The notes under the pieces were generated by a model that worked only from the letters and a program-made list of their open reading frames with translations, was not told the origin of the DNA and did no database searches. This document shows, piece after piece, positions 1 through 63,842 of a stretch of 63,842 nt of DNA. Source of the stretch: an uncultured Gammaproteobacteria bacterium (GTDB taxonomy: Bacteria; Patescibacteriota; Microgenomatia; Levybacterales; GWA1-39-11); the NCBI GenBank assembly GCA_964557125.1, contig CAZKYX010000001.1:1-63842 (forward strand), read 5' to 3'. Position 1 is the stretch's first letter, and each line of letters begins with the position of its first letter. The position numbers and the translations under genes are program-made.

Positions 1-47
1 TAACAAGGTATCCCTAGCCGAAGCTGGGGATGGATCACCTCCTTTCT
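1..47 (+). rRNA. rrs: 3' terminus of 16S rRNA (helix 45 and anti-Shine-Dalgarno tail)
   Basis: Window opens with TAACAAGGTATCC...GGATCACCTCCTTTCT, matching the conserved 16S 3' end (GTAACAAGGTA ... GGATCACCTCCTT). Only the last ~47 nt lie in the window. Confidence 0.9.
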
Positions 48-133
48 AAAAAAACTCTCGCCCTTTCATATTGGAAGGACTAAGTTTTATTAGTTCTTCC
101 TACCACTTTTCAAACGTCTTTGGCTTTGGAAAG

Positions 134-178
134 TGTCGAGCTTAGCTTTAGCTAAGCGTCTCACTTTCAAACGTCTTT
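134..178 (+). repeat. 45-nt hairpin element, copy 1 (GCTTAGC-TTTA-GCTAAGC core, then CTCACTTTCAAACGTCTTT)
   Basis: 44/45 identical to 1114..1158 in the same orientation. Lies ~87 nt downstream of the 16S 3' end. Confidence 0.8.
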
Positions 179-282
179 CCTTACTTATTAATTACCTGCT
201 TTCCAAACAATCATATTATTTTTCGAGCCTCGACATTGTACAGGGTTTTTTTGTGTTAATCTAAATTCTCTTGTAAATGTTA

Positions 283-933
283 TTACTGTGCGCAATGTGA
301 GCAGGTGGAACCGGAATAATTTCGATAGACATATGCTGTACCCTGCGAATTGCAGTATTTATCGTAGCATGACGTGCTGCTCGTGCAGTAGGTGCCACCG
401 ATAAAGGTCTCTGGAGTGCAAAGTTGTGATGGTGTTGGTGAAGGTACTGCGTATCCATTGCAGTGTGAGCAATTTGAACCCGAATAAAGTCTTCTATATG
501 TAGATGTTCCACTCGAGTTGCAATATTCGTCATAACAGCTAATTCTACTGATGCAGTATGTCCCACCCACAAATTCTCCGGAGTTACATACTTTTCGGTC
601 GCGAATATTTGGTATTGCAGTGGGTGGATTTCCAACAGGAAGTCCACTTCTCGTTGGTATTGCAGTGGGTGGATTTCCGATAGGGGTATTGTTTTCCCTT
701 GGTATTACTGTTACTGCTACGTTTGGAAAAGAAGTTCTGCTATTACTGTAAGGCGAAGTGTCTCCCCAGTTAAAATAAGCATTTTGGCGAATATCTTGTT
801 CCTGTTGAGTTAATATTGTGGTTGCCCCAATGGCTATTGCAAAAAATCCCAGAAAAAAAATTAACTTGAAGTTATGAAATAAATTACGGGATTTTTTTTG
901 CACCAAATTTTTCTTTTTAAAACTTTGTGCCAT
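283..933 (-). CDS. exported Cys-rich repeat protein with N-terminal anchor and QQEQDIRQNA box
   Basis: 216-aa ORF. N-terminal hydrophobic segment, then two copies of a Cys module (C..F.GGTYC.S..SCYD.YCNS.GT...YSGS.CSHC) and a duplicated GNPPTAIP peptide. Confidence 0.7.
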   Translation of the reverse strand: MAQSFKKKNLVQKKSRNLFHNFKLIFFLGFFAIAIGATTILTQQEQDIRQNAYFNWGDTSPYSNSRTSFPNVAVTVIPRENNTPIGNPPTAIPTRSGLPVGNPPTAIPNIRDRKVCNSGEFVGGTYCISRISCYDEYCNSSGTSTYRRLYSGSNCSHCNGYAVPSPTPSQLCTPETFIGGTYCTSSTSCYDKYCNSQGTAYVYRNYSGSTCSHCAQ

Positions 934-1113
934 ATTTTTTAATATCTTAAAGCCTAGTTTTTTTAAATAAAACTCTATTAATCAATATATTCTTACATGA
1001 AGAGAATTTGTTGTCAAGACAAAATAGCATGTTTTTCTGTTGGCGCTTCATTCTCTCAAAAGACGTCTGTATTTGTATGTGCCGATGTTAAAAAGCTTGT
1101 TAGTATTGTTCAT

Positions 1114-1158
1114 TGTCGAGCTGAGCTTTAGCTAAGCGTCTCACTTTCAAACGTCTTT
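1114..1158 (+). repeat. 45-nt hairpin element, copy 2
   Basis: Near-identical to 134..178. Located between two minus-strand genes. Confidence 0.8.
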
Positions 1159-1220
1159 TTCTCACTTTTCCACACAATAAACACTCCTAATTAAGTTTCG
1201 TGAATTTATAAACGATTGAG

Positions 1221-2063
1221 TTACCTGATTGAAATTGCAACACTCCCAAACCTGAAGTCTCCAACAATTGTCGTGGTTTTTCCACTTTCCACTGTAAATT
1301 GAGTTGTCTTTGGAGTATTTTTATATCTAGTAAAGAACGAATTATATTTAAATGAAACATAATATTTTCCGGGATTTATTGACTGACTAAGTTTTCCGTT
1401 TGATGTTTGTGCGACGACTGTTCCTGAATCAGTAAGGATTTTTATTGTTTGAGGTTCTGGTGTTGTCGAAGCATTTACAAGCCCCTGTTTTACTGGAGTT
1501 GGGGTAGCAACAGACGTTGGGGTAGCAACAGACGTTGGGGTAGCTATTGCTGTTGGGGCAGTTGTAGGAACGTAGGTCGGATATATGATTTTAGTTGGGG
1601 CTGGGGTATATGGCACATTCGTTGGGAATGTAGAACATGAAGAATGACCTGCGCACGCATCTTGTGCTAATTTAGCCAAGGTTGCAGTAGAGCTACATGA
1701 CGTGCTGCTTCCAAGCGTTGAGCCATAACCATCCTGACAGGTATAGACAACGTTTCTAAATGAGCTGTCTCCGCAATACGTATTAAATTGAACTGCGCTT
1801 AGTCCTGTTTTGCATGAAGGAGGAGAGGATGGCATCACTGTTGCTGAAGGTGTTCCAATAGTTGGTTCTGGAGGAGTTACGGGAAATCCAGATGCACGTT
1901 GCCTTGTGTCTTGAATTTGCTGTGTAAGAAAGATAGTGACGGGAAGCGCAAGCGCAATAAGTCCAAAGAAAAAAATGCGTTTGTTTCGCAAACGTGAAGG
2001 AATTTTAGCAAGTATTGCTGTTTTGATTCTATTAAATAAATTCATTGATAAAACAATTCTCAT
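1221..2063 (-). CDS. exported protein: N-terminal anchor, QQIQDTRQRAS box, Cys-rich domain, PT linker, C-terminal beta-sandwich-like domain
   Basis: 280-aa ORF. Hydrophobic segment followed by TQQIQDTRQRAS; tandem ATPTSV repeats. Start could be the internal Met at 2045. Confidence 0.7.
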   Translation of the reverse strand: MRIVLSMNLFNRIKTAILAKIPSRLRNKRIFFFGLIALALPVTIFLTQQIQDTRQRASGFPVTPPEPTIGTPSATVMPSSPPSCKTGLSAVQFNTYCGDSSFRNVVYTCQDGYGSTLGSSTSCSSTATLAKLAQDACAGHSSCSTFPTNVPYTPAPTKIIYPTYVPTTAPTAIATPTSVATPTSVATPTPVKQGLVNASTTPEPQTIKILTDSGTVVAQTSNGKLSQSINPGKYYVSFKYNSFFTRYKNTPKTTQFTVESGKTTTIVGDFRFGSVAISIR

Positions 2064-2077
2064 GTTAAGCTAATAAT

Positions 2078-3226
2078 ATGTTAAAGAATTTGTCAATGCC
2101 TTCTCTGTACGAACTCAGCATTTTGGGGCTAATTTTTTTCCTCCCGCTTGTATTTTTCTCCTCAGTTGTTCATCCTTACGAATATCCAAAATTTTTACTT
2201 CTTATTATTGGAAGCTTTTTACTATCTTGTTTTCATATTGTTATCATTTGGAAGAAAGACAAGATTTTGCATCCGTTTACAACAACTGACATCTTCATCT
2301 TACTATTTCTTTTATGGCTGCTTTTTGTCGATTGTGTTGGTTTGGATACAAAAGTGTCTTTGTTGGGGAGTGAATATAGATTTCAGGGATTTGTAACCTA
2401 TCTTGCTTTAACAACTGTATATTTTTTAATGAGATCAACGCCTATTTTAAAAAAAACTCTATCTAAATTCGCTCTCCTATCTCTTTCAATACTCACGGTT
2501 ATTACTCTTATAGATTTCTTGCGTTTACAGTTAGGCATTCTGGTTCCAAACTTTCAAGGCAGAGTGATAGGTACGATGGGAAACCCAAATTCTTTGGGAA
2601 TTCATCTCGTGCTCCTGCTTTCATTAGTTCTTTTTCTGCGCAATGGAAAGGGGAAAGGTAGGGTTGCTACCGACATGCTAATATGTGTTTGTGTTGGAAT
2701 GGCTGTCTTTATTACGGACTCGCGAAGTGCTCTTATGGGGTTTGTCTTTGTAATTATCAGCAAAGTGATATATCTTTTTTACAAAAGATTTGGAAGAAAA
2801 GCTTTGATAGTGGGAATTGGGATTGCTTTGCTGGGATTTGTTATCGCGTTTAATGTATATTCTTCAAGTACACAGAAAAGAATTTCACAGTGGGAAAGTA
2901 GATCACTTATTTGGAAGCATGCAGTACATGCGATTACAAAAAACTCATTTACAGGATATGGTCAGGAGAACTATGAATTGGTTTTTCCAAAGGACCTAAA
3001 GCTGAAAGTAGATAGTGCCCATAATTATTTATTGGAATTGGGAGTTTCTGGTGGAATTCCATTAATTCTGTTATTTCTATTTGTAATTTTTTCTGTATTG
3101 CGTCAAAAAAGGTCGTTATATCTAAAGATTTTTATTGGAACGTTTCTAATTGTTTCCTTCTTTAATCCTTTCTCAATTGCTACATTATTACTACTGTGGG
3201 GAATATTGGGTTTTACAGACAGTTAG
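2078..3226 (+). CDS. O-antigen ligase (Wzy_C)-like polytopic membrane protein
   Basis: 382-aa ORF with ~10 hydrophobic segments and the TDSRSALMGF motif region typical of the O-antigen ligase / WaaL family. Confidence 0.6.
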   Translation: MLKNLSMPSLYELSILGLIFFLPLVFFSSVVHPYEYPKFLLLIIGSFLLSCFHIVIIWKKDKILHPFTTTDIFILLFLLWLLFVDCVGLDTKVSLLGSEYRFQGFVTYLALTTVYFLMRSTPILKKTLSKFALLSLSILTVITLIDFLRLQLGILVPNFQGRVIGTMGNPNSLGIHLVLLLSLVLFLRNGKGKGRVATDMLICVCVGMAVFITDSRSALMGFVFVIISKVIYLFYKRFGRKALIVGIGIALLGFVIAFNVYSSSTQKRISQWESRSLIWKHAVHAITKNSFTGYGQENYELVFPKDLKLKVDSAHNYLLELGVSGGIPLILLFLFVIFSVLRQKRSLYLKIFIGTFLIVSFFNPFSIATLLLLWGILGFTDS

Positions 3227-3283
3227 TTAATTATCAGTTTTCTTTAAAACTATTGGTAAGATCGAAGGAAAGGGAAGTTGTTA

Positions 3284-5566
3284 CTATTTTGACCAAGTAA
3301 ATTTTGCAACAGCCTGTCCTTTATTTTCGTAATACTGAACAATAATTGTATGTACGCCTTGTGACATGTATTTCGTGAAGGTTCTTGTAGAAGCTCCCTG
3401 ATCTTTCCAACTATTGTAAACGGCCGTCCCATCTATATACACTCTCATCCCGTCGTCGTTACTTACGGTAAATCTATAGTAGCCCGATGTAAAAGACTGA
3501 TTTTTAGTCCACCTGACAGAAAACGCGTTGGAATTAATTTTTGGATCCGGTGAGTTTGCTCCCCAGTTAAAATTAATCGTACTGTCATCTCTTATGAGTG
3601 CTGGAACACCAATTAAGCTCGAATTATTATAGTATTCGCCTTTAAAGCCAAGAATTTGAACACTGGTTGGTGTAGGGGTTAGCGTTGGAATAAAAGTAGG
3701 AGTAGGGGTAGGAGAGGGTGAGCGAGTTGGAGTGGCTGTAGGAATTGGCGATGGGGTCATCGTAGCCGAAGGTGTGTTGAGGGGAATAGAGGTTGGAATA
3801 GGTGTTGAAGTGGGTAATAACGTTGGAGTTGGCGATTGCGTTGATGCTGTTGGCGTAAGAGTTGGCAGCGAATGCATGGAAGCCATAACTGCGTCAAAAG
3901 ATGATTTCTTAGTGCCGTCAGTACGTAGTATGCCAAAGGTTCCTTCACAGAGACCACTTGAAGTTGATTCATCCATGATTTCGTAGAGAATTATTAGTTT
4001 AGCTGTTGAGAGCTTGAGACTATTTACAGATTTTGTTACATAATTCTCCTGATCTGCTTCTGTGTATGTGCCTGGAAGTGTGCAAGTTCCTGTTTCTGCA
4101 ACTGCAACATCCTTTGAATAGCGTGTTTTTAAGTCGTCAACACGTGAACCTAACTTAGCAATTTCTATTAAATCTGGAGTTGGATACATATCAACTGACA
4201 ATATGTCCAGATTATCTTTTAGACTATCAAAGAACTGGTACCATTTCTGGACAGTAGCATCATTCATTGGGTAACCGCTGACGTTTGCAGTAATAAGAGC
4301 ATTTGAGTCATTTGTTTTAATAACGTTTTTAGCTATAGCTATCAGACTATTCAGATCTGACAAATATGCAGGTGAAGTTGTAGTAAGAGCTGAGTAATCT
4401 CTGAAGTGATGGGTATCGGCCTCATTAAATATTTGCCATATTTCCACTTTTCCCGTGTATCTTTTGGAAAGGTAATCATAGAACTGGTTAACAACACTTT
4501 TATAATCATCAATCGTATAATTTTTAGCGAATGCTGGTGTATTGGTAACTAGAAATACTTTTAACCCTTTGCTCCGAGCATAGTCTATCGCTGTGTCATA
4601 TATGGCAAGATTTGTATTATTCCACAGTATTGCATCTGATGAGATCCCCTGAACGCTCTGAACAGTTGATGTTCCTGCTGTAAGATCTGCTATGACAGTG
4701 GTTGTTTTATTTTCAGAAATAGATATTTGTGTTGCGGTTGGTATTTTTGGAGTTTGTCCATTCACCGAAATAAATGGGTACACATACGTGAGTGTGTAAT
4801 TTCCAGCTGGTAATGGTGTCCAGTCAACGCTCCATGTTTTTTGAAGTACTGTTTGCCCTGCTGTATCTGCGACGGTTATTGTTGCTTCAGCCGCTGGAAT
4901 TGTTTGTACTCTCAAGAGTCCCGATAATGGATTTGGCGTGATGGTTTCTGTGCCCTTTGTAAGATCGCTAACCACTACAGTAGTCTGATTTGAATATACT
5001 GTGATGTTTTGTGGTTGTGGTATTGCTACAGGTAGACCATTAATTGTATTGTGAGGATAGGTATACTGAATTGTATATTTTCCAACCGGCAGACTAATCC
5101 AGTCAACGCTCCATGATTTTTGATGTACAACTTGCCCTGAAGGGTTTTTGACAATTATTGTCGCTTCAGCTGCTGGATTTGTTTGTACTCTTAGAAGTCC
5201 AGGATTTGCTGAGGGTGTTGGAGTTGGTGTGGCTGTTGGAATTGTATTTGGAGCTTCAGCTGCTACCTCAAAATCAATAATATTAAAACGAATCCATTTT
5301 TGACCGTTTGCAGCTAGAGTGTCAACGTTAGATTTGAATGTATTGATATCAAGGTTGTTATTTGCTGCAGAAACATGCGTATTAAAGCCGAATTCTGTTC
5401 CGACGGTTCCTGATGCACGTTGTCGAAGATCCTGTCTTTGAGTGACTAAGAAGAAGGTTACCCCAATCCCTACAGCCATTAAGGCTAGAAATAAGTATGA
5501 TTTTGAATTTTTTAAATTCGTTCGAATTTTTTGATAAAGACTAGTTTCGAGAATAACTCTTACCAT
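3284..5566 (-). CDS. exported clan GH-A (GH5-like) glycoside hydrolase with two PEGA-like Ig repeats and a C-terminal PA14 domain
   Basis: IWQIFNEAD (acid/base NE) and VAVAETG (nucleophile E) motifs. Two ~95-aa LLRVQT.PAAEATI repeats. C-terminal GFKGEYYNN...YRF...DDGMRVYIDG fits PA14. TM plus [11 protein letters not shown] box. The ORF extends to GTG 5602; ATG 5566 preferred. Confidence 0.75.
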   Translation of the reverse strand: MVRVILETSLYQKIRTNLKNSKSYLFLALMAVGIGVTFFLVTQRQDLRQRASGTVGTEFGFNTHVSAANNNLDINTFKSNVDTLAANGQKWIRFNIIDFEVAAEAPNTIPTATPTPTPSANPGLLRVQTNPAAEATIIVKNPSGQVVHQKSWSVDWISLPVGKYTIQYTYPHNTINGLPVAIPQPQNITVYSNQTTVVVSDLTKGTETITPNPLSGLLRVQTIPAAEATITVADTAGQTVLQKTWSVDWTPLPAGNYTLTYVYPFISVNGQTPKIPTATQISISENKTTTVIADLTAGTSTVQSVQGISSDAILWNNTNLAIYDTAIDYARSKGLKVFLVTNTPAFAKNYTIDDYKSVVNQFYDYLSKRYTGKVEIWQIFNEADTHHFRDYSALTTTSPAYLSDLNSLIAIAKNVIKTNDSNALITANVSGYPMNDATVQKWYQFFDSLKDNLDILSVDMYPTPDLIEIAKLGSRVDDLKTRYSKDVAVAETGTCTLPGTYTEADQENYVTKSVNSLKLSTAKLIILYEIMDESTSSGLCEGTFGILRTDGTKKSSFDAVMASMHSLPTLTPTASTQSPTPTLLPTSTPIPTSIPLNTPSATMTPSPIPTATPTRSPSPTPTPTFIPTLTPTPTSVQILGFKGEYYNNSSLIGVPALIRDDSTINFNWGANSPDPKINSNAFSVRWTKNQSFTSGYYRFTVSNDDGMRVYIDGTAVYNSWKDQGASTRTFTKYMSQGVHTIIVQYYENKGQAVAKFTWSK

Positions 5567-5682
5567 GATTGATAATTTCAACGTAACACAGTAAAAGTGC
5601 ACGTGTCAATTGCTATTTGCCTCAAGATTCAATTTTTAGTAAAATAACAGTCTAGTTTAAGTTTTTACTCATGTGAAAGCAT

Positions 5683-5754
5683 GGGCGCATGGCTCAGTGG
5701 TAGAGCGCGTTCCTGATAAGAACGAGGTCCATGGTTCGATCCCATGTGCGCCCA
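5683..5754 (+). tRNA. tRNA-Ile (anticodon GAU)
   Basis: Cloverleaf by hand: acceptor GGGCGCA/TGCGCCC, anticodon loop CTGATAA, T-loop GGTTCGATCCC, discriminator A. No encoded CCA. Confidence 0.9.
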
Positions 5755-5770
5755 CATTAACCCCTACACA

Positions 5771-5800
5771 TTGACTTTGACCTCTCAAACTCACTAATAT
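5771..5800 (+). promoter_or_regulatory. sigma70-like promoter: -35 TTGACT, 18-nt spacer, -10 TAATAT, 6 nt before GTG 5807
   Basis: Hexamers read directly. Spacing implies a leaderless or near-leaderless transcript. Confidence 0.4.
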
Positions 5801-5806
5801 AATAGT

Positions 5807-7969
5807 GTGGAAAGTGAATTAAATACACAAGTTACTCTGCCCAATGACGACAAGCCATTCTGGCAAAAAATAAATAAAGGACCCAGTTTTGCGCTTATTG
5901 CACTTGCCTTACTGTTACTCATTGGTGTGGTGAGCGCTCTTGGTATTAGAACGGTTGATAAAGTAAAGAAAGAGCAGGCTGAAAAGGGAAGCGATACAGC
6001 TTTTATTGCAAACAACACCATTGTATATGGTTTTTGGGCTTCAGGTGGTTCTTTAGTTGAAGCAATTGATCTCTCAGTAAGTAAAAAGAGCGTGCTTACC
6101 ATGTTGCCAACCAATGTGAAGCACATAAAGGTGCTCGATAGTAATTCAATTTTATATATCAATGATACCGATTTAAATGATTATGGGAAAAGTTTGGTTG
6201 TGAGAAATATTTCTTCCTCAACAGATAGGATAGTAATAACCGCCAATGAGGAGATGGGAATTGATGATTATGTTATTTCCCCAAGTGGTAAATTTGCGGC
6301 TGTTTGGATGGTAAGTATCCTTGCTGAAAATGATTCATATTCGGCTGGTAAATCAAAAGTATACTCAGTTGATATTACATCAGGGGAATCAAGTCTTCTG
6401 TATGATGAAAGTTCTGCGAATGGGTTTGCAGTCAGATATCCAGTTGCAGTAACTGATAATGGAGACATATTTTTTGATAAATTCAAACCAAATTCAGGGG
6501 CTGGATGGGGATATGGTATGAGTGTGTCTAATTTCTCAGGGAGTGAAAAAAGCGATATTACATCAATGCAAAATGGAACATATAGCACGCAACCCATTGT
6601 ATCTCCAGATGGAAATACTATTGCCTTTGCTGGTTACAATGGCACCGATGGAGCAACCGTACTGAACGGTTTTCGAAAGGCTATTATTACTCCCAACACA
6701 GTTGAATATTTTAATTTGGCAACAAAAGAAAGAAAGAAAATTGATACAGGATTTGATACGGCCATATATCCAACGGTCGGTTGGGACACTGCATCTGGAA
6801 AGCTACTCTTTTCAGTTACAGAAAAAAGCGGCGACGGAATTAACAGTTATAGATATGCGCATAGTCTCAGTACCAACCAAGTTGTAAAAGTGGAAGAAAG
6901 TGAAAGCCTTTCAAATACGGGGTTTTATGCATATCTTACTGGGGGAAAAATTCTGAATGCTGAGATTACGAGGGACACATCTTCTGTTGGAAATTTGGGT
7001 TCACGATATAGTCAGGGAATAAATAAATTTACGGTTGTTGATCCGATTCTCAATAATGAAAAAGAGGTTCCAATCAATAGGTCGCCATTTCAATTTATTG
7101 CACTAAAAAGTGGTGGATACTTTCCAATTCTAAAAAACAAAACTGCAGAGGAATTGAAAGAATCTGATAGACAGCTTCAGTTACAAACGTTTGAGTTAAA
7201 GCCCAGTCTTGCACCACGACGTGAAGAAAGACAAAGCAGTCCACCATTCGTACCCCCGAGTGAAGGAGAGGAGCCACAATTGCCACAATGTAGAGAATCA
7301 ACGTATCCTGCCTGCAACCAGCTATTGGGAACGAATCATCCGGTAGGAACAGACATTGGGGACTTGGGGGACCCTGCATTTAGTGAATGCGTCTGGAGTC
7401 AGCAGCAAAAAGGAGAAGCAGGTTCTACCTGTATGGATAGTCCACTTTATTTGTATGGAAAAGAGGGACAAAGTGTAACAGTTAACATTAATACAGAAGT
7501 AAGCAACGAAAATATTCCACTTACGAATAATAGTTTTAAGGCAACACTAGAGAGCAATAGTATCCGCGTTAATGATAATTTGGTCAGCAGTGTTGCATAC
7601 GATTACGTTTCTAAAGTTAGCAGACTTCCAAAACTTGAAACAGGGTATACCGTAAAAATTTCAGAGTTACCTCTATTAATTCAAAAAATATCCAAAGAAT
7701 TTAATTTCAATCAGAAAGAAACACAGGATTTACTTTGGAGTGTTTCTGAAATAAATTCACCATATGTTTTTGTTTCTTTCTATGATCATGCAACATCTCA
7801 CGCAATTTTACCTCTCTCATTTAATCCTCAACCTGATACGTACCGAAATATTGTTTTTTACTTCAAAAAACTTTCTAAATCACCATCAGAACTTCCAGAA
7901 AAACCGGAAGTATCACCCATTGTAAGAAATGGGTTCACTGCAATAGAGATTAGTTATAGAGTTGAGTAA
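5807..7969 (+). CDS. membrane-anchored extracytoplasmic protein with TolB/WD40-like beta-propeller region
   Basis: 720-aa ORF with N-terminal TM. SPDGNTIAFAG and SPSGKFAAV blades are typical of TolB/DPP-IV N-terminal propellers. Cys-containing middle region. Confidence 0.65.
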   Translation: MESELNTQVTLPNDDKPFWQKINKGPSFALIALALLLLIGVVSALGIRTVDKVKKEQAEKGSDTAFIANNTIVYGFWASGGSLVEAIDLSVSKKSVLTMLPTNVKHIKVLDSNSILYINDTDLNDYGKSLVVRNISSSTDRIVITANEEMGIDDYVISPSGKFAAVWMVSILAENDSYSAGKSKVYSVDITSGESSLLYDESSANGFAVRYPVAVTDNGDIFFDKFKPNSGAGWGYGMSVSNFSGSEKSDITSMQNGTYSTQPIVSPDGNTIAFAGYNGTDGATVLNGFRKAIITPNTVEYFNLATKERKKIDTGFDTAIYPTVGWDTASGKLLFSVTEKSGDGINSYRYAHSLSTNQVVKVEESESLSNTGFYAYLTGGKILNAEITRDTSSVGNLGSRYSQGINKFTVVDPILNNEKEVPINRSPFQFIALKSGGYFPILKNKTAEELKESDRQLQLQTFELKPSLAPRREERQSSPPFVPPSEGEEPQLPQCRESTYPACNQLLGTNHPVGTDIGDLGDPAFSECVWSQQQKGEAGSTCMDSPLYLYGKEGQSVTVNINTEVSNENIPLTNNSFKATLESNSIRVNDNLVSSVAYDYVSKVSRLPKLETGYTVKISELPLLIQKISKEFNFNQKETQDLLWSVSEINSPYVFVSFYDHATSHAILPLSFNPQPDTYRNIVFYFKKLSKSPSELPEKPEVSPIVRNGFTAIEISYRVE

Positions 7970-8034
7970 TTTCTTCTTGTCATTTTTATTTCTCATGTGT
8001 ACAATTACGTATCAGCAGTTCGTATTTGTTTTAG

Positions 8035-8062
8035 CTACAACCTAAAACCTACAACCTAACCT
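8035..8062 (+). repeat. heptad array, C-rich orientation (CTACAACCTAAAACCTACAACCTAACCT), abutting the dcd start codon
   Basis: Period-7 AACCTNN units end exactly at ATG 8063. Confidence 0.8.
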
Positions 8063-8635
8063 ATGGTACTTTCAGACAGGGATTTAAAGGCAGCAATTAA
8101 GAAAAAGAAAATCGTTATAAAACCTTTCCCGAATTTTGAGGAACAACTTGGTTCTAACTCTATCGATTTGAGACTTGGAAATGCCTTCAGAATTTTTGAT
8201 CACAGCAAATACGCTTACATTGACCCTTTCAGAAAAGATGTTGGAGAAGAAATAACCCGAGAGGTAAAAAAGAAAAAAGGAGAACCATTTATTATTCAGC
8301 CTGGCGAATTTGTTTTGGGAACAACTGTGGAATATGTAGAAGTTCCTGATGATATGGTGGGAAGTCTTGAGGGCCGTTCTAGCATAGGAAGACTTGGAAT
8401 AATAATTCACTCAACTGCGGCTAGTATTGAATGTGGATTTCGAGGAAATATTACGCTTGAGATTGCAAATTTAGGAAAAATGCCTGTAGCTCTTTACCCA
8501 AATATGAGAATTTGCTCTATATCATTTCTGATGCTTACATCGCCAGCCGAAGTGCCATACTACAAAAAGAAAAGTGCAAAGTATTCAGGACAATTAGGTC
8601 CCGACCAGTCAAAGATACATGAGGAAATAAAATAA
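8063..8635 (+). CDS. dcd: dCTP deaminase
   Basis: 190 aa. MVLSDRDLK N-terminus, SIDLRLG and EGRSSIGRLGI motifs characteristic of Dcd / dUTPase-fold deaminases. Confidence 0.9.
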   Translation: MVLSDRDLKAAIKKKKIVIKPFPNFEEQLGSNSIDLRLGNAFRIFDHSKYAYIDPFRKDVGEEITREVKKKKGEPFIIQPGEFVLGTTVEYVEVPDDMVGSLEGRSSIGRLGIIIHSTAASIECGFRGNITLEIANLGKMPVALYPNMRICSISFLMLTSPAEVPYYKKKSAKYSGQLGPDQSKIHEEIK

Positions 8636-8780
8636 TAGGGTACAGTTAGGAAAGAACCTCAATTTTTAATTCTTAATTTTTAATTTGAAATCAAATCTAA
8701 ATATTTAATTTTTAAAATTTAAAACATTGATTAAAAATTTTAAATTTGAGCTTTAAAATTAAACTAAGCATCAGCCATTT

Positions 8781-9854
8781 TTATAGTGCCAGTAATAGTA
8801 TTCCTCCAATTATTGCAAGGAGAATTCCACCAAAGATTCCCAGTGTTTGTGCCATAGAACCGCTTGGTGCAAGTGTAGCAGTAGGCGTGTTTGTTGAAAT
8901 TGGTGTCATTGCTGTGGTTGGTGTAGCGCTCTCAGAAGCAACTGCCGTAACCGTCGGGGTGAGCGTAGCAGTTGCAGTGGGGGTAAGCGTTGCCGTTGGG
9001 ATAAGAGTGGCTGTGGGGGTTAGTGTCGGTGTAGCTGTTGGAATTGCTGTAGGAGTTGGTGATGGTGTAGGTGTTTTTGTAGGAGTTGGTGTTGGCGTTC
9101 TTGTTGGAGTAGGGGTTGGTGTGTGAGTTGGGGGAGGTGTTACAGTTGGGGTGGCGGTGGCAGCTGTTGTGACTGATGGTGTTGTTGATATGGTGGGTGT
9201 TGCCGTTGGAGCTGTTGTTACTGTGGTTGTGGGGGTAGCAGTTGGAATCTCTGTTACTGATGGGGTTGGTGTCATTGTAACTTCTGTATCTGGCGAATCA
9301 CCAAAGTCTGCTGTCCAAAACCAACTCGTGCCACTACCTTTGACCCGAGAAATACCAACGACAGCTCGAGATGATCTTTCCATTTCTTCTTTGTGTCCAA
9401 GCTTTGATGCAAGCCACGCATCAAATGCACTCTGACCAGTTCCTCCAACAACATAAGCAATGTTTTCACCTGCTGCACCAGAATATCCAAACGCTGGAAG
9501 TCTTGATTGGAGTCCGCGCCCAAGTGAATCGGTGTGGTCGAATCTGTCGTTTGTATTCATATCCTCAGACATCCACGTTGCTGCTTTAGTAAGCTTCAAG
9601 GATACCTTAAGTTTTTGCTTGCCGAGACTTTCTCTATGAGTATTTAAAATTTCCAAAAAATTCCATTCTTCTTCATCAAGCGTAATTTCCGGAGTTGGAG
9701 TAGCTGTTGGGGCAATTGTGGTCGGTGTAGCTGTAGGTGTTGGCTCACTGGCCCTTTGACGTAAATCTTGTTGTTGACGCACTAAATACACCAGAATAGG
9801 AAGCGAGATGAGAACGAGTGCAATAACAGTGTAAATAAGATATTTTTTCTTCAC
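8781..9854 (-). CDS. CAP/SCP (cysteine-rich secretory protein family) domain protein with very long PT linker and C-terminal hydrophobic tail
   Basis: 357 aa. TM plus [11 protein letters not shown] box. CAP-like core (LNTHR...[12 protein letters not shown]...AWLASKLGH). ~150 aa of TPT repeats. Ends [30 protein letters not shown]. Confidence 0.8.
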
Positions 9855-9987
9855 TCCTTATCTTACTCTGATTTAGGGTTTAGGGTAAAGTAGGGGTAGA
9901 GGGTATAGTTAACTATTGAAGAGCTGGGTATAAGAGAATGGCTTTCTACCTCAAATTTTGGTAAACTCTTTCAGTATTATGCATCGC

Positions 9988-10059
9988 GGCGCGGTGGTGA
10001 AGTGGAAACACGGAAGTCTGCAAAACTTTCATGCGAGGGTTCGATTCCCTTCCGCGCCT
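9988..10059 (+). tRNA. tRNA-Cys (anticodon GCA)
   Basis: Acceptor GGCGCGG/CCGCGCC, anticodon loop CTGCAAA, T-arm GAGGG-TTCGATT-CCCTT. Discriminator U, as expected for tRNA-Cys. Confidence 0.85.
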
Positions 10060-10168
10060 CAAGTGTTTGGCTGCAACCTAAAACCTGCAACCTAAAACCC
10101 CAGTTGTTAGTTATCTATCATCTTTCTGTAAGGCACAATTTACACCTCGTGATATACTATTCTCGATA

Positions 10169-10357
10169 ATGCCAAAAGAAAATCCATATTATACTGATTC
10201 TATAAAAAGAGAACTTGCTATTGGCGTCAAGGTAACAGGACTTCTCGCAAAGCCAGTCTTGGCAAGTCTTGCGCCTATTGCAGCTGAGCTAGTTGGGGGT
10301 AGGGTGAAAAATTGTTACTGGTATCACCAGTCACAGAAAAAAAATATATATTTATGA
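10169..10357 (+). CDS. small hypothetical protein (62 aa)
   Basis: Preceded by an extended -10 (TGATATACT). Its TGA stop overlaps the next ATG (ATGA coupling). Confidence 0.35.
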   Translation: MPKENPYYTDSIKRELAIGVKVTGLLAKPVLASLAPIAAELVGGRVKNCYWYHQSQKKNIYL

Positions 10358-10716
10358 AAGAAGAACGAGAAGAATTTAGAAAAGACGAAAGCGGCTATAA
10401 CGAATCGCAGTCTGATTTGCAGGCAGAAATTGGTGCTGGTGAGTGGCAGCGTCTCATTGAATTTCCTGCGTACCAGAATCGTTCACGGCAGGGGAGAATT
10501 ATTGCTATGTATCAAGCAGTTTCTAATCGTCTTACGCAGCTTGTTTCACTTTACTATCAATATGTTAGAAACAACCCTCGCGAAGCAACAAAGATGCTTG
10601 CAGAGCTTAAAAAACTGCGAAAACTTCAGGAATTTTTATTGAATAGTCTTACGTGGGAACAAAAAGGAGAAATGGGCCAACACGAATTGCCTGATGAATT
10701 AAAAAATATCCTCTAG
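10354..10716 (+). CDS. hypothetical helical protein (120 aa)
   Basis: ORF 10312..10716; start chosen at ATG 10354, which overlaps the upstream stop. Confidence 0.5.
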   Translation: MKEEREEFRKDESGYNESQSDLQAEIGAGEWQRLIEFPAYQNRSRQGRIIAMYQAVSNRLTQLVSLYYQYVRNNPREATKMLAELKKLRKLQEFLLNSLTWEQKGEMGQHELPDELKNIL

Positions 10717-11129
10717 CGAATACTATTCGGAATAATTTTTGAAGTAGGTGAGGCGCCGCCCAGAGGGTTCTGCTCGACGGGTGACAGAGATACGCTTGGG
10801 GATGCAGTTGGTGTATTGGTTGGTGAGAGGAATGGAGTTGGGGAAGGTATAACTTGGGTGGGGAATCTTTTGATTTCAGAGGCTCTTTGCCTATTATCCT
10901 GACTTTGATTGAGTTGTGAAATGGTGATTGGTAATACGAGCAGTGCCAAGGCTATAGCTCCAAATGGCAGTAATTTTCCTCCATTAAATTTAAATCCGCC
11001 TCCGCCTTTTTCTTCATTTTGAGACTGTTTTGGAGACTGCCCACCCGGTATTGGATTTTGAATAGTATTATTAAAGCCAATTCGTGGTGCGAGAGGTCCG
11101 TCAAAAGGAGAATTTGATTTTGGTTCCAT
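10713..11129 (-). CDS. small membrane protein with QSQDNRQRAS box and PT tail
   Basis: 138 aa. Gly-rich N-terminus, one TM, the box, then a PT-rich tail. The C-terminal PVEQNPLGGA is encoded by a REP copy. Confidence 0.55.
   Translation of the reverse strand: MEPKSNSPFDGPLAPRIGFNNTIQNPIPGGQSPKQSQNEEKGGGGFKFNGGKLLPFGAIALALLVLPITISQLNQSQDNRQRASEIKRFPTQVIPSPTPFLSPTNTPTASPSVSLSPVEQNPLGGASPTSKIIPNSIR
10752..10781 (+). repeat. GC-rich REP element (diverged copy) inside a CDS
   Basis: GGCGCCGCCCAGAGGGTTCTGCTCGACGGG. Same family as 16706, 30366 and 36315. Confidence 0.75.
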
Positions 11130-11171
11130 TGTCTATCTATTATCGATAACTTTCAATTTAAAATCAACTTA

Positions 11172-11837
11172 TTATTGTGTAGGGGTACTGGAAGTAAAAG
11201 GAACAGCAGTTGGAGCGAAGGTTTTTGAGAGCTTTATAGTAAGTGGTACTGTTTCTTTAAGAATGGACTCTTGGGTTGAAAGAGTTGTTGCAACGGATTT
11301 AGGAAGAAATGTCATCTCAGTTGTTGCCTGAACCGTAGAAGGAGCGACATTAAATGTAAGGGTGGCAATTTTACCAACCCCCGAGACTTCGGCATCTGAG
11401 AGTGAAATTCCCATCGCGTATGATATTCGCCCTTGGGCAATATCAACGGATTTTATGAGTACTTGTGATGAATTTGGGAATAGTGGAGTATTTGTTTCAC
11501 CGACAATTCCGGTTCGTGCAGGAGTTATGGTTACATTTGTTATGAGTTTTGGGTCATATGAAAGTTCTGCTTGGATTGTCGAAACAGGTTTTCCACTTGT
11601 ATCTACCATGATATCAACACTTACAAGGTTTGAAGTTGCAGACGCCATATCAAGCGTTACTGGGGAGAAGTAGATTTTGGTGGAAGGCGCAACTGTTGGG
11701 GCTACGGTTACAGTTGGTTCTCCGAGATTTTTGAGATTTAACTGACTATTTCTGCTAGATAAAGCTAAGAATACAAGCAGAGCAGTAACGACTGCAAGAA
11801 CAATGATAAGAACTGTTGTTTTTTTAGGTAAATTCAT
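11172..11837 (-). CDS. membrane-anchored cohesin-like domain protein
   Basis: 221 aa. N-terminal TM. VSVDIMVDTSGKPVSTIQAELSYDPKLI ... GVGKIATLTFNV fits the cohesin sequence pattern. Confidence 0.7.
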   Translation of the reverse strand: MNLPKKTTVLIIVLAVVTALLVFLALSSRNSQLNLKNLGEPTVTVAPTVAPSTKIYFSPVTLDMASATSNLVSVDIMVDTSGKPVSTIQAELSYDPKLITNVTITPARTGIVGETNTPLFPNSSQVLIKSVDIAQGRISYAMGISLSDAEVSGVGKIATLTFNVAPSTVQATTEMTFLPKSVATTLSTQESILKETVPLTIKLSKTFAPTAVPFTSSTPTQ

Positions 11838-11943
11838 ATTTCTTAGAATTAAGTATATAGAATAAAGAATAAAGTATTCAATACATATAAAATAAAATTC
11901 TTTTCATAATACTTAATACTTTATTCATATTTCATTATTCTAA

Positions 11944-13356
11944 TTAGTCTCCTTCAACACTTAAGAATGCATTGACGATAATTGCGTTATCAATAATATC
12001 AAATTCCCCATTATCATTGAAGTCTGCAAGAACTTTCTGTTCTGCTGTGCATGATTCTTTCCCTTGATAGCAGGCAACAAAGAGGTTGTAGTCAAGCGTA
12101 TCCATTCTGTTATTGCGATTAAGATCCCCGAGTATAAGAGTTCCTGTATTGATAACAACAGTTGGAGCACCAGCTTCTAAATAGACAATTCCAGGAACTT
12201 GCTTCCATAGTGAATTGTCAAACCTGATTTTTACAAGCACGTTTCCTGTAGCGTTAATTGGAACACTTATCACACGATTGTAAGCAAATAATTCACTGCT
12301 GTATGTTGCGTTTCCACTCACTGTATATACAGGCTGGTCACTTCCCTGTTTGAATATTGCTATATCAGTTGCAAATCTGCTTGGATGCTTTGGATCCGGA
12401 TTATTGTTGTTATTTGATGTTTTTTCTCCAATGCCCGGTAGTTTGGTGACTAGAGATATCGAGGCCTGTCCTGGAATAGGTGTAGGTGTTGCCGTTGGTG
12501 TTTTTGTTGGAGTTGGGCTAGAGAAGACCGTTGGGGTAGGCGTATTGCTTGGGGTCGGACTTATATAAGCCGTTGGTGTAGGCGTATTTGAAGGAGATGG
12601 TGTTGGGGTAATGGTTGGAATTACAGTTGGGGTAATACTTGGGAAAATTGTAGGTGTCGTGCCAAGTGTTACACAGTAACCGGCATCATTTCCTGTAACA
12701 ACTTGTCTACAAGTTTGGGAGGCGCATTCTGCATCTCTATAGCATTGACATCCATTCACCATATTTACTCCACTTCTACAATCAGGTGTCGGTGTCAACT
12801 GACCGTCAATTGTTATGTTCGTTTCAATAGTAGATGTATTAGCAATAGGTACATATTCCTTATATCCCGTTGCGGTGAATAGAACGTGCAATGTAACTTT
12901 TCCTATTCCTTGTTTTTTTGCTATCAAAATGAGCTTTCCAAGACTAACGGTATCTCCTGTTACTGGAGTTATTGTTGTGTTAGTGCCGATAAATGTGACG
13001 CTGCCAATCTTATTCACGCCCGGAGAAGCGATAGGGAGAAGAGTAGCTTGAGAGAAATCTACATATTCAAACAAGCCATCTGAAATTGCTTTGCTAAAGT
13101 CAATAGTTCCAGATACTGCTCCCAAATCATTACTCCCTGCTTTTACTTTGATATTCACGGCTATTTGATCTCCAACTTTCACAACAGAGGAAGAGGGTTC
13201 AAGCGTTACTGTAACAGGAGGTGCGCTACTTGCACGCGAGCGAGACTCTTGGCTCCTTTGAACTTGATACAGGGTTACGGCGATGGCACCAAGTAGAACA
13301 AAAGCCCCAATTATGAGGAAAATAAGTCGTTTGCCTTGAGTTAAATTTTGCAACAT
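11944..13356 (-). CDS. cohesin-domain plus dockerin-domain protein
   Basis: 470 aa. TM plus QRSQESRSRAS box. Cohesin-like VKVGDQIAVNIKVKAGSNDLGAVSGTIDF. Cys knot, PT linker. C-terminal dockerin pair GDLNRNNRMDTLDYNLF and ADFNDNGEFDIIDNAIIVNAF. Confidence 0.8.
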   Translation of the reverse strand: MLQNLTQGKRLIFLIIGAFVLLGAIAVTLYQVQRSQESRSRASSAPPVTVTLEPSSSVVKVGDQIAVNIKVKAGSNDLGAVSGTIDFSKAISDGLFEYVDFSQATLLPIASPGVNKIGSVTFIGTNTTITPVTGDTVSLGKLILIAKKQGIGKVTLHVLFTATGYKEYVPIANTSTIETNITIDGQLTPTPDCRSGVNMVNGCQCYRDAECASQTCRQVVTGNDAGYCVTLGTTPTIFPSITPTVIPTITPTPSPSNTPTPTAYISPTPSNTPTPTVFSSPTPTKTPTATPTPIPGQASISLVTKLPGIGEKTSNNNNNPDPKHPSRFATDIAIFKQGSDQPVYTVSGNATYSSELFAYNRVISVPINATGNVLVKIRFDNSLWKQVPGIVYLEAGAPTVVINTGTLILGDLNRNNRMDTLDYNLFVACYQGKESCTAEQKVLADFNDNGEFDIIDNAIIVNAFLSVEGD

Positions 13357-13357
13357 A

Positions 13358-14350
13358 TTATCTTAATTTTGCTAAAAACATATCCTTCCATCCTTGAAAG
13401 TCGCGAAGATCAATGAGACTATCTGGGTGATAACAGTCTGATTTAAGTCCACCTGAGCCAAGCATTTCACCTACCCATATGCCATAGTCCAAAAGGTCTC
13501 CGGTTATTCCATCGAGATTTGGATCGCAGACTGCTGGGGTAGGTGTTGCGGTTGCAAGAATTGGGGTCGGAGTATTCTGCGGTGTTGCAGTTGGTGTACT
13601 GGAAGGAGTAGGGAGGGGGCAAATTTTATGTGAGGAGCAGACATTTTGAAGATTAAATTGCCAAGTTCTTTCAGATTCGCATCTAAAACTCGCTGTTTTT
13701 GTAACAACAAAGCCGTCGTTACAAGTTACGGTAGCTGCTTTTGCATCATAACTTGGAACGCAGCCTGTTTTGTCATATTTTATAGATTTAATTCCGCTAG
13801 ACGAGCAGGTCGTGCCATTTGTATCTGTTGTATTTGGGAGAGGAGTAGGAGTTGCAGCGGAAGTCGGTGTAGGACCGTTTGTTGTTGGAGTTGGTAGGTT
13901 AATAACATTGCATGTCTTAGGGGTTTGTATACCTAAAGTTCCGCAAATTTGAATATTTGGGGTTTTGATACATGTGCCTCCTTGTGTCGTTGCAATTGTG
14001 CCTGTCGGACAAGTACAGCCAAGAATGGTTGATTCTGGAAGACCAGAGCAGCATACAATTTGCTGAGCAGAATCAGGGCTTTGCCCTTGATATGCACACT
14101 CGGCTCTGTATGGATGAGTCCCTGTGCAGTAGGGTTGTGTTGTGCCAATGGGACCTGGACCAAGACAATAACCCGTCTGCTGACCCATGGTGCTCGAGCT
14201 TACTGGTTGCTGCACGCAACATCTTGTGTCACCTCCGCAAGCCCCAGTTGTTGTACAGGTCTGTGCCTGAGCTGAAACATAACTGGTTTTGGTTAGGAAA
14301 ATCGAAAAGAGTAGTGCGAATACAAAAAATATTTTTTTCAATAAAGACAT
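13358..14350 (-). CDS. secreted Cys-rich protein with C-terminal dockerin-like repeats
   Basis: 330 aa. Cleavable signal peptide (SYVSAQAQ), more than 30 Cys. C-terminal DPNLDGITGDLLDYGIW and HPDSLIDLRDFQGW. Stop lies 1 nt from the next start. Confidence 0.75.
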   Translation of the reverse strand: MSLLKKIFFVFALLFSIFLTKTSYVSAQAQTCTTTGACGGDTRCCVQQPVSSSTMGQQTGYCLGPGPIGTTQPYCTGTHPYRAECAYQGQSPDSAQQIVCCSGLPESTILGCTCPTGTIATTQGGTCIKTPNIQICGTLGIQTPKTCNVINLPTPTTNGPTPTSAATPTPLPNTTDTNGTTCSSSGIKSIKYDKTGCVPSYDAKAATVTCNDGFVVTKTASFRCESERTWQFNLQNVCSSHKICPLPTPSSTPTATPQNTPTPILATATPTPAVCDPNLDGITGDLLDYGIWVGEMLGSGGLKSDCYHPDSLIDLRDFQGWKDMFLAKLR

Positions 14351-14406
14351 AGCACCTATAAAAACAGCGTACTATTATAGTAAGAAAGTTTGAGAAAAGA
14401 GTCAAG

Positions 14407-15306
14407 CTATCGCTTGTATGTTGCCGTTACTACGGGAAGTTTTCGTACCGGTTTGCCGTGCGTGAATAAATAGTCATAACCCGGAGCTGGTTTTACCTCA
14501 ACACTGTCAAAATGCACTTGTCTGAAATGTCTGTCAAGAAGTCTTTGCTGCTCAACTCTAATTTCACTGTCTCGCATATTGCCATTTCCGTTTTCCCACC
14601 CTGGATAGTAAGCAAAGAAGGCAAAGACCCCTTCAGCTCCTCCATATAGCCCCTTTTTCAGCGTTTCTAAATCTGCAATATCATTGAGTCCTTTCTCTTC
14701 AGGTGTAAGGGGGAATGTATCAGAGATAATTATATTGAATTTTTTTCTTTCCGTTACAAGTCTTCTTGTGATTTCAAATGAATCTCCTTCATGAATTTGT
14801 ATGTCGATATTCAAATCTAATCCTTGTTCTGTTTTCCAGTTTTCCAATTGTTCCATTTGATTATCCTTCCATCTTCTCGCTTCATCTGCAACTTTTTTAT
14901 TTAGCTCAATGACATGATATTCGCCAGACCCTCTTCCAACCATTTTTTGAATAACTCTGCTTCCTGCAATATTAAGACCGGCACCTCTTTCCAGTACTTT
15001 TATTTTGTACTCTCTCGGTAAATTACGGATGCCCTCGGATGCAAATGCATTATCTATGGTTTTTGCAGCCCATGGTGATTCACAGGTATCCATAACTTGC
15101 TCTCCAGAGATAATTAATCTTCTTCCAGCAGGGTATTCATAGAAAGTACGCATTCCGCTAATTCCAAATGTCCCTGCCGGATACTGTTTGATAAGTGCTT
15201 CGGCATTTGCCCAACGTTCAATAAAGTTTTCGGCTACCTGTTCTTTTAAAACAGGCTGGCGCTCTTGAAGGTATAGTCGGCTGTCGTCTTCGGCTGGTAT
15301 TGGCAT
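14407..15306 (-). CDS. class I SAM-dependent methyltransferase (GAMT/RMT2-like)
   Basis: 299 aa. VLERGAGLNIAGSRV (motif I) and IISDTFPLTPEE resemble guanidinoacetate N-methyltransferase VLEVGFGMAIAASKV and ILYDTYPLSEE. Confidence 0.55.
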   Translation of the reverse strand: MPIPAEDDSRLYLQERQPVLKEQVAENFIERWANAEALIKQYPAGTFGISGMRTFYEYPAGRRLIISGEQVMDTCESPWAAKTIDNAFASEGIRNLPREYKIKVLERGAGLNIAGSRVIQKMVGRGSGEYHVIELNKKVADEARRWKDNQMEQLENWKTEQGLDLNIDIQIHEGDSFEITRRLVTERKKFNIIISDTFPLTPEEKGLNDIADLETLKKGLYGGAEGVFAFFAYYPGWENGNGNMRDSEIRVEQQRLLDRHFRQVHFDSVEVKPAPGYDYLFTHGKPVRKLPVVTATYKR

Positions 15307-15309
15307 ACT

Positions 15310-15335
15310 AAAAAAAACCCATTATGAGCAATGGG
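15310..15335 (-). promoter_or_regulatory. terminator-like hairpin plus U8 tract in the 5' leader of the methyltransferase gene
   Basis: Minus-sense CCCATT-GCTCAT-AATGGG followed by TTTTTTTT, then AGT and the ATG at 15306. Confidence 0.35.
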
Positions 15336-15347
15336 TCAATTACGGCT

Positions 15348-15376
15348 ATTTTATTCTTTGGGTGGTCTTAAGTCAA
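15348..15376 (-). promoter_or_regulatory. promoter: -35 TTGACT, 17 nt, -10 TAAAAT
   Basis: Read on the minus strand upstream of 14407..15306. Confidence 0.45.
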
Positions 15377-15407
15377 GTCAGATGAAGCTAACTGTCAGAA
15401 TTTTGTC

Positions 15408-15436
15408 TTGCAAAGAGCTAGCTATTCATATACAAT
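15408..15436 (+). promoter_or_regulatory. promoter: -35 TTGCAA, 17 nt, -10 TACAAT
   Basis: Lies inside the 5' extension of ORF 15408..16706, which supports ATG 15459 as the true start. Confidence 0.45.
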
Positions 15437-15458
15437 TCTCATAGCTTGCCCCTCCAGT

Positions 15459-16706
15459 ATGAAAGTAGCAGATATAATGCAAACAGAGGTGGAATCAGTA
15501 TCCACCGATGCGACAGTCAGAGAAATCTCCCACTTAATTTTTGGCCGAAATATTAATGGCGTTCCTGTTGTTGATGGGAAAAAAATTGTTGGATTTATAA
15601 CTGAGAAAGACATTCTTGCAGCTTTTTTTCCAACGATGGAAGACATAATTGAAGATCCAATTCGTTCACAGGATTTTTCGGAAATTGAAAATAGAGCAGA
15701 GGAAATCTTACGACTACCGGCAAAAAAAGTAATGAGTAGGAACATAACTACAGTCACATCTGATATTCCCATCATGAAAGCTGAGGCTTTGATGTTATCT
15801 CATAAAGTTGGAAGACTCCCTGTTGTTGACGCTGACAAAAAACTCATCGGCGTTGTTTCTAAAGGAGACATTTTTAGAGCTGCAGTTGGACAGAAAATGC
15901 CAATCGGAAGGGAAGAGCGATTTTATGATTGGCTTGCAAGACATTACGACATATTGATGGATTGGGATAAGAGACTAAAAGCGGAAATACCGGAACTTAC
16001 ACAGCTATTTACAAAAAATAAGACAAATCACATTTTAGATGTCGGTTTTAGCACTGGTGAGCATGCAATTGCTCTTGCCAAAAACGGTTTTGAAGTAACA
16101 GGAATTGATACGAGTTCTTTTATCGCAAAAATTGCAGAAAAGAAAAAGAGTGCGCTTCCCGAAAAGATAAAACAGAAAATTAATTTTTCGAGTGGTGAAT
16201 ATAAGAACATTCTGAGTGAGCTTGGAAATGATTTTGATGGAGTTATTTTTATGGGTAACGCTTTGTCACATGTAATGCGCACCAATAAAAATATCTTAAA
16301 GGATATTAATAAGCATTTGAGTCCAAAGAATGCAACGCTTGTTTTTCAAATTGTAAATGTTAATAAATTCATCGAAAAAGACAAAGGGTTGGAGCGCTTT
16401 GCTGTTGGAAGTGCGCCTATTGGTTTTCAAAGAAACCATGCTTTTGTTGGGTTCTATTCAAAAGGAGAGGGCAATATTGCCACATACACTCAGGCAATTT
16501 TTGATACGGATGGTCATAAATGGATATTTTCAGGAATGAGAAGTACACCAGTTCTTACATTTACAAAAGCAGGGATAAAGAAAATGCTGGGTGACATTGG
16601 ATTTAGTGACATTAAATTTTATGGAGGGGATCTTTACCGTAAGATGTTTGCAGAAGAGTATTTAGAGAAAGAGAGCGATATGCTAAATGTAGTAGCTAGA
16701 AGGTAG
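15459..16706 (+). CDS. CBS-pair domain fused to a class I SAM-dependent methyltransferase
   Basis: Two CBS motifs (GVPVVDGKKIVGFITEKDI; GRLPVVDADKKLIGVVSKGDI), then ILDVGFSTGEHAIALAKNGFEVTGIDTS. Confidence 0.8.
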   Translation: MKVADIMQTEVESVSTDATVREISHLIFGRNINGVPVVDGKKIVGFITEKDILAAFFPTMEDIIEDPIRSQDFSEIENRAEEILRLPAKKVMSRNITTVTSDIPIMKAEALMLSHKVGRLPVVDADKKLIGVVSKGDIFRAAVGQKMPIGREERFYDWLARHYDILMDWDKRLKAEIPELTQLFTKNKTNHILDVGFSTGEHAIALAKNGFEVTGIDTSSFIAKIAEKKKSALPEKIKQKINFSSGEYKNILSELGNDFDGVIFMGNALSHVMRTNKNILKDINKHLSPKNATLVFQIVNVNKFIEKDKGLERFAVGSAPIGFQRNHAFVGFYSKGEGNIATYTQAIFDTDGHKWIFSGMRSTPVLTFTKAGIKKMLGDIGFSDIKFYGGDLYRKMFAEEYLEKESDMLNVVARR

Positions 16707-16735
16707 GCGCCGCCCAGAGGGCTCTGCCCGGCGGG
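16706..16735 (+). repeat. GC-rich REP element GGCGCCGCCCAGAGGGCTCTGCCCGGCGGG
   Basis: Starts with the G of the TAG stop of the upstream gene. Followed by GTTGTAGGTTGTTTGGG heptads. Confidence 0.85.
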
Positions 16736-16763
16736 TTGTAGGTTGTTTGGGTTTGTTAAGAGT

Positions 16764-17351
16764 CTAAACGGTGGGGCGTTCTCCTTCGATTTCCTCAAGA
16801 AGTTCTTTCAAAAATTCATCGTGAATGTGAGCGCGTGCTGTTTCGAAAAATTCAGGAAGTCTTCTTTTGTGTTCCAGTTCATAGACAAGCGCCTGAAGAG
16901 CCATATCTAATTTATCCAACTGCCAAAATATTTTTGCTTCAAGTGTTTTTCTTTCAAGCATTTCATCAAAGGTAGTTACTGCAAGATGTGATTTGTCAGT
17001 CTGACTAAAAATCTTTTTAATTCCTTTTCTTTCCATTTCTTCTTTTTCTTTCATTTTTTTCACATCAACATTTCCGGCTTCATATACAACAATATCCCCT
17101 GTTTCAATTTCTCCAATGTCGTGAAGGATTGCCATTTTAATAAGCTTTGTGGTATTGAGTGGGTAGTTGAGTCTGTCAGACAATAGAGGAGCAAGCTGCA
17201 TAGTGATAAAGCTTAGGCTAAATGTGTGTTCAGCAACGCTTTCCGGTTGGGGAATGTTGTTTCTCACCCATCCGGTTCTTTTTATCCTCTTTGAGCTATT
17301 TACGTGAAGGAATAGACTGATTAGGTTTTTAGATTGTTCCTTTTTTGTCAT
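16764..17351 (-). CDS. HD-domain phosphohydrolase (YfbR-like 5'-deoxynucleotidase)
   Basis: 195 aa. VAEHTFS and ILHDIGEIETGD motifs. Confidence 0.7.
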   Translation of the reverse strand: MTKKEQSKNLISLFLHVNSSKRIKRTGWVRNNIPQPESVAEHTFSLSFITMQLAPLLSDRLNYPLNTTKLIKMAILHDIGEIETGDIVVYEAGNVDVKKMKEKEEMERKGIKKIFSQTDKSHLAVTTFDEMLERKTLEAKIFWQLDKLDMALQALVYELEHKRRLPEFFETARAHIHDEFLKELLEEIEGERPTV

Positions 17352-18664
17352 GGTAATGGAAAATCTTTTAAGTATTTTTTTACTTCTTGGCCAATTATAT
17401 CTATAGTTTTGTTATTTTCAACTCTTTTTTTAAATTCTTTAAAATATGGACCTCGTTCTTCCTTAATTTTTGGAAGAGGACTATTTTTGACTTCTTCAAT
17501 TGTTCTATGAATCCATTCTCCTAATTTTTTAATATCCTTTTCCTTAAATCCTCTTGTTGTAGCAGCTGGTGTACCAATTCGAATTCCTGAAGGGTAAAAG
17601 GGAGGCATTGTGTCAAATGGCACAGTATTTTTGTTGGTAATAATTCCCGCTTTTTCAAGAGCGTATGCAGCTAGTGCTCCATTTATTCCCTTATTCGTTA
17701 AGTCAACAACAAGCAGGTGATTGTCGCTGCCGCCGGTTGTGAGGACAAAACCATTGCTTAATAGTGAATCAGCAAGAGATTTTGTATTTTTGACAATTTG
17801 GTGTGCGTATTTTTTAAATTCTGCTGAATCTGCTTCATTTAGGGCAACAGCAATGGATGCTGTTTGGTTATCGTGTGGTCCACCTTGTAGCCCGGGGAAT
17901 ACTGCTTTATCAATTTTTACTGCAAGTTCTGGGTCTTTCTTAAGTCCCTTTTCAGTTACCATGAGCATAGCTCCTCTTGGGCCACGGAGTGACTTGTGAG
18001 TGGTAGTCATAACAATGTGCGCGTGGTTGACAGGGGATGGATGAGCACCACCAGCGATAAGTCCTGCAATGTGTGAAACGTCTGCCAAAAGATACGCACC
18101 AACTTTGTCAGCTATTTTTCCAAATCTTTCAAAATCAATAACACGTGGGTATGCGGTAAATCCGCAAACAATAATATCTGGTTTATGGAGAATGGCTAAT
18201 TGCTCAATGGCTTCATAGTCAAGAAAGCCATTGTTATTAACTGTATAGGGGATAGTTTTAAAGTATTTTCCGGCAATGCTTACGGGCGAGCCGTGAGTTA
18301 GGTGGCCACCTGATGAGAGAGCAAGACCCATGATTTTGCTCTTGAGTGGAGTAAGAAGCGCAAAGTAGACGGCTGTATTTGCTGGACTTCCTGAATAGGG
18401 TTGAACATTCGCATGAGGTACACCAAAGAGCTTTTTTGCTCGTTCTATTGCAAGAAGTTCTATATCATCTGCATTTTTATTTCCTTGGTAATATCTTTTT
18501 TTGGCATAACCTTCTGAATATTTATTCGTAAATACAGAAGCCAAGACAGAACGCACTTCAAGTGAAGCATAATTTTCTGAGGGAATTAGGGTCAGAGTAT
18601 CCCGCTGGCGTTTGTCCTCTTTCTTGAGGAGCGAGTAGACTGTTGGGTCTTTTTGGCTTACCAT
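17348..18664 (-). CDS. glyA: serine hydroxymethyltransferase
   Basis: 438 aa. Full-length SHMT pattern including TTTTHKSLRGPRG (PLP lysine region). 4-nt overlap with the downstream HD gene. Confidence 0.95.
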   Translation of the reverse strand: MVSQKDPTVYSLLKKEDKRQRDTLTLIPSENYASLEVRSVLASVFTNKYSEGYAKKRYYQGNKNADDIELLAIERAKKLFGVPHANVQPYSGSPANTAVYFALLTPLKSKIMGLALSSGGHLTHGSPVSIAGKYFKTIPYTVNNNGFLDYEAIEQLAILHKPDIIVCGFTAYPRVIDFERFGKIADKVGAYLLADVSHIAGLIAGGAHPSPVNHAHIVMTTTHKSLRGPRGAMLMVTEKGLKKDPELAVKIDKAVFPGLQGGPHDNQTASIAVALNEADSAEFKKYAHQIVKNTKSLADSLLSNGFVLTTGGSDNHLLVVDLTNKGINGALAAYALEKAGIITNKNTVPFDTMPPFYPSGIRIGTPAATTRGFKEKDIKKLGEWIHRTIEEVKNSPLPKIKEERGPYFKEFKKRVENNKTIDIIGQEVKKYLKDFPLP

Positions 18665-18806
18665 CTGTTTAGGTTTTGGGTTGTAGGTTATAAGAACCTT
18701 TCACTTCGTTCAAGCACCTTCCTTTTCGTGATATACGAAAAGTAGTTTGTAGTTTATGCTCTTAAGAAATGATATATGAAGAGAATAATGGAAGGCAAAT
18801 CATTTG

Positions 18807-19130
18807 TCAAATAGGACTTCTTGTCGGAGTGGGGGTAGGGGCAACTTCTCCTGATTCCTCAAGTTTTAAATCAGTAATTTGAAGATTTTTTTCATTTGAT
18901 GTATTTGTCGTATTGTTGGGAGCCGCGTAATGAATTTTGCTATCAACAATATCTGACTTTGGAGGAGAGAATATGCCAGACCACACAAGAACACTAAGCA
19001 TAAGTACTACAACAAAAATAACTTCAATCATGGAGAAGCCTTTTTCATTCCGCAGAGCGGAATGAAAAGAATTAAGTATTAAGAAGTAAGTATTATGGTG
19101 AAGTTTTGAATTCTGTTTTAATTTTTTCAC
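18807..19130 (-). CDS. type IV prepilin-like protein (class III signal, G|FSMIE)
   Basis: 107 aa. KGFSMIEVIFVVVLMLSVLV has Gly-1, Phe+1 and Glu+5. GTG start, with an unusually long 31-aa leader. Confidence 0.6.
   Translation of the reverse strand: MKKLKQNSKLHHNTYFLILNSFHSALRNEKGFSMIEVIFVVVLMLSVLVWSGIFSPPKSDIVDSKIHYAAPNNTTNTSNEKNLQITDLKLEESGEVAPTPTPTRSPI
19042..19068. repeat. perfect 12-bp palindrome with a 3-nt loop, inside the prepilin leader-coding region
   Basis: TTTTCATTCCGC-AGA-GCGGAATGAAAA read directly. Confidence 0.85.
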
Positions 19131-19173
19131 TAATTAATTGTAGGTAGGGAGGGTTAAAAAAGTCAAATGTTTG

Positions 19174-19833
19174 TTAGGGTGAAAGTTTTACGTCAAGGGT
19201 TGCTTGGGAGAGTTTTAATTTTGTTTGTATTCCATCCTTAAGAGTATATACATTTGAATTTTGAAGGTCGTACAAAAGCTGTGTAGTCACCGAAGTGTTG
19301 AATGAAACAGGGGTGAAGGTAAGTTGTGCTATTCTTCCTTTACCCTTTATTGGTTTTGCGCCATCTGGCAATTTAAAAGTTATCGTTACATTAGATGGAT
19401 TGTACATAATGCTTAAAAATTCTGTCTCAATAGGGAGAAGTCCCGTGTCTCCTGTAACGGGTGACACTCTAATGTTTTTAACCTGATTCAAGTCGTATTT
19501 AAGAATAATAGTACCTCCAGAAATGCCTTCGTTTTCAAGTGTTTGGATATTGAGGTCAACGGTCACAGGTTGATTTTCCTTTGTAACCAAATTCAGTACT
19601 GAGAATCCAAGCGAAACTTTTACGTGTTGCGGATTATCAATATTATCAACCAAAGGGGCAATTTTGGTTTTTATGGAGGTCTTGCCTTTAAATCCAAACG
19701 TTAAAAGAAGAAAGGCTATAAGAATTGCAGCGACAACAAGACTAATAGCTATAAGGAGTTTTTTATTAAGTCCCTTTTTTTCAGGAACTTGTGGAGCTTC
19801 TTGTTCTGGTTGTTGGGGCAGATTGTTTTCCAT
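19174..19833 (-). CDS. membrane-anchored cohesin-like domain protein
   Basis: 219 aa. N-terminal TM. VTVDLNIQTLENEGISGGTIILKYDLNQV ... GKGRIAQLTFTPV follows the cohesin pattern. Confidence 0.65.
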   Translation of the reverse strand: MENNLPQQPEQEAPQVPEKKGLNKKLLIAISLVVAAILIAFLLLTFGFKGKTSIKTKIAPLVDNIDNPQHVKVSLGFSVLNLVTKENQPVTVDLNIQTLENEGISGGTIILKYDLNQVKNIRVSPVTGDTGLLPIETEFLSIMYNPSNVTITFKLPDGAKPIKGKGRIAQLTFTPVSFNTSVTTQLLYDLQNSNVYTLKDGIQTKLKLSQATLDVKLSP

Positions 19834-19836
19834 ATG

Positions 19837-21105
19837 TTATATTGACTGGCAGAATGCTTCGGTTGCGCCAGAAGGTTTTATACAGTATCCACCACACCCT
19901 GAGCATTGGTTATTTGTACCAGTTACTGTATTTTTTGAGGTATCGCAAAGTCTTCCTGAAACTTGGCAAGAAGAACCAGCTCCACTTTGATTGGCAATTG
20001 GCAATTGGCAACACGTGTAGCCGGTTTTGTCTTTCCCTCCGCTATAAAAAAGAGAGCAAGATTCTGAAGCTAGCGCATCGGGATTTTTGACAGCTCCCCC
20101 TGAGCAAGTTGTTCCAGAAGAGCAAATTTGACTCACAGTACCACTGGAAGTTTGTATAGAGTCATTGCATGTGCCACTTGTTGCAATTGGTGTTGGGGAA
20201 GTTATCGGTGCGGGAGTTCCTGTTGTAACCGGTGCAATGCATGTATTTGCGCTTATGCTCCAAACAAATCCATTTCGGCAGCACACTCCAGTAGCACATG
20301 ACGCTGAAAGTGAGCTACAAGACTGTGCACAGTAATTTCCGCTAACACACTGCCACGGTCCTTGAGAAGGTACACAAGCCTTACCTTCTCCGATTGGAGT
20401 GTATGGAGTGGGAGTTGGAGTTTTGGTGGGGGTGGGTGAGCCACTTACAACAGCTGTTGGACATTTATAAAAATATGGCTGAAGACCCCCTGATGCGCCT
20501 ACACAGTATGAATTCTTAAAATCTGAGGCAGTACTTTTTACCCACTCAGCAGAGGCTTTTGAGCATGGAGGAGTCGTGCCAGCTGGGACAGGAAGCATTT
20601 TGGAGGTATCAGGACCATCATCACCGCAGTACCCAATCTCACCTGTAGCAGGTGTCGGGGATGCACCTGATGCTCCCGGTGATGGGGTCGTTGTTGTTAC
20701 TGGCCCAACAACTGGATTCAGAATTTCAATTGTTTGATTGTATGTATAGCTTGTGTCTGATGCTCCCGGTTCTATAATATCTGACTGGTGTGTATGGACT
20801 ATGGATCCGTTTTCACTCACCATAATTTTTATCCAGAACGAGGTAGGCTTTGTATTTAGTTCGACAGAAGCCCCGTTAGCAAAATTGGAAGAAAGAGGTG
20901 TATTCGTTGCCGCGTCCATAATGGTTACTATTACAGAGGGGTATGTTTTTGCAACACCACTTGAGGTGGTTTTTGCCTTAACGGTAATAGTATAGGCACC
21001 TTGTGCGAAAGCTTGAAAATTTTGTGAAATGAGCAGAGCAATGACAGTGAAAGAGAGAATGAGAATAAGGGACAAGGAGCGAACTAATTTCATGGTAGTA
21101 ATCAT
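19837..21105 (-). CDS. secreted Cys-rich protein
   Basis: 422 aa. Signal peptide (QAFAQG), N-terminal beta-rich region, PT linkers, several Cys modules including GYCGDD...YFYKC. Stop is 3 nt from the next start. Confidence 0.7.
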   Translation of the reverse strand: MITTMKLVRSLSLILILSFTVIALLISQNFQAFAQGAYTITVKAKTTSSGVAKTYPSVIVTIMDAATNTPLSSNFANGASVELNTKPTSFWIKIMVSENGSIVHTHQSDIIEPGASDTSYTYNQTIEILNPVVGPVTTTTPSPGASGASPTPATGEIGYCGDDGPDTSKMLPVPAGTTPPCSKASAEWVKSTASDFKNSYCVGASGGLQPYFYKCPTAVVSGSPTPTKTPTPTPYTPIGEGKACVPSQGPWQCVSGNYCAQSCSSLSASCATGVCCRNGFVWSISANTCIAPVTTGTPAPITSPTPIATSGTCNDSIQTSSGTVSQICSSGTTCSGGAVKNPDALASESCSLFYSGGKDKTGYTCCQLPIANQSGAGSSCQVSGRLCDTSKNTVTGTNNQCSGCGGYCIKPSGATEAFCQSI

Positions 21106-21150
21106 ACTATAAATAGTAGATGAGCTTCTGTCAATTTTAATGCAATGACA

Positions 21151-21780
21151 TTAATAATATATGGTGAGTGGTTGCGAGGTGAGCTTAACTGATTTTCCAT
21201 TTCTTGTCACAAAATATGATTTTTCTGAAATGGATATTGTTGGATAATTTTTGGGAGTGAGATTTTTTATTGAAAAGGTTAGTGCGCCAATACTTGCTTT
21301 TCCTGTTTTTTCACCAATGTCATCAGGAAGAACCAGCGATATAGTAGTTATCCCCTTTGTGTTGTCCACATTCATCTGTGCGATTTTTACATAGTTCCCA
21401 AAGAATGAGAAGTTGGAATTGTTAAGATTGAAATTATTTACTTCAACAAATTGTGGGTCATACTCAAAATTGATGAATGTTCCTGCAAGCGGGGTGTTGC
21501 TTTCAATAATAACATCAACTGTTTTTTGACCTGATGGGGCATTGAGTGAAAATGCATCTGCAAGAAAAGAAATTTTGCCACTTCCAGTTTGTGTTGAGGA
21601 AGCTTGCTCCTGTGTCTCCTTAACATTTTTAGGTTTAGGACCAACGCTAAAAATAATAGCAGTCAGGATAACGAGGAGAAGAATAGCACCTATTGTAGCG
21701 TAAAATATTTTACTCCTCTTTAGTTTTTCAAAAGCAGTTAGGTCTGTTGATTGACTTATGATTTGTTGATTTTCTTCCAT
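21151..21780 (-). CDS. membrane-anchored cohesin-like domain protein
   Basis: 209 aa. N-terminal TM. VDVIIESNTPLAGTFINFEYDPQFV ... GKASIGALTFSIKN. Confidence 0.65.
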   Translation of the reverse strand: MEENQQIISQSTDLTAFEKLKRSKIFYATIGAILLLVILTAIIFSVGPKPKNVKETQEQASSTQTGSGKISFLADAFSLNAPSGQKTVDVIIESNTPLAGTFINFEYDPQFVEVNNFNLNNSNFSFFGNYVKIAQMNVDNTKGITTISLVLPDDIGEKTGKASIGALTFSIKNLTPKNYPTISISEKSYFVTRNGKSVKLTSQPLTIYY

Positions 21781-21786
21781 ATATCG

Positions 21787-23406
21787 TTAAGGGTTGGCCC
21801 AGCAATAATCAGACCCTGTACAAGGGTGAAGTTGTCCCCAGCTTACTTTCCCAGGATGTGTGTTAGGATATGATGAATCTCCACAGACCCCGCCTTGCTC
21901 CGCGCAATTTTTTGGACCTACCCAGCAATATGATGATTGGCAAGGAGCGAGTGGTCCCCAGCTTTTAGCGTTTGGATGAGTATCTGGGTAACTTGTGTCG
22001 CCACAGACTCCATTGTGATTTGCGCAGGTATCTGCCACTGTTGGAGTAGGTGTTGCGGGTACAGGTGTGGCGGTTGGACCGGAGCCCGTACACATACAGC
22101 CGGTAGTTGAATTGGCGTTACTCTTGCAAGTAGTCAAAGCACCCGCACAGCCTCCATATGTTGTTGATGGACACTCGTATCCTGTTTTTATGGCACTTGG
22201 ATTTGGAGTTGCGCACCCAAATCCAGGAGTCACAGGAGTTGGAGAGATGGTTGTAGATGGTGAGGGGGTTGTGGTGGGAGTTGCAGTTGGGGTAGTGCAT
22301 TTATAGAAATAGTTGGATTGACTATCATTTACTCCATAGTTATCAACGCACCACTTATCATACGTACTGTCACTGCTTGTGTTGTTAATTCCACACGTTG
22401 CACTATTAATAGTAACGGGGTTGCTGGTTCTTGATGCATTTGCACAGTATCCAGGGGAGAGGGGTGTTCCTGTACCTGCACACTCATAATAGTTGTCAGT
22501 TGGACTACCAAATGTAGCATTGCAGTAGTCATCATATGTACCATTGTAGAATGCTGAATTTATACTACAGGTGCTCGAAAGGACAGGTTTTGCATTTCCC
22601 CTCAAGTCATCCGCACACCACCCCGGTTTGGTGGGTGGAAGGGGAGTGGGGGTAGGTGTGGCTGTAGCACTGCTTGGTTTTGGTGTTATTGTGCTTGTAG
22701 CGGGTGTGGGACTGCCCTTTGGATCGCTTACGGTATCCTTAACACAGCAGATTGGAGTTTTGGTTTTGAATGTATCGGCAGCATCAACATAATGTGTGTC
22801 GGTGGGACAAGTCAAACTGCTTAAATATTTTACACCGTGAAGATCATGACATGTATTATATCCAGATAAGGTGAAATTAAAGTCTCCTACTACGGTATTT
22901 GATGATATTTCGATATAGCAAGTAGTATTTTTCTTGCATGTAGTTGAAACGTAATCGTAGTCCAGATACTGTCCCTGTCTTATTGGCCAAACCACTAGCT
23001 TATATTCACCATTACTCAAAACACGGTCATATGTATTGATGTTCGTATTATTTGGTGGTAATAGCTCCGAATATATAGGGGCGTTACTCGTTTTTGTGTA
23101 GATATTTACTTGCACGCCATCGTACCTAATTCCTCCTGTATTAACTGTGATAGTACCCTTCAGCCTTCCAGAGCCTGTATTTGTAAGGCATGTTACGCAG
23201 CTCGATGATGAATAGGCACAGATTTCTCCAGCTTTGTTACAAGAGGTGACTATACTACCATTATTCAGAATTGCATCTCTTTCTTTATTGCATTCATAAT
23301 TCAATGCACCAGAATCACAATACTGAGTAATTGCATAGGAATTTGAAACGAGTGCTGAAGTAAAAAATAATATGGTAGAGATGAGGATTCCCAGTAATAA
23401 TTTCAT
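21787..23406 (-). CDS. secreted Cys-rich protein
   Basis: ORF extends to 23634, but Met77 (23406) begins a clean signal peptide, MKLLLGILISTILFFTSALVSNSYA, 10 nt after the upstream stop. Two GxC..DD...Y(F/Y)Y(K/E)C modules and a duplicated C-terminal GVCGD(T/S)SYP.THP...SWG.L.PC...YCW module. Confidence 0.7.
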   Translation of the reverse strand: MKLLLGILISTILFFTSALVSNSYAITQYCDSGALNYECNKERDAILNNGSIVTSCNKAGEICAYSSSSCVTCLTNTGSGRLKGTITVNTGGIRYDGVQVNIYTKTSNAPIYSELLPPNNTNINTYDRVLSNGEYKLVVWPIRQGQYLDYDYVSTTCKKNTTCYIEISSNTVVGDFNFTLSGYNTCHDLHGVKYLSSLTCPTDTHYVDAADTFKTKTPICCVKDTVSDPKGSPTPATSTITPKPSSATATPTPTPLPPTKPGWCADDLRGNAKPVLSSTCSINSAFYNGTYDDYCNATFGSPTDNYYECAGTGTPLSPGYCANASRTSNPVTINSATCGINNTSSDSTYDKWCVDNYGVNDSQSNYFYKCTTPTATPTTTPSPSTTISPTPVTPGFGCATPNPSAIKTGYECPSTTYGGCAGALTTCKSNANSTTGCMCTGSGPTATPVPATPTPTVADTCANHNGVCGDTSYPDTHPNAKSWGPLAPCQSSYCWVGPKNCAEQGGVCGDSSYPNTHPGKVSWGQLHPCTGSDYCWANP

Positions 23407-23416
23407 ATTTATAAAT

Positions 23417-23992
23417 TTAACATCCGGTTGCGTCGCCGCCTTTTGTCGTTTCAAGCTTCCCTCCTGTAAATATACCACTTGCGTCCTTAGTTCCGCCAGA
23501 GTAAAGAAGGAGTTGCCATTTTTTTGTATTAAATCCAGAATAGTTGCGAAGGGTAAGATCGTATGTGCTTGACGTGGCGACAAAAGGCTTTGATGTACCA
23601 ACATTGGTGAACGTACCCGGAGTTGATGATTCAACCTGAATCTGTATATAACCGGCTACTGATCCGGTTGCTGTAATTGTTCCTTTTTTTACCCGCGTTG
23701 TATCCTCCGGCTCGCAAGCTCCAAGCGTATAGGTTAGTTCCCATTTTGCGGCAGGAGCAACGCCAGTAGTTGGTGCTACACCACCAACGGGCGTTGGGGT
23801 AAGTGTCCGGTAGGTAGCTTTTGTCCCTTCAAGACTGAAAGAACCTGTGACAATAAGTACGCTAAATATAAATACAACGATAATCACCCACGTTACCATG
23901 GAGAAGCCCAGCTCGCCTTGATTAGGTTGCGGGTTGCGGGTTTTAGGTTTTAGGTTAGGAAAGAATTTCGGAGTTATTTTTTGTTTTTTCAT
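23417..23992 (-). CDS. type IV prepilin-like protein (G|FSMV)
   Basis: 191 aa. GELGFSMVTWVIIVVFIFSVLIV, but Thr rather than Glu at +5. The leader region is encoded by a heptad array. Confidence 0.55.
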   Translation of the reverse strand: MKKQKITPKFFPNLKPKTRNPQPNQGELGFSMVTWVIIVVFIFSVLIVTGSFSLEGTKATYRTLTPTPVGGVAPTTGVAPAAKWELTYTLGACEPEDTTRVKKGTITATGSVAGYIQIQVESSTPGTFTNVGTSKPFVATSSTYDLTLRNYSGFNTKKWQLLLYSGGTKDASGIFTGGKLETTKGGDATGC

Positions 23993-24094
23993 TAATTAAT
24001 TGTAGGGTGAGAGGGGAAAAGAAGTCAAATAGGATAGTAATCAGGAAACAATAAGCAATAAACAAAAAATGGCTAGATACCTAAGTGGATTCAA

Positions 24095-24162
24095 ACTTCT
24101 CGACAAGCTCGAAGAATATTTGTACTGAGTTTGTTGATTTATTGTTCGAGGAAATCGAGAAC
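24095..24162. repeat. ~70-nt palindromic dispersed element (ACTTCTCGAC...ATCGAGAAC), copy A
   Basis: Homologous over its full length to 36834..36903. A partial copy follows at 24169..24192. Terminal and internal inverted repeats (TTCTCGA/TCGAGAA; CTCGAAGAATA/TATTGTTCGAG). Confidence 0.75.
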
Positions 24163-24260
24163 CGGTGAACTTCTCGACAGGCTCGAAGAATAAGATAGAT
24201 TGTTTCGCAAGGCTCGCAATGACAGGGCTCAGAATAAGTATTAGCCGCTCGAAGAATTAG

Positions 24261-24593
24261 TTAGTTTTTGCGTTCTAAGACTTTCAAACGTTCGTGGTTA
24301 TCTACATCTAGTTTCAGGCGTCTTGATTGGTCTGTACCAACTTCATTTTCAACCTGCCAGTCTTCTAGGATTTTTAGAATTTTATCTTGGGTTACTGAAA
24401 ACTTCTCGAACTTTTCATCGTTTTTCATCCACTTTTCATCTTGTTCCTCCCACTTTGATTCTTGAAAATCTGATATGTCTTGAACCACCTGTTGAAAATC
24501 TTTTTCAAGCTCTTGTTTAAATTCTTTAAACCCTTTATCAAGAACTTTGTCGAGCACGGCTTCTGTTATTGGTTTGTCAATTTTTTGTTTCAT
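24261..24593 (-). CDS. hypothetical acidic coiled-coil protein
   Basis: 110-aa ORF, charged heptad-like composition, no recognisable motif. Confidence 0.5.
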   Translation of the reverse strand: MKQKIDKPITEAVLDKVLDKGFKEFKQELEKDFQQVVQDISDFQESKWEEQDEKWMKNDEKFEKFSVTQDKILKILEDWQVENEVGTDQSRRLKLDVDNHERLKVLERKN

Positions 24594-24724
24594 GGAATAT
24601 TAAGAATACTATCTCTATGGATATTTTCAAGAAGTACGAGTATATCTTTATGTATATCGGTGAATTTAAAGCTAAGCTTTCAGAACAACCCCACATCGGA
24701 GGTGGGGGAGTAGTATTGTTTTTT

Positions 24725-24758
24725 AAAGCTAAGCTTTCAGAGCAAAGCTTAGCTTTTT
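24725..24758. terminator. perfect 11-13 bp palindromic hairpin flanked by T and A runs
   Basis: AGCTAAGCTTT-CAGAGC-AAAGCTTAGCT followed by TTTT on the plus strand. A CCCCAC/GTGGGG hairpin lies just upstream (24688..24706). Confidence 0.4.
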
Positions 24759-24761
24759 GAA

Positions 24762-24957
24762 CAAATCATATTATTTTAATTCGTTACATTGTCTTGTTGC
24801 AATTTTCTTTAGGTTACAGCCGCAAGAAAATAGCAAATCATATTATTTTAATTCGTTACATTGTCTTGTTGCAATTTTCTTTAGGTTACAGCCGCAAGAA
24901 AATAGCAAATCATATTATTTTAATTCGTTACATTGTCTTGTTGCAATTTTCTTATAG
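24762..24957. repeat. 72-bp tandem repeat, 2 perfect copies plus a 47-nt third copy
   Basis: Copies start at 24762, 24834 and 24906. Copies 1 and 2 are identical. Copy 3 is the 3' end (last ~13 codons plus stop) of the vWA gene. Confidence 0.95.
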
Positions 24958-25742
24958 ATATCCTTCAACTCTGCTCCAGTTGGAGTTGAGAACATGGTTT
25001 CAGGGCCTGTTGCAATGGTTCTCATTACATCAGGAAAAGCATCCGCACCAATGGCAATGGTATAGACCGTTACTCCAAGAGCTTTTATTTCATCAGCTGG
25101 ATTCGGTACTGCTGCATTGGGATATTGTGAGTTGGGATCTTTGTTGCTTCCGTCAACCGGTCTTCCGTCTGACACGAAGATGTAGGAAAATTGTTTGTCA
25201 GGATAATCCGTGACTGCTTTCTCAAGGATTGTTTTTGAAAAGAAAAGTGCGTCTCTGGTTGGGGTTGCATCCCGTGGGGTTAAGGCGGAAATCTTGGCGG
25301 CTACTTCTGCTTTTACGTCTCCGTATCGGCTCACTTTTACCTCCTCAACGCGTGCAATTGTATCAAACGAATGAATACCTATTATTGACTCATCTGATAG
25401 ATTGGATGTATAGCCTAAAGCAGCTTCCTTTAAGCTAGCCATTTTAGTAATTGGATTTCCCATGGAGCCTGAGCGATCAAGCATCATAACGGTAGCAGAG
25501 GTCTGCGAGCACTCTTTAAATTTAATGGTACGCAGTTGTAGTCCTCTATCGCCTTCAGCGGAAGGCTCTTCGACAATAACTTCAATGTCCCCAGTCTCCC
25601 CCGGATCTGAAAGGGTAGATTTTGGAAGAACACCGCGAGTGAGAAGAACAGCAGCGCCAACTGCAAGAAGAATAAATGCTAGTACCATGAATTTTGCAGA
25701 TACTAACGAAACTGTAGGAGCAGCCACAACTTTACGACCCAT
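24915..25742 (-). CDS. von Willebrand factor type A domain protein, membrane anchored
   Basis: MIDAS motif MLDRSGSMG. N-terminal TM. Start moved to ATG 25742, which sits 6 nt after a TACAAT box. Confidence 0.8.
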   Translation of the reverse strand: MGRKVVAAPTVSLVSAKFMVLAFILLAVGAAVLLTRGVLPKSTLSDPGETGDIEVIVEEPSAEGDRGLQLRTIKFKECSQTSATVMMLDRSGSMGNPITKMASLKEAALGYTSNLSDESIIGIHSFDTIARVEEVKVSRYGDVKAEVAAKISALTPRDATPTRDALFFSKTILEKAVTDYPDKQFSYIFVSDGRPVDGSNKDPNSQYPNAAVPNPADEIKALGVTVYTIAIGADAFPDVMRTIATGPETMFSTPTGAELKDIYKKIATRQCNELK

Positions 25743-25748
25743 GCTTAC

Positions 25749-25778
25749 ATTGTAAGCACAGAAATTGATGGAAATCAA
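25749..25778 (-). promoter_or_regulatory. promoter: -35 TTGATT, 18 nt, -10 TACAAT, 6 nt before ATG 25742
   Basis: Read on the minus strand; leaderless geometry. Confidence 0.45.
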
Positions 25779-25803
25779 TTTCTGAACATTTAATGCCTAG
25801 TTC

Positions 25804-25832
25804 TTGATTCTTTACCTCATATTTGATATACT
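25804..25832 (+). promoter_or_regulatory. promoter: -35 TTGATT, 17 nt, -10 TATACT, upstream of rpsB
   Basis: Canonical spacing. ~75-nt leader containing AGGAAAAAAGGA before ATG 25910. Confidence 0.45.
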
Positions 25833-25909
25833 CTCAAACATTACACATGCTCTTGATTACTTCCTGGTTGTAATACACCTCAGGAGCAGAGGAAAAAAGG
25901 AATAAAAAT

Positions 25910-26728
25910 ATGAGACAAATCACATTAGAAGAATTATTGGAAGCTGGCTGTCATTTTGGACATCAAGTTAATAGACGCAATCCAAAATCAAACAGATATA
26001 TTTTTGAAGCCCGACAGGGTGTTCATATCATAAATCTTGAAGACACCCACAAAAAGCTCCTTGAAGCAGCTGAATTTTTGAAAAAATTAGCAGCAGCTGG
26101 AGGAACTATTATTGTTGTCGGTACAAAAAGACAAGCAAAAGTTATAGTTGAGGAAGAAGTAACAAGAGCACGAGAAGTAAATCCCGATAATATTCACTAT
26201 GTAAAATCCCGATGGATTGGTGGAATATTAACTAATTTTGGAGAAGTATCCAAAAACTTTAAAAGACTTCATGATCTTGAAAAAATCATTAATTCCCCAG
26301 ACCGCGGTGGATATACAAAAAGAGAAGTAGTGCTTTTTGAAAAAGAACTCCAAAAATTGAACGAATTTTATCAGGGAATTGCTGACATGAAGGGAATTCC
26401 AGCAGCTGTATTTATCATTGATACTCACGCAGAAGACACAGCAGTAAGAGAAGCATCAAGAACTGGAGTTACAACCGTTGGTATCACCGATACAAATTCA
26501 GACCCTACGGCAATAGATCACCCAATCCCTGCGAATGATGATGCAGTTGGTTCTATAAAATTAATTACTTCTTACCTTATCGACGCATGGATAGAAGGAA
26601 GCAAAGACAAAACCAAATCAGATAACGCAGCAGCGGAGTTAGCAGCAAAAGAGGCTGCAAAACAAGCTCAGGAAGCAGCAGCTGCAGCAGCTAAAGCTGA
26701 GAAAGAGGCAGCTAAGACAGCTGCATAA
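25910..26728 (+). CDS. rpsB: 30S ribosomal protein S2
   Basis: 272 aa. LLEAGCHFGHQ signature. Ala/Lys/Glu-rich C-terminal extension. Confidence 0.95.
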   Translation: MRQITLEELLEAGCHFGHQVNRRNPKSNRYIFEARQGVHIINLEDTHKKLLEAAEFLKKLAAAGGTIIVVGTKRQAKVIVEEEVTRAREVNPDNIHYVKSRWIGGILTNFGEVSKNFKRLHDLEKIINSPDRGGYTKREVVLFEKELQKLNEFYQGIADMKGIPAAVFIIDTHAEDTAVREASRTGVTTVGITDTNSDPTAIDHPIPANDDAVGSIKLITSYLIDAWIEGSKDKTKSDNAAAELAAKEAAKQAQEAAAAAAKAEKEAAKTAA

Positions 26729-26804
26729 TTTGAAATTTTAAATTTAGAATTTTAAATCAAATCCAAATTAATCAATTCATTAAAAATTGAATAAAAATTA
26801 AAAA

Positions 26805-27257
26805 ATGAATATTAGTGCAACGCAAATCAAGGAACTTAGAGAATTAACCCAAGCGGGTTTTGCCGATTGTAAAAACGCGCTTGAAGAAGCAGAGGGTGAT
26901 ATGAAAAAAGCTCAGGAAATTCTAAGAAAAAAAGGATTTGAAAAAGCTGCAAAAAAGGGAGATAGAGCAACAGGACAAGGACTTGTTGAAAGTTATGTTC
27001 ATCAAAATGGAAAAGTAGGAGTACTTGTTAGTCTTCTTTGCGAGACAGACTTTGTGGCAAGAACTGATGAATTCAAATTCCTAGCACACGAAATTGCCAT
27101 GCAGGTGGCTGCAATGAATCCAAAGGATACAGCTGCACTTCTCAAGCAAGAGTATATTCGAGATGGCTCAAGAACAATCAATGATTTAGTTACTGAAACC
27201 ATCGCAAAACTCGGTGAGAACATACAGCTTGGCAGTTTTTCAAGAGAAGAAGTTTAA
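26805..27257 (+). CDS. tsf: elongation factor Ts (short form, 150 aa)
   Basis: UBA-like N-terminus IKELRELTQAGFADCKNAL and core LLCETDFVARTDEF. Lacks the long C-terminal modules of E. coli-type EF-Ts. Confidence 0.85.
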   Translation: MNISATQIKELRELTQAGFADCKNALEEAEGDMKKAQEILRKKGFEKAAKKGDRATGQGLVESYVHQNGKVGVLVSLLCETDFVARTDEFKFLAHEIAMQVAAMNPKDTAALLKQEYIRDGSRTINDLVTETIAKLGENIQLGSFSREEV

Positions 27258-27377
27258 AACCTCGCAATTTCTAAGTACTAATTTCTAATTTCTAATTAAT
27301 TTTTTTAAATTCCTAATTTGGATTTGATTAGTAATTAGGGTAATTAGTAATTAGACATTTATATAACAACTTTTTCC

Positions 27378-27385
27378 TGTATAAT
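27378..27385 (+). promoter_or_regulatory. extended -10 TGTATAAT, 6 nt before ATG 27392
   Basis: Leaderless geometry read directly. Confidence 0.4.
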
Positions 27386-27391
27386 TATTGA

Positions 27392-28492
27392 ATGTTTGTA
27401 ACCATTCTAGTATTCGTTCTCATTCTCTCGGTACTCGTACTCGTTCATGAGTTCGGTCATTTTATTACTGCAAAGAAATTGGGAATAAAAGTAGAGGAGT
27501 TTGGAATAGGATTTCCTCCACGAGTATTTGGTAAAAAAATCGGCGAAACAGTGTACTCAGTAAATTTACTTCCCATTGGAGGCTTTGTGAAGTTGTATGG
27601 TGAGGATAATGCGGGTGGGGGGAGCATTAAAAAAACAACAGCAGCTGTACAAGCAGATTTGGAGCGCGCATTTTTTGCTAGGCCATTGTGGCAGCGGATG
27701 CTGGTAGTAACGGCTGGTGTTGTTATGAATTTTATTCTGGCAGTTGTCATTATTTCTTATCTTTTTGCGAGCCAAGGTGTTTCTGTTCCAACTGAGAATG
27801 TTGTCGTCACTGATGTTTTGAAAAATTCTCCAGCAGCGCTTGCAGGTCTTCAAAAAGACGACAGAATACTTTCTATCAACGGAATAAAACTTACTGAGAC
27901 TGAAGTATTTATAAGAGTCGCCCAGAGCAACAAAGGAAAAGAAGTTGTGCTTCAGGTTGATAGAGCGGGGAAGGTATCGAGCGTAACGGTGGTGCCACGT
28001 ATTAACTATCCAAAAGGAGAGGGACCAATTGGAGTTGGAATTTCCAATATAGAAATTAAAAAATATACATGGTATGAGGCTCCTTTTTATGGAACGGTAG
28101 AAGCACTCAAATTTACATGGCTTATTTTGCAAGGCTTGGGAACGATGGTTGGCGATTTGGTCTTTAGAGGAATAAAGCCCGAAGGAGTAGCAGGACCCAT
28201 CGGTGTTGCACAACTTACTGGTCAAGCAGTATCAGTTGGGTTTGCTGCCGTGCTTTGGTTCACAGCCCTCTTATCATTGAATCTTGCAGTGTTAAATATC
28301 TTGCCAATTCCAGCACTTGATGGAGGAAGATTTTTCTTTATGGTGATTGAGCTGGTAACAAGACGTAAGGTCAGTCAAAGGTATGAGTCACTTGCTCACG
28401 CAGTAGGGCTTGTGATGCTCCTTTCTCTTATGGTTGTTATCACTCTTCTTGATATCTCCCGCGTTGTGCAAGGGAAGAGTATACTACCTTAA
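27392..28492 (+). CDS. rseP: RIP metalloprotease RseP (M50 site-2 protease with PDZ domain)
   Basis: 366 aa. HEFGH at the N-terminal TM, a PDZ-like segment, and LNLAVLNILPIPALDGG. Confidence 0.85.
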   Translation: MFVTILVFVLILSVLVLVHEFGHFITAKKLGIKVEEFGIGFPPRVFGKKIGETVYSVNLLPIGGFVKLYGEDNAGGGSIKKTTAAVQADLERAFFARPLWQRMLVVTAGVVMNFILAVVIISYLFASQGVSVPTENVVVTDVLKNSPAALAGLQKDDRILSINGIKLTETEVFIRVAQSNKGKEVVLQVDRAGKVSSVTVVPRINYPKGEGPIGVGISNIEIKKYTWYEAPFYGTVEALKFTWLILQGLGTMVGDLVFRGIKPEGVAGPIGVAQLTGQAVSVGFAAVLWFTALLSLNLAVLNILPIPALDGGRFFFMVIELVTRRKVSQRYESLAHAVGLVMLLSLMVVITLLDISRVVQGKSILP

Positions 28493-28565
28493 GAATAAGC
28501 CAATATACAAATAATCCAATATACAAATAAACCAATATAAAAATAAACCAACATATAAATAGAGA

Positions 28566-28925
28566 ATGGTAAATAGGGAGAGGATTGATATATATAAAAG
28601 AATATTCGGTTTGGTTGTAAATGTAATAAAGGTTTTAAATCGAATTCCCAAAACTCCAACTAATTTAATAATTATTAATCAACTTACTCGTTCCGTTACT
28701 TCGATGGGTGCAAATGGAGAAGAGGCAGATGGTTCTTCCACTAAAAAAGATTTCGTTCATTGTTTTACAATTGTTAGAAAAGAAGGAAAAGAAACGCTTT
28801 TCTGGTTGAAGTTAATTTCTAGCACGAATACTGGTTTTGAAGATGATATAAATCCTTTGATTCAAGAAGGTAATGAAATTATCGCCATTGTAAGTACGAT
28901 AATAAAAAAAATCTTAGATAAATAA
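28566..28925 (+). CDS. four-helix-bundle protein (23S rRNA intervening-sequence protein family)
   Basis: 119 aa. Paralogous in pattern to 31567..31932 (QLTRS..S...N..EA; F...L.I...E..ET..WL). Confidence 0.75.
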   Translation: MVNRERIDIYKRIFGLVVNVIKVLNRIPKTPTNLIIINQLTRSVTSMGANGEEADGSSTKKDFVHCFTIVRKEGKETLFWLKLISSTNTGFEDDINPLIQEGNEIIAIVSTIIKKILDK

Positions 28926-29014
28926 ACTTCTTGATTGGATTATTCTTTATTTGTATATTTGTTTATTCATAATTGATATTTTGCAGTAGGTTTGCTATTC
29001 TTAACCGTACTTCT

Positions 29015-29581
29015 ATGGACGGTAATCAAATAATTTCACAAACAAGAAATCACATGCAAAAGGCCTTCGAGGTTTTAAAAGACGATTTCGGAACAGTTAA
29101 AACCGGCAAGGCTGCCCCCCAACTTGTTGAGAACGTGGTCATTAATGCATACCAAGGGTCTGCAAGACTTAAGGTTATGGAGCTAGCTACCATTCACGTG
29201 CAAGACACTCAAACGCTTATCATAACTCCTTTTGATCAAAGTGTTTTGGGAGAAATTGAAAAAGGGATTTCAGATTCTCAAATGGGATTAGGTCTTGCAG
29301 TAGCCGGTACCAATATTCGAGTAACCATTCCCCCGTTAACGCAGGAAAGGCGTGAGGAGTTTGTGAAATTAATTCACAAAAAGGCAGAGAATGGAAAGAT
29401 AATGATACGTCAAGCACGGCAAGAAGGAAAAGACTTTGTTAAGAAACTAAAAGACGATGGGCATATTTCTGAGGATGAAGTAGAGCGTCTTGAAAAAGAA
29501 ATTCAGAAGCTTACTGATGAAAATGTAGCAAAAATTGATGATGCTGCTGTCATGAAAGAAAAAGAGCTGATGACGGTATGA
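29015..29581 (+). CDS. frr: ribosome recycling factor
   Basis: 188 aa from ATG 29015. RRF pattern (VKTGKA.P.L...V.V..YG; IPPLTQERREE). The TTG 28973 extension lies in the repeat spacer. Confidence 0.9.
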   Translation: MDGNQIISQTRNHMQKAFEVLKDDFGTVKTGKAAPQLVENVVINAYQGSARLKVMELATIHVQDTQTLIITPFDQSVLGEIEKGISDSQMGLGLAVAGTNIRVTIPPLTQERREEFVKLIHKKAENGKIMIRQARQEGKDFVKKLKDDGHISEDEVERLEKEIQKLTDENVAKIDDAAVMKEKELMTV

Positions 29582-29663
29582 TAAATAGGTGCATGGTTAG
29601 ATTGTTGCATAGCTAAAAATATTTTAACCATTAACCATTTAGCCATTCGAGCCATTTATTTCC

Positions 29664-30272
29664 ATGAAAATTCCAAAAGCGATTGAAAATGTAATTGAAG
29701 GTTTTGAAAGACTCCCCGGCATTGGTCCAAAGTCGGCACAACGACTTGGGTTTTATTTATTACGTGTTCCCCAAAGTGATTTGGACGATTTTGCAGAGAG
29801 TCTTTCTAATCTTAAGAAAAATACTATGATGTGTAGTATTTGTAGCAATATTGGGAATGGGCAGTCTTGTGAGGTATGTGCTGACCCACAGCGCGACAGC
29901 ACAACAATCTGTGTGGTTGAGGATCCTCTTGATGTAATTGCGGTTGAAAAAAGTGGTAAGTATGATGGGCTGTATCACGTATTGCATGGAGTCATTGATC
30001 CCCTTAATTCAATAGGACCTGATGATATATTTATTCCACAATTAATTGCAAGAATTAAGAATAATGAATCAAGTATTAAGGAAATAATAGTTGCCACCAA
30101 TCCGACCATGGAGGGGGATGCAACCTCAATGTACCTTGTTAAAAAAATAAAGGAGCAAGAATCAAGTATAAAGGTCAGTAGGATAGGTCGCGGGTTGCCA
30201 ATGGGAGCTGACATAGAATACGCTGATGAGACAACAATTGGCAGGGCTCTTGAGGGAAGACGGGAATATTAG
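29664..30272 (+). CDS. recR: recombination protein RecR
   Basis: 202 aa. LPGIGPKSAQRL helix-hairpin-helix, C4 zinc finger CSICSN...CEVC, Toprim region. Confidence 0.9.
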   Translation: MKIPKAIENVIEGFERLPGIGPKSAQRLGFYLLRVPQSDLDDFAESLSNLKKNTMMCSICSNIGNGQSCEVCADPQRDSTTICVVEDPLDVIAVEKSGKYDGLYHVLHGVIDPLNSIGPDDIFIPQLIARIKNNESSIKEIIVATNPTMEGDATSMYLVKKIKEQESSIKVSRIGRGLPMGADIEYADETTIGRALEGRREY

Positions 30273-30300
30273 GTTTTAGGTTTTAGGTTGTAGGTTGTAG
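30271..30300 (+). repeat. heptad array AGGTTTT AGGTTTT AGGTTGT AGGTTGT AG, fused to the recR TAG stop
   Basis: The AG of the TAG stop (30270..30272) are the first bases of the array. Confidence 0.85.
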
Positions 30301-30353
30301 TAAAAATAAGAAGGGCTTCGAATAACTACGAACGAAGAACAAACCACGAATAA

Positions 30354-31499
30354 TTAGGATGTTTGGGCGCCGCCCAGAGGGCTCTGCTCGGCGGGCGTAT
30401 CTTCTGCGGGAGTTTCTGTGGCGTGAGCTTCTGTGGCGGAAGGGGTAGCGACTGGATTTGTCCATGAGGGGCTTACGCCTCCCATTGGATTTGCAAGACC
30501 TGCTGCGGGAGCTTTTGGTGTTTCTGTTGCTGCGGGAGCTGCTTCTTCAGTAACTGGTGTTGCGATAGGCTCAGGCTGTAAGATGCTTGGCATCTCAGGC
30601 ATTGTTGGATTTACTATGGCAGCAGGTACTTCTGTAACTGGAGCGGAATCAGTTTTAGGAGCGGCGTCGGGAGCGCTGGCGTCGCCCAGAGGGCTTTGCC
30701 CGGCGGGAGCTATGTTATCCATAGTTGTTGCAAGAGATCGTCCGTCTGTTGCCGAGACAGGCGCTGTAGGAGCTTCAACCGGAGTGGCAGGTGTTTCTGC
30801 TGCTGGAGTTACTTCAGGTGTTATTTCCGCAGGAGCTGGCCAAGCTGGAGCGACTGGTGCGGCAGGCTCGCCCAGAGGGCTCTGCTCGGCGGGGGTTTCG
30901 ACAGCAGCGGGTTTTGCAGCTGGAGTAGTTGCGGCAGGAGAAATTGTTGCGTCATCTGTTGTCGTATTTGCTGGTCCTGATGCATTTGCTGTTGCTGGTT
31001 CTTCGAGAGCAGAAGTAATTCCGCTCGACGGAGCGCTTGCTTCAGGAGATGCACCGGTTGTGGTAGCTGGAGCGCTTGCTTCAGGAGAAGCGGGTGCTCC
31101 TCCCCAAAGACTTGCTGCTGGAACAACAGGCTCTGGACTTGCGCTCTTTGCTGCTTCTGGTGCTGGTGTTCCCCAAGAGGATGCGGGAGCGGCTTCAGTT
31201 GCAGGTTTTGGTGCCTCAACAGGTACCCCCCAAGAAGTAGCTGGTGCAGGTGCTGCGGCTGCTGCTGTTTCAGAACCAACAGCTGACAATCCACCAAGTC
31301 CTGATGTTTCAGGAGCTGCTGGAGTGCTGACTGGTGCAACAATAGGAGTGGTGTCAGGAGTTACTGATGTTGCAGGTACTGCTGCTGCGGGTTTTTTAGC
31401 CAAAGATGGAAAAACTTTATGTAGCCAAGGTGTCTTTTCTTGTGTAGGTGCGGGTGCTACTGCAACTGTGGACTGTTCTGGGCTATCGTTGTTATTCAT
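30354..31499 (-). CDS. Ala/Pro/Thr/Glu-rich low-complexity (likely disordered) protein
   Basis: 381-aa ORF in a locally GC-rich segment. A TTGACA box lies upstream on the minus strand. Contains three REP-encoded (A/P)(E/G)QSPLG peptides. The opposite strand is also open, so the coding status is uncertain. Confidence 0.45.
   Translation of the reverse strand: MNNNDSPEQSTVAVAPAPTQEKTPWLHKVFPSLAKKPAAAVPATSVTPDTTPIVAPVSTPAAPETSGLGGLSAVGSETAAAAAPAPATSWGVPVEAPKPATEAAPASSWGTPAPEAAKSASPEPVVPAASLWGGAPASPEASAPATTTGASPEASAPSSGITSALEEPATANASGPANTTTDDATISPAATTPAAKPAAVETPAEQSPLGEPAAPVAPAWPAPAEITPEVTPAAETPATPVEAPTAPVSATDGRSLATTMDNIAPAGQSPLGDASAPDAAPKTDSAPVTEVPAAIVNPTMPEMPSILQPEPIATPVTEEAAPAATETPKAPAAGLANPMGGVSPSWTNPVATPSATEAHATETPAEDTPAEQSPLGGAQTS
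30366..30395 (+). repeat. GC-rich REP element inside a CDS (encodes AEQSPLGGA on the minus strand)
   Basis: GGCGCCGCCCAGAGGGCTCTGCTCGGCGGG. Confidence 0.85.
30679..30708 (+). repeat. GC-rich REP element inside a CDS (encodes AGQSPLGDA)
   Basis: GGCGTCGCCCAGAGGGCTTTGCCCGGCGGG. Confidence 0.8.
30866..30893 (+). repeat. GC-rich REP element inside a CDS (encodes AEQSPLGEP)
   Basis: GGCTCGCCCAGAGGGCTCTGCTCGGCGGG. Confidence 0.8.
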
Positions 31500-31566
31500 A
31501 CAATATTCAGACTACAGTATTTGAAATATATTTGTCAAGAGAAGTTTAGGTTTTGGGTTGCAGGTT

Positions 31567-31932
31567 TTAGGTTTTGGAAGAAAAAGAAAGCTTTTTAATA
31601 AGAGCATTAAGCATCTTAGAGATAATCGTAATTTGGTCTAACAAATTTTCATACTCGGTTTTATTAACATAACCTATTCGATTTGCTATGATAATTTGTG
31701 TTTCAAGTTCTGCACAAGAACCATAAGAGATTCTTAAAAACTGAATGTACTCTTTCAGGGAGCCTCTTTTTTGACCCTCTGCGATATTAGAAGGAATCGA
31801 AACAGCGCATCTGGTCATTTGAGAAGTCAAGCCAAACTGTTCTTTAACAGGAAAATTTCGTGTCAGTGTGTAAATATCTTCGCATAGCTCAATTGCCTTT
31901 GTCCAAACAAGAAGGTCCTTATAAGAGCTCAT
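31567..31932 (-). CDS. four-helix-bundle protein (23S rRNA intervening-sequence protein family)
   Basis: 121 aa. Q..R...SI..NIAEG and F..IS.GS..ELETQ motifs typical of the family. Confidence 0.8.
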   Translation of the reverse strand: MSSYKDLLVWTKAIELCEDIYTLTRNFPVKEQFGLTSQMTRCAVSIPSNIAEGQKRGSLKEYIQFLRISYGSCAELETQIIIANRIGYVNKTEYENLLDQITIISKMLNALIKKLSFSSKT

Positions 31933-31938
31933 GTATTA

Positions 31939-31944
31939 ACTATA
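31939..31944 (-). promoter_or_regulatory. -10 TATAGT, 6 nt before ATG 31932
   Basis: Leaderless geometry on the minus strand. Confidence 0.35.
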
Positions 31945-31976
31945 ACCTAAAACCCAAAACCTGAAACCTGAAACCT
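31942..31976 (+). repeat. heptad array (C-rich on the plus strand), fused to the TAG stop of 31975..32739
   Basis: ATAACCTAAAACCCAAAACCTGAAACCTGAAACCT. Inverted relative to the array at 31544..31577. Confidence 0.85.
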
Positions 31977-32739
31977 ATGCATCTCCTTTGTGCCAGGTGG
32001 CATTTTTAATGAGAGGGGCGTAGAGGTCGTCTTCAATATCTATGTGTAGTTGTTTTATTTCTTCCTCAGTAGGATTTCTGTCTTGAAAGGCAACGTAGTC
32101 AACATCGGTAATAAGAGCGAGTGGGGTTTGCTCTTGACCCTCACCCATGACACTTACTGCTGCAGCAGCAAGCCCATCCATGACATTTGATTGGGTTACG
32201 CGCATTTCGCGGCCAAACAAATCTGAAACACCCATATAATTATTAAGGGCTGCAAATCCGGAGTGTGCAATCGCTGCACCCGTTGTTCCCCAGCGAAGCG
32301 GAGTGGTCTTGCTGTCAGTAATAAGAACTCCTATATTTTTTAGGTTAAACTTTTGTGAAAGGTGTTCACGAATCCGATTCGCTGTTGTTTGAGCGTCTTT
32401 TGGCCAGAGAATGTAGTATCCATTGCCGTTGCTTTCATCAATCCCCGCAGTAGGTATGAGTAGGTTGTGAGTGATGGTGAGATAGAATCCATATTTGTTT
32501 TCGGATGCATCCAGATATCGTTCGCTTTCCTCTTTAACAAGCTGTGCCTTATCTTCCCTTTCAGTCTCGTGATTAATTTTTTGAATTCTCCCTTCGCAAA
32601 TCGAGATAATTTTAGAAGTAACGACAAGTACAGAGTTCTCTTCGAGAGTTAAGACATATTTGTCTATGACTGAAAATATATCAGTATCTTTTTCTGTAAT
32701 TTTGTGAGTTTTTATGGCTTTAATATTCATGTGTGCCAA
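31975..32739 (-). CDS. CofE-like gamma-glutamyl ligase (F420-0:L-glutamate ligase family)
   Basis: 254 aa. LLIPTAGIDESNG and ITDSKTTPLRWG motifs typical of the CofE family. Confidence 0.7.
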   Translation of the reverse strand: MAHMNIKAIKTHKITEKDTDIFSVIDKYVLTLEENSVLVVTSKIISICEGRIQKINHETEREDKAQLVKEESERYLDASENKYGFYLTITHNLLIPTAGIDESNGNGYYILWPKDAQTTANRIREHLSQKFNLKNIGVLITDSKTTPLRWGTTGAAIAHSGFAALNNYMGVSDLFGREMRVTQSNVMDGLAAAAVSVMGEGQEQTPLALITDVDYVAFQDRNPTEEEIKQLHIDIEDDLYAPLIKNATWHKGDA

Positions 32740-32751
32740 TTATACAAAAAA

Positions 32752-33861
32752 TCACTTCAAAAAGCGGGGGGTGATGATATTTTTATCATCAACAAGTCCA
32801 TACTTTAAAAGCAGGGAGGTGAGTACTGGGGATTTTGTTACATAGAGTTGCCGCTTGGAAAACCCTTCATTTACCAAGGTTTCAATTTCATGAAATCCCA
32901 AAAGGTACGATGCATCTTTGGGAAATCCGCCAGCTTCACATGTGTCCTTTAGGCCGCGTTTTACTCTATACGTCATAATGTATGCTCTTGGTATAGGTAA
33001 GTCTTTTGCTAGGGTCTCAAAAATTTGACGAAAGCTTTTATGCAGCAATCTCACCGCTTTTATTCTATTAAAATACATCTCATAGGCGCTTGGGGTAATT
33101 TTTTTTGTCATAATTTCGTTGTATACGGCAAGGCCTTCTGAGTATAAATTCATATTTCCGTATTTGCATAACTCAACGAGGGGAGTTTTCGCACGTTTCA
33201 TATTTTCTGTCTGAAGAACGTGGCTTTCTATTTCATGGACCAAAAGCCTATCTACATTGCACTTGTGTCTTTTTATTTCACTTCCAATGCTTATCTTTTT
33301 ATACCCCGCATTTATCATGTGAGTCGCAAAGGAGTCTATCTCAACTTTAAAACTGTCTATGTTGTAACTTAGCAATTCTGTCTCAAACCTTTCTTTAATT
33401 TTTGCAGAGTTCTGCATGTTGTGATTGAAATGGAGATGGAAATAGTTTTTCGGAGTACTCGTGAGAATCACGTCCAATCGGTCAGTTCCCCAATCAAATA
33501 GGGAGTGTGCATACTCAGAGAATTTTTCTTTGCCTATATTTTTTTTCGTTAGGTAGAGTACTTTTTGGTCGTCAAGGTACTCGAGGATGTGTTCCTTTAG
33601 GTCGTCAGGAAGAGAGAGCTTGTCGGTTCTTTTTTTGAAGTTATCAATTGCTCTTTCAATATCTGGAAGTTGTTTTTCACTGTATGTAAATTTTGGATTG
33701 TAGGAGTCGGATTTTAAAAACGTATCCATTTCCTCAGTAAAATTTGTAGGAGTGAGTGATGTGGTTCCAATTCTTAAATCTTTTTTTGTTTCGATAACTT
33801 CTTTTGCTAACTGCTCGAATTCTTCTTTGGTTTTCTGGGAAATAATATTGTTAACTGACAT
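32752..33861 (-). CDS. DUF1704 / QEGLA-motif (MATCAP-like) zinc carboxypeptidase-like protein
   Basis: 369 aa. HEIESH (HExxH) and YSEGLAVYNE (QEGLA-type motif). Confidence 0.6.
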   Translation of the reverse strand: MSVNNIISQKTKEEFEQLAKEVIETKKDLRIGTTSLTPTNFTEEMDTFLKSDSYNPKFTYSEKQLPDIERAIDNFKKRTDKLSLPDDLKEHILEYLDDQKVLYLTKKNIGKEKFSEYAHSLFDWGTDRLDVILTSTPKNYFHLHFNHNMQNSAKIKERFETELLSYNIDSFKVEIDSFATHMINAGYKKISIGSEIKRHKCNVDRLLVHEIESHVLQTENMKRAKTPLVELCKYGNMNLYSEGLAVYNEIMTKKITPSAYEMYFNRIKAVRLLHKSFRQIFETLAKDLPIPRAYIMTYRVKRGLKDTCEAGGFPKDASYLLGFHEIETLVNEGFSKRQLYVTKSPVLTSLLLKYGLVDDKNIITPRFLK

Positions 33862-34236
33862 CTACTGCTACCATAATACCACTAAATTGAGGTGATGTCT
33901 TTGGTTATAGTTGAATTGCGGTTACAATTGCATCTTATTCGGTAATAATGGAGAGATTTTTGATTAGTGCTTAAAGTTGCGGAGTGCTAATGAAAGATAA
34001 CATTATTGGTTCAATAATGATTTAATGGCAAATTATATTTATCTAAAATACTTGCATAATTTTCAAATAAAAAAGTCTGTTTGAAAGAAAATATTTTTCG
34101 TTGAGAATTAAGAGTTTTGCTACCATGTTTGACAAACTGCGGGAATATATAGTAGTTTTTTGACTACATCAAAACATAACAGGAAAATTTTAACGAAAAA
34201 CGAAAAACGAAAAACAAATCACGAATAACTTAACGG

Positions 34237-34575
34237 TTACTTTATATCGAGGAGTTCTACATCAAAAAGGAGTGTAGCAAAAGGAGGAATAACCATTCCG
34301 GCTCCGTGTTCTCCATAACCCATTTCCGATGGAATCGTAAGTTTTCTTTTTCCGCCAATTTTCATTCCAACAACACCTTTGTCCCAACCTTCAATTACTC
34401 TACCAACACCAATTTTTGTTTCGAATGGAACACCTCTGTCAACTGAGGAATCAAACTTCTCCCCATCATCAAGCCAACCGGTATAGTGAATTACAACAGT
34501 GTCGCCTGATTTTACCTCACGACCGGTTCCAACTTTTTCATCTTCAATTTTTAATTCGGCAACATCTGATTTCAT
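34237..34575 (-). CDS. FKBP-type peptidyl-prolyl cis-trans isomerase
   Basis: 112 aa from ATG 34575. VHYTGWLDDGEKFDSS and GWDKGVVGMKIGGKRKLTIP. The ORF extension to 34713 runs through a low-complexity spacer. Confidence 0.85.
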   Translation of the reverse strand: MKSDVAELKIEDEKVGTGREVKSGDTVVIHYTGWLDDGEKFDSSVDRGVPFETKIGVGRVIEGWDKGVVGMKIGGKRKLTIPSEMGYGEHGAGMVIPPFATLLFDVELLDIK

Positions 34576-34712
34576 ACAAAAAATATTATACAGTATCAAG
34601 CGGACAGAAAACAGCGTACAGGACAAAGCGAGGACACAGCGGACAGATAACAGCGGACAGTTTTGTTTTCCAAAAAGTCCTGTACCCTGTACGCTATTAA
34701 CTGTGAGCTTCA

Positions 34713-34721
34713 TGCTATAAT
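34713..34721 (+). promoter_or_regulatory. extended -10 TGCTATAAT, 6 nt before ATG 34728
   Basis: Leaderless geometry. Confidence 0.4.
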
Positions 34722-34727
34722 GCCTTC

Positions 34728-36296
34728 ATGAATAGACAGTTGAATAGATACTCCGAATATTTAGTCAAAACTTTCCAAAAAGAAGCGGGAGATGCCCATG
34801 AAAAAAATAGTAGTGTAAATCCAATTGTTTCTGAATTAAGTCTTTGGTACGAAAAGATGCGCAACGCTATTGAGTATAGGGACGAAGAGGTTGTCATGCG
34901 AGCCAGCATTCAGAGAATGTTAAAGAGAAGACTTCTCATGGGAGCAACTGGTGCGAATGTAGCAGTGCCGTTGGTGCGCGAATTGATATGGGCCAGATAT
35001 TTGCCCGATGACACGGTTGCAGACGAAACAACAAAAACCGTTGCCGACATTATTGATTTTTATCAGGAGTTGGGAAAGAAAATAAATCTCACAAAAGAAC
35101 TTAAAAAAAAGGACGTCAATTCACTTATTTTTGAATTAATGTCAAGTGAAATAGAGCAGCATCTCAACCCGAACGATGAGGAGAAAGTTTTGGGCAATTA
35201 TATATACCATATTTTAAAAGACAACGTTCTTGCACCAGAGGAAAGTGAGGAAGACCGCGATGTTCAGGTTTTTATAGCGATTCGAAAAGCATATGCAAAA
35301 GATGATATAGCTTTTTTGCGTTTTCATTTATTTGTTCAGTACTTCGGAAAATTATACGGCGGTAACATATCAAAGATTGCAGACAGTTTTTCTGAGGCAT
35401 ACGCAAAAATAGAACAAGAATTAAATTATAAGGGACGCAATAAGGTATCTGCCTATATTAAAAAACAAATACCACCATTTCTCATACTTGAAGATATCTT
35501 AGTCAATACTACTGGGGATTTGAACGAGGCATTAAAAAACGAAGAGGAATTGAAAAAATTAGTATTTTCAACGAGTGAGAGAAAATATAGCAAAATTGTG
35601 GGAAAGGTAAGAAGGGCAATTGTGAGAAGTGTTATTTTTATTCTTCTGTCAAAAGTATTTTTTGCGTTTTCAATTGAAGGAACCTATGAAAGCCTTGTGT
35701 ATGGGCAGGTCCAATGGTTATCAATTGCTTTAAATATTATTATCCCGACACTGCTTATGATAACTGTAGGAATATTTATTAGAACCCCCAATAAAGATAA
35801 CTCTATGCGGATTTATCAAAGAATTACGACACTACTTTTTGACGAAGAACCAAAAGTTGGAAAGGCAATCACACTGCTTGAAAATCCCCAAACAAAGAAA
35901 TCATTCCTTAATAAATTCTTTAATTTTTTGTGGGGAGCAACCTTTATCGTTAGTTTTGGAGCGATTATATTTATCTTGTCAAAACTCCACTTCAATATCG
36001 TGAGTATGGGAATCTTTGCTTTCTTTCTCGCAATTGTTACTTTTTTGGCTTACAGAATTCGTATCACTGCACGTGAATACAATGTTGAGGATAGACAAGG
36101 ACTTTTGACTCCCTTGATAGATTTCTTCTTTATGCCTTTTGCAAGAATTGGAAGATATTTAACAGAGGGAATTTCTCAAATAAATATTCTCATATTTATA
36201 ATTGATTTTGCAATTGAAACTCCATTTAAAGTAATTTTAGAATTTTTCGAAAAGTGGTTCTTCTTCTTACATACAAAGAGAGAGGACTTGGGGTGA
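34728..36296 (+). CDS. hypothetical membrane protein (soluble N-terminal half, ~5 TM C-terminal half)
   Basis: 522-aa ORF. No motif recognised. Confidence 0.65.
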   Translation: MNRQLNRYSEYLVKTFQKEAGDAHEKNSSVNPIVSELSLWYEKMRNAIEYRDEEVVMRASIQRMLKRRLLMGATGANVAVPLVRELIWARYLPDDTVADETTKTVADIIDFYQELGKKINLTKELKKKDVNSLIFELMSSEIEQHLNPNDEEKVLGNYIYHILKDNVLAPEESEEDRDVQVFIAIRKAYAKDDIAFLRFHLFVQYFGKLYGGNISKIADSFSEAYAKIEQELNYKGRNKVSAYIKKQIPPFLILEDILVNTTGDLNEALKNEEELKKLVFSTSERKYSKIVGKVRRAIVRSVIFILLSKVFFAFSIEGTYESLVYGQVQWLSIALNIIIPTLLMITVGIFIRTPNKDNSMRIYQRITTLLFDEEPKVGKAITLLENPQTKKSFLNKFFNFLWGATFIVSFGAIIFILSKLHFNIVSMGIFAFFLAIVTFLAYRIRITAREYNVEDRQGLLTPLIDFFFMPFARIGRYLTEGISQINILIFIIDFAIETPFKVILEFFEKWFFFLHTKREDLG

Positions 36297-36314
36297 ATTG
36301 GGTTTCAGGTTTCA

Positions 36315-36344
36315 GGCGCCGCCCAGAGGGCTCTGCCCGGCGGG
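36315..36344 (+). repeat. GC-rich REP element inserted within a GGTTTCA heptad array
   Basis: GGCGCCGCCCAGAGGGCTCTGCCCGGCGGG, with GGTTTCAGG units on both sides. Confidence 0.85.
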
Positions 36345-36381
36345 TTTCAGGTTTCAGGTTTCAGGTTTCGGGCTTCAGGTT
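36343..36381 (+). repeat. heptad array (GGTTTCA)n
   Basis: GGTTTCAGGTTTCAGGTTTCAGGTTTCGGGCTTCAGGTT. Confidence 0.85.
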
Positions 36382-36691
36382 ACTTGATGCCGACAAAGTC
36401 TATCATGGGGAGAAGTGTTTTTATTTGATTTTTAAATTTATCTGAGAGACCAATTGAAAATTTTGAATATTGTCCGCTATTTTGGTGAGCAGTTAATTTC
36501 ATTTCATATTCACGAATAATTTCAAGAACTTTTTTCCCTTTTTCATTAAATTCATTTTTATGCTTATCATTGTCTTTCATGAATTTGTCGTGGATGTCCT
36601 TAAAATCAAGAATAGTATCCCTGTGTTCCTCCATCATCTGCAAGAAAAGTTGTTGATAGCGAGCTGCCATGAAAGAGATTTTATCAGACAA
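36380..36691 (-). CDS. hypothetical helical protein
   Basis: 103-aa ORF with a TTG start. An alternative ATG start lies at 36670. Confidence 0.5.
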   Translation of the reverse strand: MSDKISFMAARYQQLFLQMMEEHRDTILDFKDIHDKFMKDNDKHKNEFNEKGKKVLEIIREYEMKLTAHQNSGQYSKFSIGLSDKFKNQIKTLLPMIDFVGIK

Positions 36692-36708
36692 AATGATATA
36701 CTGTAAAG

Positions 36709-36819
36709 ATGAAAAACGTATTCAATGGTATGAATAAGCTGTCGTTCTACCTTGGTTTGCTGCTTATCATAATTGGAGTCGTATGGTGGCTTTTCTCAAA
36801 GGTGGTTAGTTGGTTCTGA
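36709..36819 (+). CDS. possible small membrane protein (36 aa)
   Basis: ATG..TGA ORF, MKNVFNGMNKLSFYLGLLLIIIGVVWWLFSKVVSWF, with one TM. Below the ORF-track cutoff. Confidence 0.3.
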   Translation: MKNVFNGMNKLSFYLGLLLIIIGVVWWLFSKVVSWF

Positions 36820-36833
36820 AAAAAATTATTTGT

Positions 36834-36903
36834 ACTTCTCAACTACGTTCGAAGAATACCTGTACTGAGCTTGTCGAAATATTGTTCGAGTGCAATCGAG
36901 AAC
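36834..36903. repeat. ~70-nt palindromic dispersed element, copy C
   Basis: Aligns end to end with 24095..24162. Confidence 0.75.
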
Positions 36904-36939
36904 TAAAGCCGTTCCGCTGCGTGATATAATATCTTCTCT

Positions 36940-37839
36940 ATGTATCAAATTCTTTTATATTACAAATATGTAAAAATTGAAAATCCGGTTGCTCTCATGC
37001 GTTCCCAGAGGAAGTTGTGCGAAAGACTCAATCTGACCGGAAGAATAATTGTTGCTGATGAGGGCATCAATGGAACAGTCGAGGGGACCCGCGAAAATAC
37101 GGAGCAATACATTACCGAAATGAAAAAAGATGACAGATTTTTTGATACACATTGGAAAAAGTCTGAGGGTACAGGGCGTGCTTTTCCGAGACTTTCTGTA
37201 CGGGTAAGAGAGGAAATTGTAAGCTTGCATCTTCATGAGAATGATTTAAAGCCTTGGAGTGTAACTGGTAAGTATTTAAAAGCAGAAGAGTTGCACGCGT
37301 GGATACAAAATAAGAAGGAATTTTTTATTGTTGATATGAGAAATGACTATGAGCATAAATCAGGACATTTTGAGAATTCAATTCTACCTCCAATGAGTAA
37401 TTTTCGAGATCTTCCAAAGCTATTACCGCTTTTGAATGACATGAAGAATAAAACAATACTTACTGTTTGTACCGGTGGGGTAAGGTGTGAAAAGGCATCT
37501 GGGTTTTTGGTTGAAAATGGATTCTCAGATGTGTATCAATTGCAGGGAGGAATTGTGAGTTATATGGAACTCTATCCAAACGAAAACTTTAAAGGGAAGC
37601 TATATGTTTTTGATGGGAGAGTGTTGATGGGATTTAATACAGGGGACAAAAAACATGAAGTTATTGGGAGGTGCGAAAAGTGTTTGGAAAAATCTGAAAA
37701 TTACATCAACTGCGATACGGTTGGATGTCACAGGCATTTTATACTATGCCAAAAGTGTATTGAAAATTTTGGTAAAGTGTGTCCAAAAGGGTGTGATTAC
37801 GTGAGGAAAAAGCAAAGAGAAAATCCAGTACATGGTTAG
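36940..37839 (+). CDS. trhO: rhodanese-domain protein of the UPF0176 / TrhO family (tRNA U34 hydroxylase-like)
   Basis: 299 aa. LLYYKY N-terminus, rhodanese active-site CTGGVRCEKA, C-terminal Cys cluster. Confidence 0.8.
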   Translation: MYQILLYYKYVKIENPVALMRSQRKLCERLNLTGRIIVADEGINGTVEGTRENTEQYITEMKKDDRFFDTHWKKSEGTGRAFPRLSVRVREEIVSLHLHENDLKPWSVTGKYLKAEELHAWIQNKKEFFIVDMRNDYEHKSGHFENSILPPMSNFRDLPKLLPLLNDMKNKTILTVCTGGVRCEKASGFLVENGFSDVYQLQGGIVSYMELYPNENFKGKLYVFDGRVLMGFNTGDKKHEVIGRCEKCLEKSENYINCDTVGCHRHFILCQKCIENFGKVCPKGCDYVRKKQRENPVHG

Positions 37840-37900
37840 GTGCCGCCCAGACGCCGTCCAGAAGGACTCTGTCCGGAGGAGGGCTCTGCCCGGCGGGTTG
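37839..37900 (+). repeat. composite (nested) REP, left copy of inverted pair A
   Basis: GGTGCCGCCCAGA[CGCCGTCCAGAAGGACTCTGTCCGGAGGA]GGGCTCTGCCCGGCGGGTTG. 61/62 identical to the reverse complement of 40421..40482. Begins with the G of the trhO TAG stop. Confidence 0.9.
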
Positions 37901-37936
37901 CAGGTTTTAGGTTGTAGGTTGTAGAATTAATACTCC

Positions 37937-39223
37937 GTGAAAAATAAATTGCTTACATTATTTCCTGCGTTTGAATCAAGAAATTATCGTTACTATTTTA
38001 TTGGACAGCTCATCTCCCAAATTGGAACATGGTTGCAAATTGTAGCCCAAGGGTGGCTTGTTCTGTCTCTTACAAAATCTTCATTACTAATAGGAGTAGT
38101 TGCTGCTTCAGGTACTCTGCCTTCGCTTTTATTTTCACTGTTTGGTGGCGTAATAGTTGACAGGGTTAACAAAAAAAATCTCATTGCTGCGACACAAGTT
38201 GGCTCTATGATTTTAGCTTTAATTCTTGGGGCTCTCGTGATACTAGACGTAATTACTGTATGGCAAATTATAGTGCTGTCGTTTTTGTTGGGTACTATCA
38301 ATGCTATTGATATGCCCGCACGGCAGGCATTTGTAAGTGAAATGGTGGAGGGCGAAAAAGTAGCGTCAGCAGTTGCACTGAATGCTTCTATATTTAATGC
38401 TGCGCGCGTTGTGGGTCCATCGATTGCAGGACTTCTTATTGCACTTGTCGGAACAGGTGGGGCATTCTTGCTCAATGGGTTTTCTTACATAGCTGCAATT
38501 GTTGTTCAGTTTTTAATTATTCCTCTTGCAATTTATCACAAAAAAACACATGCGCATCCATTAAAGGCGATAGGAGAGGGAATTTCATATACATGGTCAC
38601 ATCCAATCGTCAGATCTCTTATCATCCTTACCGCAGTCGTTTCTATATTCGGATGGTCTTATACAACTCTCATTCCGCTTATGGCACAAACTATTTTCCA
38701 TCAAGGAGCATCAGGTCTTGGCTATTTATTTGCAGCAGCTGGTCTTGGGTCGCTTCTTGCGACTTTCTTTGTTTCAGGGTTTGCAAATAAATTTAAATCA
38801 TCATTTTTTATCAATGGAGGAATTACATTATTTGCGATTTCAATGATAGGGTTTTCGTATACAGCAAACTTATACATTGCTTATGCAACATTATTTCTTG
38901 GTGGCTTCGGGCTTCTCGCGTCTTTTGCGATTATCAACGCACGATTACAGCATCTCGTTGAGCCACACGTAAGGGGTAGGGTGCTGAGTATTTACTTACT
39001 TATGTTTGTGGGACTTTTTCCCGTTGGGAATTTTCAAATAGGACTTGTTTCAGAGCAACTGGGTCCGCAAGTTGCTATTCGTATAGGTAGTGTAATAGTA
39101 CTTATAGCAGGCATTATTGGCTACTTTTTGAAGAATAGAATAAAAGAGTCACATGATGAGTATGTAAGTAAAAACGAGGCAATGAAAGGAACAAGAGAAT
39201 ACCTCGTTGAAAGTAACAAATAA
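37937..39223 (+). CDS. MFS transporter
   Basis: 428 aa, ~12 TM. GGVIVDRVNKK loop motif typical of MFS. Confidence 0.8.
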   Translation: MKNKLLTLFPAFESRNYRYYFIGQLISQIGTWLQIVAQGWLVLSLTKSSLLIGVVAASGTLPSLLFSLFGGVIVDRVNKKNLIAATQVGSMILALILGALVILDVITVWQIIVLSFLLGTINAIDMPARQAFVSEMVEGEKVASAVALNASIFNAARVVGPSIAGLLIALVGTGGAFLLNGFSYIAAIVVQFLIIPLAIYHKKTHAHPLKAIGEGISYTWSHPIVRSLIILTAVVSIFGWSYTTLIPLMAQTIFHQGASGLGYLFAAAGLGSLLATFFVSGFANKFKSSFFINGGITLFAISMIGFSYTANLYIAYATLFLGGFGLLASFAIINARLQHLVEPHVRGRVLSIYLLMFVGLFPVGNFQIGLVSEQLGPQVAIRIGSVIVLIAGIIGYFLKNRIKESHDEYVSKNEAMKGTREYLVESNK

Positions 39224-39243
39224 TCTCAGTAGTATTTATATCA

Positions 39244-39945
39244 ATGAATAGCGTGCAAAGGGATTTAAGAAAAATTGCAAATAGGCAAAGAGCAAAAGCA
39301 AGCGCATGGTTTTTTAAGACAGGTGAAGGACAATATGGATTCGGTGATAAATTTATAGGAGTAAGTGTTCCTGAGCAGCGAATAATAGCAAGAAAATATA
39401 AGGATGCCACCTTTGATGATATAAAGATACTTATTAGTTCTCCAGTTCATGAAGATAGGCTGGTAGCGCTTATCATACTTGTTGCGCAATTTAAGAAAGG
39501 GGACTTCATTACAAGAGACAAGATATTTGAGTTTTATTTTCTTCATTCCAGATTCGTTAATAATTGGGACCTTGTAGATATAAGTGCGCCAACAATAGTG
39601 GGAGAATTTCTTCTCGACAAAAAAATTACGTTACTATTAACACTCGCCAAATCTCAAAAGCTTTGGGAAAAACGAATTGCAATCATTGCCACATTAGCAT
39701 TTATTAGAAACCAAGAGGAAAAGCCCACTTTTCTTGTCGCGGATATTCTACTTGATGACAGGCAAGATCTCATTCAAAAAGCAGTAGGGTGGATGTTGCG
39801 TGAGGTGGGAAAAAATATTTCACCCGCCATAGAAGAAGAGTATTTGAAAAGCCGTTATAAAAGAATGGGGAGAACAGCACTCCGATATGCTATTGAGCAT
39901 TTTGAAGAGACAAAGCGAAAAAAGTATCTTTTGGGCAAAATCTAG
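39244..39945 (+). CDS. DNA alkylation repair protein (AlkD-like HEAT-repeat glycosylase family)
   Basis: 233 aa. KASAWFFKTGEGQYGFGDKFIGV and WDLVD motifs typical of this family. Confidence 0.75.
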   Translation: MNSVQRDLRKIANRQRAKASAWFFKTGEGQYGFGDKFIGVSVPEQRIIARKYKDATFDDIKILISSPVHEDRLVALIILVAQFKKGDFITRDKIFEFYFLHSRFVNNWDLVDISAPTIVGEFLLDKKITLLLTLAKSQKLWEKRIAIIATLAFIRNQEEKPTFLVADILLDDRQDLIQKAVGWMLREVGKNISPAIEEEYLKSRYKRMGRTALRYAIEHFEETKRKKYLLGKI

Positions 39946-40017
39946 TTAAGAGAAGAAGGAGGTATTGTGTCGGAAGATTGAAATTTCCTCAAGAGAAAAA
40001 TCGCTATCCTTTTTGCT

Positions 40018-40245
40018 CTACTGTCGTATTACATCTCTTTGAAAATTAGTTAGTGTTTCATTTTTTTCAAGAGACTTTGTGTGAATGTGAAAGAATGCAT
40101 GTAGAATTGTTTCGGGTAAGTCAATAATTTTAATAAGGACCTTGAAGAGTAGTCTGGCGGGTTTCCATTCAATAGTTATGTTTTCAATATCCCGAAAAGA
40201 GAAGACTGGCCATTCATCTATTATTGGTGTGTAGGTGTGTTTCAT
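40018..40245 (-). CDS. hypothetical small ORF, possibly a gene remnant
   Basis: 75 aa from the ATG. The frame stays open ~35 codons further upstream without a canonical start. Sits in a 535-bp otherwise non-coding stretch. Confidence 0.25.
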   Translation of the reverse strand: MKHTYTPIIDEWPVFSFRDIENITIEWKPARLLFKVLIKIIDLPETILHAFFHIHTKSLEKNETLTNFQRDVIRQ

Positions 40246-40363
40246 TCTGTCACCATTTAACCACCAGAGAAAAGCATTTTCAGTACGGAGTATTACTTTG
40301 AATATGTATGGTAGCTTACAAACTGATTCTAAATTATTGAAGTGAATTACGAGTTATGAATTA

Positions 40364-40413
40364 CTACAACCTACGCCGCTATGAAATAGCTAGTCCTCTT
40401 GGAGGGAAACCTA
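40364..40413 (+). repeat. 50-nt element, left copy of inverted pair B
   Basis: CTACAACCTACGCCGCTATGAAATAGCTAGTCCTCTTGGAGGGAAACCTA is the exact reverse complement of 42507..42556. Confidence 0.9.
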
Positions 40414-40420
40414 CAACCTA

Positions 40421-40482
40421 CAACCCGCCGGGCAGAGCCCTCCTCCGGACAGAGTCCTTCTGGACGGCGTCTGGGCGGCGCC
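40421..40482 (-). repeat. composite REP, right (inverted) copy of pair A
   Basis: Reverse complement of 37839..37900. Begins with the G of the crp-like gene's TAG stop. Confidence 0.9.
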
Positions 40483-41186
40483 TACAAATTGTCATGTATC
40501 GAGGTCTTGTCTTCCAACTTCTTTAAATCATGAATTGTCACTATTCCCTTTGCGATTGAGACAATTCCTTCATCCTCAAGCTTATTAAGGGCTACTGTCA
40601 CTGTTTCTCTGAATGAGCCAACAAATTCAGCTATTTTTTGATGGGTGAGGGGCAAGGGGAGGGTGTAGGTGCTGTTATTTTTCTCACCAAAGCGCTTAGT
40701 GCAGTCTGCCAAAAAATTACTGACCCGTGCTACTGTATCTGTCAACACAAATCCTTCAAGCTTTCTTTCTGTGTAATTCAGTCTGTCAATGAATATGTGC
40801 AAAAGGTCAATGAGATATTCCGGATGTTGCGCACAAGCTTCTAGATAGACATCTCGTGAAAGAGTTATAACCTCAACATCGGTAAGACTGTCTGCGTTGT
40901 GTTTGAGAACTTCGTCTTGAGAAGTAAGTGCTCTCACTCCAAGAATACTTCCGGGGCCATACAAATAAATAATAGAATCACGTCCATTTTCTGAAACCCG
41001 ATACAACTTTACAAATCCACTTTTTACAAAGTAGACTTTATCAGGAATGTCCCCTTCATAAAAGATGGTTGAGTTTTTTTTTATTTTTATAGCCGGCCTT
41101 TTAGAATACTTTTCAAAAAAGCTCGCAAAGTCAGGTTTTTCCCAGATTTTTTCTAATCTATTTATCAAAGCAGTACTTTGTATCAT
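40482..41186 (-). CDS. Crp/Fnr family transcriptional regulator
   Basis: 234 aa. cNMP-binding beta-roll (YFVKSGFVKLYRVSENGRDSI) and C-terminal HTH (THQKIAEFVGSFRETVTVALNKL). Confidence 0.85.
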   Translation of the reverse strand: MIQSTALINRLEKIWEKPDFASFFEKYSKRPAIKIKKNSTIFYEGDIPDKVYFVKSGFVKLYRVSENGRDSIIYLYGPGSILGVRALTSQDEVLKHNADSLTDVEVITLSRDVYLEACAQHPEYLIDLLHIFIDRLNYTERKLEGFVLTDTVARVSNFLADCTKRFGEKNNSTYTLPLPLTHQKIAEFVGSFRETVTVALNKLEDEGIVSIAKGIVTIHDLKKLEDKTSIHDNL

Positions 41187-41261
41187 AATTTGACAAATTA
41201 TAATACTTTGTAATCTCGATTACAAATTGTTTGTAAGCTAGATTACAATATTAAGAGAGAA

Positions 41262-42437
41262 TTATTCTTTTCTGCTTCTTTTTACGAGGTAGCCAGTACC
41301 AATAGCAATTGCAGTTCCTGCTGCAACGGCTGCTGCTCCTCCAATGGCAATAGCGCGAGGCGTGATATCAAATCCGTCCATACTTTTGGCAATTACTCCT
41401 CGTTCTCCAAATTCAAGCCCTGTATCAATTCCATTTTTCTTTAGAAATTTACTCATGTCACGAGCAAAAACAGGTAGCGTAATGAGTCTAACCTGTTCTT
41501 CGATAAATTCATCAATGGTTCGAATAAGTATTGGCTCCTTACGAGTATTTGAAAGTATGGGATATTTTGGCGGCTGCATTTCTCCCCTTAATGACTCAAA
41601 CAATTCATAAATTTCATCTTCAACTGGCTTCATAAGGTCTGTATGAAAAGCGACACATGATGTTGTTACGTCAAAGAACCTAAAATTAACATTAGGAAAT
41701 CTGTCTTTATATTCGTCTCGTGATTTTTTCAAATTATCTTCAGTTCCGCCAAGAATAAATCTCGTATCAGACATGTCTATTGCCAGTGAGACGGGCATTT
41801 CTCGTGGGAGAGTTTCCTCACGAATTCTATTGAGTATCTCTTTATCTTCGTCAATTCTTGGGTTTGCCTTTTCTTTAATTGCAATAAGCATGTGACCGCT
41901 TGGTGGGTTATTGTGTATTTTCTGCTGAATTTCTCCTCTTGTTTGGGCAATTTGGATAGTCGTAAGTACAGCGTCCCGAGTTTCTTTTTCTCCATACATA
42001 TCTGCATACCAACCGGCAGAAAGCACACCAGCGCTTTGACCAGAAACAGCAAATGGAGCGTTTGTTAATTCATCAGGATGAGCAAGAATGTGTGATAGAC
42101 AGGCTGAAATATTTGTTCCCGCTATTGCGGGTTGACCATGAATAGTATGCTTAAGGTCATCACTCGTGAGTGTCCTTAAGTCTTTTCCGAGAAGTCTTGT
42201 AATATCTGAGTAGAGATTTTCGATTGGAGCAAGTTGTCTGTATGCTCTTTCCATTCCTTCTTCCTGTGGAGAACCGTGGCCTGCAAAAAATACTGCGTAA
42301 TCCTCGAGGGGTTCATTTTCCTTGTAATCTCCGATTGGTACCACATCGGGCCGCGCGTGTGCGGGTGGCATTACAAATTTCGTGATAGAGTCTTTTGTTC
42401 TTGAAAGTCTTGATATGTATTCAGATTCCTTGCCCAT
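41262..42437 (-). CDS. FabD-like acyltransferase-fold protein with C-terminal TM anchor
   Basis: 391 aa. FFAGHGSPQ (compare FPGQGSQ), GQSAG (compare GHSLG nucleophile elbow), AFHTDLM (compare SHCALM). C-terminal AIAIGGAAAVAAGTAIAIGTGYLV followed by KRSRKE. Confidence 0.55.
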   Translation of the reverse strand: MGKESEYISRLSRTKDSITKFVMPPAHARPDVVPIGDYKENEPLEDYAVFFAGHGSPQEEGMERAYRQLAPIENLYSDITRLLGKDLRTLTSDDLKHTIHGQPAIAGTNISACLSHILAHPDELTNAPFAVSGQSAGVLSAGWYADMYGEKETRDAVLTTIQIAQTRGEIQQKIHNNPPSGHMLIAIKEKANPRIDEDKEILNRIREETLPREMPVSLAIDMSDTRFILGGTEDNLKKSRDEYKDRFPNVNFRFFDVTTSCVAFHTDLMKPVEDEIYELFESLRGEMQPPKYPILSNTRKEPILIRTIDEFIEEQVRLITLPVFARDMSKFLKKNGIDTGLEFGERGVIAKSMDGFDITPRAIAIGGAAAVAAGTAIAIGTGYLVKRSRKE

Positions 42438-42506
42438 ATGAATTCAGAAGTTATTGTACATGGAAGGGAGGGGACATACAATACGCTGGGTTTTGGTTTT
42501 AGGTTT

Positions 42507-42556
42507 TAGGTTTCCCTCCAAGAGGACTAGCTATTTCATAGCGGCGTAGGTTGTAG
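42507..42556 (-). repeat. 50-nt element, right (inverted) copy of pair B
   Basis: Exact reverse complement of 40364..40413. Confidence 0.9.
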
Positions 42557-42573
42557 GTTGTAGAAACGGTAGG

Positions 42574-42579
42574 TATAAT
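42574..42579 (+). promoter_or_regulatory. -10 TATAAT, 6 nt before ATG 42586
   Basis: Leaderless geometry. A TTGTAG of the heptad array sits 17 nt upstream. Confidence 0.4.
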
Positions 42580-42585
42580 TCTTGC

Positions 42586-43212
42586 ATGTTTGTACATTTT
42601 GAGAATTGGTCTAGATTTGCAAGGGCTGCTGACCCTAGAATTCCTAGTTCTGGACATGTTGTAAAAGCCTATGCATCATTTTCAAATCCACGTGACTTGT
42701 TGGATAGAAATGATTTATTTATTTTAGAGTATACCCACGAGAAATTTAAAAGTGACGAAAAATTTTCTTATGAAGGGAGAGAAGGTTTTTCAGGCGTTGA
42801 ATTGGAGACTGATCTAATTCGGTCTCATGAAATGCCTTTGCGTTTTAAACCTATACTACCGCTTGACGAACTCTCAAAACAAACCACTCGTACACTCATG
42901 AGATTTATGCATTCAAGTGGGTTTCCTGTTGTGCAGCAAGCAATGCTTGCAAAGGATACAGAAGGAAAATGGTATTTTGAACATCCATTTAGCATGCTTC
43001 ATGGTTTTGAAAAGCTTGACCAACGGGCAATAAGGAGCATGTCAATTCACTTGGATATCATAAGCCCCAATTCTTTGGGACTTCTTAGAAATCTGGTTAA
43101 TTGGAAAGATGAGAGTAAACTTTTAGATGTACGTGAGGGAGTAAAATTACGGGAGCACGACTTACAACTGTTTGGAAAAGAGTGGGGAATACATTCTCGA
43201 AAAGAGAGTTAA
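42586..43212 (+). CDS. hypothetical protein (208 aa)
   Basis: Clean ORF with its own -10 box. No motif recognised. Confidence 0.6.
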   Translation: MFVHFENWSRFARAADPRIPSSGHVVKAYASFSNPRDLLDRNDLFILEYTHEKFKSDEKFSYEGREGFSGVELETDLIRSHEMPLRFKPILPLDELSKQTTRTLMRFMHSSGFPVVQQAMLAKDTEGKWYFEHPFSMLHGFEKLDQRAIRSMSIHLDIISPNSLGLLRNLVNWKDESKLLDVREGVKLREHDLQLFGKEWGIHSRKES

Positions 43213-43252
43213 TTTTTGGTAATCTATATTACAGATTTGGTGCGTCACTGAG

Positions 43253-43261
43253 TGGTAACAT
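43253..43261 (+). promoter_or_regulatory. extended -10 TGGTAACAT, 6 nt before ATG 43268
   Basis: Leaderless geometry. Confidence 0.35.
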
Positions 43262-43267
43262 TTAATT

Positions 43268-43933
43268 ATGGTAGAAAGGGCAGCAGTATCACAGAATGAA
43301 ATTCTTGCAAAATCGCTTCAGCTTGCTCATGCAAAAGAAAGAAGAGCGCTTGATATAGAGTCTGCAAAGCAATTTTTTCCAAGTCTTCAAAATAAGCTTC
43401 ACGAATTTATTGATTCAAAATTACCGGATGATTCTCATTTAAGAATTTCAAAAAAGCTAACACCCGAAGAATTGGAGGCGGGTGCAAAGGCAATCAAAGA
43501 TTTATATTTTGGGAGAATAAAGCCAGCACGGCCACCAAGAACACGCGAGCAAATTGAAAGGGAAGAGAAGAATGCAGTGCGTCTAATGGGAAAAATTCCA
43601 ATTGGTAATGAATTTGTAACTGTCACTATCGAAAGAGGTTGCGACATAAGCATATACGAATCAGGTAACAGTACAGACTTAACAATTCGTGTACAAGACC
43701 TACCTTACTTTTATACCCTGAATCGAGGGAGGGGAATGATTTCATCAACTGCTGAAAAACCACTTCCCAGAGGGGGTCCTTATGGGGGTCCTGCTTACAG
43801 AAGCCTACCGGAATGGACACGCGAGTGGAGAACTTCTGATATAGAGAACGTGTCTAATCTCATTGATGTTCTTAGTGAAGATACTGCAATAGTTGAAGCA
43901 AAAGAAATCAGAGTTTATCGTTCTATTTGTTAA
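43268..43933 (+). CDS. hypothetical protein (221 aa)
   Basis: Clean ORF. No motif recognised. Confidence 0.6.
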   Translation: MVERAAVSQNEILAKSLQLAHAKERRALDIESAKQFFPSLQNKLHEFIDSKLPDDSHLRISKKLTPEELEAGAKAIKDLYFGRIKPARPPRTREQIEREEKNAVRLMGKIPIGNEFVTVTIERGCDISIYESGNSTDLTIRVQDLPYFYTLNRGRGMISSTAEKPLPRGGPYGGPAYRSLPEWTREWRTSDIENVSNLIDVLSEDTAIVEAKEIRVYRSIC

Positions 43934-43983
43934 AATTTTCCCACAATGCTAAGGATTCCATCGTTATAATTCTTCTGTAAGGA

Positions 43984-43992
43984 TGGTATAAT
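43984..43992 (+). promoter_or_regulatory. extended -10 TGGTATAAT, 7 nt before ATG 44000
   Basis: Leaderless geometry. Confidence 0.4.
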
Positions 43993-43999
43993 CGCTTCT

Positions 44000-44494
44000 A
44001 TGGAAAATAATAATAAACCAAGCATCGAAGAACAACAGGCATATACAGTGTGGGAGGCAGAAAGTGTTTTAAGGGTTGAGTACCAAGCACCGTTCTTTAC
44101 GAAAGTAGAAATTGAAACAGAAAATATTGCACTTGAGAAAAACCACTTCATTCAAAAATTATTTGATACATTTAAGGATGAATATGAGTATGCAACAGTT
44201 GCAGATGACGCAAAGAATTTAGCTGAATATTTGATTGTTTTTCAGGAGTCTGTCGGTAATCTTCTGTCATATATAAAAAATGAGCATGCGAGGTTCTCAG
44301 CAGAGATTGTTGGGAGCATTACGATTGATAATCTTCGTCAATATGCTATTGAGCAGCATGCAAAGGCATTCAATCTTTTGCAAATCACTCCAGAACGCTA
44401 TGAGGTAATTGCTCTTGCAGAAAAAGAGCACTGGAGAAGAATGGCTGTAGCATCAACTCGAGCATACAATCGCGAGCAGGCTAAAAATTTATGA
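44000..44494 (+). CDS. hypothetical helical protein (164 aa)
   Basis: Clean ORF. Its stop overlaps the next start (ATGA). Confidence 0.6.
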   Translation: MENNNKPSIEEQQAYTVWEAESVLRVEYQAPFFTKVEIETENIALEKNHFIQKLFDTFKDEYEYATVADDAKNLAEYLIVFQESVGNLLSYIKNEHARFSAEIVGSITIDNLRQYAIEQHAKAFNLLQITPERYEVIALAEKEHWRRMAVASTRAYNREQAKNL

Positions 44495-44973
44495 GTGAGG
44501 GATTTGGAGCAAGTGATGAAGCACTGGCTGTCCATTTTGTAGAGAGCTATCTTAGCGTGTCCCCCGCATTGAGAGAAATAAAATTTGTTGTTGAAACACT
44601 ACCAGATTTTCAAGAAGATATTCTATTAAGAGATTTCTATGTAAATTTTTCCAAACAGTTTCCTGAGGAAAAGAATGATAATGAGGATGGAAAAAATCTT
44701 CTTAGTTGCTTTTCCATATGGAAAGAAAATCTTAAAAAGTCCATTGATGCATTTAATACAAAAAACTATCTAACGAAAATACAGAGAATAAATACCATTA
44801 GTCGAGAAAATGCATTGAGTTTTCCTGCAGAAGAACTTGATACATTATTAACAATGTCACCATTTCTAGACAAAAGGGAAGAAGAGGAGCATGAAAAAAA
44901 AATTGATGTATGGAATAGAAATTTTAGAGCTGCAGATAAAGCACAGCAGATGATAGGTCGGCAGAATGCTTGA
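44491..44973 (+). CDS. hypothetical helical protein (160 aa)
   Basis: ATGA-coupled to the upstream gene. Confidence 0.6.
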   Translation: MSEGFGASDEALAVHFVESYLSVSPALREIKFVVETLPDFQEDILLRDFYVNFSKQFPEEKNDNEDGKNLLSCFSIWKENLKKSIDAFNTKNYLTKIQRINTISRENALSFPAEELDTLLTMSPFLDKREEEEHEKKIDVWNRNFRAADKAQQMIGRQNA

Positions 44974-44974
44974 A

Positions 44975-45002
44975 TTGAAATTTAAACGCAAAGCAGTATA
45001 AT
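44975..45002 (+). promoter_or_regulatory. promoter: -35 TTGAAA, 16 nt, -10 TATAAT, 6 nt before ATG 45009
   Basis: Read directly. Confidence 0.45.
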
Positions 45003-45008
45003 GAGCTC

Positions 45009-45536
45009 ATGCAGGAGAAAAAGAGTGAATCCATAGACGAGTTTTTAGCTAGAATGTCTGATAGCTTGGAAGTTTTTGAAAGTACACCGGCTCAAGAGCT
45101 AACGGAAATTGAAAAGTGGGTGCTTGAGTATGAGCAGTTGGATGATGAAACAATCGCTGTAAAAACAAGTCTTATCGATGTGTTTCTCAGGCAATATTAC
45201 TATGGTAAGGGATTAAGTGACGAGATTAACAAAGTTGAAGTTCCCAGAATGAGGGCAACATTTTCCACTTGGCGTAACATAAGGACCCTCTCTTATAAGA
45301 GAATGCCGGAAGAAAAACACCAGAAACTTGCTCGAATAACTGAAGAACTTGAATATAAGGATGTAGCAATTTTTGCCTTCAGGACAGCAAAGGAATACAA
45401 AGAAAAAGTTGATACTCTTTTAATTGGAACAGATCCAGCACGGTCAGCACGTGTAAATTATCAAGCATTCAAAATTATTGAAAATACTGCTATAGAGGCC
45501 CAAAGAATTGAAGACGAGATGCATACTTCACATTAA
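45009..45536 (+). CDS. hypothetical helical protein (175 aa)
   Basis: Clean ORF. Size and charge pattern are similar to the two preceding genes. Confidence 0.6.
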   Translation: MQEKKSESIDEFLARMSDSLEVFESTPAQELTEIEKWVLEYEQLDDETIAVKTSLIDVFLRQYYYGKGLSDEINKVEVPRMRATFSTWRNIRTLSYKRMPEEKHQKLARITEELEYKDVAIFAFRTAKEYKEKVDTLLIGTDPARSARVNYQAFKIIENTAIEAQRIEDEMHTSH

Positions 45537-45540
45537 TTCG

Positions 45541-45548
45541 TGTAAACT
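45541..45548 (+). promoter_or_regulatory. extended -10 TGTAAACT, 6 nt before ATG 45555
   Basis: Leaderless geometry. Confidence 0.35.
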
Positions 45549-45554
45549 GAAAGT

Positions 45555-46226
45555 ATGTTTTTAGGACTTTTTTTTGGTGAGCTTTTTTTACTCTTTATTT
45601 TTTCAAGAATGCTTACTTCAGAGCTTTCATTTCTTTTTTTCAAACTATTTCGCTCACGAAAATTGTCTGTCTATCTTATAGCCCTTCTTTTTTTACCGGG
45701 GACACTCATCCATGAATTGGCACATGCAACTATGGCATTTGTGTTACTCGTGCCAGTGGGTGAGCTAGAACTTGTTCCGAAAATTCACGGGAATTCATTG
45801 AAATTAGGTAGTGTTCAGGTGGGAAGAACTGATATTGTGAGAAACTTCTTGATTGGAGTGGCGCCCTTCTTCGTTGGTACTGCGCTTATTCTTGCAACGC
45901 TGGCTTTTATTATTAACTTTGGTGTACTTCAAAATATTTGGTTGTTGATTCTTTCTGGGTTTATTGTCTTCGTTATAGGCAATACCATGTTTTCTTCAAA
46001 AAAGGATATGGAAGGGGCAATCGAATTTATTGTTCTCTTAGTTGTAGCACTAGGCTTTCTATTTTTCTTAGGAGTAGATTATGCTGCACTGGGAAGCAAG
46101 TTGTTGGGAGAAGGTAAAGTGTCTCAGTTGTTTGAAATCGGGTCGCTATTTTTGCTTGCTCCGCTTTTTATTGACACGTTAATTATTGGAATCTCTCGAT
46201 TTTTTAATACCAGACTTTATAACTAG
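45555..46226 (+). CDS. polytopic membrane protein with HExxH motif (putative intramembrane zinc metalloprotease)
   Basis: 223 aa, ~6 TM. LIHELAHATMA at the end of TM2. Confidence 0.6.
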   Translation: MFLGLFFGELFLLFIFSRMLTSELSFLFFKLFRSRKLSVYLIALLFLPGTLIHELAHATMAFVLLVPVGELELVPKIHGNSLKLGSVQVGRTDIVRNFLIGVAPFFVGTALILATLAFIINFGVLQNIWLLILSGFIVFVIGNTMFSSKKDMEGAIEFIVLLVVALGFLFFLGVDYAALGSKLLGEGKVSQLFEIGSLFLLAPLFIDTLIIGISRFFNTRLYN

Positions 46227-46231
46227 AAAGC

Positions 46232-46260
46232 TTGACTAACCCACCTTCAAGCACTAAAAT
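46232..46260 (+). promoter_or_regulatory. promoter: -35 TTGACT, 17 nt, -10 TAAAAT, 6 nt before ATG 46267
   Basis: Near-consensus hexamers and spacing. Confidence 0.5.
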
Positions 46261-46266
46261 TCTCCC

Positions 46267-46644
46267 ATGGCTATAGAAGTTCTCAATTTGTTTGTTAACG
46301 ATAAAGATAATTCAGACCAAATCATTGCAAGGCATGTGCTTGTTGGAGGAACTGTCAAAAAAAATGAATTTCTCGTTCACACCCCAATAATGATTTTGGT
46401 TGCAAAAGATGAAAAGGATGCCGGCGTGCTTATTCAAAATTTAAAGAAAATTGAATCGTGTCATTACGTGACGGCAGATGATATGGATGGTGTGGATACG
46501 TCTAGGCAAAAACACATAAATCTTAAGCCTGGCGAAGAAATTAGAATATGGGAAGAATACTCACCAAGAGAAATTTGGATACGACACAACCCTAGTGAGT
46601 CAAACGTAGAAGAACCTCTAAAGCAAACACCAATGGCAGTATAG
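46267..46644 (+). CDS. hypothetical protein (125 aa)
   Basis: Clean ORF. Converges with zero gap on the ABC-F gene. Confidence 0.55.
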   Translation: MAIEVLNLFVNDKDNSDQIIARHVLVGGTVKKNEFLVHTPIMILVAKDEKDAGVLIQNLKKIESCHYVTADDMDGVDTSRQKHINLKPGEEIRIWEEYSPREIWIRHNPSESNVEEPLKQTPMAV

Positions 46645-48123
46645 TTACATCAAACTAACTTTATCCAATAACTCGTCATTCCATGATGTAACTTTATTTT
46701 CCGGCAGCAGAAGTGCTCTATCAGGTTTTAATTCCTTTATAAAATCTTCTGTGTGACTCACGATAAGTATTGCACCGGTATATTTTTTGAGCGCCTCCAG
46801 AATTATTCTTTGCGACAACACGTCAAGATAGGTGGTTGGTTCATCTAGTACCAGCAGATTATAATTCTTTAGAAGCAGTAAGGCAATTGAAAGTCTTGTT
46901 TTTTCTCCTCCAGAAAGAGTCTTGATGGTCTGAAATACCTTTGTGCCGTTGAATAAAAATGCTGCCAGAAAAGAACGGATTTTTTCTTCAGGAAGTGCAG
47001 CAATGCCACTAATTGTTTCAATAAGCGTTTTATTAAAATCAAATGACTCAAATTCCTGAGAGTAGTATCCAATATTAAGTCTTTCATCTTTGATAACTTC
47101 TCCTGAATCGGGTTCTAAATTCCCCATGATTATTTTTATCAGAGTACTTTTTCCAACACCGTTGGGTCCAACAAGCGCAATTTTTTCACCTCTTCTTATA
47201 GACAATGACAAATTTTCAAACACTTCTTTTTCTCCATATGATTTGGCAACATCAATAACGCGTACCGGAGAGTCGCCAACTGGCTGTGGTATTGGAAGAT
47301 TAATATGAATTCTTTTTGCCTCTTTGGGTAGTGGTGGGAGACTTTCTTTAATTCTTTCGATACGTTTTTGCAATTGGACTCTTTGTCTTACTCCTTTTTC
47401 TGACTTTCTACCCATTAGTCCCACAAGGCTTTTTTCCATTCTTTTTACGTGTTTTGTTTCACTTAAGATTTGACGCGTGAGCAGGGCATCGTGTTGTTCT
47501 TTTAATTTTAGAAATTGAGTATAGTTGCCTTTATATTCTTCGATAGAACCTTTTTGCGGATTTATGGTAATAACTTTATCAATAGCGCTATCTAAAAGTT
47601 CTAAGTCATGGGAGACAAGAATAAGCGCTTTGGGGTAGGTGCTTAAAAAATTCATAACCCAAGCTTTTCCTTTGGTGTCAAGAAAGTTGGTTGGTTCATC
47701 AAGGAGTAGGGTGTCTGGTTCATGAAGAAGGGCTCTGGCAATTGCTAACTTTGTTTTTTGTCCACCACTTAAATGATGAGGCTCATCATACAATTCGATA
47801 TCATTAAGCTCTAGACCATGCAGGATATCTAAGAGTTCTTTGTCATCCCGAATGTAATGCTCATCTAAATATTCCCGGGCCGTATGACACTTTTCTAATA
47901 TTGTGTCGCGTTTAACTTCTTGAGGAACAAGCGTTATTGAGCCATCAATAATTACTTCTCCTTCCTTTGGCATTTCCTCTCGCATCAGGAGTTTGAATAA
48001 CGTGCTTTTACCCGCCCCATTTGGTCCGGCAAGTCCGACAATCTGATCGTTGCCCACAGTAAAGCTAATATCAGTAAAGATAGGGCGAAGATGTGCAAAC
48101 GTTACATTTTTTACTTGAATCAT
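46645..48123 (-). CDS. ABC-F family ATPase (two ABC domains, no TM)
   Basis: 492 aa. Walker A GPNGAGKST and GPNGVGKST. Signatures LSGGQKTKL and LSGGEKTRL. Confidence 0.9.
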   Translation of the reverse strand: MIQVKNVTFAHLRPIFTDISFTVGNDQIVGLAGPNGAGKSTLFKLLMREEMPKEGEVIIDGSITLVPQEVKRDTILEKCHTAREYLDEHYIRDDKELLDILHGLELNDIELYDEPHHLSGGQKTKLAIARALLHEPDTLLLDEPTNFLDTKGKAWVMNFLSTYPKALILVSHDLELLDSAIDKVITINPQKGSIEEYKGNYTQFLKLKEQHDALLTRQILSETKHVKRMEKSLVGLMGRKSEKGVRQRVQLQKRIERIKESLPPLPKEAKRIHINLPIPQPVGDSPVRVIDVAKSYGEKEVFENLSLSIRRGEKIALVGPNGVGKSTLIKIIMGNLEPDSGEVIKDERLNIGYYSQEFESFDFNKTLIETISGIAALPEEKIRSFLAAFLFNGTKVFQTIKTLSGGEKTRLSIALLLLKNYNLLVLDEPTTYLDVLSQRIILEALKKYTGAILIVSHTEDFIKELKPDRALLLPENKVTSWNDELLDKVSLM

Positions 48124-48193
48124 ACAGGCTCATATTATGAGGCTTTGGGGCAATGAAGTCAAAGACGCAAGTTTGGGATAAATAAGGAACAGC

Positions 48194-49450
48194 TTACAGT
48201 AGGTCTAAAATTAATGTGCTCCACCCAAAGTTTTTTCTCCTATAACCGGTTCCGGTTTCGGGGTTGTAGTATTCTCGAAATCCTTCCTTTTCAATCATTT
48301 CAGCGGTTTTTTTAATAACCTTGTCTGCTATTTCATGATACCCATGCTTTTGTAGTCCTTTTATAACAAACCAATTCGTTGCTATCCATGTTGGACCTCG
48401 CCACAAAAGTTTTACTTGATGCAGTGGTGTATCGGTTGGAACATAATATTTCTCATCTTTAGCAACCGTTGGAAATGGGAACTCTGTAAAAAATTCCTCA
48501 GGATTTAAAAGATGTTTTTCAACAAGTGTTTTAAGTTGTGCGCCTTTTAATCCATCTAGGAAAAGTGGGATAAGAGAGGCTACTGTTTTGACTTTTGCAA
48601 ATGTTTCATTTTCAGAATAAAGAGAATAGAAAATTCCATCTTCCTTGTCCCAGCATTTCGAAATTAGGGACTTCTCACTTTTATTTGCGAGCTCTTCAAA
48701 GAATGAGCTTTCCTTCGCATTCTTAATTTCGGCAAACAAACGGGATAGAGAGCGAGCACTTTCGATAAAAACAACATTGAACAATAATTCTTCAACATTA
48801 AAATAGTTCTTTTTAAGAATTTTCTTACTGTCAAATCTATAACGGTGATTTAGAAAGTCCCCTTTTCTATAGGTGTAATGAAGTCTTGCTGTATCAAGTC
48901 CCGTGTATCCAGCTGCGACTTGGAATACCGGCAATTCATCCATTCCACTTTCATTTGGGGAAATAATAGAGACAAGAAAATCATTATCAACATCTCGATT
49001 CTCAAGCAGCCATCTATGATTTTTAGCAAGTTTTGGTAATACTTCTTCCAAAAATTTCTTGTCCTTGTCTTTTTCATAAATACTTTCAACTGATAATGGA
49101 AAAACGGGTGGTTGGGTTATGGCAGTCGTTCTTGGTCTTATTGAAAGCGCACTTTCAATATATGCCCAGTGTGGAAGCCTTTTTTTGCTTCCCCAAAAAA
49201 TTATGTGTGGTAGGAATCCATTTTCCCATTGTGCAAGTAGGTGGTTTCGAATTTCATTTTTTGCCCACAGTGCATCAAAGTGTGAAAGTACAATGGAATG
49301 AAAGCCTGTGTCCCATAACCACTGATAGACATATTCTTTGTTGGCCGGTGCAATAAATTTATAGTTTGAGTTTTTCCAAGTAGAGTAACCCTGAAAAGTA
49401 TTTAGGGTAAATATTTCCTTTGCCTTATCTATGACATCTGATTTCTTCAT
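48194..49450 (-). CDS. GH63-like (alpha/alpha)6-barrel glycoside hydrolase
   Basis: 418 aa. QWLWDTGFHS resembles the GH63 signature (FLWDEGFH). Confidence 0.6.
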   Translation of the reverse strand: MKKSDVIDKAKEIFTLNTFQGYSTWKNSNYKFIAPANKEYVYQWLWDTGFHSIVLSHFDALWAKNEIRNHLLAQWENGFLPHIIFWGSKKRLPHWAYIESALSIRPRTTAITQPPVFPLSVESIYEKDKDKKFLEEVLPKLAKNHRWLLENRDVDNDFLVSIISPNESGMDELPVFQVAAGYTGLDTARLHYTYRKGDFLNHRYRFDSKKILKKNYFNVEELLFNVVFIESARSLSRLFAEIKNAKESSFFEELANKSEKSLISKCWDKEDGIFYSLYSENETFAKVKTVASLIPLFLDGLKGAQLKTLVEKHLLNPEEFFTEFPFPTVAKDEKYYVPTDTPLHQVKLLWRGPTWIATNWFVIKGLQKHGYHEIADKVIKKTAEMIEKEGFREYYNPETGTGYRRKNFGWSTLILDLL

Positions 49451-49548
49451 GAGTGTAGAAAGTATTACGTATTATGTAGTATGTATAAACGTCATACAGC
49501 TACAAAGATTTTTGCATAATTCATACTACTTGATACTTAATTCTGAGG

Positions 49549-50085
49549 CTATGCGTCGGGGTCTGGGGGCAAAAATTCTTCTCCGTTAGCTTCTTGCTTT
49601 GGGGCATATTCTCCAGCCTTAAGCCATTGGACATAGGTACATCCTGTTGCTTCTCTTTTTGCACTGTCCCAACCGCTTGTTGAGCATTTCTTCATTTTTT
49701 TTCCAGCAGCTGTTGTGTAGAGAACTAATTTGCTTCCGCATGTTGGACAGTCCTCATCTAGCTGTTCTGTGGTTCCTGAAATCCATTCAATATAGTCACA
49801 TCCTTCAGCTGTTTTTGTTTCTTTATTCCAAGAATTCGTTGAGCACTTCTTCATCTTTTTACCAAATCTAGTAACCATCATAACGAGCGGGTTATCGCAT
49901 TTAGGACATTTTTCGTCAAGTGTTTCTGGTTCTACTTCCAGCCATTTTACGTATTCGCAACCTTCATTTTTCTTGGTTTCTGCATTCCAACTACCTGTGG
50001 AACAGCGCTGCAACTTGCGACCTGTTGGGGTGGTGGTAACTTCTGCGAGCGGGTTACCGCATTTCGGACATTTTTCTTCAGCCAT
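49549..50085 (-). CDS. protein of three tandem topoisomerase-type C4 zinc-ribbon repeats
   Basis: 178 aa. Three copies of CPKCGNPL...KKCST..WN.ETK..EGC.Y..W. Confidence 0.7.
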   Translation of the reverse strand: MAEEKCPKCGNPLAEVTTTPTGRKLQRCSTGSWNAETKKNEGCEYVKWLEVEPETLDEKCPKCDNPLVMMVTRFGKKMKKCSTNSWNKETKTAEGCDYIEWISGTTEQLDEDCPTCGSKLVLYTTAAGKKMKKCSTSGWDSAKREATGCTYVQWLKAGEYAPKQEANGEEFLPPDPDA

Positions 50086-50162
50086 GGGATTTATCGTACG
50101 GGTTTTATTCTAGTAAGTCAATAATCAAATATACAAATAATCCAATAATCAAACAATCAAAT

Positions 50163-50786
50163 CTAGAATCCTAAATCTTCTTTGACAAAAATAAGAGTAA
50201 TTCTTGCAGGATTGAGTTCTCTTTGCAGAACAAACAATTTGTTAACATTACTTCCTGATTCTGGTCCATAGACCTCTTTCATTCTCACGTCTTCTTGGGG
50301 GAGAACGTGGGTGTTAATTCTCTCAAAAGCGCTGTCAAGGTTGCTAACAATTTTTTTAGTACTCACAACCCAAATGACGTGTGATGCGCCATATGTATAC
50401 GCTGGCAATTGACTTCCAGAGCCAGATGCAACAACAACTTTTCCGTCCTCAGTCACCGCATGCACACTTCCGACAACATACTCAGGTGCGGCTCCAATTC
50501 GTTGCATTTCAAGACCGTCAGTCTCGCGATTTAGTTTAGTCAATTTGTTTTTAATGGAGTCAAACTTGCCAGAATCATTAAGAGTTTCTGTAAGTCCTAG
50601 CTGATTTAAGGTAGTTGAAGTTGCGGTCATAACCTCTCTGCCTTCTGGTATGAGGGACAGCACTTTCTCAACAGCTTCTTTTCCATTTTCTGCTGTTAGT
50701 ACCGTTATGCCATGCTCTGCAAGTGATTTTGAAGCGGTTGTGATTTGTGTGTCTGATGCAAGTGATGAGTAATTGTTTTTATCCAT
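50163..50786 (-). CDS. LUD-domain (LutC/YkgG-like) protein
   Basis: 207 aa. Overall pattern resembles the DUF162/LUD family. By-eye call only. Confidence 0.5.
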   Translation of the reverse strand: MDKNNYSSLASDTQITTASKSLAEHGITVLTAENGKEAVEKVLSLIPEGREVMTATSTTLNQLGLTETLNDSGKFDSIKNKLTKLNRETDGLEMQRIGAAPEYVVGSVHAVTEDGKVVVASGSGSQLPAYTYGASHVIWVVSTKKIVSNLDSAFERINTHVLPQEDVRMKEVYGPESGSNVNKLFVLQRELNPARITLIFVKEDLGF

Positions 50787-50865
50787 GTCTATGCTATACT
50801 ATAAATACTAACCGAATTTCGGGCAAGTACCTACTAAAAAGTAGGGTAGTATATAAAAAGTAACT

Positions 50866-51198
50866 ATGAAGCAACAAATATCTCTCGGATGTTCTTCTGT
50901 AAAGACAACACTTGATGTGATTGGTGGAAAATGGAAACCTCTTATCATGTTCCTGTTGACAAAAGAAACAATGCGCTTTTCTGAATTGCAGAAAGGAATA
51001 GGGGGAATAACCCAAAAGATGTTGACTCAGCAACTCAGAGAACTTGAAAGCGATAAGCTTATTTCACGAAAGGTATACGCTCAAGTTCCTCCAAAGGTAG
51101 AGTATTCCATAACTTCTTATGGCAAAACACTTATCCCTGTATTTAAAACAATGCACCAGTGGGGTTTGGTTCACACGAAGCACAACGCAAATCTTTAG
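50866..51198 (+). CDS. HxlR family transcriptional regulator
   Basis: 110 aa. TLDVIGGKWKPLIMFLL and F.ELQK.I.GITQKMLTQQLRELE. Confidence 0.85.
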   Translation: MKQQISLGCSSVKTTLDVIGGKWKPLIMFLLTKETMRFSELQKGIGGITQKMLTQQLRELESDKLISRKVYAQVPPKVEYSITSYGKTLIPVFKTMHQWGLVHTKHNANL

Positions 51199-51209
51199 CT
51201 TGAGTTGTT

Positions 51210-51218
51210 TGCTATACT
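51210..51218 (+). promoter_or_regulatory. extended -10 TGCTATACT, 6 nt before ATG 51225
   Basis: Leaderless geometry. Confidence 0.4.
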
Positions 51219-51224
51219 ATTCTT

Positions 51225-52172
51225 ATGCGTCCCGATTCAAAAGAGAAAGTTCTTCCGGTAAAAAAAATATCAGCACGACGCGTTATCATCACATCTTTTG
51301 CGGTTGATTTGCTGGATATTATCCTTAGTTTTGTAGTTTCTGTTTTTTCTGGAAGTGTTGTTATGTTTACGCAGGTTCTTGAAGGTGTTTCTGATCTCGC
51401 TGCATCTGGTCTTCTTATGATTGGCCTTAAGCGATCAACTCAGAAAGATGATAGGTCGCATCCCTTTGGATACGGAAGGGAAATTTATTTTTGGACCCTG
51501 CTAGCTGCCCTTGTCATGTTTGGTTTGACAGCAACTCTGTCAATCTATTTTGGGTGGAAGAGAATTTTGGATCCAGAACCAATTCACAATATTTTACTCG
51601 CTCTGATAGTTCTTCTCGTAACTTTTTTTACAAATGGATACGCGTTTTTTCTTAGCTATAAACGTCTTTTGAAAAAGAGAAGTTTTAAACATGTTGCCGA
51701 AATTTTTTACAAGTCTTCCCTTGTAGAAACAAAAACGACTTTTATATTAGATCTTATGGGAACCGCATCATCATTTTTTGGTATGCTAGCCTTAGGCGGA
51801 TATCTTATTACAGGAGATTTGAGATTTGATGGTTTGGGTGCCGTCATTATAGGTATCTTTTTGGCTATCTTTTCATTCTTCCTTCTTATGGGGATTCGGG
51901 ATTTGCTTGTTGGAAAGAGTGCCTCTCTTGCGACAGAGAAAAAAATTCGTGATGCGGCACTTGAAGTTGAAGAAGTTAATTCTGTGCTTGATTTAAAAAC
52001 ACTTCACGTTGGTTCTGAAAAATTGCTTGTCAATTTGGAGGTCCATATGCAGGATAGACTTACGACAGATGAGCTCGAAAAATTGATTGACAAGATTAAA
52101 GAACGTATTCAGCAAGCGGTTCCTTCTGTAAAATACATTCAAGTCGAACTTGAAACCCCTGAAAAGATTTGA
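51225..52172 (+). CDS. cation diffusion facilitator family transporter
   Basis: 315 aa, 6 TM. DDRSHPFGYGREIYF motif and a C-terminal cytoplasmic domain. Confidence 0.85.
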   Translation: MRPDSKEKVLPVKKISARRVIITSFAVDLLDIILSFVVSVFSGSVVMFTQVLEGVSDLAASGLLMIGLKRSTQKDDRSHPFGYGREIYFWTLLAALVMFGLTATLSIYFGWKRILDPEPIHNILLALIVLLVTFFTNGYAFFLSYKRLLKKRSFKHVAEIFYKSSLVETKTTFILDLMGTASSFFGMLALGGYLITGDLRFDGLGAVIIGIFLAIFSFFLLMGIRDLLVGKSASLATEKKIRDAALEVEEVNSVLDLKTLHVGSEKLLVNLEVHMQDRLTTDELEKLIDKIKERIQQAVPSVKYIQVELETPEKI

Positions 52173-52217
52173 AATCTTGATTTTTATACTGTCCTAGAGT
52201 AGAATTTGGCTTGGAAT

Positions 52218-53921
52218 ATGTCAAAAGTAGAAATCACTCCAGATAGTATTCACGAAATTATACCTCCTCATGAAATTGAGAAAAAATATCTCGTAAAGAA
52301 ATTGCCTGACAATTTAGATAGTTTTCCCTTCGTTGAAATATCTCAGAGTTATGTAGCTATTTCTGAAGACAACAAAGAGGAAGTACGTGTCAGAAAGGCT
52401 GACAATAATTATTATCTGACAGTAAAACGAGGGAATGGACTCGATCGCGAAGAAGTTGAGACGTGCATTGATAGAGATACATACGAAGTGCTTGTCCCTC
52501 ATGCTGATGGTAAGACCGTTGAAAAAACAAGATACAAAATTCCGTATCAAAAATATACCATCGAGCTTGATGTTTACCATGGTGCTCAAGAAGGCCTTTT
52601 GAGCGTAGAGGTAGAATTTGAGAGCATCGAGGAAAGTGAGAAATTTGCTCACCCTGCATGGTTTGGAGAGGATGTTACAGGAAAGAAAGAGTTCTCGAAT
52701 AGAGCAATGGCAGGAAAAAATGCTGAAAGAACAAAAGAGAAAACATCTGAAAGTTGGATAACAACAGAAGTGGAAGATGTTTCAAAATTTCTGAATCTCA
52801 TTGAAAAAAAACTCAAAGAGAAGGATGGGAGTGAATCTTTGTTTGTTTTTATTGCCGGGAGAACGAGTTCTGGTAAAACAACTGCAGTAACTAAAAAAAT
52901 TGAAGAAAGATTTGGTGACATTTCAATTCTTTCAACAGATGACTATCAAAAGGGTGGAAAATTTGTAGATAGGGAGCGCGCGAAGGGCAACAATATCAAT
53001 TGGGATCATCCGGAATATATCAATTTTGAATTACTCAAAACTCATTTAGATTTGTTGAAAAATGGAGAGTCGATTGAAAAGCCTGAGTTTAATTTTTTAA
53101 CCGGAGAGGCTGACAGTACGTCTAAATTTTCACCAAAAAACATCATTGTTCTCGAGGGATTGTTTGCACTTTTTGACGACCTCCCAAGCTATGCTGATGT
53201 CAAGGGATTTGTGGACATTTCTCTTCATGGAAGTGTTGTGAGGCGTCTTGCTCGGGATGTTGTCAGAACCCCCTTAAGCCCTGAGCAAATTCTCGATTAC
53301 TACTTCAGAGTAGTTGAGCCTATGTATCAAAAATATATTGAACCAACGAAGAGAAAGGCGGATATGGTGCTTGTCAATGAGTATAATCCGGCAATTGAAG
53401 CTGAAAAATTTCAAGGGTTGGAAATTCAAGCAAAATACAAGGGGACTGTTAGCGCTGAGCTGTTAGCAGACAACGGCGCAACATTTCTAAAGTGCAATGT
53501 GCAAGATGATACATACTTTAATCCTCATGATAGACAACTCGAAGAATCAGATGAAATGTTGAGAATTCGCAAAGAAGACGGCCAATCTGTTATGACCTAT
53601 AAAGGTCCGAAGAACAAGGATAGTGGAAATAGACCGCGTGCTGAGATTAAAATTAGCCCACGTTTGGAACGGATATTTCGAAAGCATTATGGGAAAAATT
53701 TTAAAGAAATTAGCAAAGAGAGAAGTTTTTATGAAATGGATGGAGCTCTTGTCGTTCTTGACACTGTAACAAAAATCGAAGGAGGAGTCACAACAAAGCT
53801 CGGAGAATTTATTGAAATTCAATGTAATGACGAGAAAAACTCAGAAGAAAAAACCAGCCAAATTGTTAAAAAATTAGGAATTACAACTTTGCCACTTTCA
53901 ATCCCTTACAGCAGGATGTAA
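52218..53921 (+). CDS. CYTH - uridine kinase-like P-loop - CYTH (CyaB-like) fusion protein
   Basis: EIEKKYLV (ExExK) N-terminal CYTH. IAGRTSSGKTT with DDYQK kinase core. C-terminal MLRIRKEDG...TYKGPK CYTH. The ORF opens at TTG 52206; ATG 52218 preferred. Confidence 0.7.
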   Translation: MSKVEITPDSIHEIIPPHEIEKKYLVKKLPDNLDSFPFVEISQSYVAISEDNKEEVRVRKADNNYYLTVKRGNGLDREEVETCIDRDTYEVLVPHADGKTVEKTRYKIPYQKYTIELDVYHGAQEGLLSVEVEFESIEESEKFAHPAWFGEDVTGKKEFSNRAMAGKNAERTKEKTSESWITTEVEDVSKFLNLIEKKLKEKDGSESLFVFIAGRTSSGKTTAVTKKIEERFGDISILSTDDYQKGGKFVDRERAKGNNINWDHPEYINFELLKTHLDLLKNGESIEKPEFNFLTGEADSTSKFSPKNIIVLEGLFALFDDLPSYADVKGFVDISLHGSVVRRLARDVVRTPLSPEQILDYYFRVVEPMYQKYIEPTKRKADMVLVNEYNPAIEAEKFQGLEIQAKYKGTVSAELLADNGATFLKCNVQDDTYFNPHDRQLEESDEMLRIRKEDGQSVMTYKGPKNKDSGNRPRAEIKISPRLERIFRKHYGKNFKEISKERSFYEMDGALVVLDTVTKIEGGVTTKLGEFIEIQCNDEKNSEEKTSQIVKKLGITTLPLSIPYSRM

Positions 53922-53961
53922 GCAAGTATATCGTATAGAATATACAATATACAATATACGT

Positions 53962-53967
53962 TATAAT
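53962..53967 (+). promoter_or_regulatory. -10 TATAAT, 6 nt before ATG 53974
   Basis: Leaderless geometry. Confidence 0.4.
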
Positions 53968-53973
53968 GCACAT

Positions 53974-55011
53974 ATGTCCTTAGAAAAGTTTCAAGCATCA
54001 ATGATGGGAGGAGCCATTGGTGACACTTTGGGAATGTCTGTTGAGGGGTGGAGTAGAGATCAAATTCGAAGGTTCATCGGTGGCGTGAGCGAGCCCGTGA
54101 GTTCTGTTGATATCTATGCAAAGGCTTACGAAAATAATCCAAATGACGAAGAAAATTTTCCTCATAAATTTACTACAAGAGTGCTTTCAAAAGGTGAGTA
54201 TACCGATGACACGCATTTATCAATTGCAACTGCAAAGGCACTTATCAAGGGTGGATACTCCATGGAGGGGGCTGTAATAGAACATCTGGAAATGTATAAA
54301 AGACTGACGAGTGACGATGAGCAAGGGGCATGGCAAAGTTTTGGTTATTCAACAAGGACTGCAATACAAAATTTATTGGACGGTGTATCATCTGAGGCAT
54401 CAGGCGTAAAAGCCAACAGTCCGGGGAATGGGCCAACAATAAAAATGGGTCCAGTTGGGCTTTTCATGTCGGCAACAAATGAATATGAAAAAGGAATGGA
54501 ATATGCAGAAAAAGTTGGGAGAATGACGCATCTTGATAGTCGCTCGATTGGGTCGGGTGTTGTACAGGCAGATGCTATATATTCACTTTTGGAAGGTATT
54601 GATAGAAAAGATTTTGTTGAGCAGACAATTATTGTTTCAAAGAATGTAGAAGAGCGAATAGGGAAAGAGGAGAGGACAAAACTGTATAAAAAGTTTGAAT
54701 GGATACTCGCAAATATGGAGGCAAATGACGATGCTGCATATGATGCATTTCAGCCCAACTTTGCGGTTACAAGAAATTATCCTTTCACGCTTTTTATGTT
54801 TCAAAAGTATTGGGACAGTCCCCTTGAAGGACTTTTAAAGACTGTAAATTCTGGAGGTGATGCCGATAGTACGGGGGCTATGTTTGGAACGCTTGCTGGA
54901 GCAAAGCATGGGAAATTTTATCCACAAGAATGGGAAGATGTATTGCTAGATAAAGAGGTGTTAATTTCTCTTTCATCACAGCTCTTTGCTTCAAACTCTA
55001 TGCTATCCTAG
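53974..55011 (+). CDS. ADP-ribosylglycohydrolase family protein
   Basis: 345 aa. GGAIGDTLGMSVEG, YTDDT and GGDADSTGAM motifs. Confidence 0.8.
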   Translation: MSLEKFQASMMGGAIGDTLGMSVEGWSRDQIRRFIGGVSEPVSSVDIYAKAYENNPNDEENFPHKFTTRVLSKGEYTDDTHLSIATAKALIKGGYSMEGAVIEHLEMYKRLTSDDEQGAWQSFGYSTRTAIQNLLDGVSSEASGVKANSPGNGPTIKMGPVGLFMSATNEYEKGMEYAEKVGRMTHLDSRSIGSGVVQADAIYSLLEGIDRKDFVEQTIIVSKNVEERIGKEERTKLYKKFEWILANMEANDDAAYDAFQPNFAVTRNYPFTLFMFQKYWDSPLEGLLKTVNSGGDADSTGAMFGTLAGAKHGKFYPQEWEDVLLDKEVLISLSSQLFASNSMLS

Positions 55012-55145
55012 AACCGAAAGCGAAAAAAATTCTTCTAATATTGCTGGTAGTTATCATAGGTTTTTTTGTTATATATTTAAAGCTTCCTATAATGCAGGTT
55101 GCAAATTAATGCTATGATTAAAATCACGCTACACTTTTGCTTTTC

Positions 55146-55153
55146 TGTATAAT
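55146..55153 (+). promoter_or_regulatory. extended -10 TGTATAAT, 7 nt before ATG 55161
   Basis: Leaderless geometry. Confidence 0.4.
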
Positions 55154-55160
55154 ATAGTAT

Positions 55161-56393
55161 ATGTACATGAATTTTCTTCTATATTTGGTTTATGAAGTAT
55201 TGATTTGGCTTTTAATATTATTATTTTTTATCTTTCTTGTATTTAAGTTTCGCAATAAAATAAAAATTTTGAGAAAAAATTCAAAAACAGTTGTTATAAC
55301 TGGTTTTGGGTTTTTTCTAGTTTTAATTATTTCCTTTTTTTATTTCAATCCTGGTGGTAACTTATTGGAAATGCCAATGTATTCTCACTCACATGCTCCT
55401 GGTGGCAAGACGGCATCAGTACCGCTTCTCAATGCAATAGCCTTTTTTCTTAATTCTACTAAGTTTGATAAGGTTGCAGATATCGGCGCGGATCCTAACA
55501 ATGTGCCAGCTTTTGTATCCAAAACTGATGCTGCTGTTAGGATAGATATTACAGCTCAGGAAGTAATATCTGAGATTAGAAATGGTTCGTATTTCAATTA
55601 TTGGACGTACAACAAGCAGGTGCCAGGGCCAATGTATAGAGTAAAGCTCGGAGACACAGTAATTGTATCGTTAACAAATCACAAATCGTCAATTCACCAT
55701 CACAATATAGACATGCATGCTGTTACTGGACCTGGGGGTGGAGCGGCGGTTACACATGTTGCACCAGGAGAAACTAAGTCTTTTAAGTGGAAGGCGCTTA
55801 ATCCCGGAATTTATGTGTATCATTGTGCAATGCCTAATGTAAGTACTCATAATTCGCACGGCCAGTATGGGTTAATTCTTGTAGAGCCGCCCGAAGGACT
55901 CTCAAGGGTTGATAAGGAGTTCTATATTATGCAAGGGGAGCTTTACACTTTGGGGGGTCTTGGAAAGAAGGGGCTTACTATTTTTAATACGCAAGGGCTT
56001 ATTGATGGAAACCCCACGTATGTAACTTTTAATGGAAAAGTTGAAACAACTCCGCGAATGAAAGCAAAGGTTGGAGATAAAATCCGAATGTTTGTAGGTA
56101 ATGGTGGATTGAATCTCATCTCTTCTTTTCATGTCATAGGGGAAATATTTGATGTTGTTTATCCAGAAGGAGCAATTGGTTCGCCACCGTTAAGAAATAT
56201 ACAGACTACTGCAGTGCTTCCAGGAGGAGCGACTATCGTGGAGTTCACGGTTGATGTGCCTGGAAATTATCTTCTTGTGGACCATGCACTTGCGCGGATG
56301 AATAAGGGGGCATGGGCTGTTCTCGAAGTGGAAGGAAATGATAATCCTGATGTTTTTCAGTCTTTGGATCCTGATTCCGACATGCATCACTGA
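55161..56393 (+). CDS. nirK: copper-containing nitrite reductase (NirK-type), with N-terminal TM segments
   Basis: 410 aa. HNIDMHAVTGPGGG, YVYHCA...H....YGLILVEP, SFHVIGEIFD and VDHAL line up with NirK T1/T2 copper-ligand motifs. Confidence 0.8.
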   Translation: MYMNFLLYLVYEVLIWLLILLFFIFLVFKFRNKIKILRKNSKTVVITGFGFFLVLIISFFYFNPGGNLLEMPMYSHSHAPGGKTASVPLLNAIAFFLNSTKFDKVADIGADPNNVPAFVSKTDAAVRIDITAQEVISEIRNGSYFNYWTYNKQVPGPMYRVKLGDTVIVSLTNHKSSIHHHNIDMHAVTGPGGGAAVTHVAPGETKSFKWKALNPGIYVYHCAMPNVSTHNSHGQYGLILVEPPEGLSRVDKEFYIMQGELYTLGGLGKKGLTIFNTQGLIDGNPTYVTFNGKVETTPRMKAKVGDKIRMFVGNGGLNLISSFHVIGEIFDVVYPEGAIGSPPLRNIQTTAVLPGGATIVEFTVDVPGNYLLVDHALARMNKGAWAVLEVEGNDNPDVFQSLDPDSDMHH

Positions 56394-56400
56394 AATGTAA

Positions 56401-57033
56401 TTATCTGAGTTTTTTTAAAAGATAGGTAAGACAAAGAAGTATGGGTGCAATGTAGAGAAGGGTTCCAAAAATTCCATAATTTAAGTATTCTTGCACGACA
56501 CCAGTAGTTCCTAGCCATCCGGCAACATCAAAATATTCCCAAGGATGGTGGAGTAGAAAATGCTGGAAGAATTCATGGATGAGTTTTGGAATTGCAATAA
56601 CTGAGAGAACGAGAATTAGTATCTGATGAGTTTTAAACAAAACATCTTTTTTAGAAAAAAGTTTGTACATTAAATAAAAGATGACAAAGTTTTCAAATAT
56701 ATTTGGAAAGAAAAAAAGAAATTGTCTGTTGTGGGTCGAATAGAAAAATGCGAGTCCGACAAGTCTATATAGGAAAAGAAAAATAGCCGTGTTCTTTGCA
56801 AGCTTATCTTTGAAGGAAAAAGCAATGATAAAAATAAAAGTTAAGTAGTACAAGTCAAAGGTCTTATCCCAGTTTTGATAGAAGGCAAGTTTTGCAGGTG
56901 TTGAGTGGTCAATAAATTTCCAATCATACAGGTCACAAAGGTTGGATAGTAGTATTCCCAGTAATGGAATACGAAAAATGAGAAGAGGAACAACGGAGCG
57001 AGCAATGGTGGGAAGAATAGGAAGCTGTTCCAT
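56401..57033 (-). CDS. hypothetical polytopic membrane protein
   Basis: 210 aa, ~6 TM. Confidence 0.55.
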   Translation of the reverse strand: MEQLPILPTIARSVVPLLIFRIPLLGILLSNLCDLYDWKFIDHSTPAKLAFYQNWDKTFDLYYLTFIFIIAFSFKDKLAKNTAIFLFLYRLVGLAFFYSTHNRQFLFFFPNIFENFVIFYLMYKLFSKKDVLFKTHQILILVLSVIAIPKLIHEFFQHFLLHHPWEYFDVAGWLGTTGVVQEYLNYGIFGTLLYIAPILLCLTYLLKKLR

Positions 57034-57491
57034 TAAGATTTGCTTTTGAGAAAGAAGGATATTATGGCTGCATATACTGTTCCAAAAATAAGAGCTGTGA
57101 TAAGTTGGGCAAGCATGTCAACAAGAATTGCAACTGTATCAGGTGCCGTGCCAAGTCCGTAAGAGTTCTTAACATAAGAAATAATTTCTGGATTTACAAA
57201 AAGGTAGTATGCTACAAAAATAAAAGGAGAAACGAGTCCGTATACGAGAGAGATTTTTATTCCTTCAATGGTTCCTTGTTTGAAAGTTAATTTATTTTTT
57301 TGTTGTTTTTTCTTGGATAAAATTCCCAAGAACCAAATGACAAGCGGGGAGAGCATCATGAATATAAGTTGAATTGGAGACTTGTCAAAGGATTTATTCT
57401 GACCAGTAATTTCCATGAGTGCAAGACAAGCAACTATGACCCCGCACATGGCAAGTCCATATTTTACATAAGTTTTACTCAAAAGCTTCAT
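57033..57491 (-). CDS. small 4-TM membrane protein (DUF4199-like)
   Basis: 152 aa. 1-nt overlap with the downstream gene. Confidence 0.5.
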   Translation of the reverse strand: MKLLSKTYVKYGLAMCGVIVACLALMEITGQNKSFDKSPIQLIFMMLSPLVIWFLGILSKKKQQKNKLTFKQGTIEGIKISLVYGLVSPFIFVAYYLFVNPEIISYVKNSYGLGTAPDTVAILVDMLAQLITALIFGTVYAAIISFFLKSKS

Positions 57492-57621
57492 AATATAAAA
57501 ATCATATCAAAAATAACCACCTTTTGCCAAATAACCCCCCCCCAGAAAATCTGTTAGGGCTTTTTTCTTGCCCTAAGAGCAAAACTGATATACTATTTTA
57601 TTAGTAAGAATAATTTCTAAA

Positions 57622-58674
57622 ATGAAAAATCTTGAACTTTCAAAAATTCTCCATATAGCAACCACAATTATTGTTGTGTTTTCCATTCTTTACTTCTCGT
57701 ACTTGATAATAAAACCTTTTCTTCTTGTCATAATTATTGCCTTTATTTTTTCAATATTTTTAAATCCTGCTTATGAATGGTTCCTGCAGAGAGTGAAAAA
57801 GCCTTCAATTGCCGCAATAATTACCATCGTTCTTATGCTTATATTTATCCTTTCCCCACTCATTTTTGTATTTGTGAATGTGCTTGCTGAAGCAAGAGGG
57901 CTTTTTGCCATGATACAGGCAAAGCCAACACTTCTTGCAGACGCTCAGGCAGTTATAACCAACCAAATGCAGCAACTCGGACTACCAACTGAGGTTTTTA
58001 AATTCAATATTGAGCAAGAAGTACTCAGGATTCTTAAAACAGTTATTCAAAATGCTACGGGGACACTTTTCTATGCAGGTTCATTGTTATTAAATACATT
58101 CTTTGTACTCATAACTGTTTATTTTTTCTTGATAGCAAAGAAGCGAATAGGAGCGTATCTTCAGAAAATTGAAATTATTCCGAGGCACTATTATTTAAAA
58201 ATTCAGACAAGAACGACAGACCTTATTAATGGGATAGTGAGAGGTAATCTTTTTGTTGCTGGTATTCAAATTGTACTTGGAACATTGGGATTTTTGATGT
58301 TTGGAATACCTGCGCCCTTATTGTTAGGAGTTCTCTATGGTATTTTTTCGTTAATGCCGGCAATTGGGGCAATGCTTGTGTGGGGACCGGTTGCAATTAT
58401 ACTGTTCTTTACGCATGGACCTCTCGTCGCTTTACTCTTTGCTGCGTGGTTTGTTGTTACCAATTTTCTTCTTGATAATTTTGTCTCACCAAAAATTATT
58501 GGGAGTCAAACAAAGTTGCATCAGCTTCTCATAATGTTTTCTGTTGTTGGTGGGGTACAGCAGTTTGGACTTGTTGGTGTAGTTTTGGGTCCCGTAATTG
58601 TGGCGCTTGCCTTTGTTGCAATTGAAATGTACGAAGAAATAACCAGCCCCAAAGGAACAAAGGAATTTGAATAG
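57622..58674 (+). CDS. AI-2E family transporter (PerM/UPF0118)
   Basis: 350 aa, 7-8 TM. The GIPAPLLLGVLYGIFSLMPAIGAMLVWGP region is typical of this family. Confidence 0.8.
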   Translation: MKNLELSKILHIATTIIVVFSILYFSYLIIKPFLLVIIIAFIFSIFLNPAYEWFLQRVKKPSIAAIITIVLMLIFILSPLIFVFVNVLAEARGLFAMIQAKPTLLADAQAVITNQMQQLGLPTEVFKFNIEQEVLRILKTVIQNATGTLFYAGSLLLNTFFVLITVYFFLIAKKRIGAYLQKIEIIPRHYYLKIQTRTTDLINGIVRGNLFVAGIQIVLGTLGFLMFGIPAPLLLGVLYGIFSLMPAIGAMLVWGPVAIILFFTHGPLVALLFAAWFVVTNFLLDNFVSPKIIGSQTKLHQLLIMFSVVGGVQQFGLVGVVLGPVIVALAFVAIEMYEEITSPKGTKEFE

Positions 58675-58695
58675 TAAGGTAACTTGAATTTTTTC

Positions 58696-58723
58696 TTGGC
58701 AAAATGGAAGTTGGTGCTATAAT
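58696..58723 (+). promoter_or_regulatory. promoter: -35 TTGGCA, 16 nt, TGCTATAAT, 6 nt before ATG 58730
   Basis: Read directly. Confidence 0.45.
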
Positions 58724-58729
58724 CAGGCG

Positions 58730-59446
58730 ATGAAAGAGATTGAAGTCAGACCTGAGCATGCGACAATTCTTGAAGCATCCCAAGTTGTTAGAGAATTAGT
58801 TGCATCAGAAGATTTTTACAACAACGCATTCTATAACAGTCGTGAGCGCTCAATAGCTCAACATACCACTCAAGCATTCCTTGAAAATTCTCTTTTTTCG
58901 TTGAGAGAGGATAAGGTAAGTTACAAAAAGGAAGGCACCGGTTTTCAAAATTTCTACAAAAGGGGAGATTATTTCCAATTTGGTGCTGACATAATGGCTG
59001 GACCACAGCTCCTTTCACGCGATACTATTGCCAGCATGTACACACTTAACGTTTTTCATACGTGGTCAGCCAATCTAGGAAAAAGCATTTCAATTGCGCT
59101 TTATTCAAGTGAAGAGAAAAAGCTGGAAGAGCCAGTAGAGTTTGCAAAACGGATGTATAAGGATTGGAAAGTTGTACCTGATGATTATCAGATTCAGGAG
59201 GATGAGAGACTAGGTGTTTTTAAGTGTAAAGCTTCTCAAGAAGGAAATGAACTCGCCGTCAAATTTACAAAACTTCTAAGGAACTGGACAAAAAAAGGCA
59301 CTGAATTTACGTATACGCTTTATGAAAGGGACTACCATCAATTATGGTTTCAATTTCCAGAGGTTGAAAGGAATAATAAAGTTTTTACGCCCTATGTGCT
59401 CTCTCCGTTGTCATCAATGAATGAAATAGAAAAACGACTAATCTAG
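58730..59446 (+). CDS. hypothetical protein (238 aa)
   Basis: Clean ORF. No motif recognised. Confidence 0.6.
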   Translation: MKEIEVRPEHATILEASQVVRELVASEDFYNNAFYNSRERSIAQHTTQAFLENSLFSLREDKVSYKKEGTGFQNFYKRGDYFQFGADIMAGPQLLSRDTIASMYTLNVFHTWSANLGKSISIALYSSEEKKLEEPVEFAKRMYKDWKVVPDDYQIQEDERLGVFKCKASQEGNELAVKFTKLLRNWTKKGTEFTYTLYERDYHQLWFQFPEVERNNKVFTPYVLSPLSSMNEIEKRLI

Positions 59447-59457
59447 AAAATCGATTC

Positions 59458-59486
59458 TTGCTTTTCTGCACGACGAACATTAGAAT
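59458..59486 (+). promoter_or_regulatory. promoter: -35 TTGCTT, 17 nt, -10 TAGAAT, 7 nt before ATG 59494
   Basis: Read directly. Confidence 0.4.
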
Positions 59487-59493
59487 CTGACCT

Positions 59494-60162
59494 ATGCAGG
59501 AAAGAGAGCCAGTTTTTGAATTGCCGGTAGAGGAGTCTTTATTGCCCGTGATATTTCCGATAAGTAAAGAGGCGTGTTTTGAAGCAGGAATGTTTGCAGC
59601 CGGACTATATGGGAGGCAGGAGGCTGCTCAAAAACTTCTCCAGCAAGAAGCAAATATTGGCAAGACTCGTGATGCCTTTGCTGCTGTGATTTCAGCTATT
59701 GAGGGGGCTAACGATGAAGGAAGTGAGAAGGTACTCGATGCGCACACTTTTACATTAGGTGTGCTTTACTCCGGAAAAGCAATTTCCATCCATACCAAAG
59801 AGAAAAAAGTAGAGATTCCAACTGTTCACTCCATGGATGTAAGAAGCCTTATGGCAAAAGCAGGGAATTATGTGGAAGAGCAGGATGCAGAAATATTGGG
59901 GGAACACTCAAGAGCGGTAAGTTCTATTATCGAAAATTCTTATTTTGCCACACAAAAAATGAAAGAAAATGAAGTAAAAAGCTTTCAGACTGGAGCTAGA
60001 CTTTTTGCTTCATGTATTGCAGAAGTTGCACTCAAAACACCCCCTGATTTTAAAAGTAGAGTAGTACCTCAAAAAAGCGCTTTTGATTTAAAGCCTTCCC
60101 CTTTTACGAAAGAAGAATTTGAAGCAATTCTTAAAAAAATTGCTGAAGAAGAAGAGAAATAA
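59494..60162 (+). CDS. hypothetical protein (222 aa)
   Basis: Clean ORF. No motif recognised. Confidence 0.6.
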   Translation: MQEREPVFELPVEESLLPVIFPISKEACFEAGMFAAGLYGRQEAAQKLLQQEANIGKTRDAFAAVISAIEGANDEGSEKVLDAHTFTLGVLYSGKAISIHTKEKKVEIPTVHSMDVRSLMAKAGNYVEEQDAEILGEHSRAVSSIIENSYFATQKMKENEVKSFQTGARLFASCIAEVALKTPPDFKSRVVPQKSAFDLKPSPFTKEEFEAILKKIAEEEEK

Positions 60163-60240
60163 CGGTCATGTACTATCTTAAGAATAGCTCTGGTCTGTTT
60201 TCAAGTAACCAAACTTCTAATTACCTAAGTAACTGCCAAT

Positions 60241-60249
60241 TGCTATACT
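60241..60249 (+). promoter_or_regulatory. extended -10 TGCTATACT, 6 nt before ATG 60256
   Basis: Leaderless geometry. Confidence 0.4.
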
Positions 60250-60255
60250 GATTGT

Positions 60256-61374
60256 ATGTCAGAATCAACCGGTGAAGTACCCGTCAGACAAATTGTTCAA
60301 AGAATTAACGCGATAAACCTAGAGACCCTACCGCCAACACCAACAAAGCAAAATCCCAAGAAAAGTTCTTTTGGTGCAAGGGCTGCGAGTGCAGTACTTG
60401 GAGTTTTTGCCCTAACCGGAACGGCTGCAGTTGTTAATGAGTTGAATGAGGATGGTGTAATGCTTCATGTAGCGCAGGCTGCAGTTCCAGAAGAGCAAAA
60501 AATAGAAGCACCGGCTAAAGTTCAGAAAGTCCAAGAAAAAACCTCAGTAAAATCTCAAGAAAAAGTTGGAGTGCAGTCAGACTTTTTTGATACGGTTTTT
60601 CATGATTTAGACCATCGAAAACTGAAAGAGGCAAGAGCAATCGTTGAGGATTTTAAGGTTAAAATTGCTGCAAAGCCCAGCTATGAAAAGGAACATAGGC
60701 AAATTCCTCAAGAGTATAAAGAAATTATCAAAGACACGGCAAATGCGTACGGTATTTCCGAGCAGATGCTTTATGGAATTATTGCGATAGAAAATGGGGG
60801 AGGTCCTGATGTTACCAATGATATTTCAAAGGCCCGCGGGGTAGCACAATTTTTATCGAATACGGCAAACCAGTACGGACTTAAGGTAAATGAAAATCAG
60901 GACCAGCGCGCCGATCCGGTACTCAGCATCGATGCGGCTGGTAAGTATTTACAGGTTCACCGTGACCTTTTCGCTGGTGATGTTGGGCTTACCATGTGGT
61001 CATATCATGCAGGGGCAGGTAATGTGTTTGAGGCATTACGGTTTTATATAATTGATAAGCATGGAGAGGATATAGGAAGCTATGGTGAGACGATGGATGA
61101 CAATGATTCGACAGAGCGCTTGCGGATAGAGAAGAGAGTGAGAGATTTAATCAGAGCTGAAAAGATAGGTTTTTATGATTTGGCAAGTAATGATCTAGTC
61201 AAATCAAAGGTCATTTCAAAACTTGATGATTTTACCGAGACTTATGTACCTCAAATTACAGCAATTATTCAGCTTGAAGATGAACGGGCAGAGCGAGAAG
61301 TGGATTTGGGAAATGGACTTAGAATTGCTATTTCCAAAAATGCCCTAAGTTCTCAAGTCGCTTCCACTCGTTAG
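60256..61374 (+). CDS. membrane-anchored lytic transglycosylase (SLT domain) protein
   Basis: 372 aa with one TM. LYGIIAIENGG...ARGVAQF...Y fits the goose-type lysozyme / SLT motif order. Confidence 0.65.
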   Translation: MSESTGEVPVRQIVQRINAINLETLPPTPTKQNPKKSSFGARAASAVLGVFALTGTAAVVNELNEDGVMLHVAQAAVPEEQKIEAPAKVQKVQEKTSVKSQEKVGVQSDFFDTVFHDLDHRKLKEARAIVEDFKVKIAAKPSYEKEHRQIPQEYKEIIKDTANAYGISEQMLYGIIAIENGGGPDVTNDISKARGVAQFLSNTANQYGLKVNENQDQRADPVLSIDAAGKYLQVHRDLFAGDVGLTMWSYHAGAGNVFEALRFYIIDKHGEDIGSYGETMDDNDSTERLRIEKRVRDLIRAEKIGFYDLASNDLVKSKVISKLDDFTETYVPQITAIIQLEDERAEREVDLGNGLRIAISKNALSSQVASTR

Positions 61375-61449
61375 AAATATCGTATTCTAAAAACTCCTTT
61401 TTTTATATTAACTCCTTGCAACAAAGAGTTAGCTATTCTAGTATAAATT

Positions 61450-62541
61450 ATGATGCGAAAAAAAGGCAGTAAAGTAATTGTTACCGGAATTTTATTACTT
61501 CTTCTGTTTGCTGCTTTTTTTGCTGTAGTCTTGATTCTCCAATCGTTAGACAAAAGTGAAGTCCCAGTATTGGGAGAACAGTTTTCCATAACACGTAAAA
61601 CTCGCTGGTTTTCAGGGTTTATTTTTGGAGAGGTTGATAAAACGATGTTTCCAGTGATTAATAATCCTAAATACCTTACGGTAGATGAAGCGAATCCAAT
61701 ACTTGAGGATCAAGATATTGTTTATTTTTTTGAGACAAATCGAAAGACTTATGTTTACCCTGCGACCATTCTTAGTTACCACCACCTCGTAAATGACACA
61801 ATAAATTCAGAACCAATAGTAATGTCACTTTGTCTGTTATCAGCAAGTGCCGCCTCGTATCAAAGAAGGGTTGGGAACGAGGTTCTTGAATTTGGGGTAA
61901 CAGGAACATTATTTAATGGGAACTTGTTGATGTACGACAAGACTACAGATTCGCAATGGTTGCAGCTAAACGGTGAAGCAGTAGAGGGGAGTTATGCTTA
62001 CTCACGGCTCAAAACCTACGCACCAGTTTTTAAAACTACTTGGAAGGTTGTGAAAGAAAAGGAAAATATTGCGGTTCTTCCGCCAGTTCGGGATATGAAA
62101 TTTTATAGGGAGTTCTACGGATCTTTTCTTAAAAGCCCATTTGGGATAGAGTCATTAGGGGACAGAAGGCCGAGTCCATTATTTGATCCTTTTGCTATAG
62201 GAGTTGGAATTGAAGTTCAAGATGAATCAGCTTTTTATAGGCTTGAGCAGGTTAAAAAGAAGAGAATAATTCAAGATAAGGTTGGGAATTTCCCGCTTTT
62301 AATAGTGTATGATCCAGCTCTTAATTCTTCATTGATCTATCTAAGAACGATAGAAAGCCAAACTCTCGACTTCGTAAAGGAAGGCGAATATTTTATCGAC
62401 ACTCAAACATCGACACGGTGGAATTCGAAAGGTCATGCAGTTAAAGGAAAAATGGAGGGCAAGTCGCTTCAGATGCCTATTTTTACAGAGGCGTACTGGT
62501 TCTCGTGGTCAACTTTTTATCCTCAAACAAAGTCATTGTAA
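61450..62541 (+). CDS. DUF3179 domain protein, membrane anchored
   Basis: 363 aa. YPATILSYHHLVND, CLLSASAASYQR, FGVTGTLFNGNLLMYDKTTDSQWLQ. Confidence 0.7.
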   Translation: MMRKKGSKVIVTGILLLLLFAAFFAVVLILQSLDKSEVPVLGEQFSITRKTRWFSGFIFGEVDKTMFPVINNPKYLTVDEANPILEDQDIVYFFETNRKTYVYPATILSYHHLVNDTINSEPIVMSLCLLSASAASYQRRVGNEVLEFGVTGTLFNGNLLMYDKTTDSQWLQLNGEAVEGSYAYSRLKTYAPVFKTTWKVVKEKENIAVLPPVRDMKFYREFYGSFLKSPFGIESLGDRRPSPLFDPFAIGVGIEVQDESAFYRLEQVKKKRIIQDKVGNFPLLIVYDPALNSSLIYLRTIESQTLDFVKEGEYFIDTQTSTRWNSKGHAVKGKMEGKSLQMPIFTEAYWFSWSTFYPQTKSL

Positions 62542-62612
62542 TTTACCTGAATATAATTTATTGTGAGAATAATTTCCTCATGCCTGAGGTGTTAGGTAAG
62601 AAGGCAAATAGA

Positions 62613-62621
62613 TGATACAAT
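62613..62621 (+). promoter_or_regulatory. extended -10 TGATACAAT, 7 nt before ATG 62629
   Basis: Leaderless geometry. Confidence 0.4.
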
Positions 62622-62628
62622 AAGCTCT

Positions 62629-63798
62629 ATGAATTTATCTGTAGGGATAGTTGGGTTGCCAAATGTAGGAAAGTCTACACTGTTCAATGCGCTGCTAAAA
62701 AAACAGGCGGCTTTGGCTGCAAATTATCCATTTGCAACTATTGAGCCAAATGTTGGTATTGTCGCGGTTCCCGACGAGAGACTCAATGTATTGGCGGAAT
62801 TAACAGCAAGAGAGATTGCTTCGCCTACGGCTCGCAATGACGAATTAAAACTTCCACCGCTTGTGCCTGCGATGGTGGAGTTTGTAGATATTGCTGGACT
62901 TGTAAAAGGCGCCTCAGAAGGTGCTGGACTTGGGAATAAATTTTTATCTCACATTCGAGAAGTAAAAGTTATTGCCCACGTTGTAAGAGCATTTGAAGAC
63001 AGTGACGTGATTCGTGAAGGAAGCACAACTCCAGCCGATGACTATGTAACAATTTGCACAGAACTTATTCTCTCAGATATCGAAACGCTTTCTAAGATGA
63101 ATGAGAAAGCTTTGAGACTTGATGCGAATTTGGGAAGTGCTGTTGAAAAGTTAAAGAAGCATTTAGATGCTGGTAACCCTGCAAGGACAATTGTACTAAC
63201 GGAAAAAGAGCGGGAAGCGGCAAAAGGCCTGTCTCTTATCACTTCAAAACCTGAAATAATTGTTCTTAATGTTGCTGAGGAAGATTATAAGGAGGAGAAG
63301 TTTGAGGGGATTATTGAGCAATACAAAGTGTTACTTTCCGTCACTGCGAGCGATAGCGCGGCAGTCTCAAAGATTGCTTCGTCTACGGCTCGCAATGACG
63401 AGTTTGTTGTAGTCAGTGCCAAGATTGAAAGTGAATTGGCAGAACTTGGGGATGAAGATGCCAAAGAATTTTTAAAAGAATTGGGAGTTGAGAAGTCGGG
63501 GCTTGAAAGACTCATTCAAAAAGCATACGAGAAATTGGGACTGTTGAGTTTTTTAACAGCTGGTGAAAAAGAAATAAGAGCATGGACCATAAAAAAAGGA
63601 AGCAACGCGGTTGAGGCGGCTGGCGAAATTCACACAGACTTTATGGCAAAATTTATAAAGGCAGAAGTCGTGTCATATGATGATTTTGTAAGTAGCAATG
63701 GTTGGAAACAGAGCAGGACAACAGGAAAAGCAAGACTTGAGGGGAGAGATTATGTAGTTAATGACGGTGATGTTATCGAGTTCAAAATAGGCCGTTAA
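62629..63798 (+). CDS. ychF: redox-regulated ATPase YchF (Obg-family), carrying two in-frame repeat insertions
   Basis: 389 aa. GIVGLPNVGKSTLFNAL, EFVDIAGLVKGAS, C-terminal TGS-like IHTDF...GRDYVVNDGDVIEF. Confidence 0.9.
   Translation: MNLSVGIVGLPNVGKSTLFNALLKKQAALAANYPFATIEPNVGIVAVPDERLNVLAELTAREIASPTARNDELKLPPLVPAMVEFVDIAGLVKGASEGAGLGNKFLSHIREVKVIAHVVRAFEDSDVIREGSTTPADDYVTICTELILSDIETLSKMNEKALRLDANLGSAVEKLKKHLDAGNPARTIVLTEKEREAAKGLSLITSKPEIIVLNVAEEDYKEEKFEGIIEQYKVLLSVTASDSAAVSKIASSTARNDEFVVVSAKIESELAELGDEDAKEFLKELGVEKSGLERLIQKAYEKLGLLSFLTAGEKEIRAWTIKKGSNAVEAAGEIHTDFMAKFIKAEVVSYDDFVSSNGWKQSRTTGKARLEGRDYVVNDGDVIEFKIGR
62814..62843 (+). repeat. 30-nt repeat GATTGCTTCGCCTACGGCTCGCAATGACGA inside ychF (encodes IASPTARND)
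   Basis: 29/30 identical to 63371..63400. The core GGCTCGCAATGAC also occurs at 24211..24223. Confidence 0.85.
63340..63399 (+). repeat. ~60-nt imperfect palindromic element inside ychF (encodes VTASDSAAVSKIASSTARND)
   Basis: Left arm GTCACTGCGAGCGATAGC pairs imperfectly with right arm GCTTCGTCTACGGCTCGCAATGAC (reverse complement GTCATTGCGAGCCGTAGACGAAGC). Confidence 0.75.
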
Positions 63799-63842
63799 AT
63801 AAATTTTCCGTCCTGCTGTCTTCGATAGGTGCGTATCTCAGA

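Follow-up and report, generated by a model that had tools for sequence, protein, structure and literature searches.

Six genes with a common leader

The 63.8-kb window (the whole stretch of DNA analysed) encodes six exported proteins with the same short box near their N-termini, as an earlier note on this DNA had claimed; all six instances were found as described, and all are on the minus strand. Each box belongs to a leader module, numbered here from its invariant Ala (A0) and running from -32 to +1; the symbol ↓ marks the putative cut after this Ala. Box protein 1 (283..933; 216 aa) consists of Cys-rich repeats without a Pfam domain, and its module (775..876) ends ...FAIAIGATTILTQQEQDIRQNA↓Y, with G at -16 and the box QQEQDIRQNA. 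Box protein 2 (1221..2063; 280 aa) has a Pro/Thr-rich linker and a C-terminal Ig-like module, and its leader (1890..1991) ends ...LALPVTIFLTQQIQDTRQRA↓S, with P at -16 and T at -14. Box protein 3 (3284..5602) combines a glycoside-hydrolase-like (GH53/GH5) domain with a PA14 domain; its leader (5411..5512) ends ...VGIGVTFFLVTQRQDLRQRA↓S, its orthologues in L012 and L014 also have the box, and the gene may start at the GTG at 5602 rather than at the ATG at 5566.

Box protein 4 (8781..9854) contains a CAP domain, a Pro/Thr-rich linker and a C-terminal membrane helix; its leader (9747..9848) ends ↓S, and its C-terminal tail (8784..8876) has an LPXTG-like motif and the membrane helix without a basic tail. 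Box protein 5 (10713..11129; 138 aa) is made up of an N-terminal peptide, a helix with the box (module 10878..10979, ...LLVLPITISQLNQSQDNRQRA↓S), and a Pro/Thr-rich tail. It has an orthologue in L014, with which it shares the helix, the box and a cytoplasmic N-terminal peptide, GPLAPxIGxNxxxQNPIPGG, whereas the exported tail is poorly conserved. Box protein 6 (11944..13356) has a cohesin-fold N-domain, a Pro/Thr-rich linker, an Ig-like domain and a C-terminal dockerin, and its leader (13228..13329, ...LGAIAVTLYQVQRSQESRSRA↓S) is conserved in homologues P0002-P0044. Its syntenic partner is a membrane-anchored cohesin protein without the box (11172..11837, minus strand).

The strict pattern [QES][DE]xRx[RNK]A, run on the six-frame translation of the window, matches exactly six times, each directly behind an N-terminal hydrophobic segment, compared with chance expectations of 0.39 from 200 nucleotide shuffles (maximum 3) and 0.19 from residue shuffles of the called ORFs. 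The codons do differ between copies, each pair using the same codon at only 2–5 of 5–12 shared residues (Arg is CGC, AGG, CGA, CGT or AGA, and Ser is TCT, TCA or AGT), and conservation is therefore at the peptide level. The box is absent, as had been noted, from the three Cys-rich proteins whose signal peptides are of the classical AXA type (13358-14350, 19837-21105, 21787-23634) and from the other TM-anchored proteins (5807-7969, 11172-11837, 19174-19833, 21151-21780, 24915-25778, 60256-61374, 61450-62541). The first of the Cys-rich proteins (13358..14350, minus strand), in the same gene cluster, has a classical short signal peptide, …SYVSA↓QAQ. A pilin-like gene is also present at 18807-19130, and its product matches N_methyl.

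Two points in the earlier description need amendment. The carriers had been called otherwise unrelated, which holds for their extracellular domains in general, but proteins 2 and 3 weakly share an Ig-like module (E = 2e-4). The signal had also been equated with the box behind the anchor; it is indeed a peptide-level, N-terminal feature that follows a membrane helix, but [IL]-P-x-T within the helix is conserved too, in fixed register with the box.

A module of fixed anatomy and position

The conserved unit, a module some 33 residues long and free of gaps, has the box as its outer end and is ordered K-K/R, a 21-residue hydrophobic segment with internal [IL]-P-x-T, and Q-Q-Q-Q-[DE]-[ILV]-R-[QS]-R-A-[SA]. 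P, G or A lies 16 residues before the invariant Ala, with exact spacing, in all six window copies, and no indels are found in the module among 178 non-redundant examples. In this set the n-region residues are K-32 (63%) and K/R-31 (80%), the in-membrane residues P-16 (91%) and T-14 (78%), and the box residues Q-6 (98%), D/E-5 (99%), R-3 (98%), Q/S-2 (94%) and R-1 (87%), followed by A0 (100%) and S/A+1 (76%). Information content is up to 4 bits per position across about 20 positions and falls to background from +2 onwards, conservation ending after +1. Pro occurs at +1 in 0/178 examples and at +2 to +10 in 6–19%; Lys and Arg are likewise never found at +1 (0/178).

On average the n-region carries a net charge of +2.2, and the hydrophobic span (-30 to -10) is 21 residues long with a mean of 0.18 charged residues, which places the putative cut site 10 residues past its end. 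Pro-16 could divide the segment into 13 + 6 residues. In 15 of the 178 carriers A0 is at residue 57–126 owing to N-terminal extensions, and some carriers have long Pro-rich cytoplasmic extensions. In the AlphaFold2 model of protein 6 the membrane helix runs on through the box as a single predicted helix over residues 3–39, with low confidence across residues 34–41 (pLDDT < 50).

A 40-column profile of the module, searched against 1.84 billion proteins, matches 2,341 representatives of 50%-identity clusters (E ≤ 1e-3), and the best 150 matches are all N-terminal, starting at residues 1–92. The few carriers with names are Microgenomates-group CPR bacteria (Levy-, Woese- and Daviesbacteria), and the module is kept across loci of 35–48% GC, several candidate phyla and unrelated passengers. 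The box is conserved in orthologues and does not occur in cytoplasmic proteins; its other matches in GTDB species-representative genomes, mostly high-GC genomes, all lie in frames without an upstream hydrophobic segment. Passengers include cohesin, dockerin, PKD, Big, SdrD_B, LamG, VWA, glycoside hydrolases and polysaccharide lyases; of the 33 Pfam families in 133 carriers, the 25 most often matched are all extracellular in type, with no polytopic-membrane or cytoplasmic family among them. The polysaccharide lyases and GH26 enzymes begin right after the box, without a linker, and box genes occur in tandem clusters.

The module coexists with classical short AXA signal peptides in the same genomes and loci, and other families in these genomes stably keep plain helix anchors without the box. 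In at least nine loci, dockerin-bearing box proteins adjoin a membrane-anchored cohesin protein of a family that consistently lacks the box; dockerin-family homologues from other lineages that lack the box (P0018, P0030, P0036, P0045-47) have ordinary short signal peptides. Members of a PrsA/SurA_N-like foldase family consistently have the module, and the most remote orthologue, P0240, has a plain membrane helix. In 24 of 146 carriers, and in window protein 4, the C-terminus has an [LI]P[PVA]TG-like or PGPGD-like (PGPGD/APSG) motif with a membrane helix; the LPXTG-like tails usually lack a basic tail, and the best TIGR01167 score on them, 13.8 bits, stays below the cut-off of 15.9. Across about 390 kb of related loci, no S26 peptidase motif, other peptidase or transferase turned up close to box genes.

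Comparison with known signals

The earlier note could match the box to no named signal, and searches of Pfam and NCBIfam agree, giving no N-terminal match for eight window proteins or 133 carriers; literature searches found no description of the module. Its N-terminal position and positive n-region are those of a Sec signal peptide, and its single N-terminal helix of about 20 residues with a positive cytoplasmic side is that of a type II signal anchor. It departs from the classical signal peptidase I layout (h-region of about 7–15 residues, c-region of 3–7), the segment being 21 residues long and the site 10 residues further on. Type I signal peptidases obey the von Heijne -3/-1 rule, with small neutral residues at both positions. 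For a cut after A0, cleavage numbering makes this Ala -1 (100%), with Gln (81%) or Ser (13%) at -3 and Arg at -2 and -4; most carriers thus break the rule at -3, while Ala at -1 and the lack of Pro at +1 conform.

Other export signals fit less well. Tat signals combine an S/T-R-R-x-F-L-K motif in the n-region with an h-region of low hydrophobicity; the module has K-K/R rather than R-R, its h-region is strongly hydrophobic, and no Tat-signal model is among the matches reported. In class III (type IV) prepilins the motif G↓F-T-L-I-E precedes the hydrophobic segment, and no box protein matches N_methyl (PF07963). Lipoprotein signals, with their L-x-x-C lipobox and the enzymes Lgt and Lsp, are similar in that a short conserved motif, there at the end of the hydrophobic region, directs some Sec substrates to a processing enzyme of their own, alongside classical signal peptides in the same cell. 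However, the module has no Cys at +1, or anywhere from -3 to +2 (0/178), and its polar and charged box is located past the hydrophobic segment. The SipW class (TasA/camelysin, TIGR04088) offers a precedent for a special signal-peptide class with its own signal-peptidase paralogue. TIGR04088 is not among the matches reported, and whereas sipW is within the tasA operon, no peptidase gene was found beside box genes and no S26 motif in the 390 kb of related loci.

The module is also reminiscent of YSIRK-G/S (TIGR01168/PF04650) of staphylococci and streptococci, a lineage-restricted N-terminal motif on many unrelated surface proteins, which often also carry a C-terminal LPXTG signal; YSIRK specifies where or how a protein is secreted, not its activity. 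The sequences are unrelated, though, and YSIRK sits at the n/h boundary ahead of a normal AXA cut, whereas the conserved part here is the outer half-helix and a 10-residue polar box; neither family model is among the matches reported (eight window proteins, the 25 most-matched families of 133 carriers, and N-terminal peptides at E ≤ 10). LPXTG/sortase, PEP-CTERM/exosortase and PGF-CTERM/archaeosortase signals show a mirror-image logic of signature motif, membrane helix and basic cluster attached to many unrelated surface proteins in one lineage, and [IL]-P-x-T resembles LPXT. These signals are C-terminal and form an enzyme-cargo acyl intermediate, and an N-terminal signal cannot work in that way. 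In Plasmodium the PEXEL motif (RxLxE/Q/D), likewise conserved and polar or charged, follows an N-terminal hydrophobic signal at a short, constant spacing, and a specialised protease, plasmepsin V, cuts it in place of signal peptidase. It is a functional analogy only: PEXEL is eukaryotic, acts in the ER, has a different motif and shares no evolutionary link.

Proposed recognition and fate of the leader

The leader common to the six surface proteins is probably the mark of a separate pathway by which surface proteins are exported or released. The reading that we favour, with a little less than even confidence, is that the module is an N-terminal export signal specific to the Microgenomates group (CPR), with its own recognition or cleavage site. 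The basic n-region and very hydrophobic 21-residue segment constitute Sec-type signal anatomy and would drive Sec/SRP targeting, leaving the N-terminus inside the cell. One specific membrane-proximal partner would then read the juxtamembrane box together with the in-membrane [IL]-P-x-T. This partner would most likely be a non-canonical signal peptidase, either a co-evolved LepB or a dedicated paralogue, that cuts after the invariant Ala (RQRA↓S/A) and frees the passenger for secretion, cohesin-dockerin docking or C-terminal anchoring.

The specificity of the pattern within the window, the fixed register, the breadth and N-terminal position of the matches and the extracellular cargo speak for such a signal. 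Evidence on cleavage after the Ala is indirect and mixed. In its favour, the invariant Ala and the absence of Pro, Lys and Arg at +1 fit a P1/P1' pair, and conservation stops sharply. The LPXTG-like tails point the same way, since known sortase substrates all lose their N-terminal signal, and docking to an anchored cohesin is sensible only if the dockerin cargo is freed. The use of ordinary short signal peptides by box-less dockerin-family homologues is a further argument for the cleaved export signal. Conserved Arg residues just outside the membrane run counter to the positive-inside rule, and the two that are translocated here therefore suggest selection for recognition, not insertion. Some features weigh against this reading, including the classical AXA signal peptides in the same genomes, the long N-terminal extensions and the lack of a co-localising peptidase in the related loci.

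A possible but less likely explanation is that the leader is an uncleaved type II signal anchor, whose [IL]-P-x-T and helical Q/R box dock varied surface proteins at the membrane, to a common membrane partner, to each other (through a polar Gln zipper) or in a defined surface zone; in this it would resemble YSIRK, but as a permanent anchor. The 21-residue segment is as long as a full membrane helix, and a site 10 residues beyond it is typical of such anchors, while signal peptidase I is ill matched to a Gln at -3 flanked by Arg on both sides (-2 and -4); both points count against cleavage. The conserved in-membrane residues also speak for an anchor. So does the constant presence of the module in the PrsA-like foldases, since such enzymes should stay anchored where the cell has only one membrane, and the distant orthologue has a plain helix. 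Protein 5, which keeps its cytoplasmic peptide, helix and box and not its tail, would be odd with a discarded leader; the long Pro-rich cytoplasmic extensions, and the single helix through the box predicted by AlphaFold2 at low confidence, are also consistent with an anchor. Permanent anchoring, however, would tether carriers with LPXTG-like tails at both ends, hold the linker-less polysaccharide lyases and GH26 enzymes under the cell wall, far from polymeric substrates, and make a separate anchored cohesin needless for dockerin cargo. Because box-free plain helices are stably kept as anchors in the same genomes, the box is not required for anchoring as such, and an uncleaved leader does not explain why conservation breaks off at +1 or why Pro does not occur there.

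Release could instead come later, if a signal-anchored precursor were shed by an extracellular or wall-associated Arg-specific protease cutting within R-x-R↓A. The near-invariant R-3 and R-1 before an invariant small residue, about 10 residues outside the membrane and within reach of a soluble protease, suit such regulated shedding, which would reconcile an anchor-like helix with cargo that needs release. We consider it improbable, as no candidate protease was found near box genes in the related loci and a simple dibasic-type site explains neither Q-6 and D/E-5 nor the in-membrane conservation. Similarly small is the chance that the module is no more than a standard Sec signal peptide, which ordinary signal peptidase I removes without special recognition, and that its uniformity stems only from shared ancestry and from the shuffling of a leader cassette between paralogous surface-protein genes. 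The n-h-c layout of the module and its place at the N-terminus fit a signal peptide, as do Ala at -1 and Ser or Ala at +1, and the tandem clusters suggest duplication. Yet the peptide persists although its synonymous sites are scrambled, and the module is kept across GC content, candidate phyla and passengers; its information content far exceeds what ordinary signal peptides show, its residue at -3 is non-canonical, and classical signal peptides are present in the same loci.

The favoured export signal could have a wider, more doubtful role, serving as the tag that a dedicated N-terminal sorting system, peculiar to Microgenomatia, recognises on its proteins. The membrane enzyme would then be a peptidase of non-canonical type or else a sortase/exosortase-like enzyme acting at the N-terminus, reading [IL]-P-x-T in the membrane together with the Q-Q-Q-Q-D-x-R-Q-R-A box, and the protein 5 family could be a component or regulator of the system. 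The leader is common to thousands of proteins of one group of ultra-small uncultured bacteria and appears in neither signal catalogue searched (Pfam, NCBIfam). If such a system exists, the whole surface proteome of these bacteria, including adhesins, cohesin-dockerin assemblies and polysaccharide-degrading enzymes, would be processed or routed by it.

The six copies and the anatomy of the module

Translation of the region places the box that the earlier note described in all six of the proteins it named, which are encoded on the minus strand (proteins 1–6: 283-933, 1221-2063, 3284-5566/5602, 8781-9854, 10713-11129 and 11944-13356). In six-frame translation of the 63.8-kb window, the strict pattern [QES][DE]xRx[RNK]A has exactly six matches, all six directly after an N-terminal hydrophobic segment, with 0.39 expected by chance from nucleotide shuffles in six frames or 0.19 from residue shuffles of the called ORFs, and a maximum of three. 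The codons differ between copies, as the note held: any pair uses the same codon for just 2–5 of its 5–12 shared residues, with varied Arg and Ser codons, so conservation lies at the peptide level, and a DNA repeat or recombination cassette is ruled out. The box is missing from three large, Cys-rich secreted proteins (13358-14350, 19837-21105 and 21787-23634), whose signal peptides are of the classical short AXA kind, and from at least seven other proteins of the window that have a plain helix anchor, in agreement with the note; this genome thus has two clearly different N-terminal signal classes. GC skew is positive in 14 of 15 4-kb windows across positions 1-60000, with a steady rise of cumulative skew; a complete Microgenomates genome is reported to show strand composition disparity (PMC7143001).

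The box is real but is just the end of a larger module. The six copies and their relatives line up on the invariant Ala (A0) without a gap. Among 178 non-redundant carriers, the n-region has Lys at -32 (63%) and Lys or Arg at -31 (80%), followed by a hydrophobic segment from -30 to -10 that includes A/S at -18, I/L at -17, Pro at -16 (91%), L/I/V at -15, Thr at -14 (78%), V/I at -13 and F/Y/I at -12. The box itself consists of Gln at -9, Q/K at -8, Gln at -7 and -6 (98% at -6), D/E at -5 (99%), I/L/T/V at -4, Arg at -3 (98%), Q/S at -2 (94%), Arg at -1 (87%), A0 (100%) and S/A at +1 (76%). Information content is at background from +2 onward; at +1 there is neither Pro nor Lys/Arg (0/178 for each), and Pro occupies 6–19% at +2 to +10. 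All six window copies keep the register: the residue at -16 is P, G or A in each. In an AlphaFold2 model of protein 6, built with a 21-sequence alignment, residues 3-39 form one helix that runs through the box, where confidence is low, and the cohesin-fold domain has its first strand just about five residues past A0.

The in-membrane [IL]-P-x-T at -17 to -14 (e.g. 1934-1945 and 9791-9802) recalls the LPXT of sortase signals, and a rhomboid-type recognition pattern (hydrophobic P4, small P1, hydrophobic P2') as well; these likenesses may be coincidence. A variant box, K-Q-x-L-D-N-R-[ST]-x-A, with Leu in place of the Gln at -6, is borne by four tandem polysaccharide-lyase or beta-helix proteins on a 443-kb JGI contig (L127, 35.5% GC), and keeps the register of Pro at -16, Asp at -5, Arg at -3 and A0.

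Known signals and distribution

The earlier note could not match the box to a named signal, and neither the window proteins nor 133 carriers have a Pfam-A (2025) or NCBIfam (June 2026) model at the N-terminus; isolated N-terminal peptides scanned against the same libraries at E <= 10 matched no model. Full-text literature searches with peptide strings, and on signal peptides, signal peptidase or sortase in CPR/Microgenomates, returned no description of the motif. The named classes are ruled out individually: Tat, since the n-region is K-K/R rather than R-R and the h-region is strongly hydrophobic; lipoprotein, with Cys in 0 of 178 at -3 to +2; prepilin, as the box proteins are without an N_methyl match; YSIRK, whose model is not among the reported matches; and SipW-class, with TIGR04088 not among the reported matches and S26 motifs absent from the related loci (about 390 kb). 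The Pam pilus system of CPR was likewise rejected, with a weak NCBIfam PamR match in just 4 of 133 carriers, a cohesin fold for the protein 6 N-domain, and no Pam pilin among the PDB sequence or fold search matches; a term search of the Pam-pilus preprint (10.64898/2026.03.03.709456) turned up just generic SignalP-predicted signal peptides, and cleavage was not among the matches.

Homologues of protein 6 share the module, even those related in the dockerin part alone, so the box is conserved in relatives. An earlier six-sequence profile in a word-indexed search gave a single match (E = 0.12, with E-values scaled to 5.8 billion sequences). A 40-column profile built from 28 sequences and searched exhaustively against 1.84 billion cluster representatives matches 2,341 proteins at E <= 1e-3 and 36 at E <= 1e-10, and the best 150 of the 2,341 matches all start at residues 1-92 of the protein. 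Named carriers belong to Candidatus Levybacteria, Woesebacteria, Daviesbacteria, the 'Microgenomates group' and the 'Patescibacteria group'. GTDB species-representative genomes were scanned with a DNA pattern for QQQDxRQRA: among the matches listed, about 100 of the 108 translated are chance occurrences in non-coding frames of high-GC genomes, and about 10 are real, being helix-preceded, of 38–48% GC, and with I/L/T at the variable position. The real matches listed come from Levyibacteriota, a 'Patescibacteria group' record and MAGs titled 'uncultured Gammaproteobacteria'; a metagenome scan yielded at least 22 confirmed loci, and the viral contigs with a match to the peptide pattern all lack the module. 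Six loci with typical box proteins (L004, L092, L012, L085, L014 and L080; 38–48% GC) are in MAG records titled 'uncultured Gammaproteobacteria bacterium'. Because L014 shares synteny with the window and has a protein 5 orthologue of 51% identity, such taxon labels are probably wrong. We conclude that the module is a real, widespread and lineage-specific N-terminal signal, present in no searched model library or paper.

Cargo and gene neighbourhood

The passengers had been called unrelated, and past the box this is essentially so, except that proteins 2 and 3 share a weak Ig-like module (E = 2e-4). A GH53/GH5-like domain and PA14 are present in protein 3, a CAP domain in protein 4, and a cohesin fold (N-domain, by fold search) and a dockerin in protein 6; domain searches found no recognisable domain in proteins 1, 2 and 5. 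Among the 133 carriers, the 25 most-matched of 33 Pfam families are all extracellular in type, and passengers include cohesin (23), dockerin (21), PKD, Big, SdrD_B, LamG, fn3 and VWA, with GH26, polysaccharide lyase family 8 and pectate-lyase-like enzymes also present in the related loci. In a PrsA/SurA_N-like foldase family of about 285-302 aa (L126 159-1028; P0218-P0237, P0176), every close orthologue has the module, and the most distant, P0240, has a plain membrane helix.

An LPXTG-like C-terminal motif with a membrane helix is present in 24 of 146 carriers and in protein 4. In these tails, on about 16% of box proteins (8784-8876 in the window; P0039, P0079, P0110, P0152 and others), a [LI]P[PVA]TG-like, PGPGD-like or APSG-like motif precedes a Gly-rich membrane helix, and a basic end is mostly missing. 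The best of them scores 13.8 bits against TIGR01167, slightly below the cut-off of 15.9, and from their sequences the tails are a predicted sortase-like sorting signal.

The related loci contain 61 box genes, often in tandem, and recurrent non-box neighbours are dCTP deaminase (dcd, 11 loci), thymidylate kinase (tmk, 6 loci) and a 200–220 aa membrane-anchored cohesin protein (at least 9 loci), which never carries the box there. In the window, the order is protein 6, the box-free cohesin anchor (11172-11837), protein 5 and, further on, dcd (8063-8635). At least nine Microgenomatia loci (window 8063-13356, L014, L012, L123, L126, L129, L130, L138 and L145) conserve this arrangement, with dcd and/or tmk near a three-gene run of cohesin-fold/dockerin box protein, box-free cohesin anchor and small box protein. 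With a cohesin and a dockerin in one protein and an anchored cohesin beside it, a non-covalent chain could build up on the cell surface. Protein 5 (10713-11129) and its orthologue (L014 6005-6370) share a cytoplasmic N-terminal peptide, F-x-GPLAPxIGxNxxxQNPIPGG, followed by helix and box, with a poorly conserved exported Pro/Thr-rich tail; protein 5 could belong to, or regulate, whichever system reads the box.

Neither an S26 motif nor any other peptidase is co-localised with the box genes in the related loci. Just two proteases were seen in the window: the M50 protease RseP (27392-28492) and an unclassified polytopic protein (45555-46226; 223 aa, no Pfam match) with an HExxH motif (LIHELAHATM) inside a helix, which may be an uncharacterised intramembrane metalloprotease. 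A polytopic Wzy_C (O-antigen-ligase-like) membrane protein is encoded between box genes 2 and 3 (2078-3226), and the box proteins have long Pro/Thr-rich linkers; Wzy_C-family enzymes include protein O-glycosyltransferases. The window also has a type IV pilin-like gene (18807-19130) with the prepilin cleavage/methylation motif KGFSMIEV (N_methyl E = 2e-4), and pilin-like genes flank dockerin/cohesin genes in L123.

Cleavage or retention of the module

The most likely reading, at a probability we put somewhat short of even, is that the module is an export signal and the box a non-canonical cleavage or recognition site. The sharp end of conservation at +1, the invariant small P1 residue and the complete absence of Pro at P1' count for cleavage after A0, although in the numbering of the -3/-1 rule this would put Gln at -3 and Arg at -2 and -4, in breach of that rule and behind a hydrophobic segment of 21 residues. 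These departures favour an uncleaved docking anchor, a serious rival of fairly low probability, as do the constancy of the module in the foldase family, whose distant orthologue has a plain helix, the conservation of protein 5 solely in cytoplasmic peptide, helix and box, and the long N-terminal extensions of 15 of 178 carriers. Against retention, and for a cleaved export signal, lyases and hydrolases in related loci begin right past the box without a spacer, box-free homologues bear ordinary signal peptides instead, and dockerin cargo goes together with a box-free cohesin protein that has an anchor of its own.

The LPXTG-like tails were also counted for cleavage, as known sortase substrates, to our knowledge, lose their N-terminal signal; C-terminal anchors are not decisive as a discriminator, however, since such tails co-occur with some non-box N-terminal helices too. 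Cleaved or not, the two conserved Arg residues that are forced across the membrane, together with the in-membrane [IL]-P-x-T, argue that the module is recognised by a specific partner rather than as a generic signal.

The uncultured Microgenomatia make up a large part of the CPR radiation and rely on surface proteins for a lifestyle of host or surface attachment and polymer degradation. The leader, borne by at least 2,341 protein clusters, makes their surface and secreted proteome recognisable from sequence alone, and the module clearly merits a new signal model in Pfam or NCBIfam. Standard predictors build on rules that neither the 21-residue helix nor the Gln at -3 follows, so carriers may be taken for plain membrane anchors. 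The finding predicts a specific partner, for processing or docking, whose presence should vary with that of the tag from genome to genome, and if cleavage at RQRA|S is true, it would represent a new class of signal-peptide cleavage site and a peptidase specificity that breaks the -3/-1 rule.

Follow-up and report, generated by a model that had tools for sequence, protein, structure and literature searches.

A candidate non-cellulosomal cohesin-dockerin surface-display cassette in a Microgenomates-type bacterium

Related systems and the three-gene locus

Hierarchical cellulosomes follow a cargo-adaptor-anchor logic in which the adaptor carries both a cohesin and a dockerin, as in C. thermocellum, where the X-DocII of CipA connects to the CohII of SdbA or OlpB, and in the adaptor scaffoldins of Acetivibrio cellulolyticus and Ruminococcus flavefaciens. 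They use two connector classes that do not cross-match, and the cassette described here shares this feature and the overall logic. It differs from them in having one cohesin per protein, and thus no enzyme clustering, in lacking CAZyme cargo, a CBM, an SLH module, and a sortase signal, and in having an adaptor (protein B) with a membrane helix of its own. Outside cellulosomes, single cohesins and dockerins with no role in cellulose utilization are known from, e.g., Clostridium perfringens, in which the NagJ cohesin occurs with dockerins of toxins and glycosidases (PDB: 2jh2, 2o4e, 2ozn) (Peer, Smith, Bayer, Lamed & Borovok 2009, FEMS Microbiol Lett 291:1-16). The cassette likewise consists of single modules with no apparent cellulose role; yet, unlike the NagJ type, it is a conserved three-gene unit with two connector classes, its anchors are N-terminal membrane helices, its cargo consists of Cys-rich modules without a family match, and it belongs to a lineage of the candidate phyla radiation (CPR).

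A dockerin-bearing cell-envelope protein has also been described in Patescibacteria: SEML1_0315 of the cultivated Saccharibacterium Southlakia epibionticum is an essential dockerin-domain envelope protein with a proposed role in host contact (Wang et al. 2023, Cell 186:4803, PMC10633639). We liken it to the cassette by this description; it comes from a different CPR class, and neither a cohesin partner nor a cassette is described in PMC10633639. In the literature on CPR bacteria, we found no earlier account of a cohesin-dockerin system of the kind reported here.

We analysed a stretch of 63,842 nucleotides (the window), which carries three neighbouring minus-strand ORFs, A (11172..11837), B (11944..13356), and C (13358..14350), with a single nucleotide between the TAA stop codon of C and the ATG of B. 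The host of the cassette is a Microgenomates-type bacterium, whose closest named relative, judged by the SHMT gene near the cassette, is Candidatus Curtissbacteria. A first-pass annotation had read these three adjacent genes as a cellulosome-like hierarchical assembly. All three ORFs and the peptide strings quoted from them are present, and the cohesin and dockerin assignments were upheld by profile, fold, and transitive-homology tests. A, B, and C between them code for cohesins of two kinds and dockerins of two kinds, and they probably constitute a plug-and-socket system that fastens non-enzymatic Cys-rich proteins to the cell surface. We therefore favor the view, at a probability of roughly 0.55, that the cassette is a lineage-specific, non-cellulosomal surface-display system and not a cellulosome.

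The cohesin proteins A and B

Gene A encodes a membrane-anchored single-cohesin protein of 221 aa. Its sole hydrophobic segment is a predicted transmembrane helix at aa 8-26 (11760..11816, minus strand, as are all features of A, B, and C below; Kyte-Doolittle 19-residue mean 3.14). The cohesin domain (aa 72-201 by Pfam; 11235..11624) reaches a borderline 24.2 bits on Pfam Cohesin (PF00963), just above the threshold of 24.1. The A family is uniform, comprising proteins of roughly 190-245 aa, and PF00963 is precomputed in 35 of 55 relatives of A. Helix and domain together agree with the initial description of A as a membrane-anchored cohesin-like protein.

Two further A-family membrane cohesins, overlooked in the first-pass annotation, are encoded on the minus strand of the window. 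The first has 219 aa (19174..19833; Pfam Cohesin 24.5 bits, A-family HMM E = 2.9e-12); the second has 209 aa (21151..21780; A-family HMM E = 2.9e-15), and the Pfam scan gave no Cohesin match for it. Both adjoin genes for Cys-rich secreted proteins in which neither Pfam nor dockerin HMMs detect a dockerin, so the partners of A-family cohesins may include proteins other than dockerins.

Gene B encodes a protein of 470 aa with 52 homologs in our comparison, which comprises a membrane helix, a cohesin, a Cys knot, a PT linker, a beta-sandwich, and a dockerin (AlphaFold model with a mean pLDDT of 79.5). The N-terminal hydrophobic helix (aa 7-33; Kyte-Doolittle 19-residue mean 2.89), which had also been overlooked, is followed by the motif QVQRSQESRSRASS (together 13225..13338), and residues 7-40 form a helix in the model. 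The motif is common to B and at least five other ORFs of the window, and an N-terminal membrane helix of this kind recurs in many of the window's other surface proteins. Because B has its own helix, an "anchor" tier is unnecessary for it.

The N-terminal domain of B (aa 46-190; 12787..13221) is identified as a cohesin by its family profile, by Pfam on its relatives, and by Foldseek, despite the absence of a Pfam Cohesin (PF00963) match to its own sequence. Searched against the PDB, the B-cohesin family profile (alignment A1) has its best sequence match in the NagJ cohesin (2jh2, E = 4.9e-6) and also matches the CipC cohesin (1g1k, E = 3.7e-4). Six of ten members of the B-cohesin family pass Pfam Cohesin, and the B orthologs L003 and P0010 score 28.0 and 24.3 bits, respectively. 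When the whole B chain was used as the Foldseek query, a ranking dominated by the cohesin domain, the best 14 PDB matches were all cohesins (TM 0.68-0.75, rmsd 2.5-3.6 A); the fold matches the type I cohesins 6kgf, 3ul4, 4dh2, and 5nrm, and NagJ ranks fifth. Residues 48-186 are modeled at a pLDDT of about 90 as a ~140-residue beta-sandwich with the cohesin fold. They are followed by a six-Cys mini-domain, a putative small Cys knot (aa 193-228; 12673..12780; Cys 193, 203, 205, 211, 216, and 228), which has low pLDDT and resembles a motif in P0013, P0008, and L003/L004 proteins, and by a Pro/Thr-rich linker of ~60 residues (aa 233-295; 12472..12660; pLDDT below 50).

The C-terminal part of B consists of an all-beta sandwich module ("X-like"; aa 297-406; 12139..12468; pLDDT ~90 or above) abutting a dockerin (aa 409-470; 11947..12132). 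Residues 296-470 are inherited as one unit in ~40 homologs with unrelated N-terminal domains, and the arrangement thus resembles the X-Doc dyad of type II/III dockerins in position and inheritance. The B tail scores a borderline 22.6 bits against Pfam Dockerin_1 (PF00404; cutoff 22.9) and covers model positions 1-56 of 57; the L003 ortholog exceeds the cutoff with 25.6 bits, and PF00404 is precomputed in 12 B homologs. Its two EF-hand loops, each 12 residues long, are canonical: DLNRNNRMDTLD lies at residue 411 and DFNDNGEFDIID at 445, both have D/N at positions 1, 3, 5, 9, and 12, and each leads into a helix (residues 420-430 and 454-463 in the AlphaFold model, with a third, connecting helix at 438-444). 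A Cys pair, C429/C436, is nearly invariant in the family, and 25 of 38 B-type dockerins have two canonical loops. The proposal that B joins an N-terminal cohesin-like domain to a C-terminal dockerin pair is thus borne out by family profile, fold, and two loops with intact calcium ligands.

Protein C and its divergent dockerin

Gene C encodes a predicted secreted protein of 330 aa with 22 cysteines, which we aligned with seven homologs. Its signal peptide (aa 1-29; 14264..14350; hydrophobic window at residues 1-26) ends in AQA and, following the A-x-A rule, is predicted to be cleavable after residue 29. The N-terminal Cys-rich region (aa 30-150; 13901..14263) contains 14 Cys, has no match in Pfam, NCBIfam, or PDB, and is modeled at a pLDDT below 50. 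A second Cys-containing domain (aa 176-246; 13613..13825), which is a conserved block in alignment A2 with Pro/Thr linkers on either side, is predicted to form beta strands and one helix (pLDDT about 65-77) and has no family match. The AlphaFold model of C as a whole is poor (pLDDT 48).

The last 56 residues of C (aa 275-330; 13361..13528; CDPNLDGITGDLLDYGIW...HPDSLIDLRDFQGW) comprise two loop-helix repeats and a Cys pair, C275/C306. The first-pass annotation had overlooked that this tail is undetectable from its own sequence, which gives no Pfam match even at E <= 10, and that its loops are non-canonical. Transitive homology identifies the tail as a divergent dockerin: among eight close homologs, three have sub-threshold Dockerin_1 matches (best E = 0.015); the tail matches that of P0039 (E = 8e-13); and a combined profile of C-type and related W-type tails has the type I dockerin 5nrm_B as its best PDB match (E = 0.0043), with both repeats spanned. 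The C-tail family profile retrieves 660 representatives at E <= 1e-3, and Pfam Dockerin_1 is called in 40 of 94 scanned relatives (best 3.7e-30). Retrieved by the same profile, at E down to 1e-29, are the multi-copy "GDYNxDGxVDxADYxVWRDNLG" repeats of large proteins that PF00404 includes, which have the pattern D-x-N-x-D-G-x-h-D-x-x-D-[FY]-x-x-W in common with the C tail. The invariant columns of alignment A3 are C7, D8, P9, D20, W24, E27, C38, D49, and F50.

Compared with PF00404, the C-type subfamily has a Cys in place of the Gly before loop 1 and another at position 2 of loop 2, both invariant in the eight close homologs, and its loop 2 carries one inserted residue (C-F/Y-H-P-D-G); C itself also has an insertion in loop 1. 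Its loop 1, D276-P-N-L-D-G-I-T-G-D-L-L-D288, accordingly has 13 residues, and its loop 2, D305-C-Y-H-P-D-S-L-I-D-L-R-D317, has Cys-Tyr-His-Pro in place of the canonical x-N-x-D and no Asn/Asp at position 3. Between them, the two loops of the C tail thus do not provide all the calcium ligands of a dockerin; loop 1 is canonical in some C homologs, e.g., P0057 (DPNHDGRLDISD). Given the Pfam miss, the insertion in loop 1, and the missing position-3 ligand in loop 2, calcium-dependent cohesin binding by C is not assured. What remains of the original description of C as a signal-peptide Cys-rich protein with dockerin-like repeats is the signal peptide, the cysteines, and the dockerin homology, whereas a Pfam match to the sequence itself and part of the calcium site are absent.

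Connector classes, wiring, and cargo

The A-family HMM gives A 226 bits, with B absent from its matches, and the B-cohesin HMM gives B 181 bits and A only 23 bits, so A represents a cohesin class distinct from that of B. Within the window, the HMM of the B dockerin matches B alone, and that of the C tail matches C alone. By these profiles, the cohesins of the cassette fall into two mutually exclusive classes, and so do its dockerins, as an ordered, two-specificity wiring, with C docking onto B and B docking onto A, would require. The gene order C, B, A recurs with diverged sequences in at least six other contigs (L001, L002, L003, L004, and L050/L051), and L052 has C then B at a contig end. 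Wherever the examined contigs carry a dockerin gene of the C-type or W-type, as do the window, L001-L004, L050/L051, and L052, a B-class cohesin gene follows immediately downstream. Which dockerin binds which cohesin is deduced from gene adjacency only, and these observations are not independent, because the loci compared are related by descent.

In the surface-display reading that we favor, two connector pairs would have separate specificities: the B-type dockerin and its preceding beta-sandwich would plug into A-family cohesins, and the C-type dockerin would plug into the B-class cohesin. C would be held on the cell via B and A, and its Cys-rich modules would be the functional cargo. As B is membrane-tethered (unless its N-terminus is cleaved), its docking onto A would produce loops or cross-links among surface proteins and not a free-standing scaffold. 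Conserved gene order and two classes of each connector speak for the anchor-scaffold-cargo wiring suggested at first; the part that does not hold is B as a free scaffold, since it has its own membrane helix.

An unlikely but viable alternative is a single tier of display, in which B- and C-type dockerins all plug into A-family cohesins, the B cohesin serves unlinked dockerin proteins, and adjacency reflects co-regulation only. The window offers three A-family paralogs as sockets, B is membrane-tethered by itself, and in L010, L016, and L023 the genes for B-type dockerins are immediate neighbours of A-family cohesin genes, with no C-type gene between them. Against a single tier stands the B-class cohesin gene that follows a C- or W-type dockerin gene in all the contigs examined; moreover, the dockerin classes are as mutually distinct as the cohesin classes, which suggests matched pairs.

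Cohesin and dockerin on one polypeptide are common in the lineage (L014, L016, L017, and L050), and L053 has four consecutive genes of this type; cohesin is also found in 3 of 95 proteins scanned from alignment A7, and in P0039 a B-class cohesin occurs together with a dockerin of the C/W class. Such proteins, B included, could polymerize head-to-tail or cross-link molecules or cells into a surface fibril or layer, which A would nucleate at the membrane and C would cap or decorate. We consider this improbable: the cohesin and dockerin classes of B pair elsewhere by adjacency (with the C-type and A-type, respectively), and the N-terminal membrane helix restricts free polymerization.

It is also quite improbable that the modules are homologous to cohesins and dockerins but not partners, with the cohesin-like domains acting as generic Ig-like stalks or as binders of other ligands, e.g., the neighbouring Cys-rich proteins or glycans, and the dockerin-like tails as calcium- or disulfide-stabilized structural or glycan-binding modules. 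The repeated adjacency of dockerin and cohesin genes across diverged genomes and the intact EF-hand ligand set of B-type dockerins, with most having two canonical loops, argue for partnership, against which can be set the two A-family genes beside dockerin-less Cys-rich proteins, the non-canonical loops of C, and the giant proteins of the wider C-type tail family, which have 4-7 tandem copies, unlike classical dockerins. Most non-cellulosomal cohesins and dockerins reportedly have no demonstrated partner.

The window contains four cohesins and two dockerins (in B and C only). A, B, and both A paralogs have a single cohesin each, with no multi-cohesin scaffoldin among them, which argues against multi-enzyme scaffolding, and anchoring is by N-terminal hydrophobic helices. 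A GH53/GH5-like protein with PA14 (3284..5602 with the longest start) is encoded about 6 kb from the cassette and, as had been noted, has no dockerin by Pfam or dockerin HMMs. The remark that the cargo is not a glycoside hydrolase is likewise sound, and no dockerin-bearing glycoside hydrolase occurs in the window. Searches for CBMs, SLH modules, and CAZymes with a dockerin gave none (Pfam on A, B, C, and their neighbours; dockerins across the 64-kb window), and "cellulosome-like" therefore fits the connector logic only and has to be given up for the assembly. A true cellulosome degrading plant polysaccharide is accordingly very hard to credit: its cohesin and dockerin modules and a nearby candidate enzyme are there, but that enzyme lacks a dockerin, scaffoldin, CBM, and SLH module were not found, and homologous dockerins carry proteases, VWA, CAP, SdrD-like, and similar domains, not cellulases.

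In relatives, the B-type beta-sandwich and dockerin are fused to subtilase, VWA, SdrD-like, phosphoesterase, and peptidoglycan-binding domains (PF00082, PF00092, PF17210, PF04185, and PF01471) and to laminin-G and CAP domains (e.g., CAP with a B-type dockerin in L052 and laminin-G with a dockerin in L053), with no cellulase among the cargo domains of B-type dockerin homologs. This variety suggests that A-family cohesins would be all-purpose sockets for diverse surface proteins that are not cellulolytic. C itself is most likely an adhesin or another envelope or host-contact protein rather than an enzyme. In a broader and more speculative reading, which we hold with considerable doubt, Microgenomates would use a cohesin-dockerin kit with two specificities to build a protein coat on the outside of the cell or an apparatus for attaching to a host, with A-family and B-family proteins self-assembling into chains or a lattice. 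The C-type module would then be a new dockerin type, in which an invariant Cys pair stands in for some of the calcium site, and binding may be redox-dependent or calcium-independent, and Cys-rich adhesins would be presented to the host cell.

Cohesin and dockerin modules of the three-gene locus

Three adjacent minus-strand genes encode a secreted Cys-rich protein (C, 13358..14350), a protein combining a cohesin and a dockerin (B, 11944..13356), and a membrane-anchored single cohesin (A, 11172..11837, 221 aa). The stop codon of C and the ATG of B are separated by 1 nt, and B and A by an AT-rich spacer of 106 bp; a promoter and terminator scan yielded one informative feature, a candidate promoter at 14405..14377, upstream of C. 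In the public annotation, C is a 276-aa protein (P0053) that matches 84% of the ORF at 100% identity; it begins at an internal Met and thereby lacks both the signal peptide and the first Cys-rich segment. The start of the 330-aa ORF, in which the signal peptide is clear, looks like the right one. All peptide strings quoted in the first-pass annotation were found in ORFs of the window.

A has only one strongly hydrophobic helix (residues 8-26) and scores 24.2 bits against Pfam Cohesin, for which the curated threshold is 24.1. This borderline score is backed by its family: 55 relatives were returned, nearly all of 190-245 aa with the layout of A, and 35 of them have a precomputed PF00963 assignment. 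A phmmer search of A against PDB sequences found no relative. The A-family HMM identified two paralogs in the window, both on the minus strand, at 19174..19833 (Pfam Cohesin, 24.5 bits) and 21151..21780, and the window, part of a source contig of 106,592 bp, totals four cohesins and two dockerins.

The paralogs lie in a second minus-strand cluster (18807..23634), syntenic in two contigs from other genomes (L001 and L002), where Cys-rich secreted proteins alternate with A-family membrane cohesins. The Cys-rich proteins comprise 615 aa (21787..23634) and 422 aa (19837..21105), and the last gene is a small ORF with the prepilin-type motif KGFSMIEV (18807..19130). Each of the two extra cohesin genes comes after a gene for one of these Cys-rich proteins, neither of which has a dockerin; other types of partner are therefore possible, and the arrangement suggests that A-family cohesins may also pair with dockerin-less proteins.

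In B itself, Pfam detects only the C-terminal dockerin, at 22.6 bits (threshold 22.9) over model positions 1-56 of 57, and both calcium loops (DLNRNNRMDTLD and DFNDNGEFDIID) are canonical 12-residue EF-hand loops. The ortholog on the related contigs L003 and L004 is above the Pfam cutoff for both modules (Cohesin, 28.0 bits; Dockerin_1, 25.6 bits in L003). A phmmer search of B against PDB sequences returned only a weak dockerin stretch, in 8zvk_A, and Pfam did not detect the N-terminal domain from B's own sequence. A ten-member family profile of this domain matched solved cohesins, namely Clostridium perfringens NagJ (E = 4.9e-6) and CipC (E = 3.7e-4), and six of these ten sequences score above the Pfam Cohesin threshold when scanned singly. 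The AlphaFold model of B (30 input sequences, mean pLDDT 79.5) shows residues 48-186 as a confident beta-sandwich, and the 14 top-ranked PDB structures found with Foldseek are without exception cohesins (TM 0.68-0.75). Given the family profile, the Pfam hits of its members, and the structural matches, the N-terminal domain of B is a cohesin, and the cohesins proposed from the first reading thus hold for both A and B.

Elsewhere in the model of B, residues 7-40 form an N-terminal helix, the six-Cys segment at residues 193-228 is modelled poorly, and the Pro/Thr linker is disordered; a second confident beta-sandwich (residues 297-406) directly abuts a three-helix dockerin (residues 409-470). In BLAST mapping, about 40 of 52 B homologs share residues 296-470 only, so the beta-sandwich and dockerin behave as a mobile unit. 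The cargo of this unit is varied and non-cellulolytic: it is fused in homologs to subtilase, VWA, SdrD-like, phosphoesterase, peptidoglycan-binding, and FN3 domains, in L052 a CAP domain takes their place, and L053 encodes a dockerin-bearing laminin-G protein. In B-type dockerins, two cysteines are also nearly invariant, in the pattern (A/S)CY....(S/A)C(T); they follow the first helix and precede the second calcium loop, correspond to residues 429 and 436 in the dockerin of B (11947..12132), and presumably form a disulfide giving the module stability outside the cell.

The divergent dockerin of protein C

C has a signal peptide up to residue 29 (ending in AQA), 22 cysteines, two Pro/Thr linkers, and a 56-residue tail. 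Pfam, NCBIfam, and the PDB yielded no direct match to it, a phmmer search of PDB sequences gave no relative, and the AlphaFold model is poor (mean pLDDT 48). No paralogs of its cargo domains emerged when C, B, and A were compared by BLASTP with every ORF of the window. The tail is kept in seven homologs, with C275, D276, P277, D288, W292, E295, C306, D317, and F318 invariant. Loop 1 is a canonical EF-hand in some homologs (e.g., DPNHDGRLDISD in P0057); that of C has a one-residue insertion, and its loop 2 (D-C-Y-H-P-D-S-L-I-D-L-R-D) has an insertion and no position-3 ligand.

The dockerin-like repeats claimed in the first-pass annotation differ in standing: both EF-hand loops are canonical in B and neither is regular in C, although the homology of the C tail to dockerins holds. 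An early Pfam test of the tail gave sub-threshold matches in three of eight members. Two further approaches were set aside: an hhalign alignment of C-type with B-type dockerins reached 59% probability over 23 columns only and was not relied on, and a local iterative search joining the two types, which two B-type sequences entered at round 1, was replaced by an exhaustive search and an independent Pfam scan. The C-tail profile matched the duplicated tail of protein P0039 (VDILDFNVWRDEFL...IDILDFNIWRDEFL) with E = 8e-13, and the top PDB match of the combined profile was the type I dockerin 5nrm_B (E = 0.0043), aligned over both repeats. Searched against 1.84 billion representative proteins, the C-tail profile returned 660 hits at E <= 1e-3, 83 of them at E <= 1e-10. 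When the hits of up to 470 aa were scanned singly with Pfam, Dockerin_1 was called in 40 of 94 (best E = 3.7e-30), and no competing Pfam family appeared among the 94. This large search and the Pfam scan are the decisive evidence for homology. At one end of the retrieved segments are fully canonical modules (GDANGDGVVDILDYNIWRDEFLG..TTKKSDFNHDGIIDLLDFNIWRNA), at the other the Cys-bearing type (CDPNKDGKIDTLDFQWWKDELLG..TTKLSDCFHPDGAVNLLDFQVWKDI), and the gradation between them is continuous. On the strength of the profile hits, Pfam calls, and gradation, the C tail is a divergent member of the dockerin family and a putative calcium and cohesin binder.

The same profile also retrieves large proteins of up to 7341 aa (P0117, P0122, P0152, P0157, P0161, and P0170), in which the module GDYNxDGxVDxADYxVWRDNLG occurs in five to seven tandem copies, unlike classical dockerins, which are single and C-terminal.

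Gene order and connector classes in related genomes

Further related loci were found by using the neighbouring SHMT gene as an anchor; by this gene, the nearest named organisms are Candidatus Curtissbacteria (68%), 'Patescibacteria group' MAGs, and Roizmanbacteria. SHMTs from MAG records titled 'uncultured Gammaproteobacteria bacterium' (L003, L004, L010, L017, and others) are 61-78% identical to that of the window, and several of these records show the CPR-type cohesin/dockerin synteny; the organism names given to these TPA assemblies do not look reliable.

The gene order is conserved. L001 and L002 encode a C-type dockerin protein (52% and 42% identical to C, respectively), then a cohesin- and dockerin-bearing protein, then an A-family membrane cohesin; the C, B, A order is also kept in L003, L004, and L050/L051, and in L052 a C-type gene and a B-like gene are followed by the contig end. 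In every contig examined that has a gene for a C-type dockerin or the related W-type, a B-class cohesin gene lies immediately downstream. In L010, L016, and L023, B-type dockerin genes directly adjoin A-family cohesin genes, with no C-type gene between.

At the position of C, the closest relative, L003, encodes a 370-aa protein with two dockerins (11287..12495), a canonical Dockerin_1 at residues 220-274 (44.9 bits) and a W-type tail (TITIQDYNLWRDEFI...DVTISDYNIWRDNFI); its ortholog in L004 has the W-type tail only. The CAP/YkwD-family protein of the window (8781..9854) has a very long Pro/Thr-rich region, a C-terminal hydrophobic segment, and no dockerin, and a CAP-domain protein in L052 (4798..6477) ends in a B-type dockerin, so one genome anchors the CAP cargo in the membrane and the other attaches it by a dockerin.

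Within the window, the A-family HMM did not list B, the B-cohesin HMM scored B at 181 bits and A at 23 bits, and each dockerin HMM matched its own protein only. This clean separation defines two cohesin classes and two dockerin classes.

Proposed wiring on the cell surface

Adjacency on ten other contigs suggests that the B-type dockerin, together with the preceding beta-sandwich, binds A-family cohesins, and the gene order in all C-type and W-type contigs examined, with C and B 1 nt apart in the window, points to binding of the C-type dockerin to the B-class cohesin. If both pairings form, the Cys-rich modules of C would be displayed on the cell via B and A.

B has its own N-terminal hydrophobic helix, followed by the motif Q-x-Q-x-x-R-x-R-A-S, which is common to at least five other surface-protein ORFs of the window and to most B homologs on other contigs. 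At least six minus-strand ORFs of the window (283..933, 1221..2063, 3284..5602, 8781..9854, 10713..11129, and 11944..13356, the last being B) have a hydrophobic helix and, at once, Q(Q/R)QD(L/I/T)RQ(R/N)A(S). Together, helix and motif resemble an N-terminal signal for sorting, anchoring, or cleavage that is shared across the lineage and differs from the conventional signal peptide of C with its AQA end; we know of no name for this N-terminus. A free scaffold, the middle tier envisaged for B at first, is accordingly not borne out unless the N-terminus is cleaved. With an uncleaved N-terminus, docking onto A would loop or cross-link B.

Proteins with both a cohesin and a dockerin may alternatively assemble as a daisy chain or lattice. 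Some relatives have several such genes in succession, as in L053, where four in a row (80..5780; 428, 332, 405, and 694 aa as six-frame lengths) each encode a B-class cohesin and a dockerin, an arrangement that would permit head-to-tail chains. A cellulosome is rejected, as each protein has a single cohesin and the locus has no CBM, SLH module, or dockerin-bearing CAZyme; the GH53/GH5-like PA14 enzyme has no dockerin, as had been noted, and carries the N-terminal motif. The proposed display of C through B and A resembles type I/type II hierarchical cellulosomes and X-Doc dyads in wiring logic only.

That cohesins and dockerins also occur outside cellulosomes has reportedly been on record since Peer et al. 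2009, a paper that PMC6487960 cites. Some Patescibacteria proteins are already annotated in databases as containing a cohesin or a dockerin. In a cultivated Saccharibacterium, a dockerin-domain envelope protein is essential, and the paper names no partner for it (PMC10633639). Literature searches on cohesins and dockerins in CPR/Patescibacteria groups turned up no account of a conserved cohesin-dockerin cassette, of membrane-helix-anchored single-cohesin sockets, or of a Cys-bearing dockerin subtype. With this locus, the cohesin-dockerin principle reaches a minimal setting that is non-cellulolytic and anchored by membrane helices. The locus also defines two compact connector pairs, probably orthogonal, and a divergent dockerin subtype containing Cys; these could serve as protein-assembly parts if their binding is confirmed. 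CPR/Patescibacteria are mostly uncultivated, have tiny genomes, and are thought to live attached to other cells; to our knowledge, their surface organisation and host contact are largely unknown. The conserved cassette of dockerin proteins and membrane cohesins provides a concrete model, open to testing, of the way in which such proteins would be held on the cell.

Follow-up and report, generated by a model that had tools for sequence, protein, structure and literature searches.

Membrane-anchored cohesins encoded directly after cysteine-rich secreted proteins in a putative surface display cluster of a Curtissbacteria-related Microgenomates bacterium

Genetic Organization of the Locus

The window, i.e., the whole 63,842-nt stretch of DNA analyzed from a Curtissbacteria-related Microgenomates (CPR) bacterium, harbors six co-directional minus-strand genes, g1–g6. 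Their coordinates, sizes, and spacings were all verified in the ORF listing of the window, and the gene order originally predicted agrees with that listing. A VWA gene upstream of g1 had been missed earlier. The features of the locus are as follows:

24915–25742, minus strand: VWA gene, 275 aa from ATG (Pfam VWA, 5.3e-11)
23993–24029, minus strand: promoter-like element before g1, TTGACT-18-TACAAT, 6 nt to the g1 ATG
23417–23992, minus strand: g1, 191 aa, with ...GELG/FSMVTWV... in the ORF listing
21787–23406, minus strand: g2, Cys-rich, 539 aa from the ATG at 23406 (the ORF spans 21787–23634), with the signal MKLLLGILISTILFFTSALVSNSYA
21151–21780, minus strand: g3, 209 aa, predicted TM-anchored divergent cohesin, cluster 1
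21106–21134, minus strand: promoter-like element directly 5' of g4, TTGACA-17-TATAGT (11/12 matches)
19837–21105, minus strand: g4, 422 aa (probably 418 aa), predicted Sec-secreted modular Cys-rich protein
19174–19833, minus strand: g5, 219 aa, predicted N-terminally TM-anchored single cohesin, cluster 2
19131–19167, minus strand: promoter-like element before g6, TTGACT-18-TACAAT, 6 nt to the g6 GTG
18807–19130, minus strand: g6, 107 aa from GTG, with ...NEKG/FSMIEV...

The gaps g1-g2, g2-g3, g3-g4, g4-g5, and g5-g6 measure 10, 6, 45, 3, and 43 nt, respectively. Each Cys-rich gene thus ends 3–6 nt before the start of its partner (6 nt for g2/g3 and 3 nt for g4/g5), in line with the original prediction. 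The same prediction had placed all six genes in a single operon, which is not borne out, as three units, each with a promoter-like element of its own, make up the cluster. The 37-nt elements before g1 and g6 are near-identical, the number of matches expected by chance being 0, and the g1 mRNA is likely leaderless. Local instability is shown by a 72-bp sequence repeated perfectly in tandem and by an ORF insertion.

Cohesin Domains of the Membrane-Anchored Proteins

Signal peptides and anchors of the locus proteins were called by eye, along with one AF2 helix. Both g3 and g5 consist of a predicted membrane helix at the N-terminus, a tether of ∼22 residues, and a single cohesin module. With Pfam Cohesin (PF00963), g5 scored 24.5 bits (cut-off 24.1), and the same profile was matched by 13/16 members of the TM-cohesin family (best 2.7e-9); relatives at L018 and L031 scored 6e-10 and 2.7e-9, respectively. 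When the family profile was compared with the PDB, the best matches were mostly cohesins, the top one with E∼1e-3 across the full domain. The AF2 model of g5 showed a pLDDT of 95–97 at residues 70–219 and was assigned to the cohesin fold, a nine-stranded β-sandwich (jelly roll). In a Foldseek search of the PDB with this model, the top 46 matches were all cohesins (best E=1.8e-10, TM 0.76; target-normalised TM about 0.65–0.78), among them the cohesins of the anchoring scaffoldins OlpA and OlpC and a non-cellulosomal cohesin of A. fulgidus.

The g3 protein alone falls below every Pfam threshold and showed no Pfam match. Over its full length it can be aligned with the whole cohesin family (alignment A1), and it constitutes a separate sequence cluster paired with the g2-type tail. 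From the family alignment and the g5 model, both g3 and g5 are assigned as N-terminally anchored cohesins, and the cohesin-like nature originally proposed for the 209- and 219-aa TM proteins holds.

The Cysteine-Rich Proteins

Cysteine makes up 6.3, 5.7, and 6.7% of the three Cys-rich proteins and 0% of the cohesin-like proteins. The g2 protein contains 34 Cys, PT linkers, and a C-terminal tandem Cys repeat of ∼38 aa. The module 'GYC.DD...YC...Y.Y.C', present in two copies in g2, is common to g2 and g4. An ortholog of g2 was seen in L005 only. Paralogs are very diverged. The g4 protein consists of a variable N-terminal region of ∼140 aa followed by four conserved Cys modules (alignment A3), the most conserved of which is the C-terminal tail 'GSSC..R.C.T..N...GTN.QC.GCGGYC'. 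Conservation in the g4 family rises from 0.1–0.2 at the N-terminus to 0.5–0.64 over the last 60 aa, and distant members carry other modules in place of the N-terminal ∼140 aa; such a variable head joined to a conserved C-terminal tail is also found in dockerin-bearing proteins. The homologs of g4 start where M5 lies in g4 (ATG at 21093), and the true length of g4 is probably 418 aa rather than 422 aa.

By their N-terminal sequences, g2 and g4 are both predicted to be Sec-secreted. A dockerin was detected in neither of them by Pfam Dockerin_1 (E≤1) or by an HMM of the lineage's own dockerins. They showed no Pfam family match of any kind and hence no glycoside hydrolase or other enzyme domain.

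Pilin-Like Features of g1 and g6

The g1 protein is composed of a basic leader of ∼29 aa, an invariant Gly, a hydrophobic helix of ∼22 aa, a PT-rich linker, and an all-β domain of ∼110 aa with two conserved Cys, the last being that of the C-terminal TGC. The Gly preceding the hydrophobic segment is invariant throughout the g1 family (alignment A4), which is devoid of Glu5 and carries F, Q, or D at the +1 residue. No pilin profile in Pfam, NCBIfam, or the PDB matched g1, and TIGR02532/PF07963 gave no match in six g1-family members plus P0022. The AF2 model of g1 (three sequences, mean pLDDT 55.6) showed a helix at residues 32–49, disorder at 50–81, and an all-β region at 84–184; with this low-confidence model, Foldseek retrieved only weak generic β-sandwich matches. 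The N-terminus of g1 resembles that of pilins, and the original call of a prepilin-like 191-aa protein is weakly supported at best.

The g6 protein carries a 31-aa leader, the motif G/FSMIE, a hydrophobic helix, and a polar tail of ∼55 aa with a PT-rich C-terminal end and no globular domain. Its leader is homologous to that of the g1-family member P0022. The automatic gene caller starts g6 at an internal ATG, giving 74 aa, and G/FSMIE is then lost; the long GTG form is favored since the conserved promoter abuts the GTG. The prepilin-like character predicted for the 107-aa g6 is partly sustained: g6 itself scored just above the TIGR02532 cut-off (18.4 against 16.3) and just below that of PF07963 N_methyl (21.1 against 21.2), and its ortholog in L005 fell below the TIGR02532 cut-off (13.8). 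The best prepilin-type candidate in the locus is g6. It is present in the window lineage and L005 only, and the pilin 'bracket' once proposed for the cluster is not conserved, as most relatives have no pilin-like gene downstream. A crude regex check for the PilB/PilT-type Walker A motif (G[PSQ]TGSGK[ST]) returned 0 in the ORFs of the window and of the fetched relative loci. Support for type IV pilins, as originally proposed, is only weak.

Conserved Core and Pairing of Cohesins With Adjacent Genes

The VWA protein has an N-terminal hydrophobic anchor, and both the VWA profile (PF00092) and an intact MIDAS-type DxSxS motif (LDRSGSM) were found in it. In relatives, the cluster regularly begins with the VWA gene, placed directly 5' of the g1-family gene in L006, L009, L011, L012, L054, and L069. 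The conserved core consists of the VWA, g1-family, Cys-rich, and TM-cohesin genes adjoining glyA; it was found with glyA in L005, L006/L007, L009/L010, L011, L012, L054, L062, L067, and L069, and a g1-family gene lies 5' of a Cys-rich gene in at least nine genomes. All six genes g1–g6 are present in L005, where the counterpart of the 422-aa protein is 52% identical. Even where protein identity falls to ∼35% and SHMT identity to ∼62%, the VWA, g1, Cys-rich, and cohesin genes keep their order. The g1–g6 order is not due to chance since the six genes recur in L005 and the core in at least nine further genomes. The families are rare: six g4 relatives were found in 5.8 billion proteins and 14 clusters of g5 relatives in 1.84 billion proteins, and neither family was found among the GTDB representative genomes.

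A second surface-protein cluster in the window (11172–14350, minus strand) served as an internal control:

13358–14350, minus strand: h1, Cys-rich, 330 aa
11944–13356, minus strand: h2, 470 aa, TM anchor and C-terminal dockerin
11172–11837, minus strand: h3, TM-anchored cohesin, cluster 3

The geometry of g2/g3 and g4/g5 had been predicted to recur at 13356/13358. A Cys-rich gene followed by a 1-nt gap was indeed present there, but the downstream h2 bears a dockerin and was not confirmed as cohesin-like. The hhalign probability of h2 as a cohesin was 3.9%; instead, its C-terminal dockerin scored 22.6 with Pfam Dockerin_1 (cut-off 22.9) and 6e-32 with the lineage dockerin HMM. The adjoining h3 matched Pfam Cohesin (24.2 against a cut-off of 24.1). 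In the control pair h2-h3, a dockerin partner is thus present. A dockerin gene followed by a TM-cohesin gene occurred at eight loci.

Wherever the upstream neighbor was visible, the small TM-cohesin gene lay downstream of a co-directional gene (19/19). The upstream partner ends in a g4/g2-type Cys tail in 11/19 cases (gaps of 2–19 nt) and in a dockerin in the other 8/19 (gaps of 18–106 nt). The three cohesin sequence clusters coincide exactly with the type of partner tail: cluster 1 and 2 cohesins are beside a dockerin gene in 0/11 cases and cluster 3 cohesins in 8/8, and identity of clusters 1 and 2 to cluster 3, the one beside dockerins, is only ∼20%. Some of the dockerin partners are VWA+SdrD_B+Dockerin_1 proteins, whose domain make-up suggests adhesins. 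The Cys-rich-then-cohesin unit is duplicated in the window and L005, is followed by a second Cys-rich gene in L065, and lies outside the canonical order in L062. The fixed Cys-rich/cohesin pairs of the original prediction were recovered as tightly spaced pairs kept across genomes. The dockerin pairs act as a positive control for the assumption that a neighboring gene encodes the binding partner, and consequently the Cys-rich tails of g2 and g4, by adjacency and by the cluster/tail match, may be considered candidate non-dockerin cohesin ligands. The cluster/tail match could also reflect vertical inheritance of syntenic blocks.

Proposed Function of the Cassettes and Alternative Explanations

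We propose, at about an even level of confidence, that the locus is a conserved surface display/adhesion cluster whose working unit is a two-gene cassette. The secreted, disulfide-rich, modular g2 or g4 would be made together with g3 or g5, and translational coupling, suggested by the gaps of 3–6 nt and the lack of a Shine-Dalgarno sequence, would give matched amounts of both proteins. After export, the C-terminal Cys-rich tail would plug non-covalently into the cohesin in the manner of dockerin and scaffoldin, holding the secreted protein at the membrane. The PT-rich linkers could then take the variable N-terminal head outward through the envelope, where it would contact a ligand, most likely one on a host cell or a surface. 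By co-location, the VWA protein and g1 would be further membrane-tethered surface components of the module, and the window lineage appears to have gained a second, diverged cassette (g2-g3) as well as the small prepilin-like g6. The strong promoter-like elements before g1 and g4 and the tight spacing of the cassettes are in favor of display. The analysis shows the gene structure, the cohesin fold, the kept synteny, the agreement of partner type with cohesin type, and the lack of a dockerin in g2 and g4; physical binding, topology, and adhesive function of the cassettes are inferred. The surface display/adhesion role suggested originally is the most reasonable reading. More tentatively, with somewhat less than even confidence, we suggest a change of ligand in the g5- and g3-type cohesin subfamilies, in which small disulfide-knotted C-terminal modules would have replaced the Ca-binding dockerin.

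The TM-cohesins might instead bind canonical dockerin proteins encoded elsewhere in the genome, for example of the h2 type, the Cys-rich neighbors being merely co-regulated or dependent on the cohesin for help in export or folding. To our knowledge, every characterized cohesin ligand is a dockerin-type module, a dockerin is present in the genome (h2), and g2 and g4 lack one. This arrangement is nevertheless considered unlikely in view of the ∼20% identity separating clusters 1 and 2 from cluster 3, their complete segregation with respect to dockerin genes (0/11 and 8/8), and a coupling of the Cys-rich genes (2–19 nt) tighter than that of the dockerin pairs. It is still less probable that no functional complex exists and that the pairing is an accident of one narrow lineage, in an island beside glyA that evolves fast and encodes unrelated proteins, secreted or membrane-bound. 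The very small size of the g4 and g5 families with their absence from GTDB representatives, the strong divergence of the paralogs, and the instability indicated by the 72-bp repeat and inserted ORF would fit such an island. The retention of the core order down to ∼35% protein and ∼62% SHMT identity and the duplication (window, L005), extension (L065), and relocation (L062) of the Cys-rich/cohesin unit speak against it.

Another explanation takes g1 and g6 as true type IV (pseudo)pilins, processed by a prepilin peptidase and assembled by a T4P machine into a fibre with the cohesins and Cys-rich cargo as its adhesive load. It draws on the G/FSMIE motif and TIGR02532 score of g6, the invariant Gly of the g1 family, and the resemblance of g1 and g6 in their homologous leaders, similar hydrophobic segments, and near-identical promoters. 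In relatives, similar '(K/R/Q)G/F...' N-termini are also found on some VWA proteins and on two proteins, of 327 and 126 aa, encoded in the position of g6, and cultivated members of a different CPR lineage, the Saccharibacteria, are documented to have type IV pili (PMC10633639). Yet the g1 family has neither a pilin profile match nor Glu5 and varies at +1, and in the low-confidence model of g1 a disordered PT-rich linker of ∼30 aa separates the helix from the β domain. Moreover, g6 is missing from most relatives and has no globular domain, the cohesins have predicted TM anchors of their own with N-terminal cytoplasmic tails rather than pilin N-termini, and the regex found no PilB/PilT-type Walker A in the ORFs of the window or fetched loci. 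A pilin fibre is accordingly judged improbable.

An existence attached to other cells is assumed for CPR/Patescibacteria. The locus and its relatives suggest a simple rule for Microgenomates, namely, that the gene of a small membrane-anchored cohesin directly follows the gene of the protein that it holds. If the Cys-rich tails bind cohesins, cohesin biology would be extended past dockerins to a previously unknown class of partners; the tails would provide new orthogonal protein–protein connectors, and the VWA protein, g1, g2, and g4 would be candidate adhesins for host-attachment studies. If the ligand switch is true, CPR would possess a family of orthogonal, gene-adjacent plug-and-socket pairs mounting variable adhesin heads. 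If the tails do not bind, the locus would be an ordinary but useful case of lineage-specific surface proteins.

Comparison With Known Systems

With type IV pilins, g6 shares G/FxxxE and the hydrophobic helix, and g1 the basic leader, Gly, helix, and C-terminal Cys pair. The co-encoded VWA protein can be likened to VWA-bearing pilus adhesins, which include PilY1, TadG, and S. sanguinis PilB. Unlike pilins, g1 has, in its low-confidence model, a long disordered linker at the place of the packed α1-C; by the regex check, there are no assembly genes near g1–g6, and the downstream gene is not conserved.

The cell-tethered cohesin of the cellulosome anchoring scaffoldins (C. thermocellum OlpA, OlpC, and SdbA; type I/II) holds the C-terminal tail of a secreted partner, as is proposed here, and the g5 model can be superposed on cohesins of type I, those of OlpC (4dh2) and OlpA (3ul4) included, with TM ∼0.7–0.77. 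Anchoring scaffoldins are attached through SLH domains or a sortase link, whereas the anchor of g3 and g5 is an N-terminal TM helix. The locus also differs from the cellulosome in having one cohesin per protein in g3 and g5 and no multi-cohesin scaffoldin, in the g2 and g4 partners, which are not glycoside hydrolases, and in their disulfide-rich tail in place of a Ca-binding dockerin. Identity with a cellulosome was rejected on the single cohesin modules and the lack of an enzyme domain in g2 and g4.

The original prediction knew of no described system joining type IV pilin-like subunits to cohesin modules and Cys-rich cargo. It missed that non-cellulosomal cohesin-dockerin systems have already been described (PMC9012536, which cites Peer et al., 2009); cohesins and dockerins are present in organisms that do not degrade cellulose, ANME archaea among them (PMC9012536), with surface assembly or cell-cell adhesion as proposed roles. 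Our literature search found no paper on small TM-cohesins placed immediately 3' of presumptive partners as a rule in CPR, or on any subfamily of cohesins that is consistently partnered by Cys-rich proteins lacking a dockerin; for CPR, the one mention concerned a Saccharibacterium, in which a single protein with a dockerin domain is essential (PMC10633639). Among the structural matches of g5, the non-cellulosomal cohesin of A. fulgidus (2xdh) ranks 26, and the pairs at h2-h3, L024, and L031 are of the non-cellulosomal cohesin/dockerin kind. The locus is best regarded as a variant form of cohesin display outside the cellulosome, in a rare lineage related to Curtissbacteria.

Gene organization and start sites

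The six genes of the locus were all present in the ORF listing, co-directional on the minus strand and in the order originally predicted:

23417-23992, minus strand, g1, 191 aa
21787-23406, minus strand, g2, Cys-rich secreted protein, 539 aa from an ATG; the open frame continues to a TTG at 23634
21151-21780, minus strand, g3, TM-anchored cohesin protein, 209 aa
19837-21105, minus strand, g4, Cys-rich secreted protein, 422 aa
19174-19833, minus strand, g5, TM-anchored cohesin protein, 219 aa
18807-19130, minus strand, g6, 107 aa from a GTG

The intergenic gaps from g1 to g6 are, in order, 10, 6, 45, 3, and 43 nt, and the predicted distance of 3–6 nt between the stop of each Cys-rich gene and the start of its cohesin partner was borne out (6 nt for g2/g3 and 3 nt for g4/g5). 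No Shine–Dalgarno-like sequence was found upstream of g3 or g5; hence, it is plausible that both are translated by termination–reinitiation coupling. The members of each cassette (g2/g3 and g4/g5) share a frame within the window. An in-frame read-through fusion of the Cys-rich and cohesin genes was considered and rejected, as relatives have gaps of 2, 8, 12, and 19 nt. The true start of g4 is probably M5 at 21093. The automatic gene caller placed the start of g6 at an internal ATG, which would delete its G|FSMIE motif.

Promoter-like elements were located directly before three of the genes:

23993-24029, minus strand, before g1: -35 TTGACT, 18-nt spacer, -10 TACAAT, 6 nt to the start
21106-21134, minus strand, before g4: TTGACA-17-TATAGT, stronger than the g1 and g6 elements
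19131-19167, minus strand, before g6: -35 TTGACT, 18-nt spacer, -10 TACAAT, 6 nt to the GTG

The elements of g1 and g6 are near-identical 37-nt sequences, TTTGACTT.TTTT..CCTC.C..CCTACAATTAATTA, abutting the two start codons (2 matches against 0 expected), which supports the GTG start of g6. The distance of 6 nt from the -10 box to the start implies that the predicted mRNAs of g1 and g6 are leaderless, that of g6 beginning with GTG. Instead of the single operon originally proposed, the elements delimit three predicted units, g1-g2-g3, g4-g5, and g6, each with its own promoter-like element.

Cohesin fold of the membrane-anchored proteins

The small TM proteins almost certainly adopt the cohesin fold, as had been predicted. 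The Pfam Cohesin threshold was reached by g5 and by h3 (11172-11837), the TM-cohesin of a second surface-protein cluster, while g3 by itself fell below it. Exhaustive HMMER searching of 1.84 billion representative proteins recovered relatives of the g5 domain in only 14 clusters, most of 180–233 aa, and Pfam Cohesin matched 13 of the 16 members of the family alignment (best 2.7e-9). A PDB search with the single g5 sequence returned only noise; with the family profile, the best matches were mostly cohesins, the top one spanning the full domain (E~1e-3). The AF2 model of g5, built from 14 sequences, showed an N-terminal helix at residues 24–46 and a pLDDT of 95–97 at residues 70–219. Cohesin modules accounted for all of its top 46 Foldseek matches in the PDB (best E = 1.8e-10, TM <=0.78), which included anchoring-scaffoldin cohesins and a non-cellulosomal A. 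fulgidus cohesin.

The cohesin-like character proposed for h2 (11944-13356, 470 aa), the second gene of that cluster, was not confirmed for its N-terminal domain (hhalign probability 3.9%). It carries a C-terminal dockerin instead (Pfam 22.6 against a cut-off of 22.9; 6e-32 with an HMM derived from the C-terminal dockerins found in this lineage).

Architecture of the Cys-rich proteins

The Cys-rich proteins g2, g4, and h1 (330 aa, 13358-14350, in the second cluster) contain 34, 24, and 22 Cys residues, respectively, and g3, g5, and g6 contain none. Only five relatives of g4 beyond itself were found in 5.8 billion proteins. The g4-family alignment revealed four small Cys modules with PT linkers between them, and the module GYC.DD...YC...Y.Y.C is present twice in g2. 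Conservation rises from 0.1–0.2 over the first 140 residues, in place of which distant members have other modules, to 0.5–0.64 over the last 60, with the motif GSSC..R.C.T..N...GTN.QC.GCGGYC. The C-terminal end of g2 is a tandem ~38-aa Cys repeat. Neither g2 nor g4 matched Pfam, NCBIfam, or the lineage dockerin HMM. The C-terminal ~55 aa of h1 end in 'DPNLDGITGDLLDYGIW...DSLIDLRDFQGW' and by eye resemble a divergent two-repeat dockerin; they matched neither a Pfam dockerin nor the lineage HMM.

By BLASTP, g2 and g4 have little in common apart from PT linkers, and g3 can hardly be aligned with g5; Cys modules common to g2 and g4 were detected by jackhmmer. Judged from these comparisons, the cassette paralogs are old. 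The idea that the two cassettes arose by recent duplication was rejected, both because the paralogs are barely alignable and because L054, L006, L009, L011, and L012 (loci in other genomes) carry one g4-g5-type cassette only.

Partner genes of the TM-cohesins

With the lineage HMM, 14 proteins of the fetched loci were found to carry dockerins, several of which were confirmed by Pfam, e.g., the VWA+SdrD_B+Dockerin_1 proteins of L024. When every small TM-cohesin gene was tabulated, all 19 with a visible upstream neighbor had a co-directional gene directly upstream. This gene encoded a g4/g2-type Cys tail (C-terminal Cys-rich modules) in 11 cases, with gaps of 2–19 nt (two negative values were artefacts of longest-ORF choice), and a C-terminal dockerin in eight, with gaps of 18–106 nt. 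The fixed Cys-rich/cohesin pairs of the original prediction make up 11 of the 19 adjacencies. Average-linkage clustering of 20 cohesin domains gave three groups that matched the partner type exactly: g5-type cohesins are next to g4 tails, g3-type next to g2 tails, and h3-type next to dockerins. Identity is 0.40–0.43 inside and ~0.20 between groups. Adjacency as an indicator of partnership has a natural positive control in the dockerin pairs, and on this basis the Cys-rich tails are inferred to be what the g5- and g3-type cohesins bind. Syntenic blocks inherited together by vertical descent could give the same pattern; hence, the tails are regarded as candidate ligands.

A fuller cohesin–dockerin network was observed in related Patescibacteria (L024 48-6284; L025 2200-5631; L022 956-2188; L031 18136-20265; L011 12485-15284). 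Its members, all gene-adjacent, are VWA+SdrD_B+dockerin proteins, whose domain make-up suggests adhesins, ~400-aa proteins that match the cohesin profile and end in a dockerin (with Pfam Cohesin confirmation for that of L024 alone), and small TM-cohesins. In the dockerins of the network, the linker between the repeats contains a conserved pair of Cys.

In many predicted surface proteins, among them h2 with its dockerin, a protein with a CAP domain, and a GH53/PA14 protein, a Q-rich QxQDxRQRA(S/D) motif comes immediately after the N-terminal TM helix. The motif may serve in sorting or processing, as a lineage-specific signal yet to be described. Proteins of this kind also occur in L006, L011, L012, and L031, and in the window are found at:

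283-933, minus strand
1221-2063, minus strand
3284-5602, minus strand
8781-9854, minus strand
10713-11129, minus strand
11944-13356, minus strand (h2)

Synteny in related genomes

The g4 family had no match in 185,579 GTDB species genomes and only four short contigs in JGI metagenomes; SHMT, the product of the adjacent glyA, was therefore used as a synteny and taxonomy handle. Related loci were recovered by looking up exact proteins and by scanning with the SHMT gene. Since the jackhmmer profiles of VWA and g1 drifted together via hydrophobic N-termini, cross-hits were ignored unless Pfam-confirmed. The gene ahead of g1 and its surroundings in the window comprise:

24915-25742, minus strand, VWA gene (Pfam VWA 5.3e-11)
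24762-24953, perfect 72-bp tandem repeat, 2.7 copies, 100% identity, overlapping the 3' end of the VWA gene
24261-24593, minus strand, 110-aa ORF, highly charged, coiled-coil by eye, no family match

All six genes and the second cluster are present in L005 (g4 52% identity). One cassette is present in L006/L007, L009/L010, L011, L012, L054, L062, L067, and L069, and in all of these but L062 the order is VWA, g1-family, g4-family, and g5-type cohesin, a block usually placed between rpsB/tsf and glyA. In L062, two VWA genes follow the cohesin gene and none precedes the g1-family gene. Gene order is conserved for the VWA/g1/Cys-rich/cohesin core and not for the proposed pilin bracket, as g6 is limited to the window lineage and L005. 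The g2-g3 cassette has likewise been added only in the window and L005. A more distant relative, L065 (3-1982), carries a Cys-rich tail, a 2-nt gap, a TM-cohesin, and then a second g4-family gene, so that multi-cassette arrays either arose repeatedly or are ancestral.

In the window, the tandem repeat and the 110-aa ORF stand between the VWA gene and g1. VWA and g1 are adjacent or overlapping in relatives such as L006, L009, and L054; the 110-aa ORF thus looks like a lineage-specific insertion. A promoter-like TTGCAA-18-TAAAAT is contained in every copy of the 72-bp repeat. Numerous public contigs for this organism start ~0.8–0.9 kb upstream of g1, without the VWA gene, which suggests assembly breaks near the repeat.

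The closest genomes by SHMT (78%) are MAGs labelled 'uncultured Gammaproteobacteria', and the nearest named relative is Candidatus Curtissbacteria (68%). The records of L011, L012, L018, L021, L025, and L027 bear the same title, apparently a mislabel; their SHMT resembles that of the window, as do the genes around it in L011, L012, and L018.

Pilin-like character of g1 and g6

The N-termini of g1 and g6 are homologous, and the leader of P0022, a g1-family member, resembles that of g6. With its G|FSMIE motif, g6 passes TIGR02532 (18.4 against a cut-off of 16.3) and falls 0.1 bit short of Pfam N_methyl; its L005 ortholog, at 13.8, is below the TIGR02532 cut-off. All that follows the hydrophobic segment of g6 is a polar tail of ~55 aa, PT-rich at the C-terminal end. 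The homologue search with g1 returned itself and one relative only. Its family has an invariant Gly followed by ~22 hydrophobic residues, two conserved Cys, and F, Q, or D at +1 without Glu5, and no member matched a pilin profile or, by sequence, a pilin structure. In the AF2 model of g1 (3 sequences, pLDDT 55.6), a disordered PT linker of 30 residues connects a helix to an all-beta domain; the model gave weak, generic Foldseek matches and is too poor for a meaningful fold search.

At the g6 position, L011 and L012 have a 327–336-aa protein with a 'QG|FINIV' N-terminus, and L064 has a 126-aa 'KG|FSAIG' protein followed by a member of the 327-aa family. Members of this 327–343-aa family (L011 8254-9237; L012 8310-9320; L064 1194-2177; L018 13747-14778) begin with a hydrophobic anchor, with QG|F ahead of it in L011, share a conserved C-terminus ...GFTAVEWGG..., and have no Pfam or NCBIfam match; the family follows the cohesin gene in some genomes and lies next to the VWA gene in L018. 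It is possible that g6 is a pilin; for g1, this assignment is unproven.

Proposed mechanism and comparison with known systems

It is likely that the Cys-rich protein and the cohesin form a functional pair; direct binding of the Cys tail to the cohesin, suggested by gene adjacency and cohesin grouping, is about evenly poised. In the proposed mechanism, which as a whole has a roughly even chance of being correct, a secreted modular protein would be made together with its own membrane-anchored cohesin; the conserved Cys tail would dock on the cohesin, ~22 residues off the membrane, and the PT linkers would take the variable head outward, with the VWA protein and g1 as co-encoded tethered surface proteins.

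It is unlikely that the TM-cohesins instead bind dockerins encoded remotely: dockerins are the adjacent partners of the h3-type cohesins, and the g5- and g3-type cohesins group apart with their Cys-tail neighbors. A pilus-borne apparatus is rather improbable; the TIGR02532 match of g6 speaks for it, and against it stand the g1 family, the unconserved bracket, and a regex search in which the ORFs of the window and the fetched loci contained no PilB/PilT-type Walker A motif. Slightly less probable still is that no complex forms at all.

Full-text literature searches turned up no account of CPR gene pairs made up of a TM-anchored cohesin and its partner, nor of cohesin partners that lack a dockerin. 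Both bacteria and archaea are known to have non-cellulosomal cohesins and dockerins, for which a role in adhesion has been proposed (PMC9012536, citing Peer et al., 2009), and an essential dockerin-domain protein has been described in a cultivated Saccharibacterium (PMC10633639).
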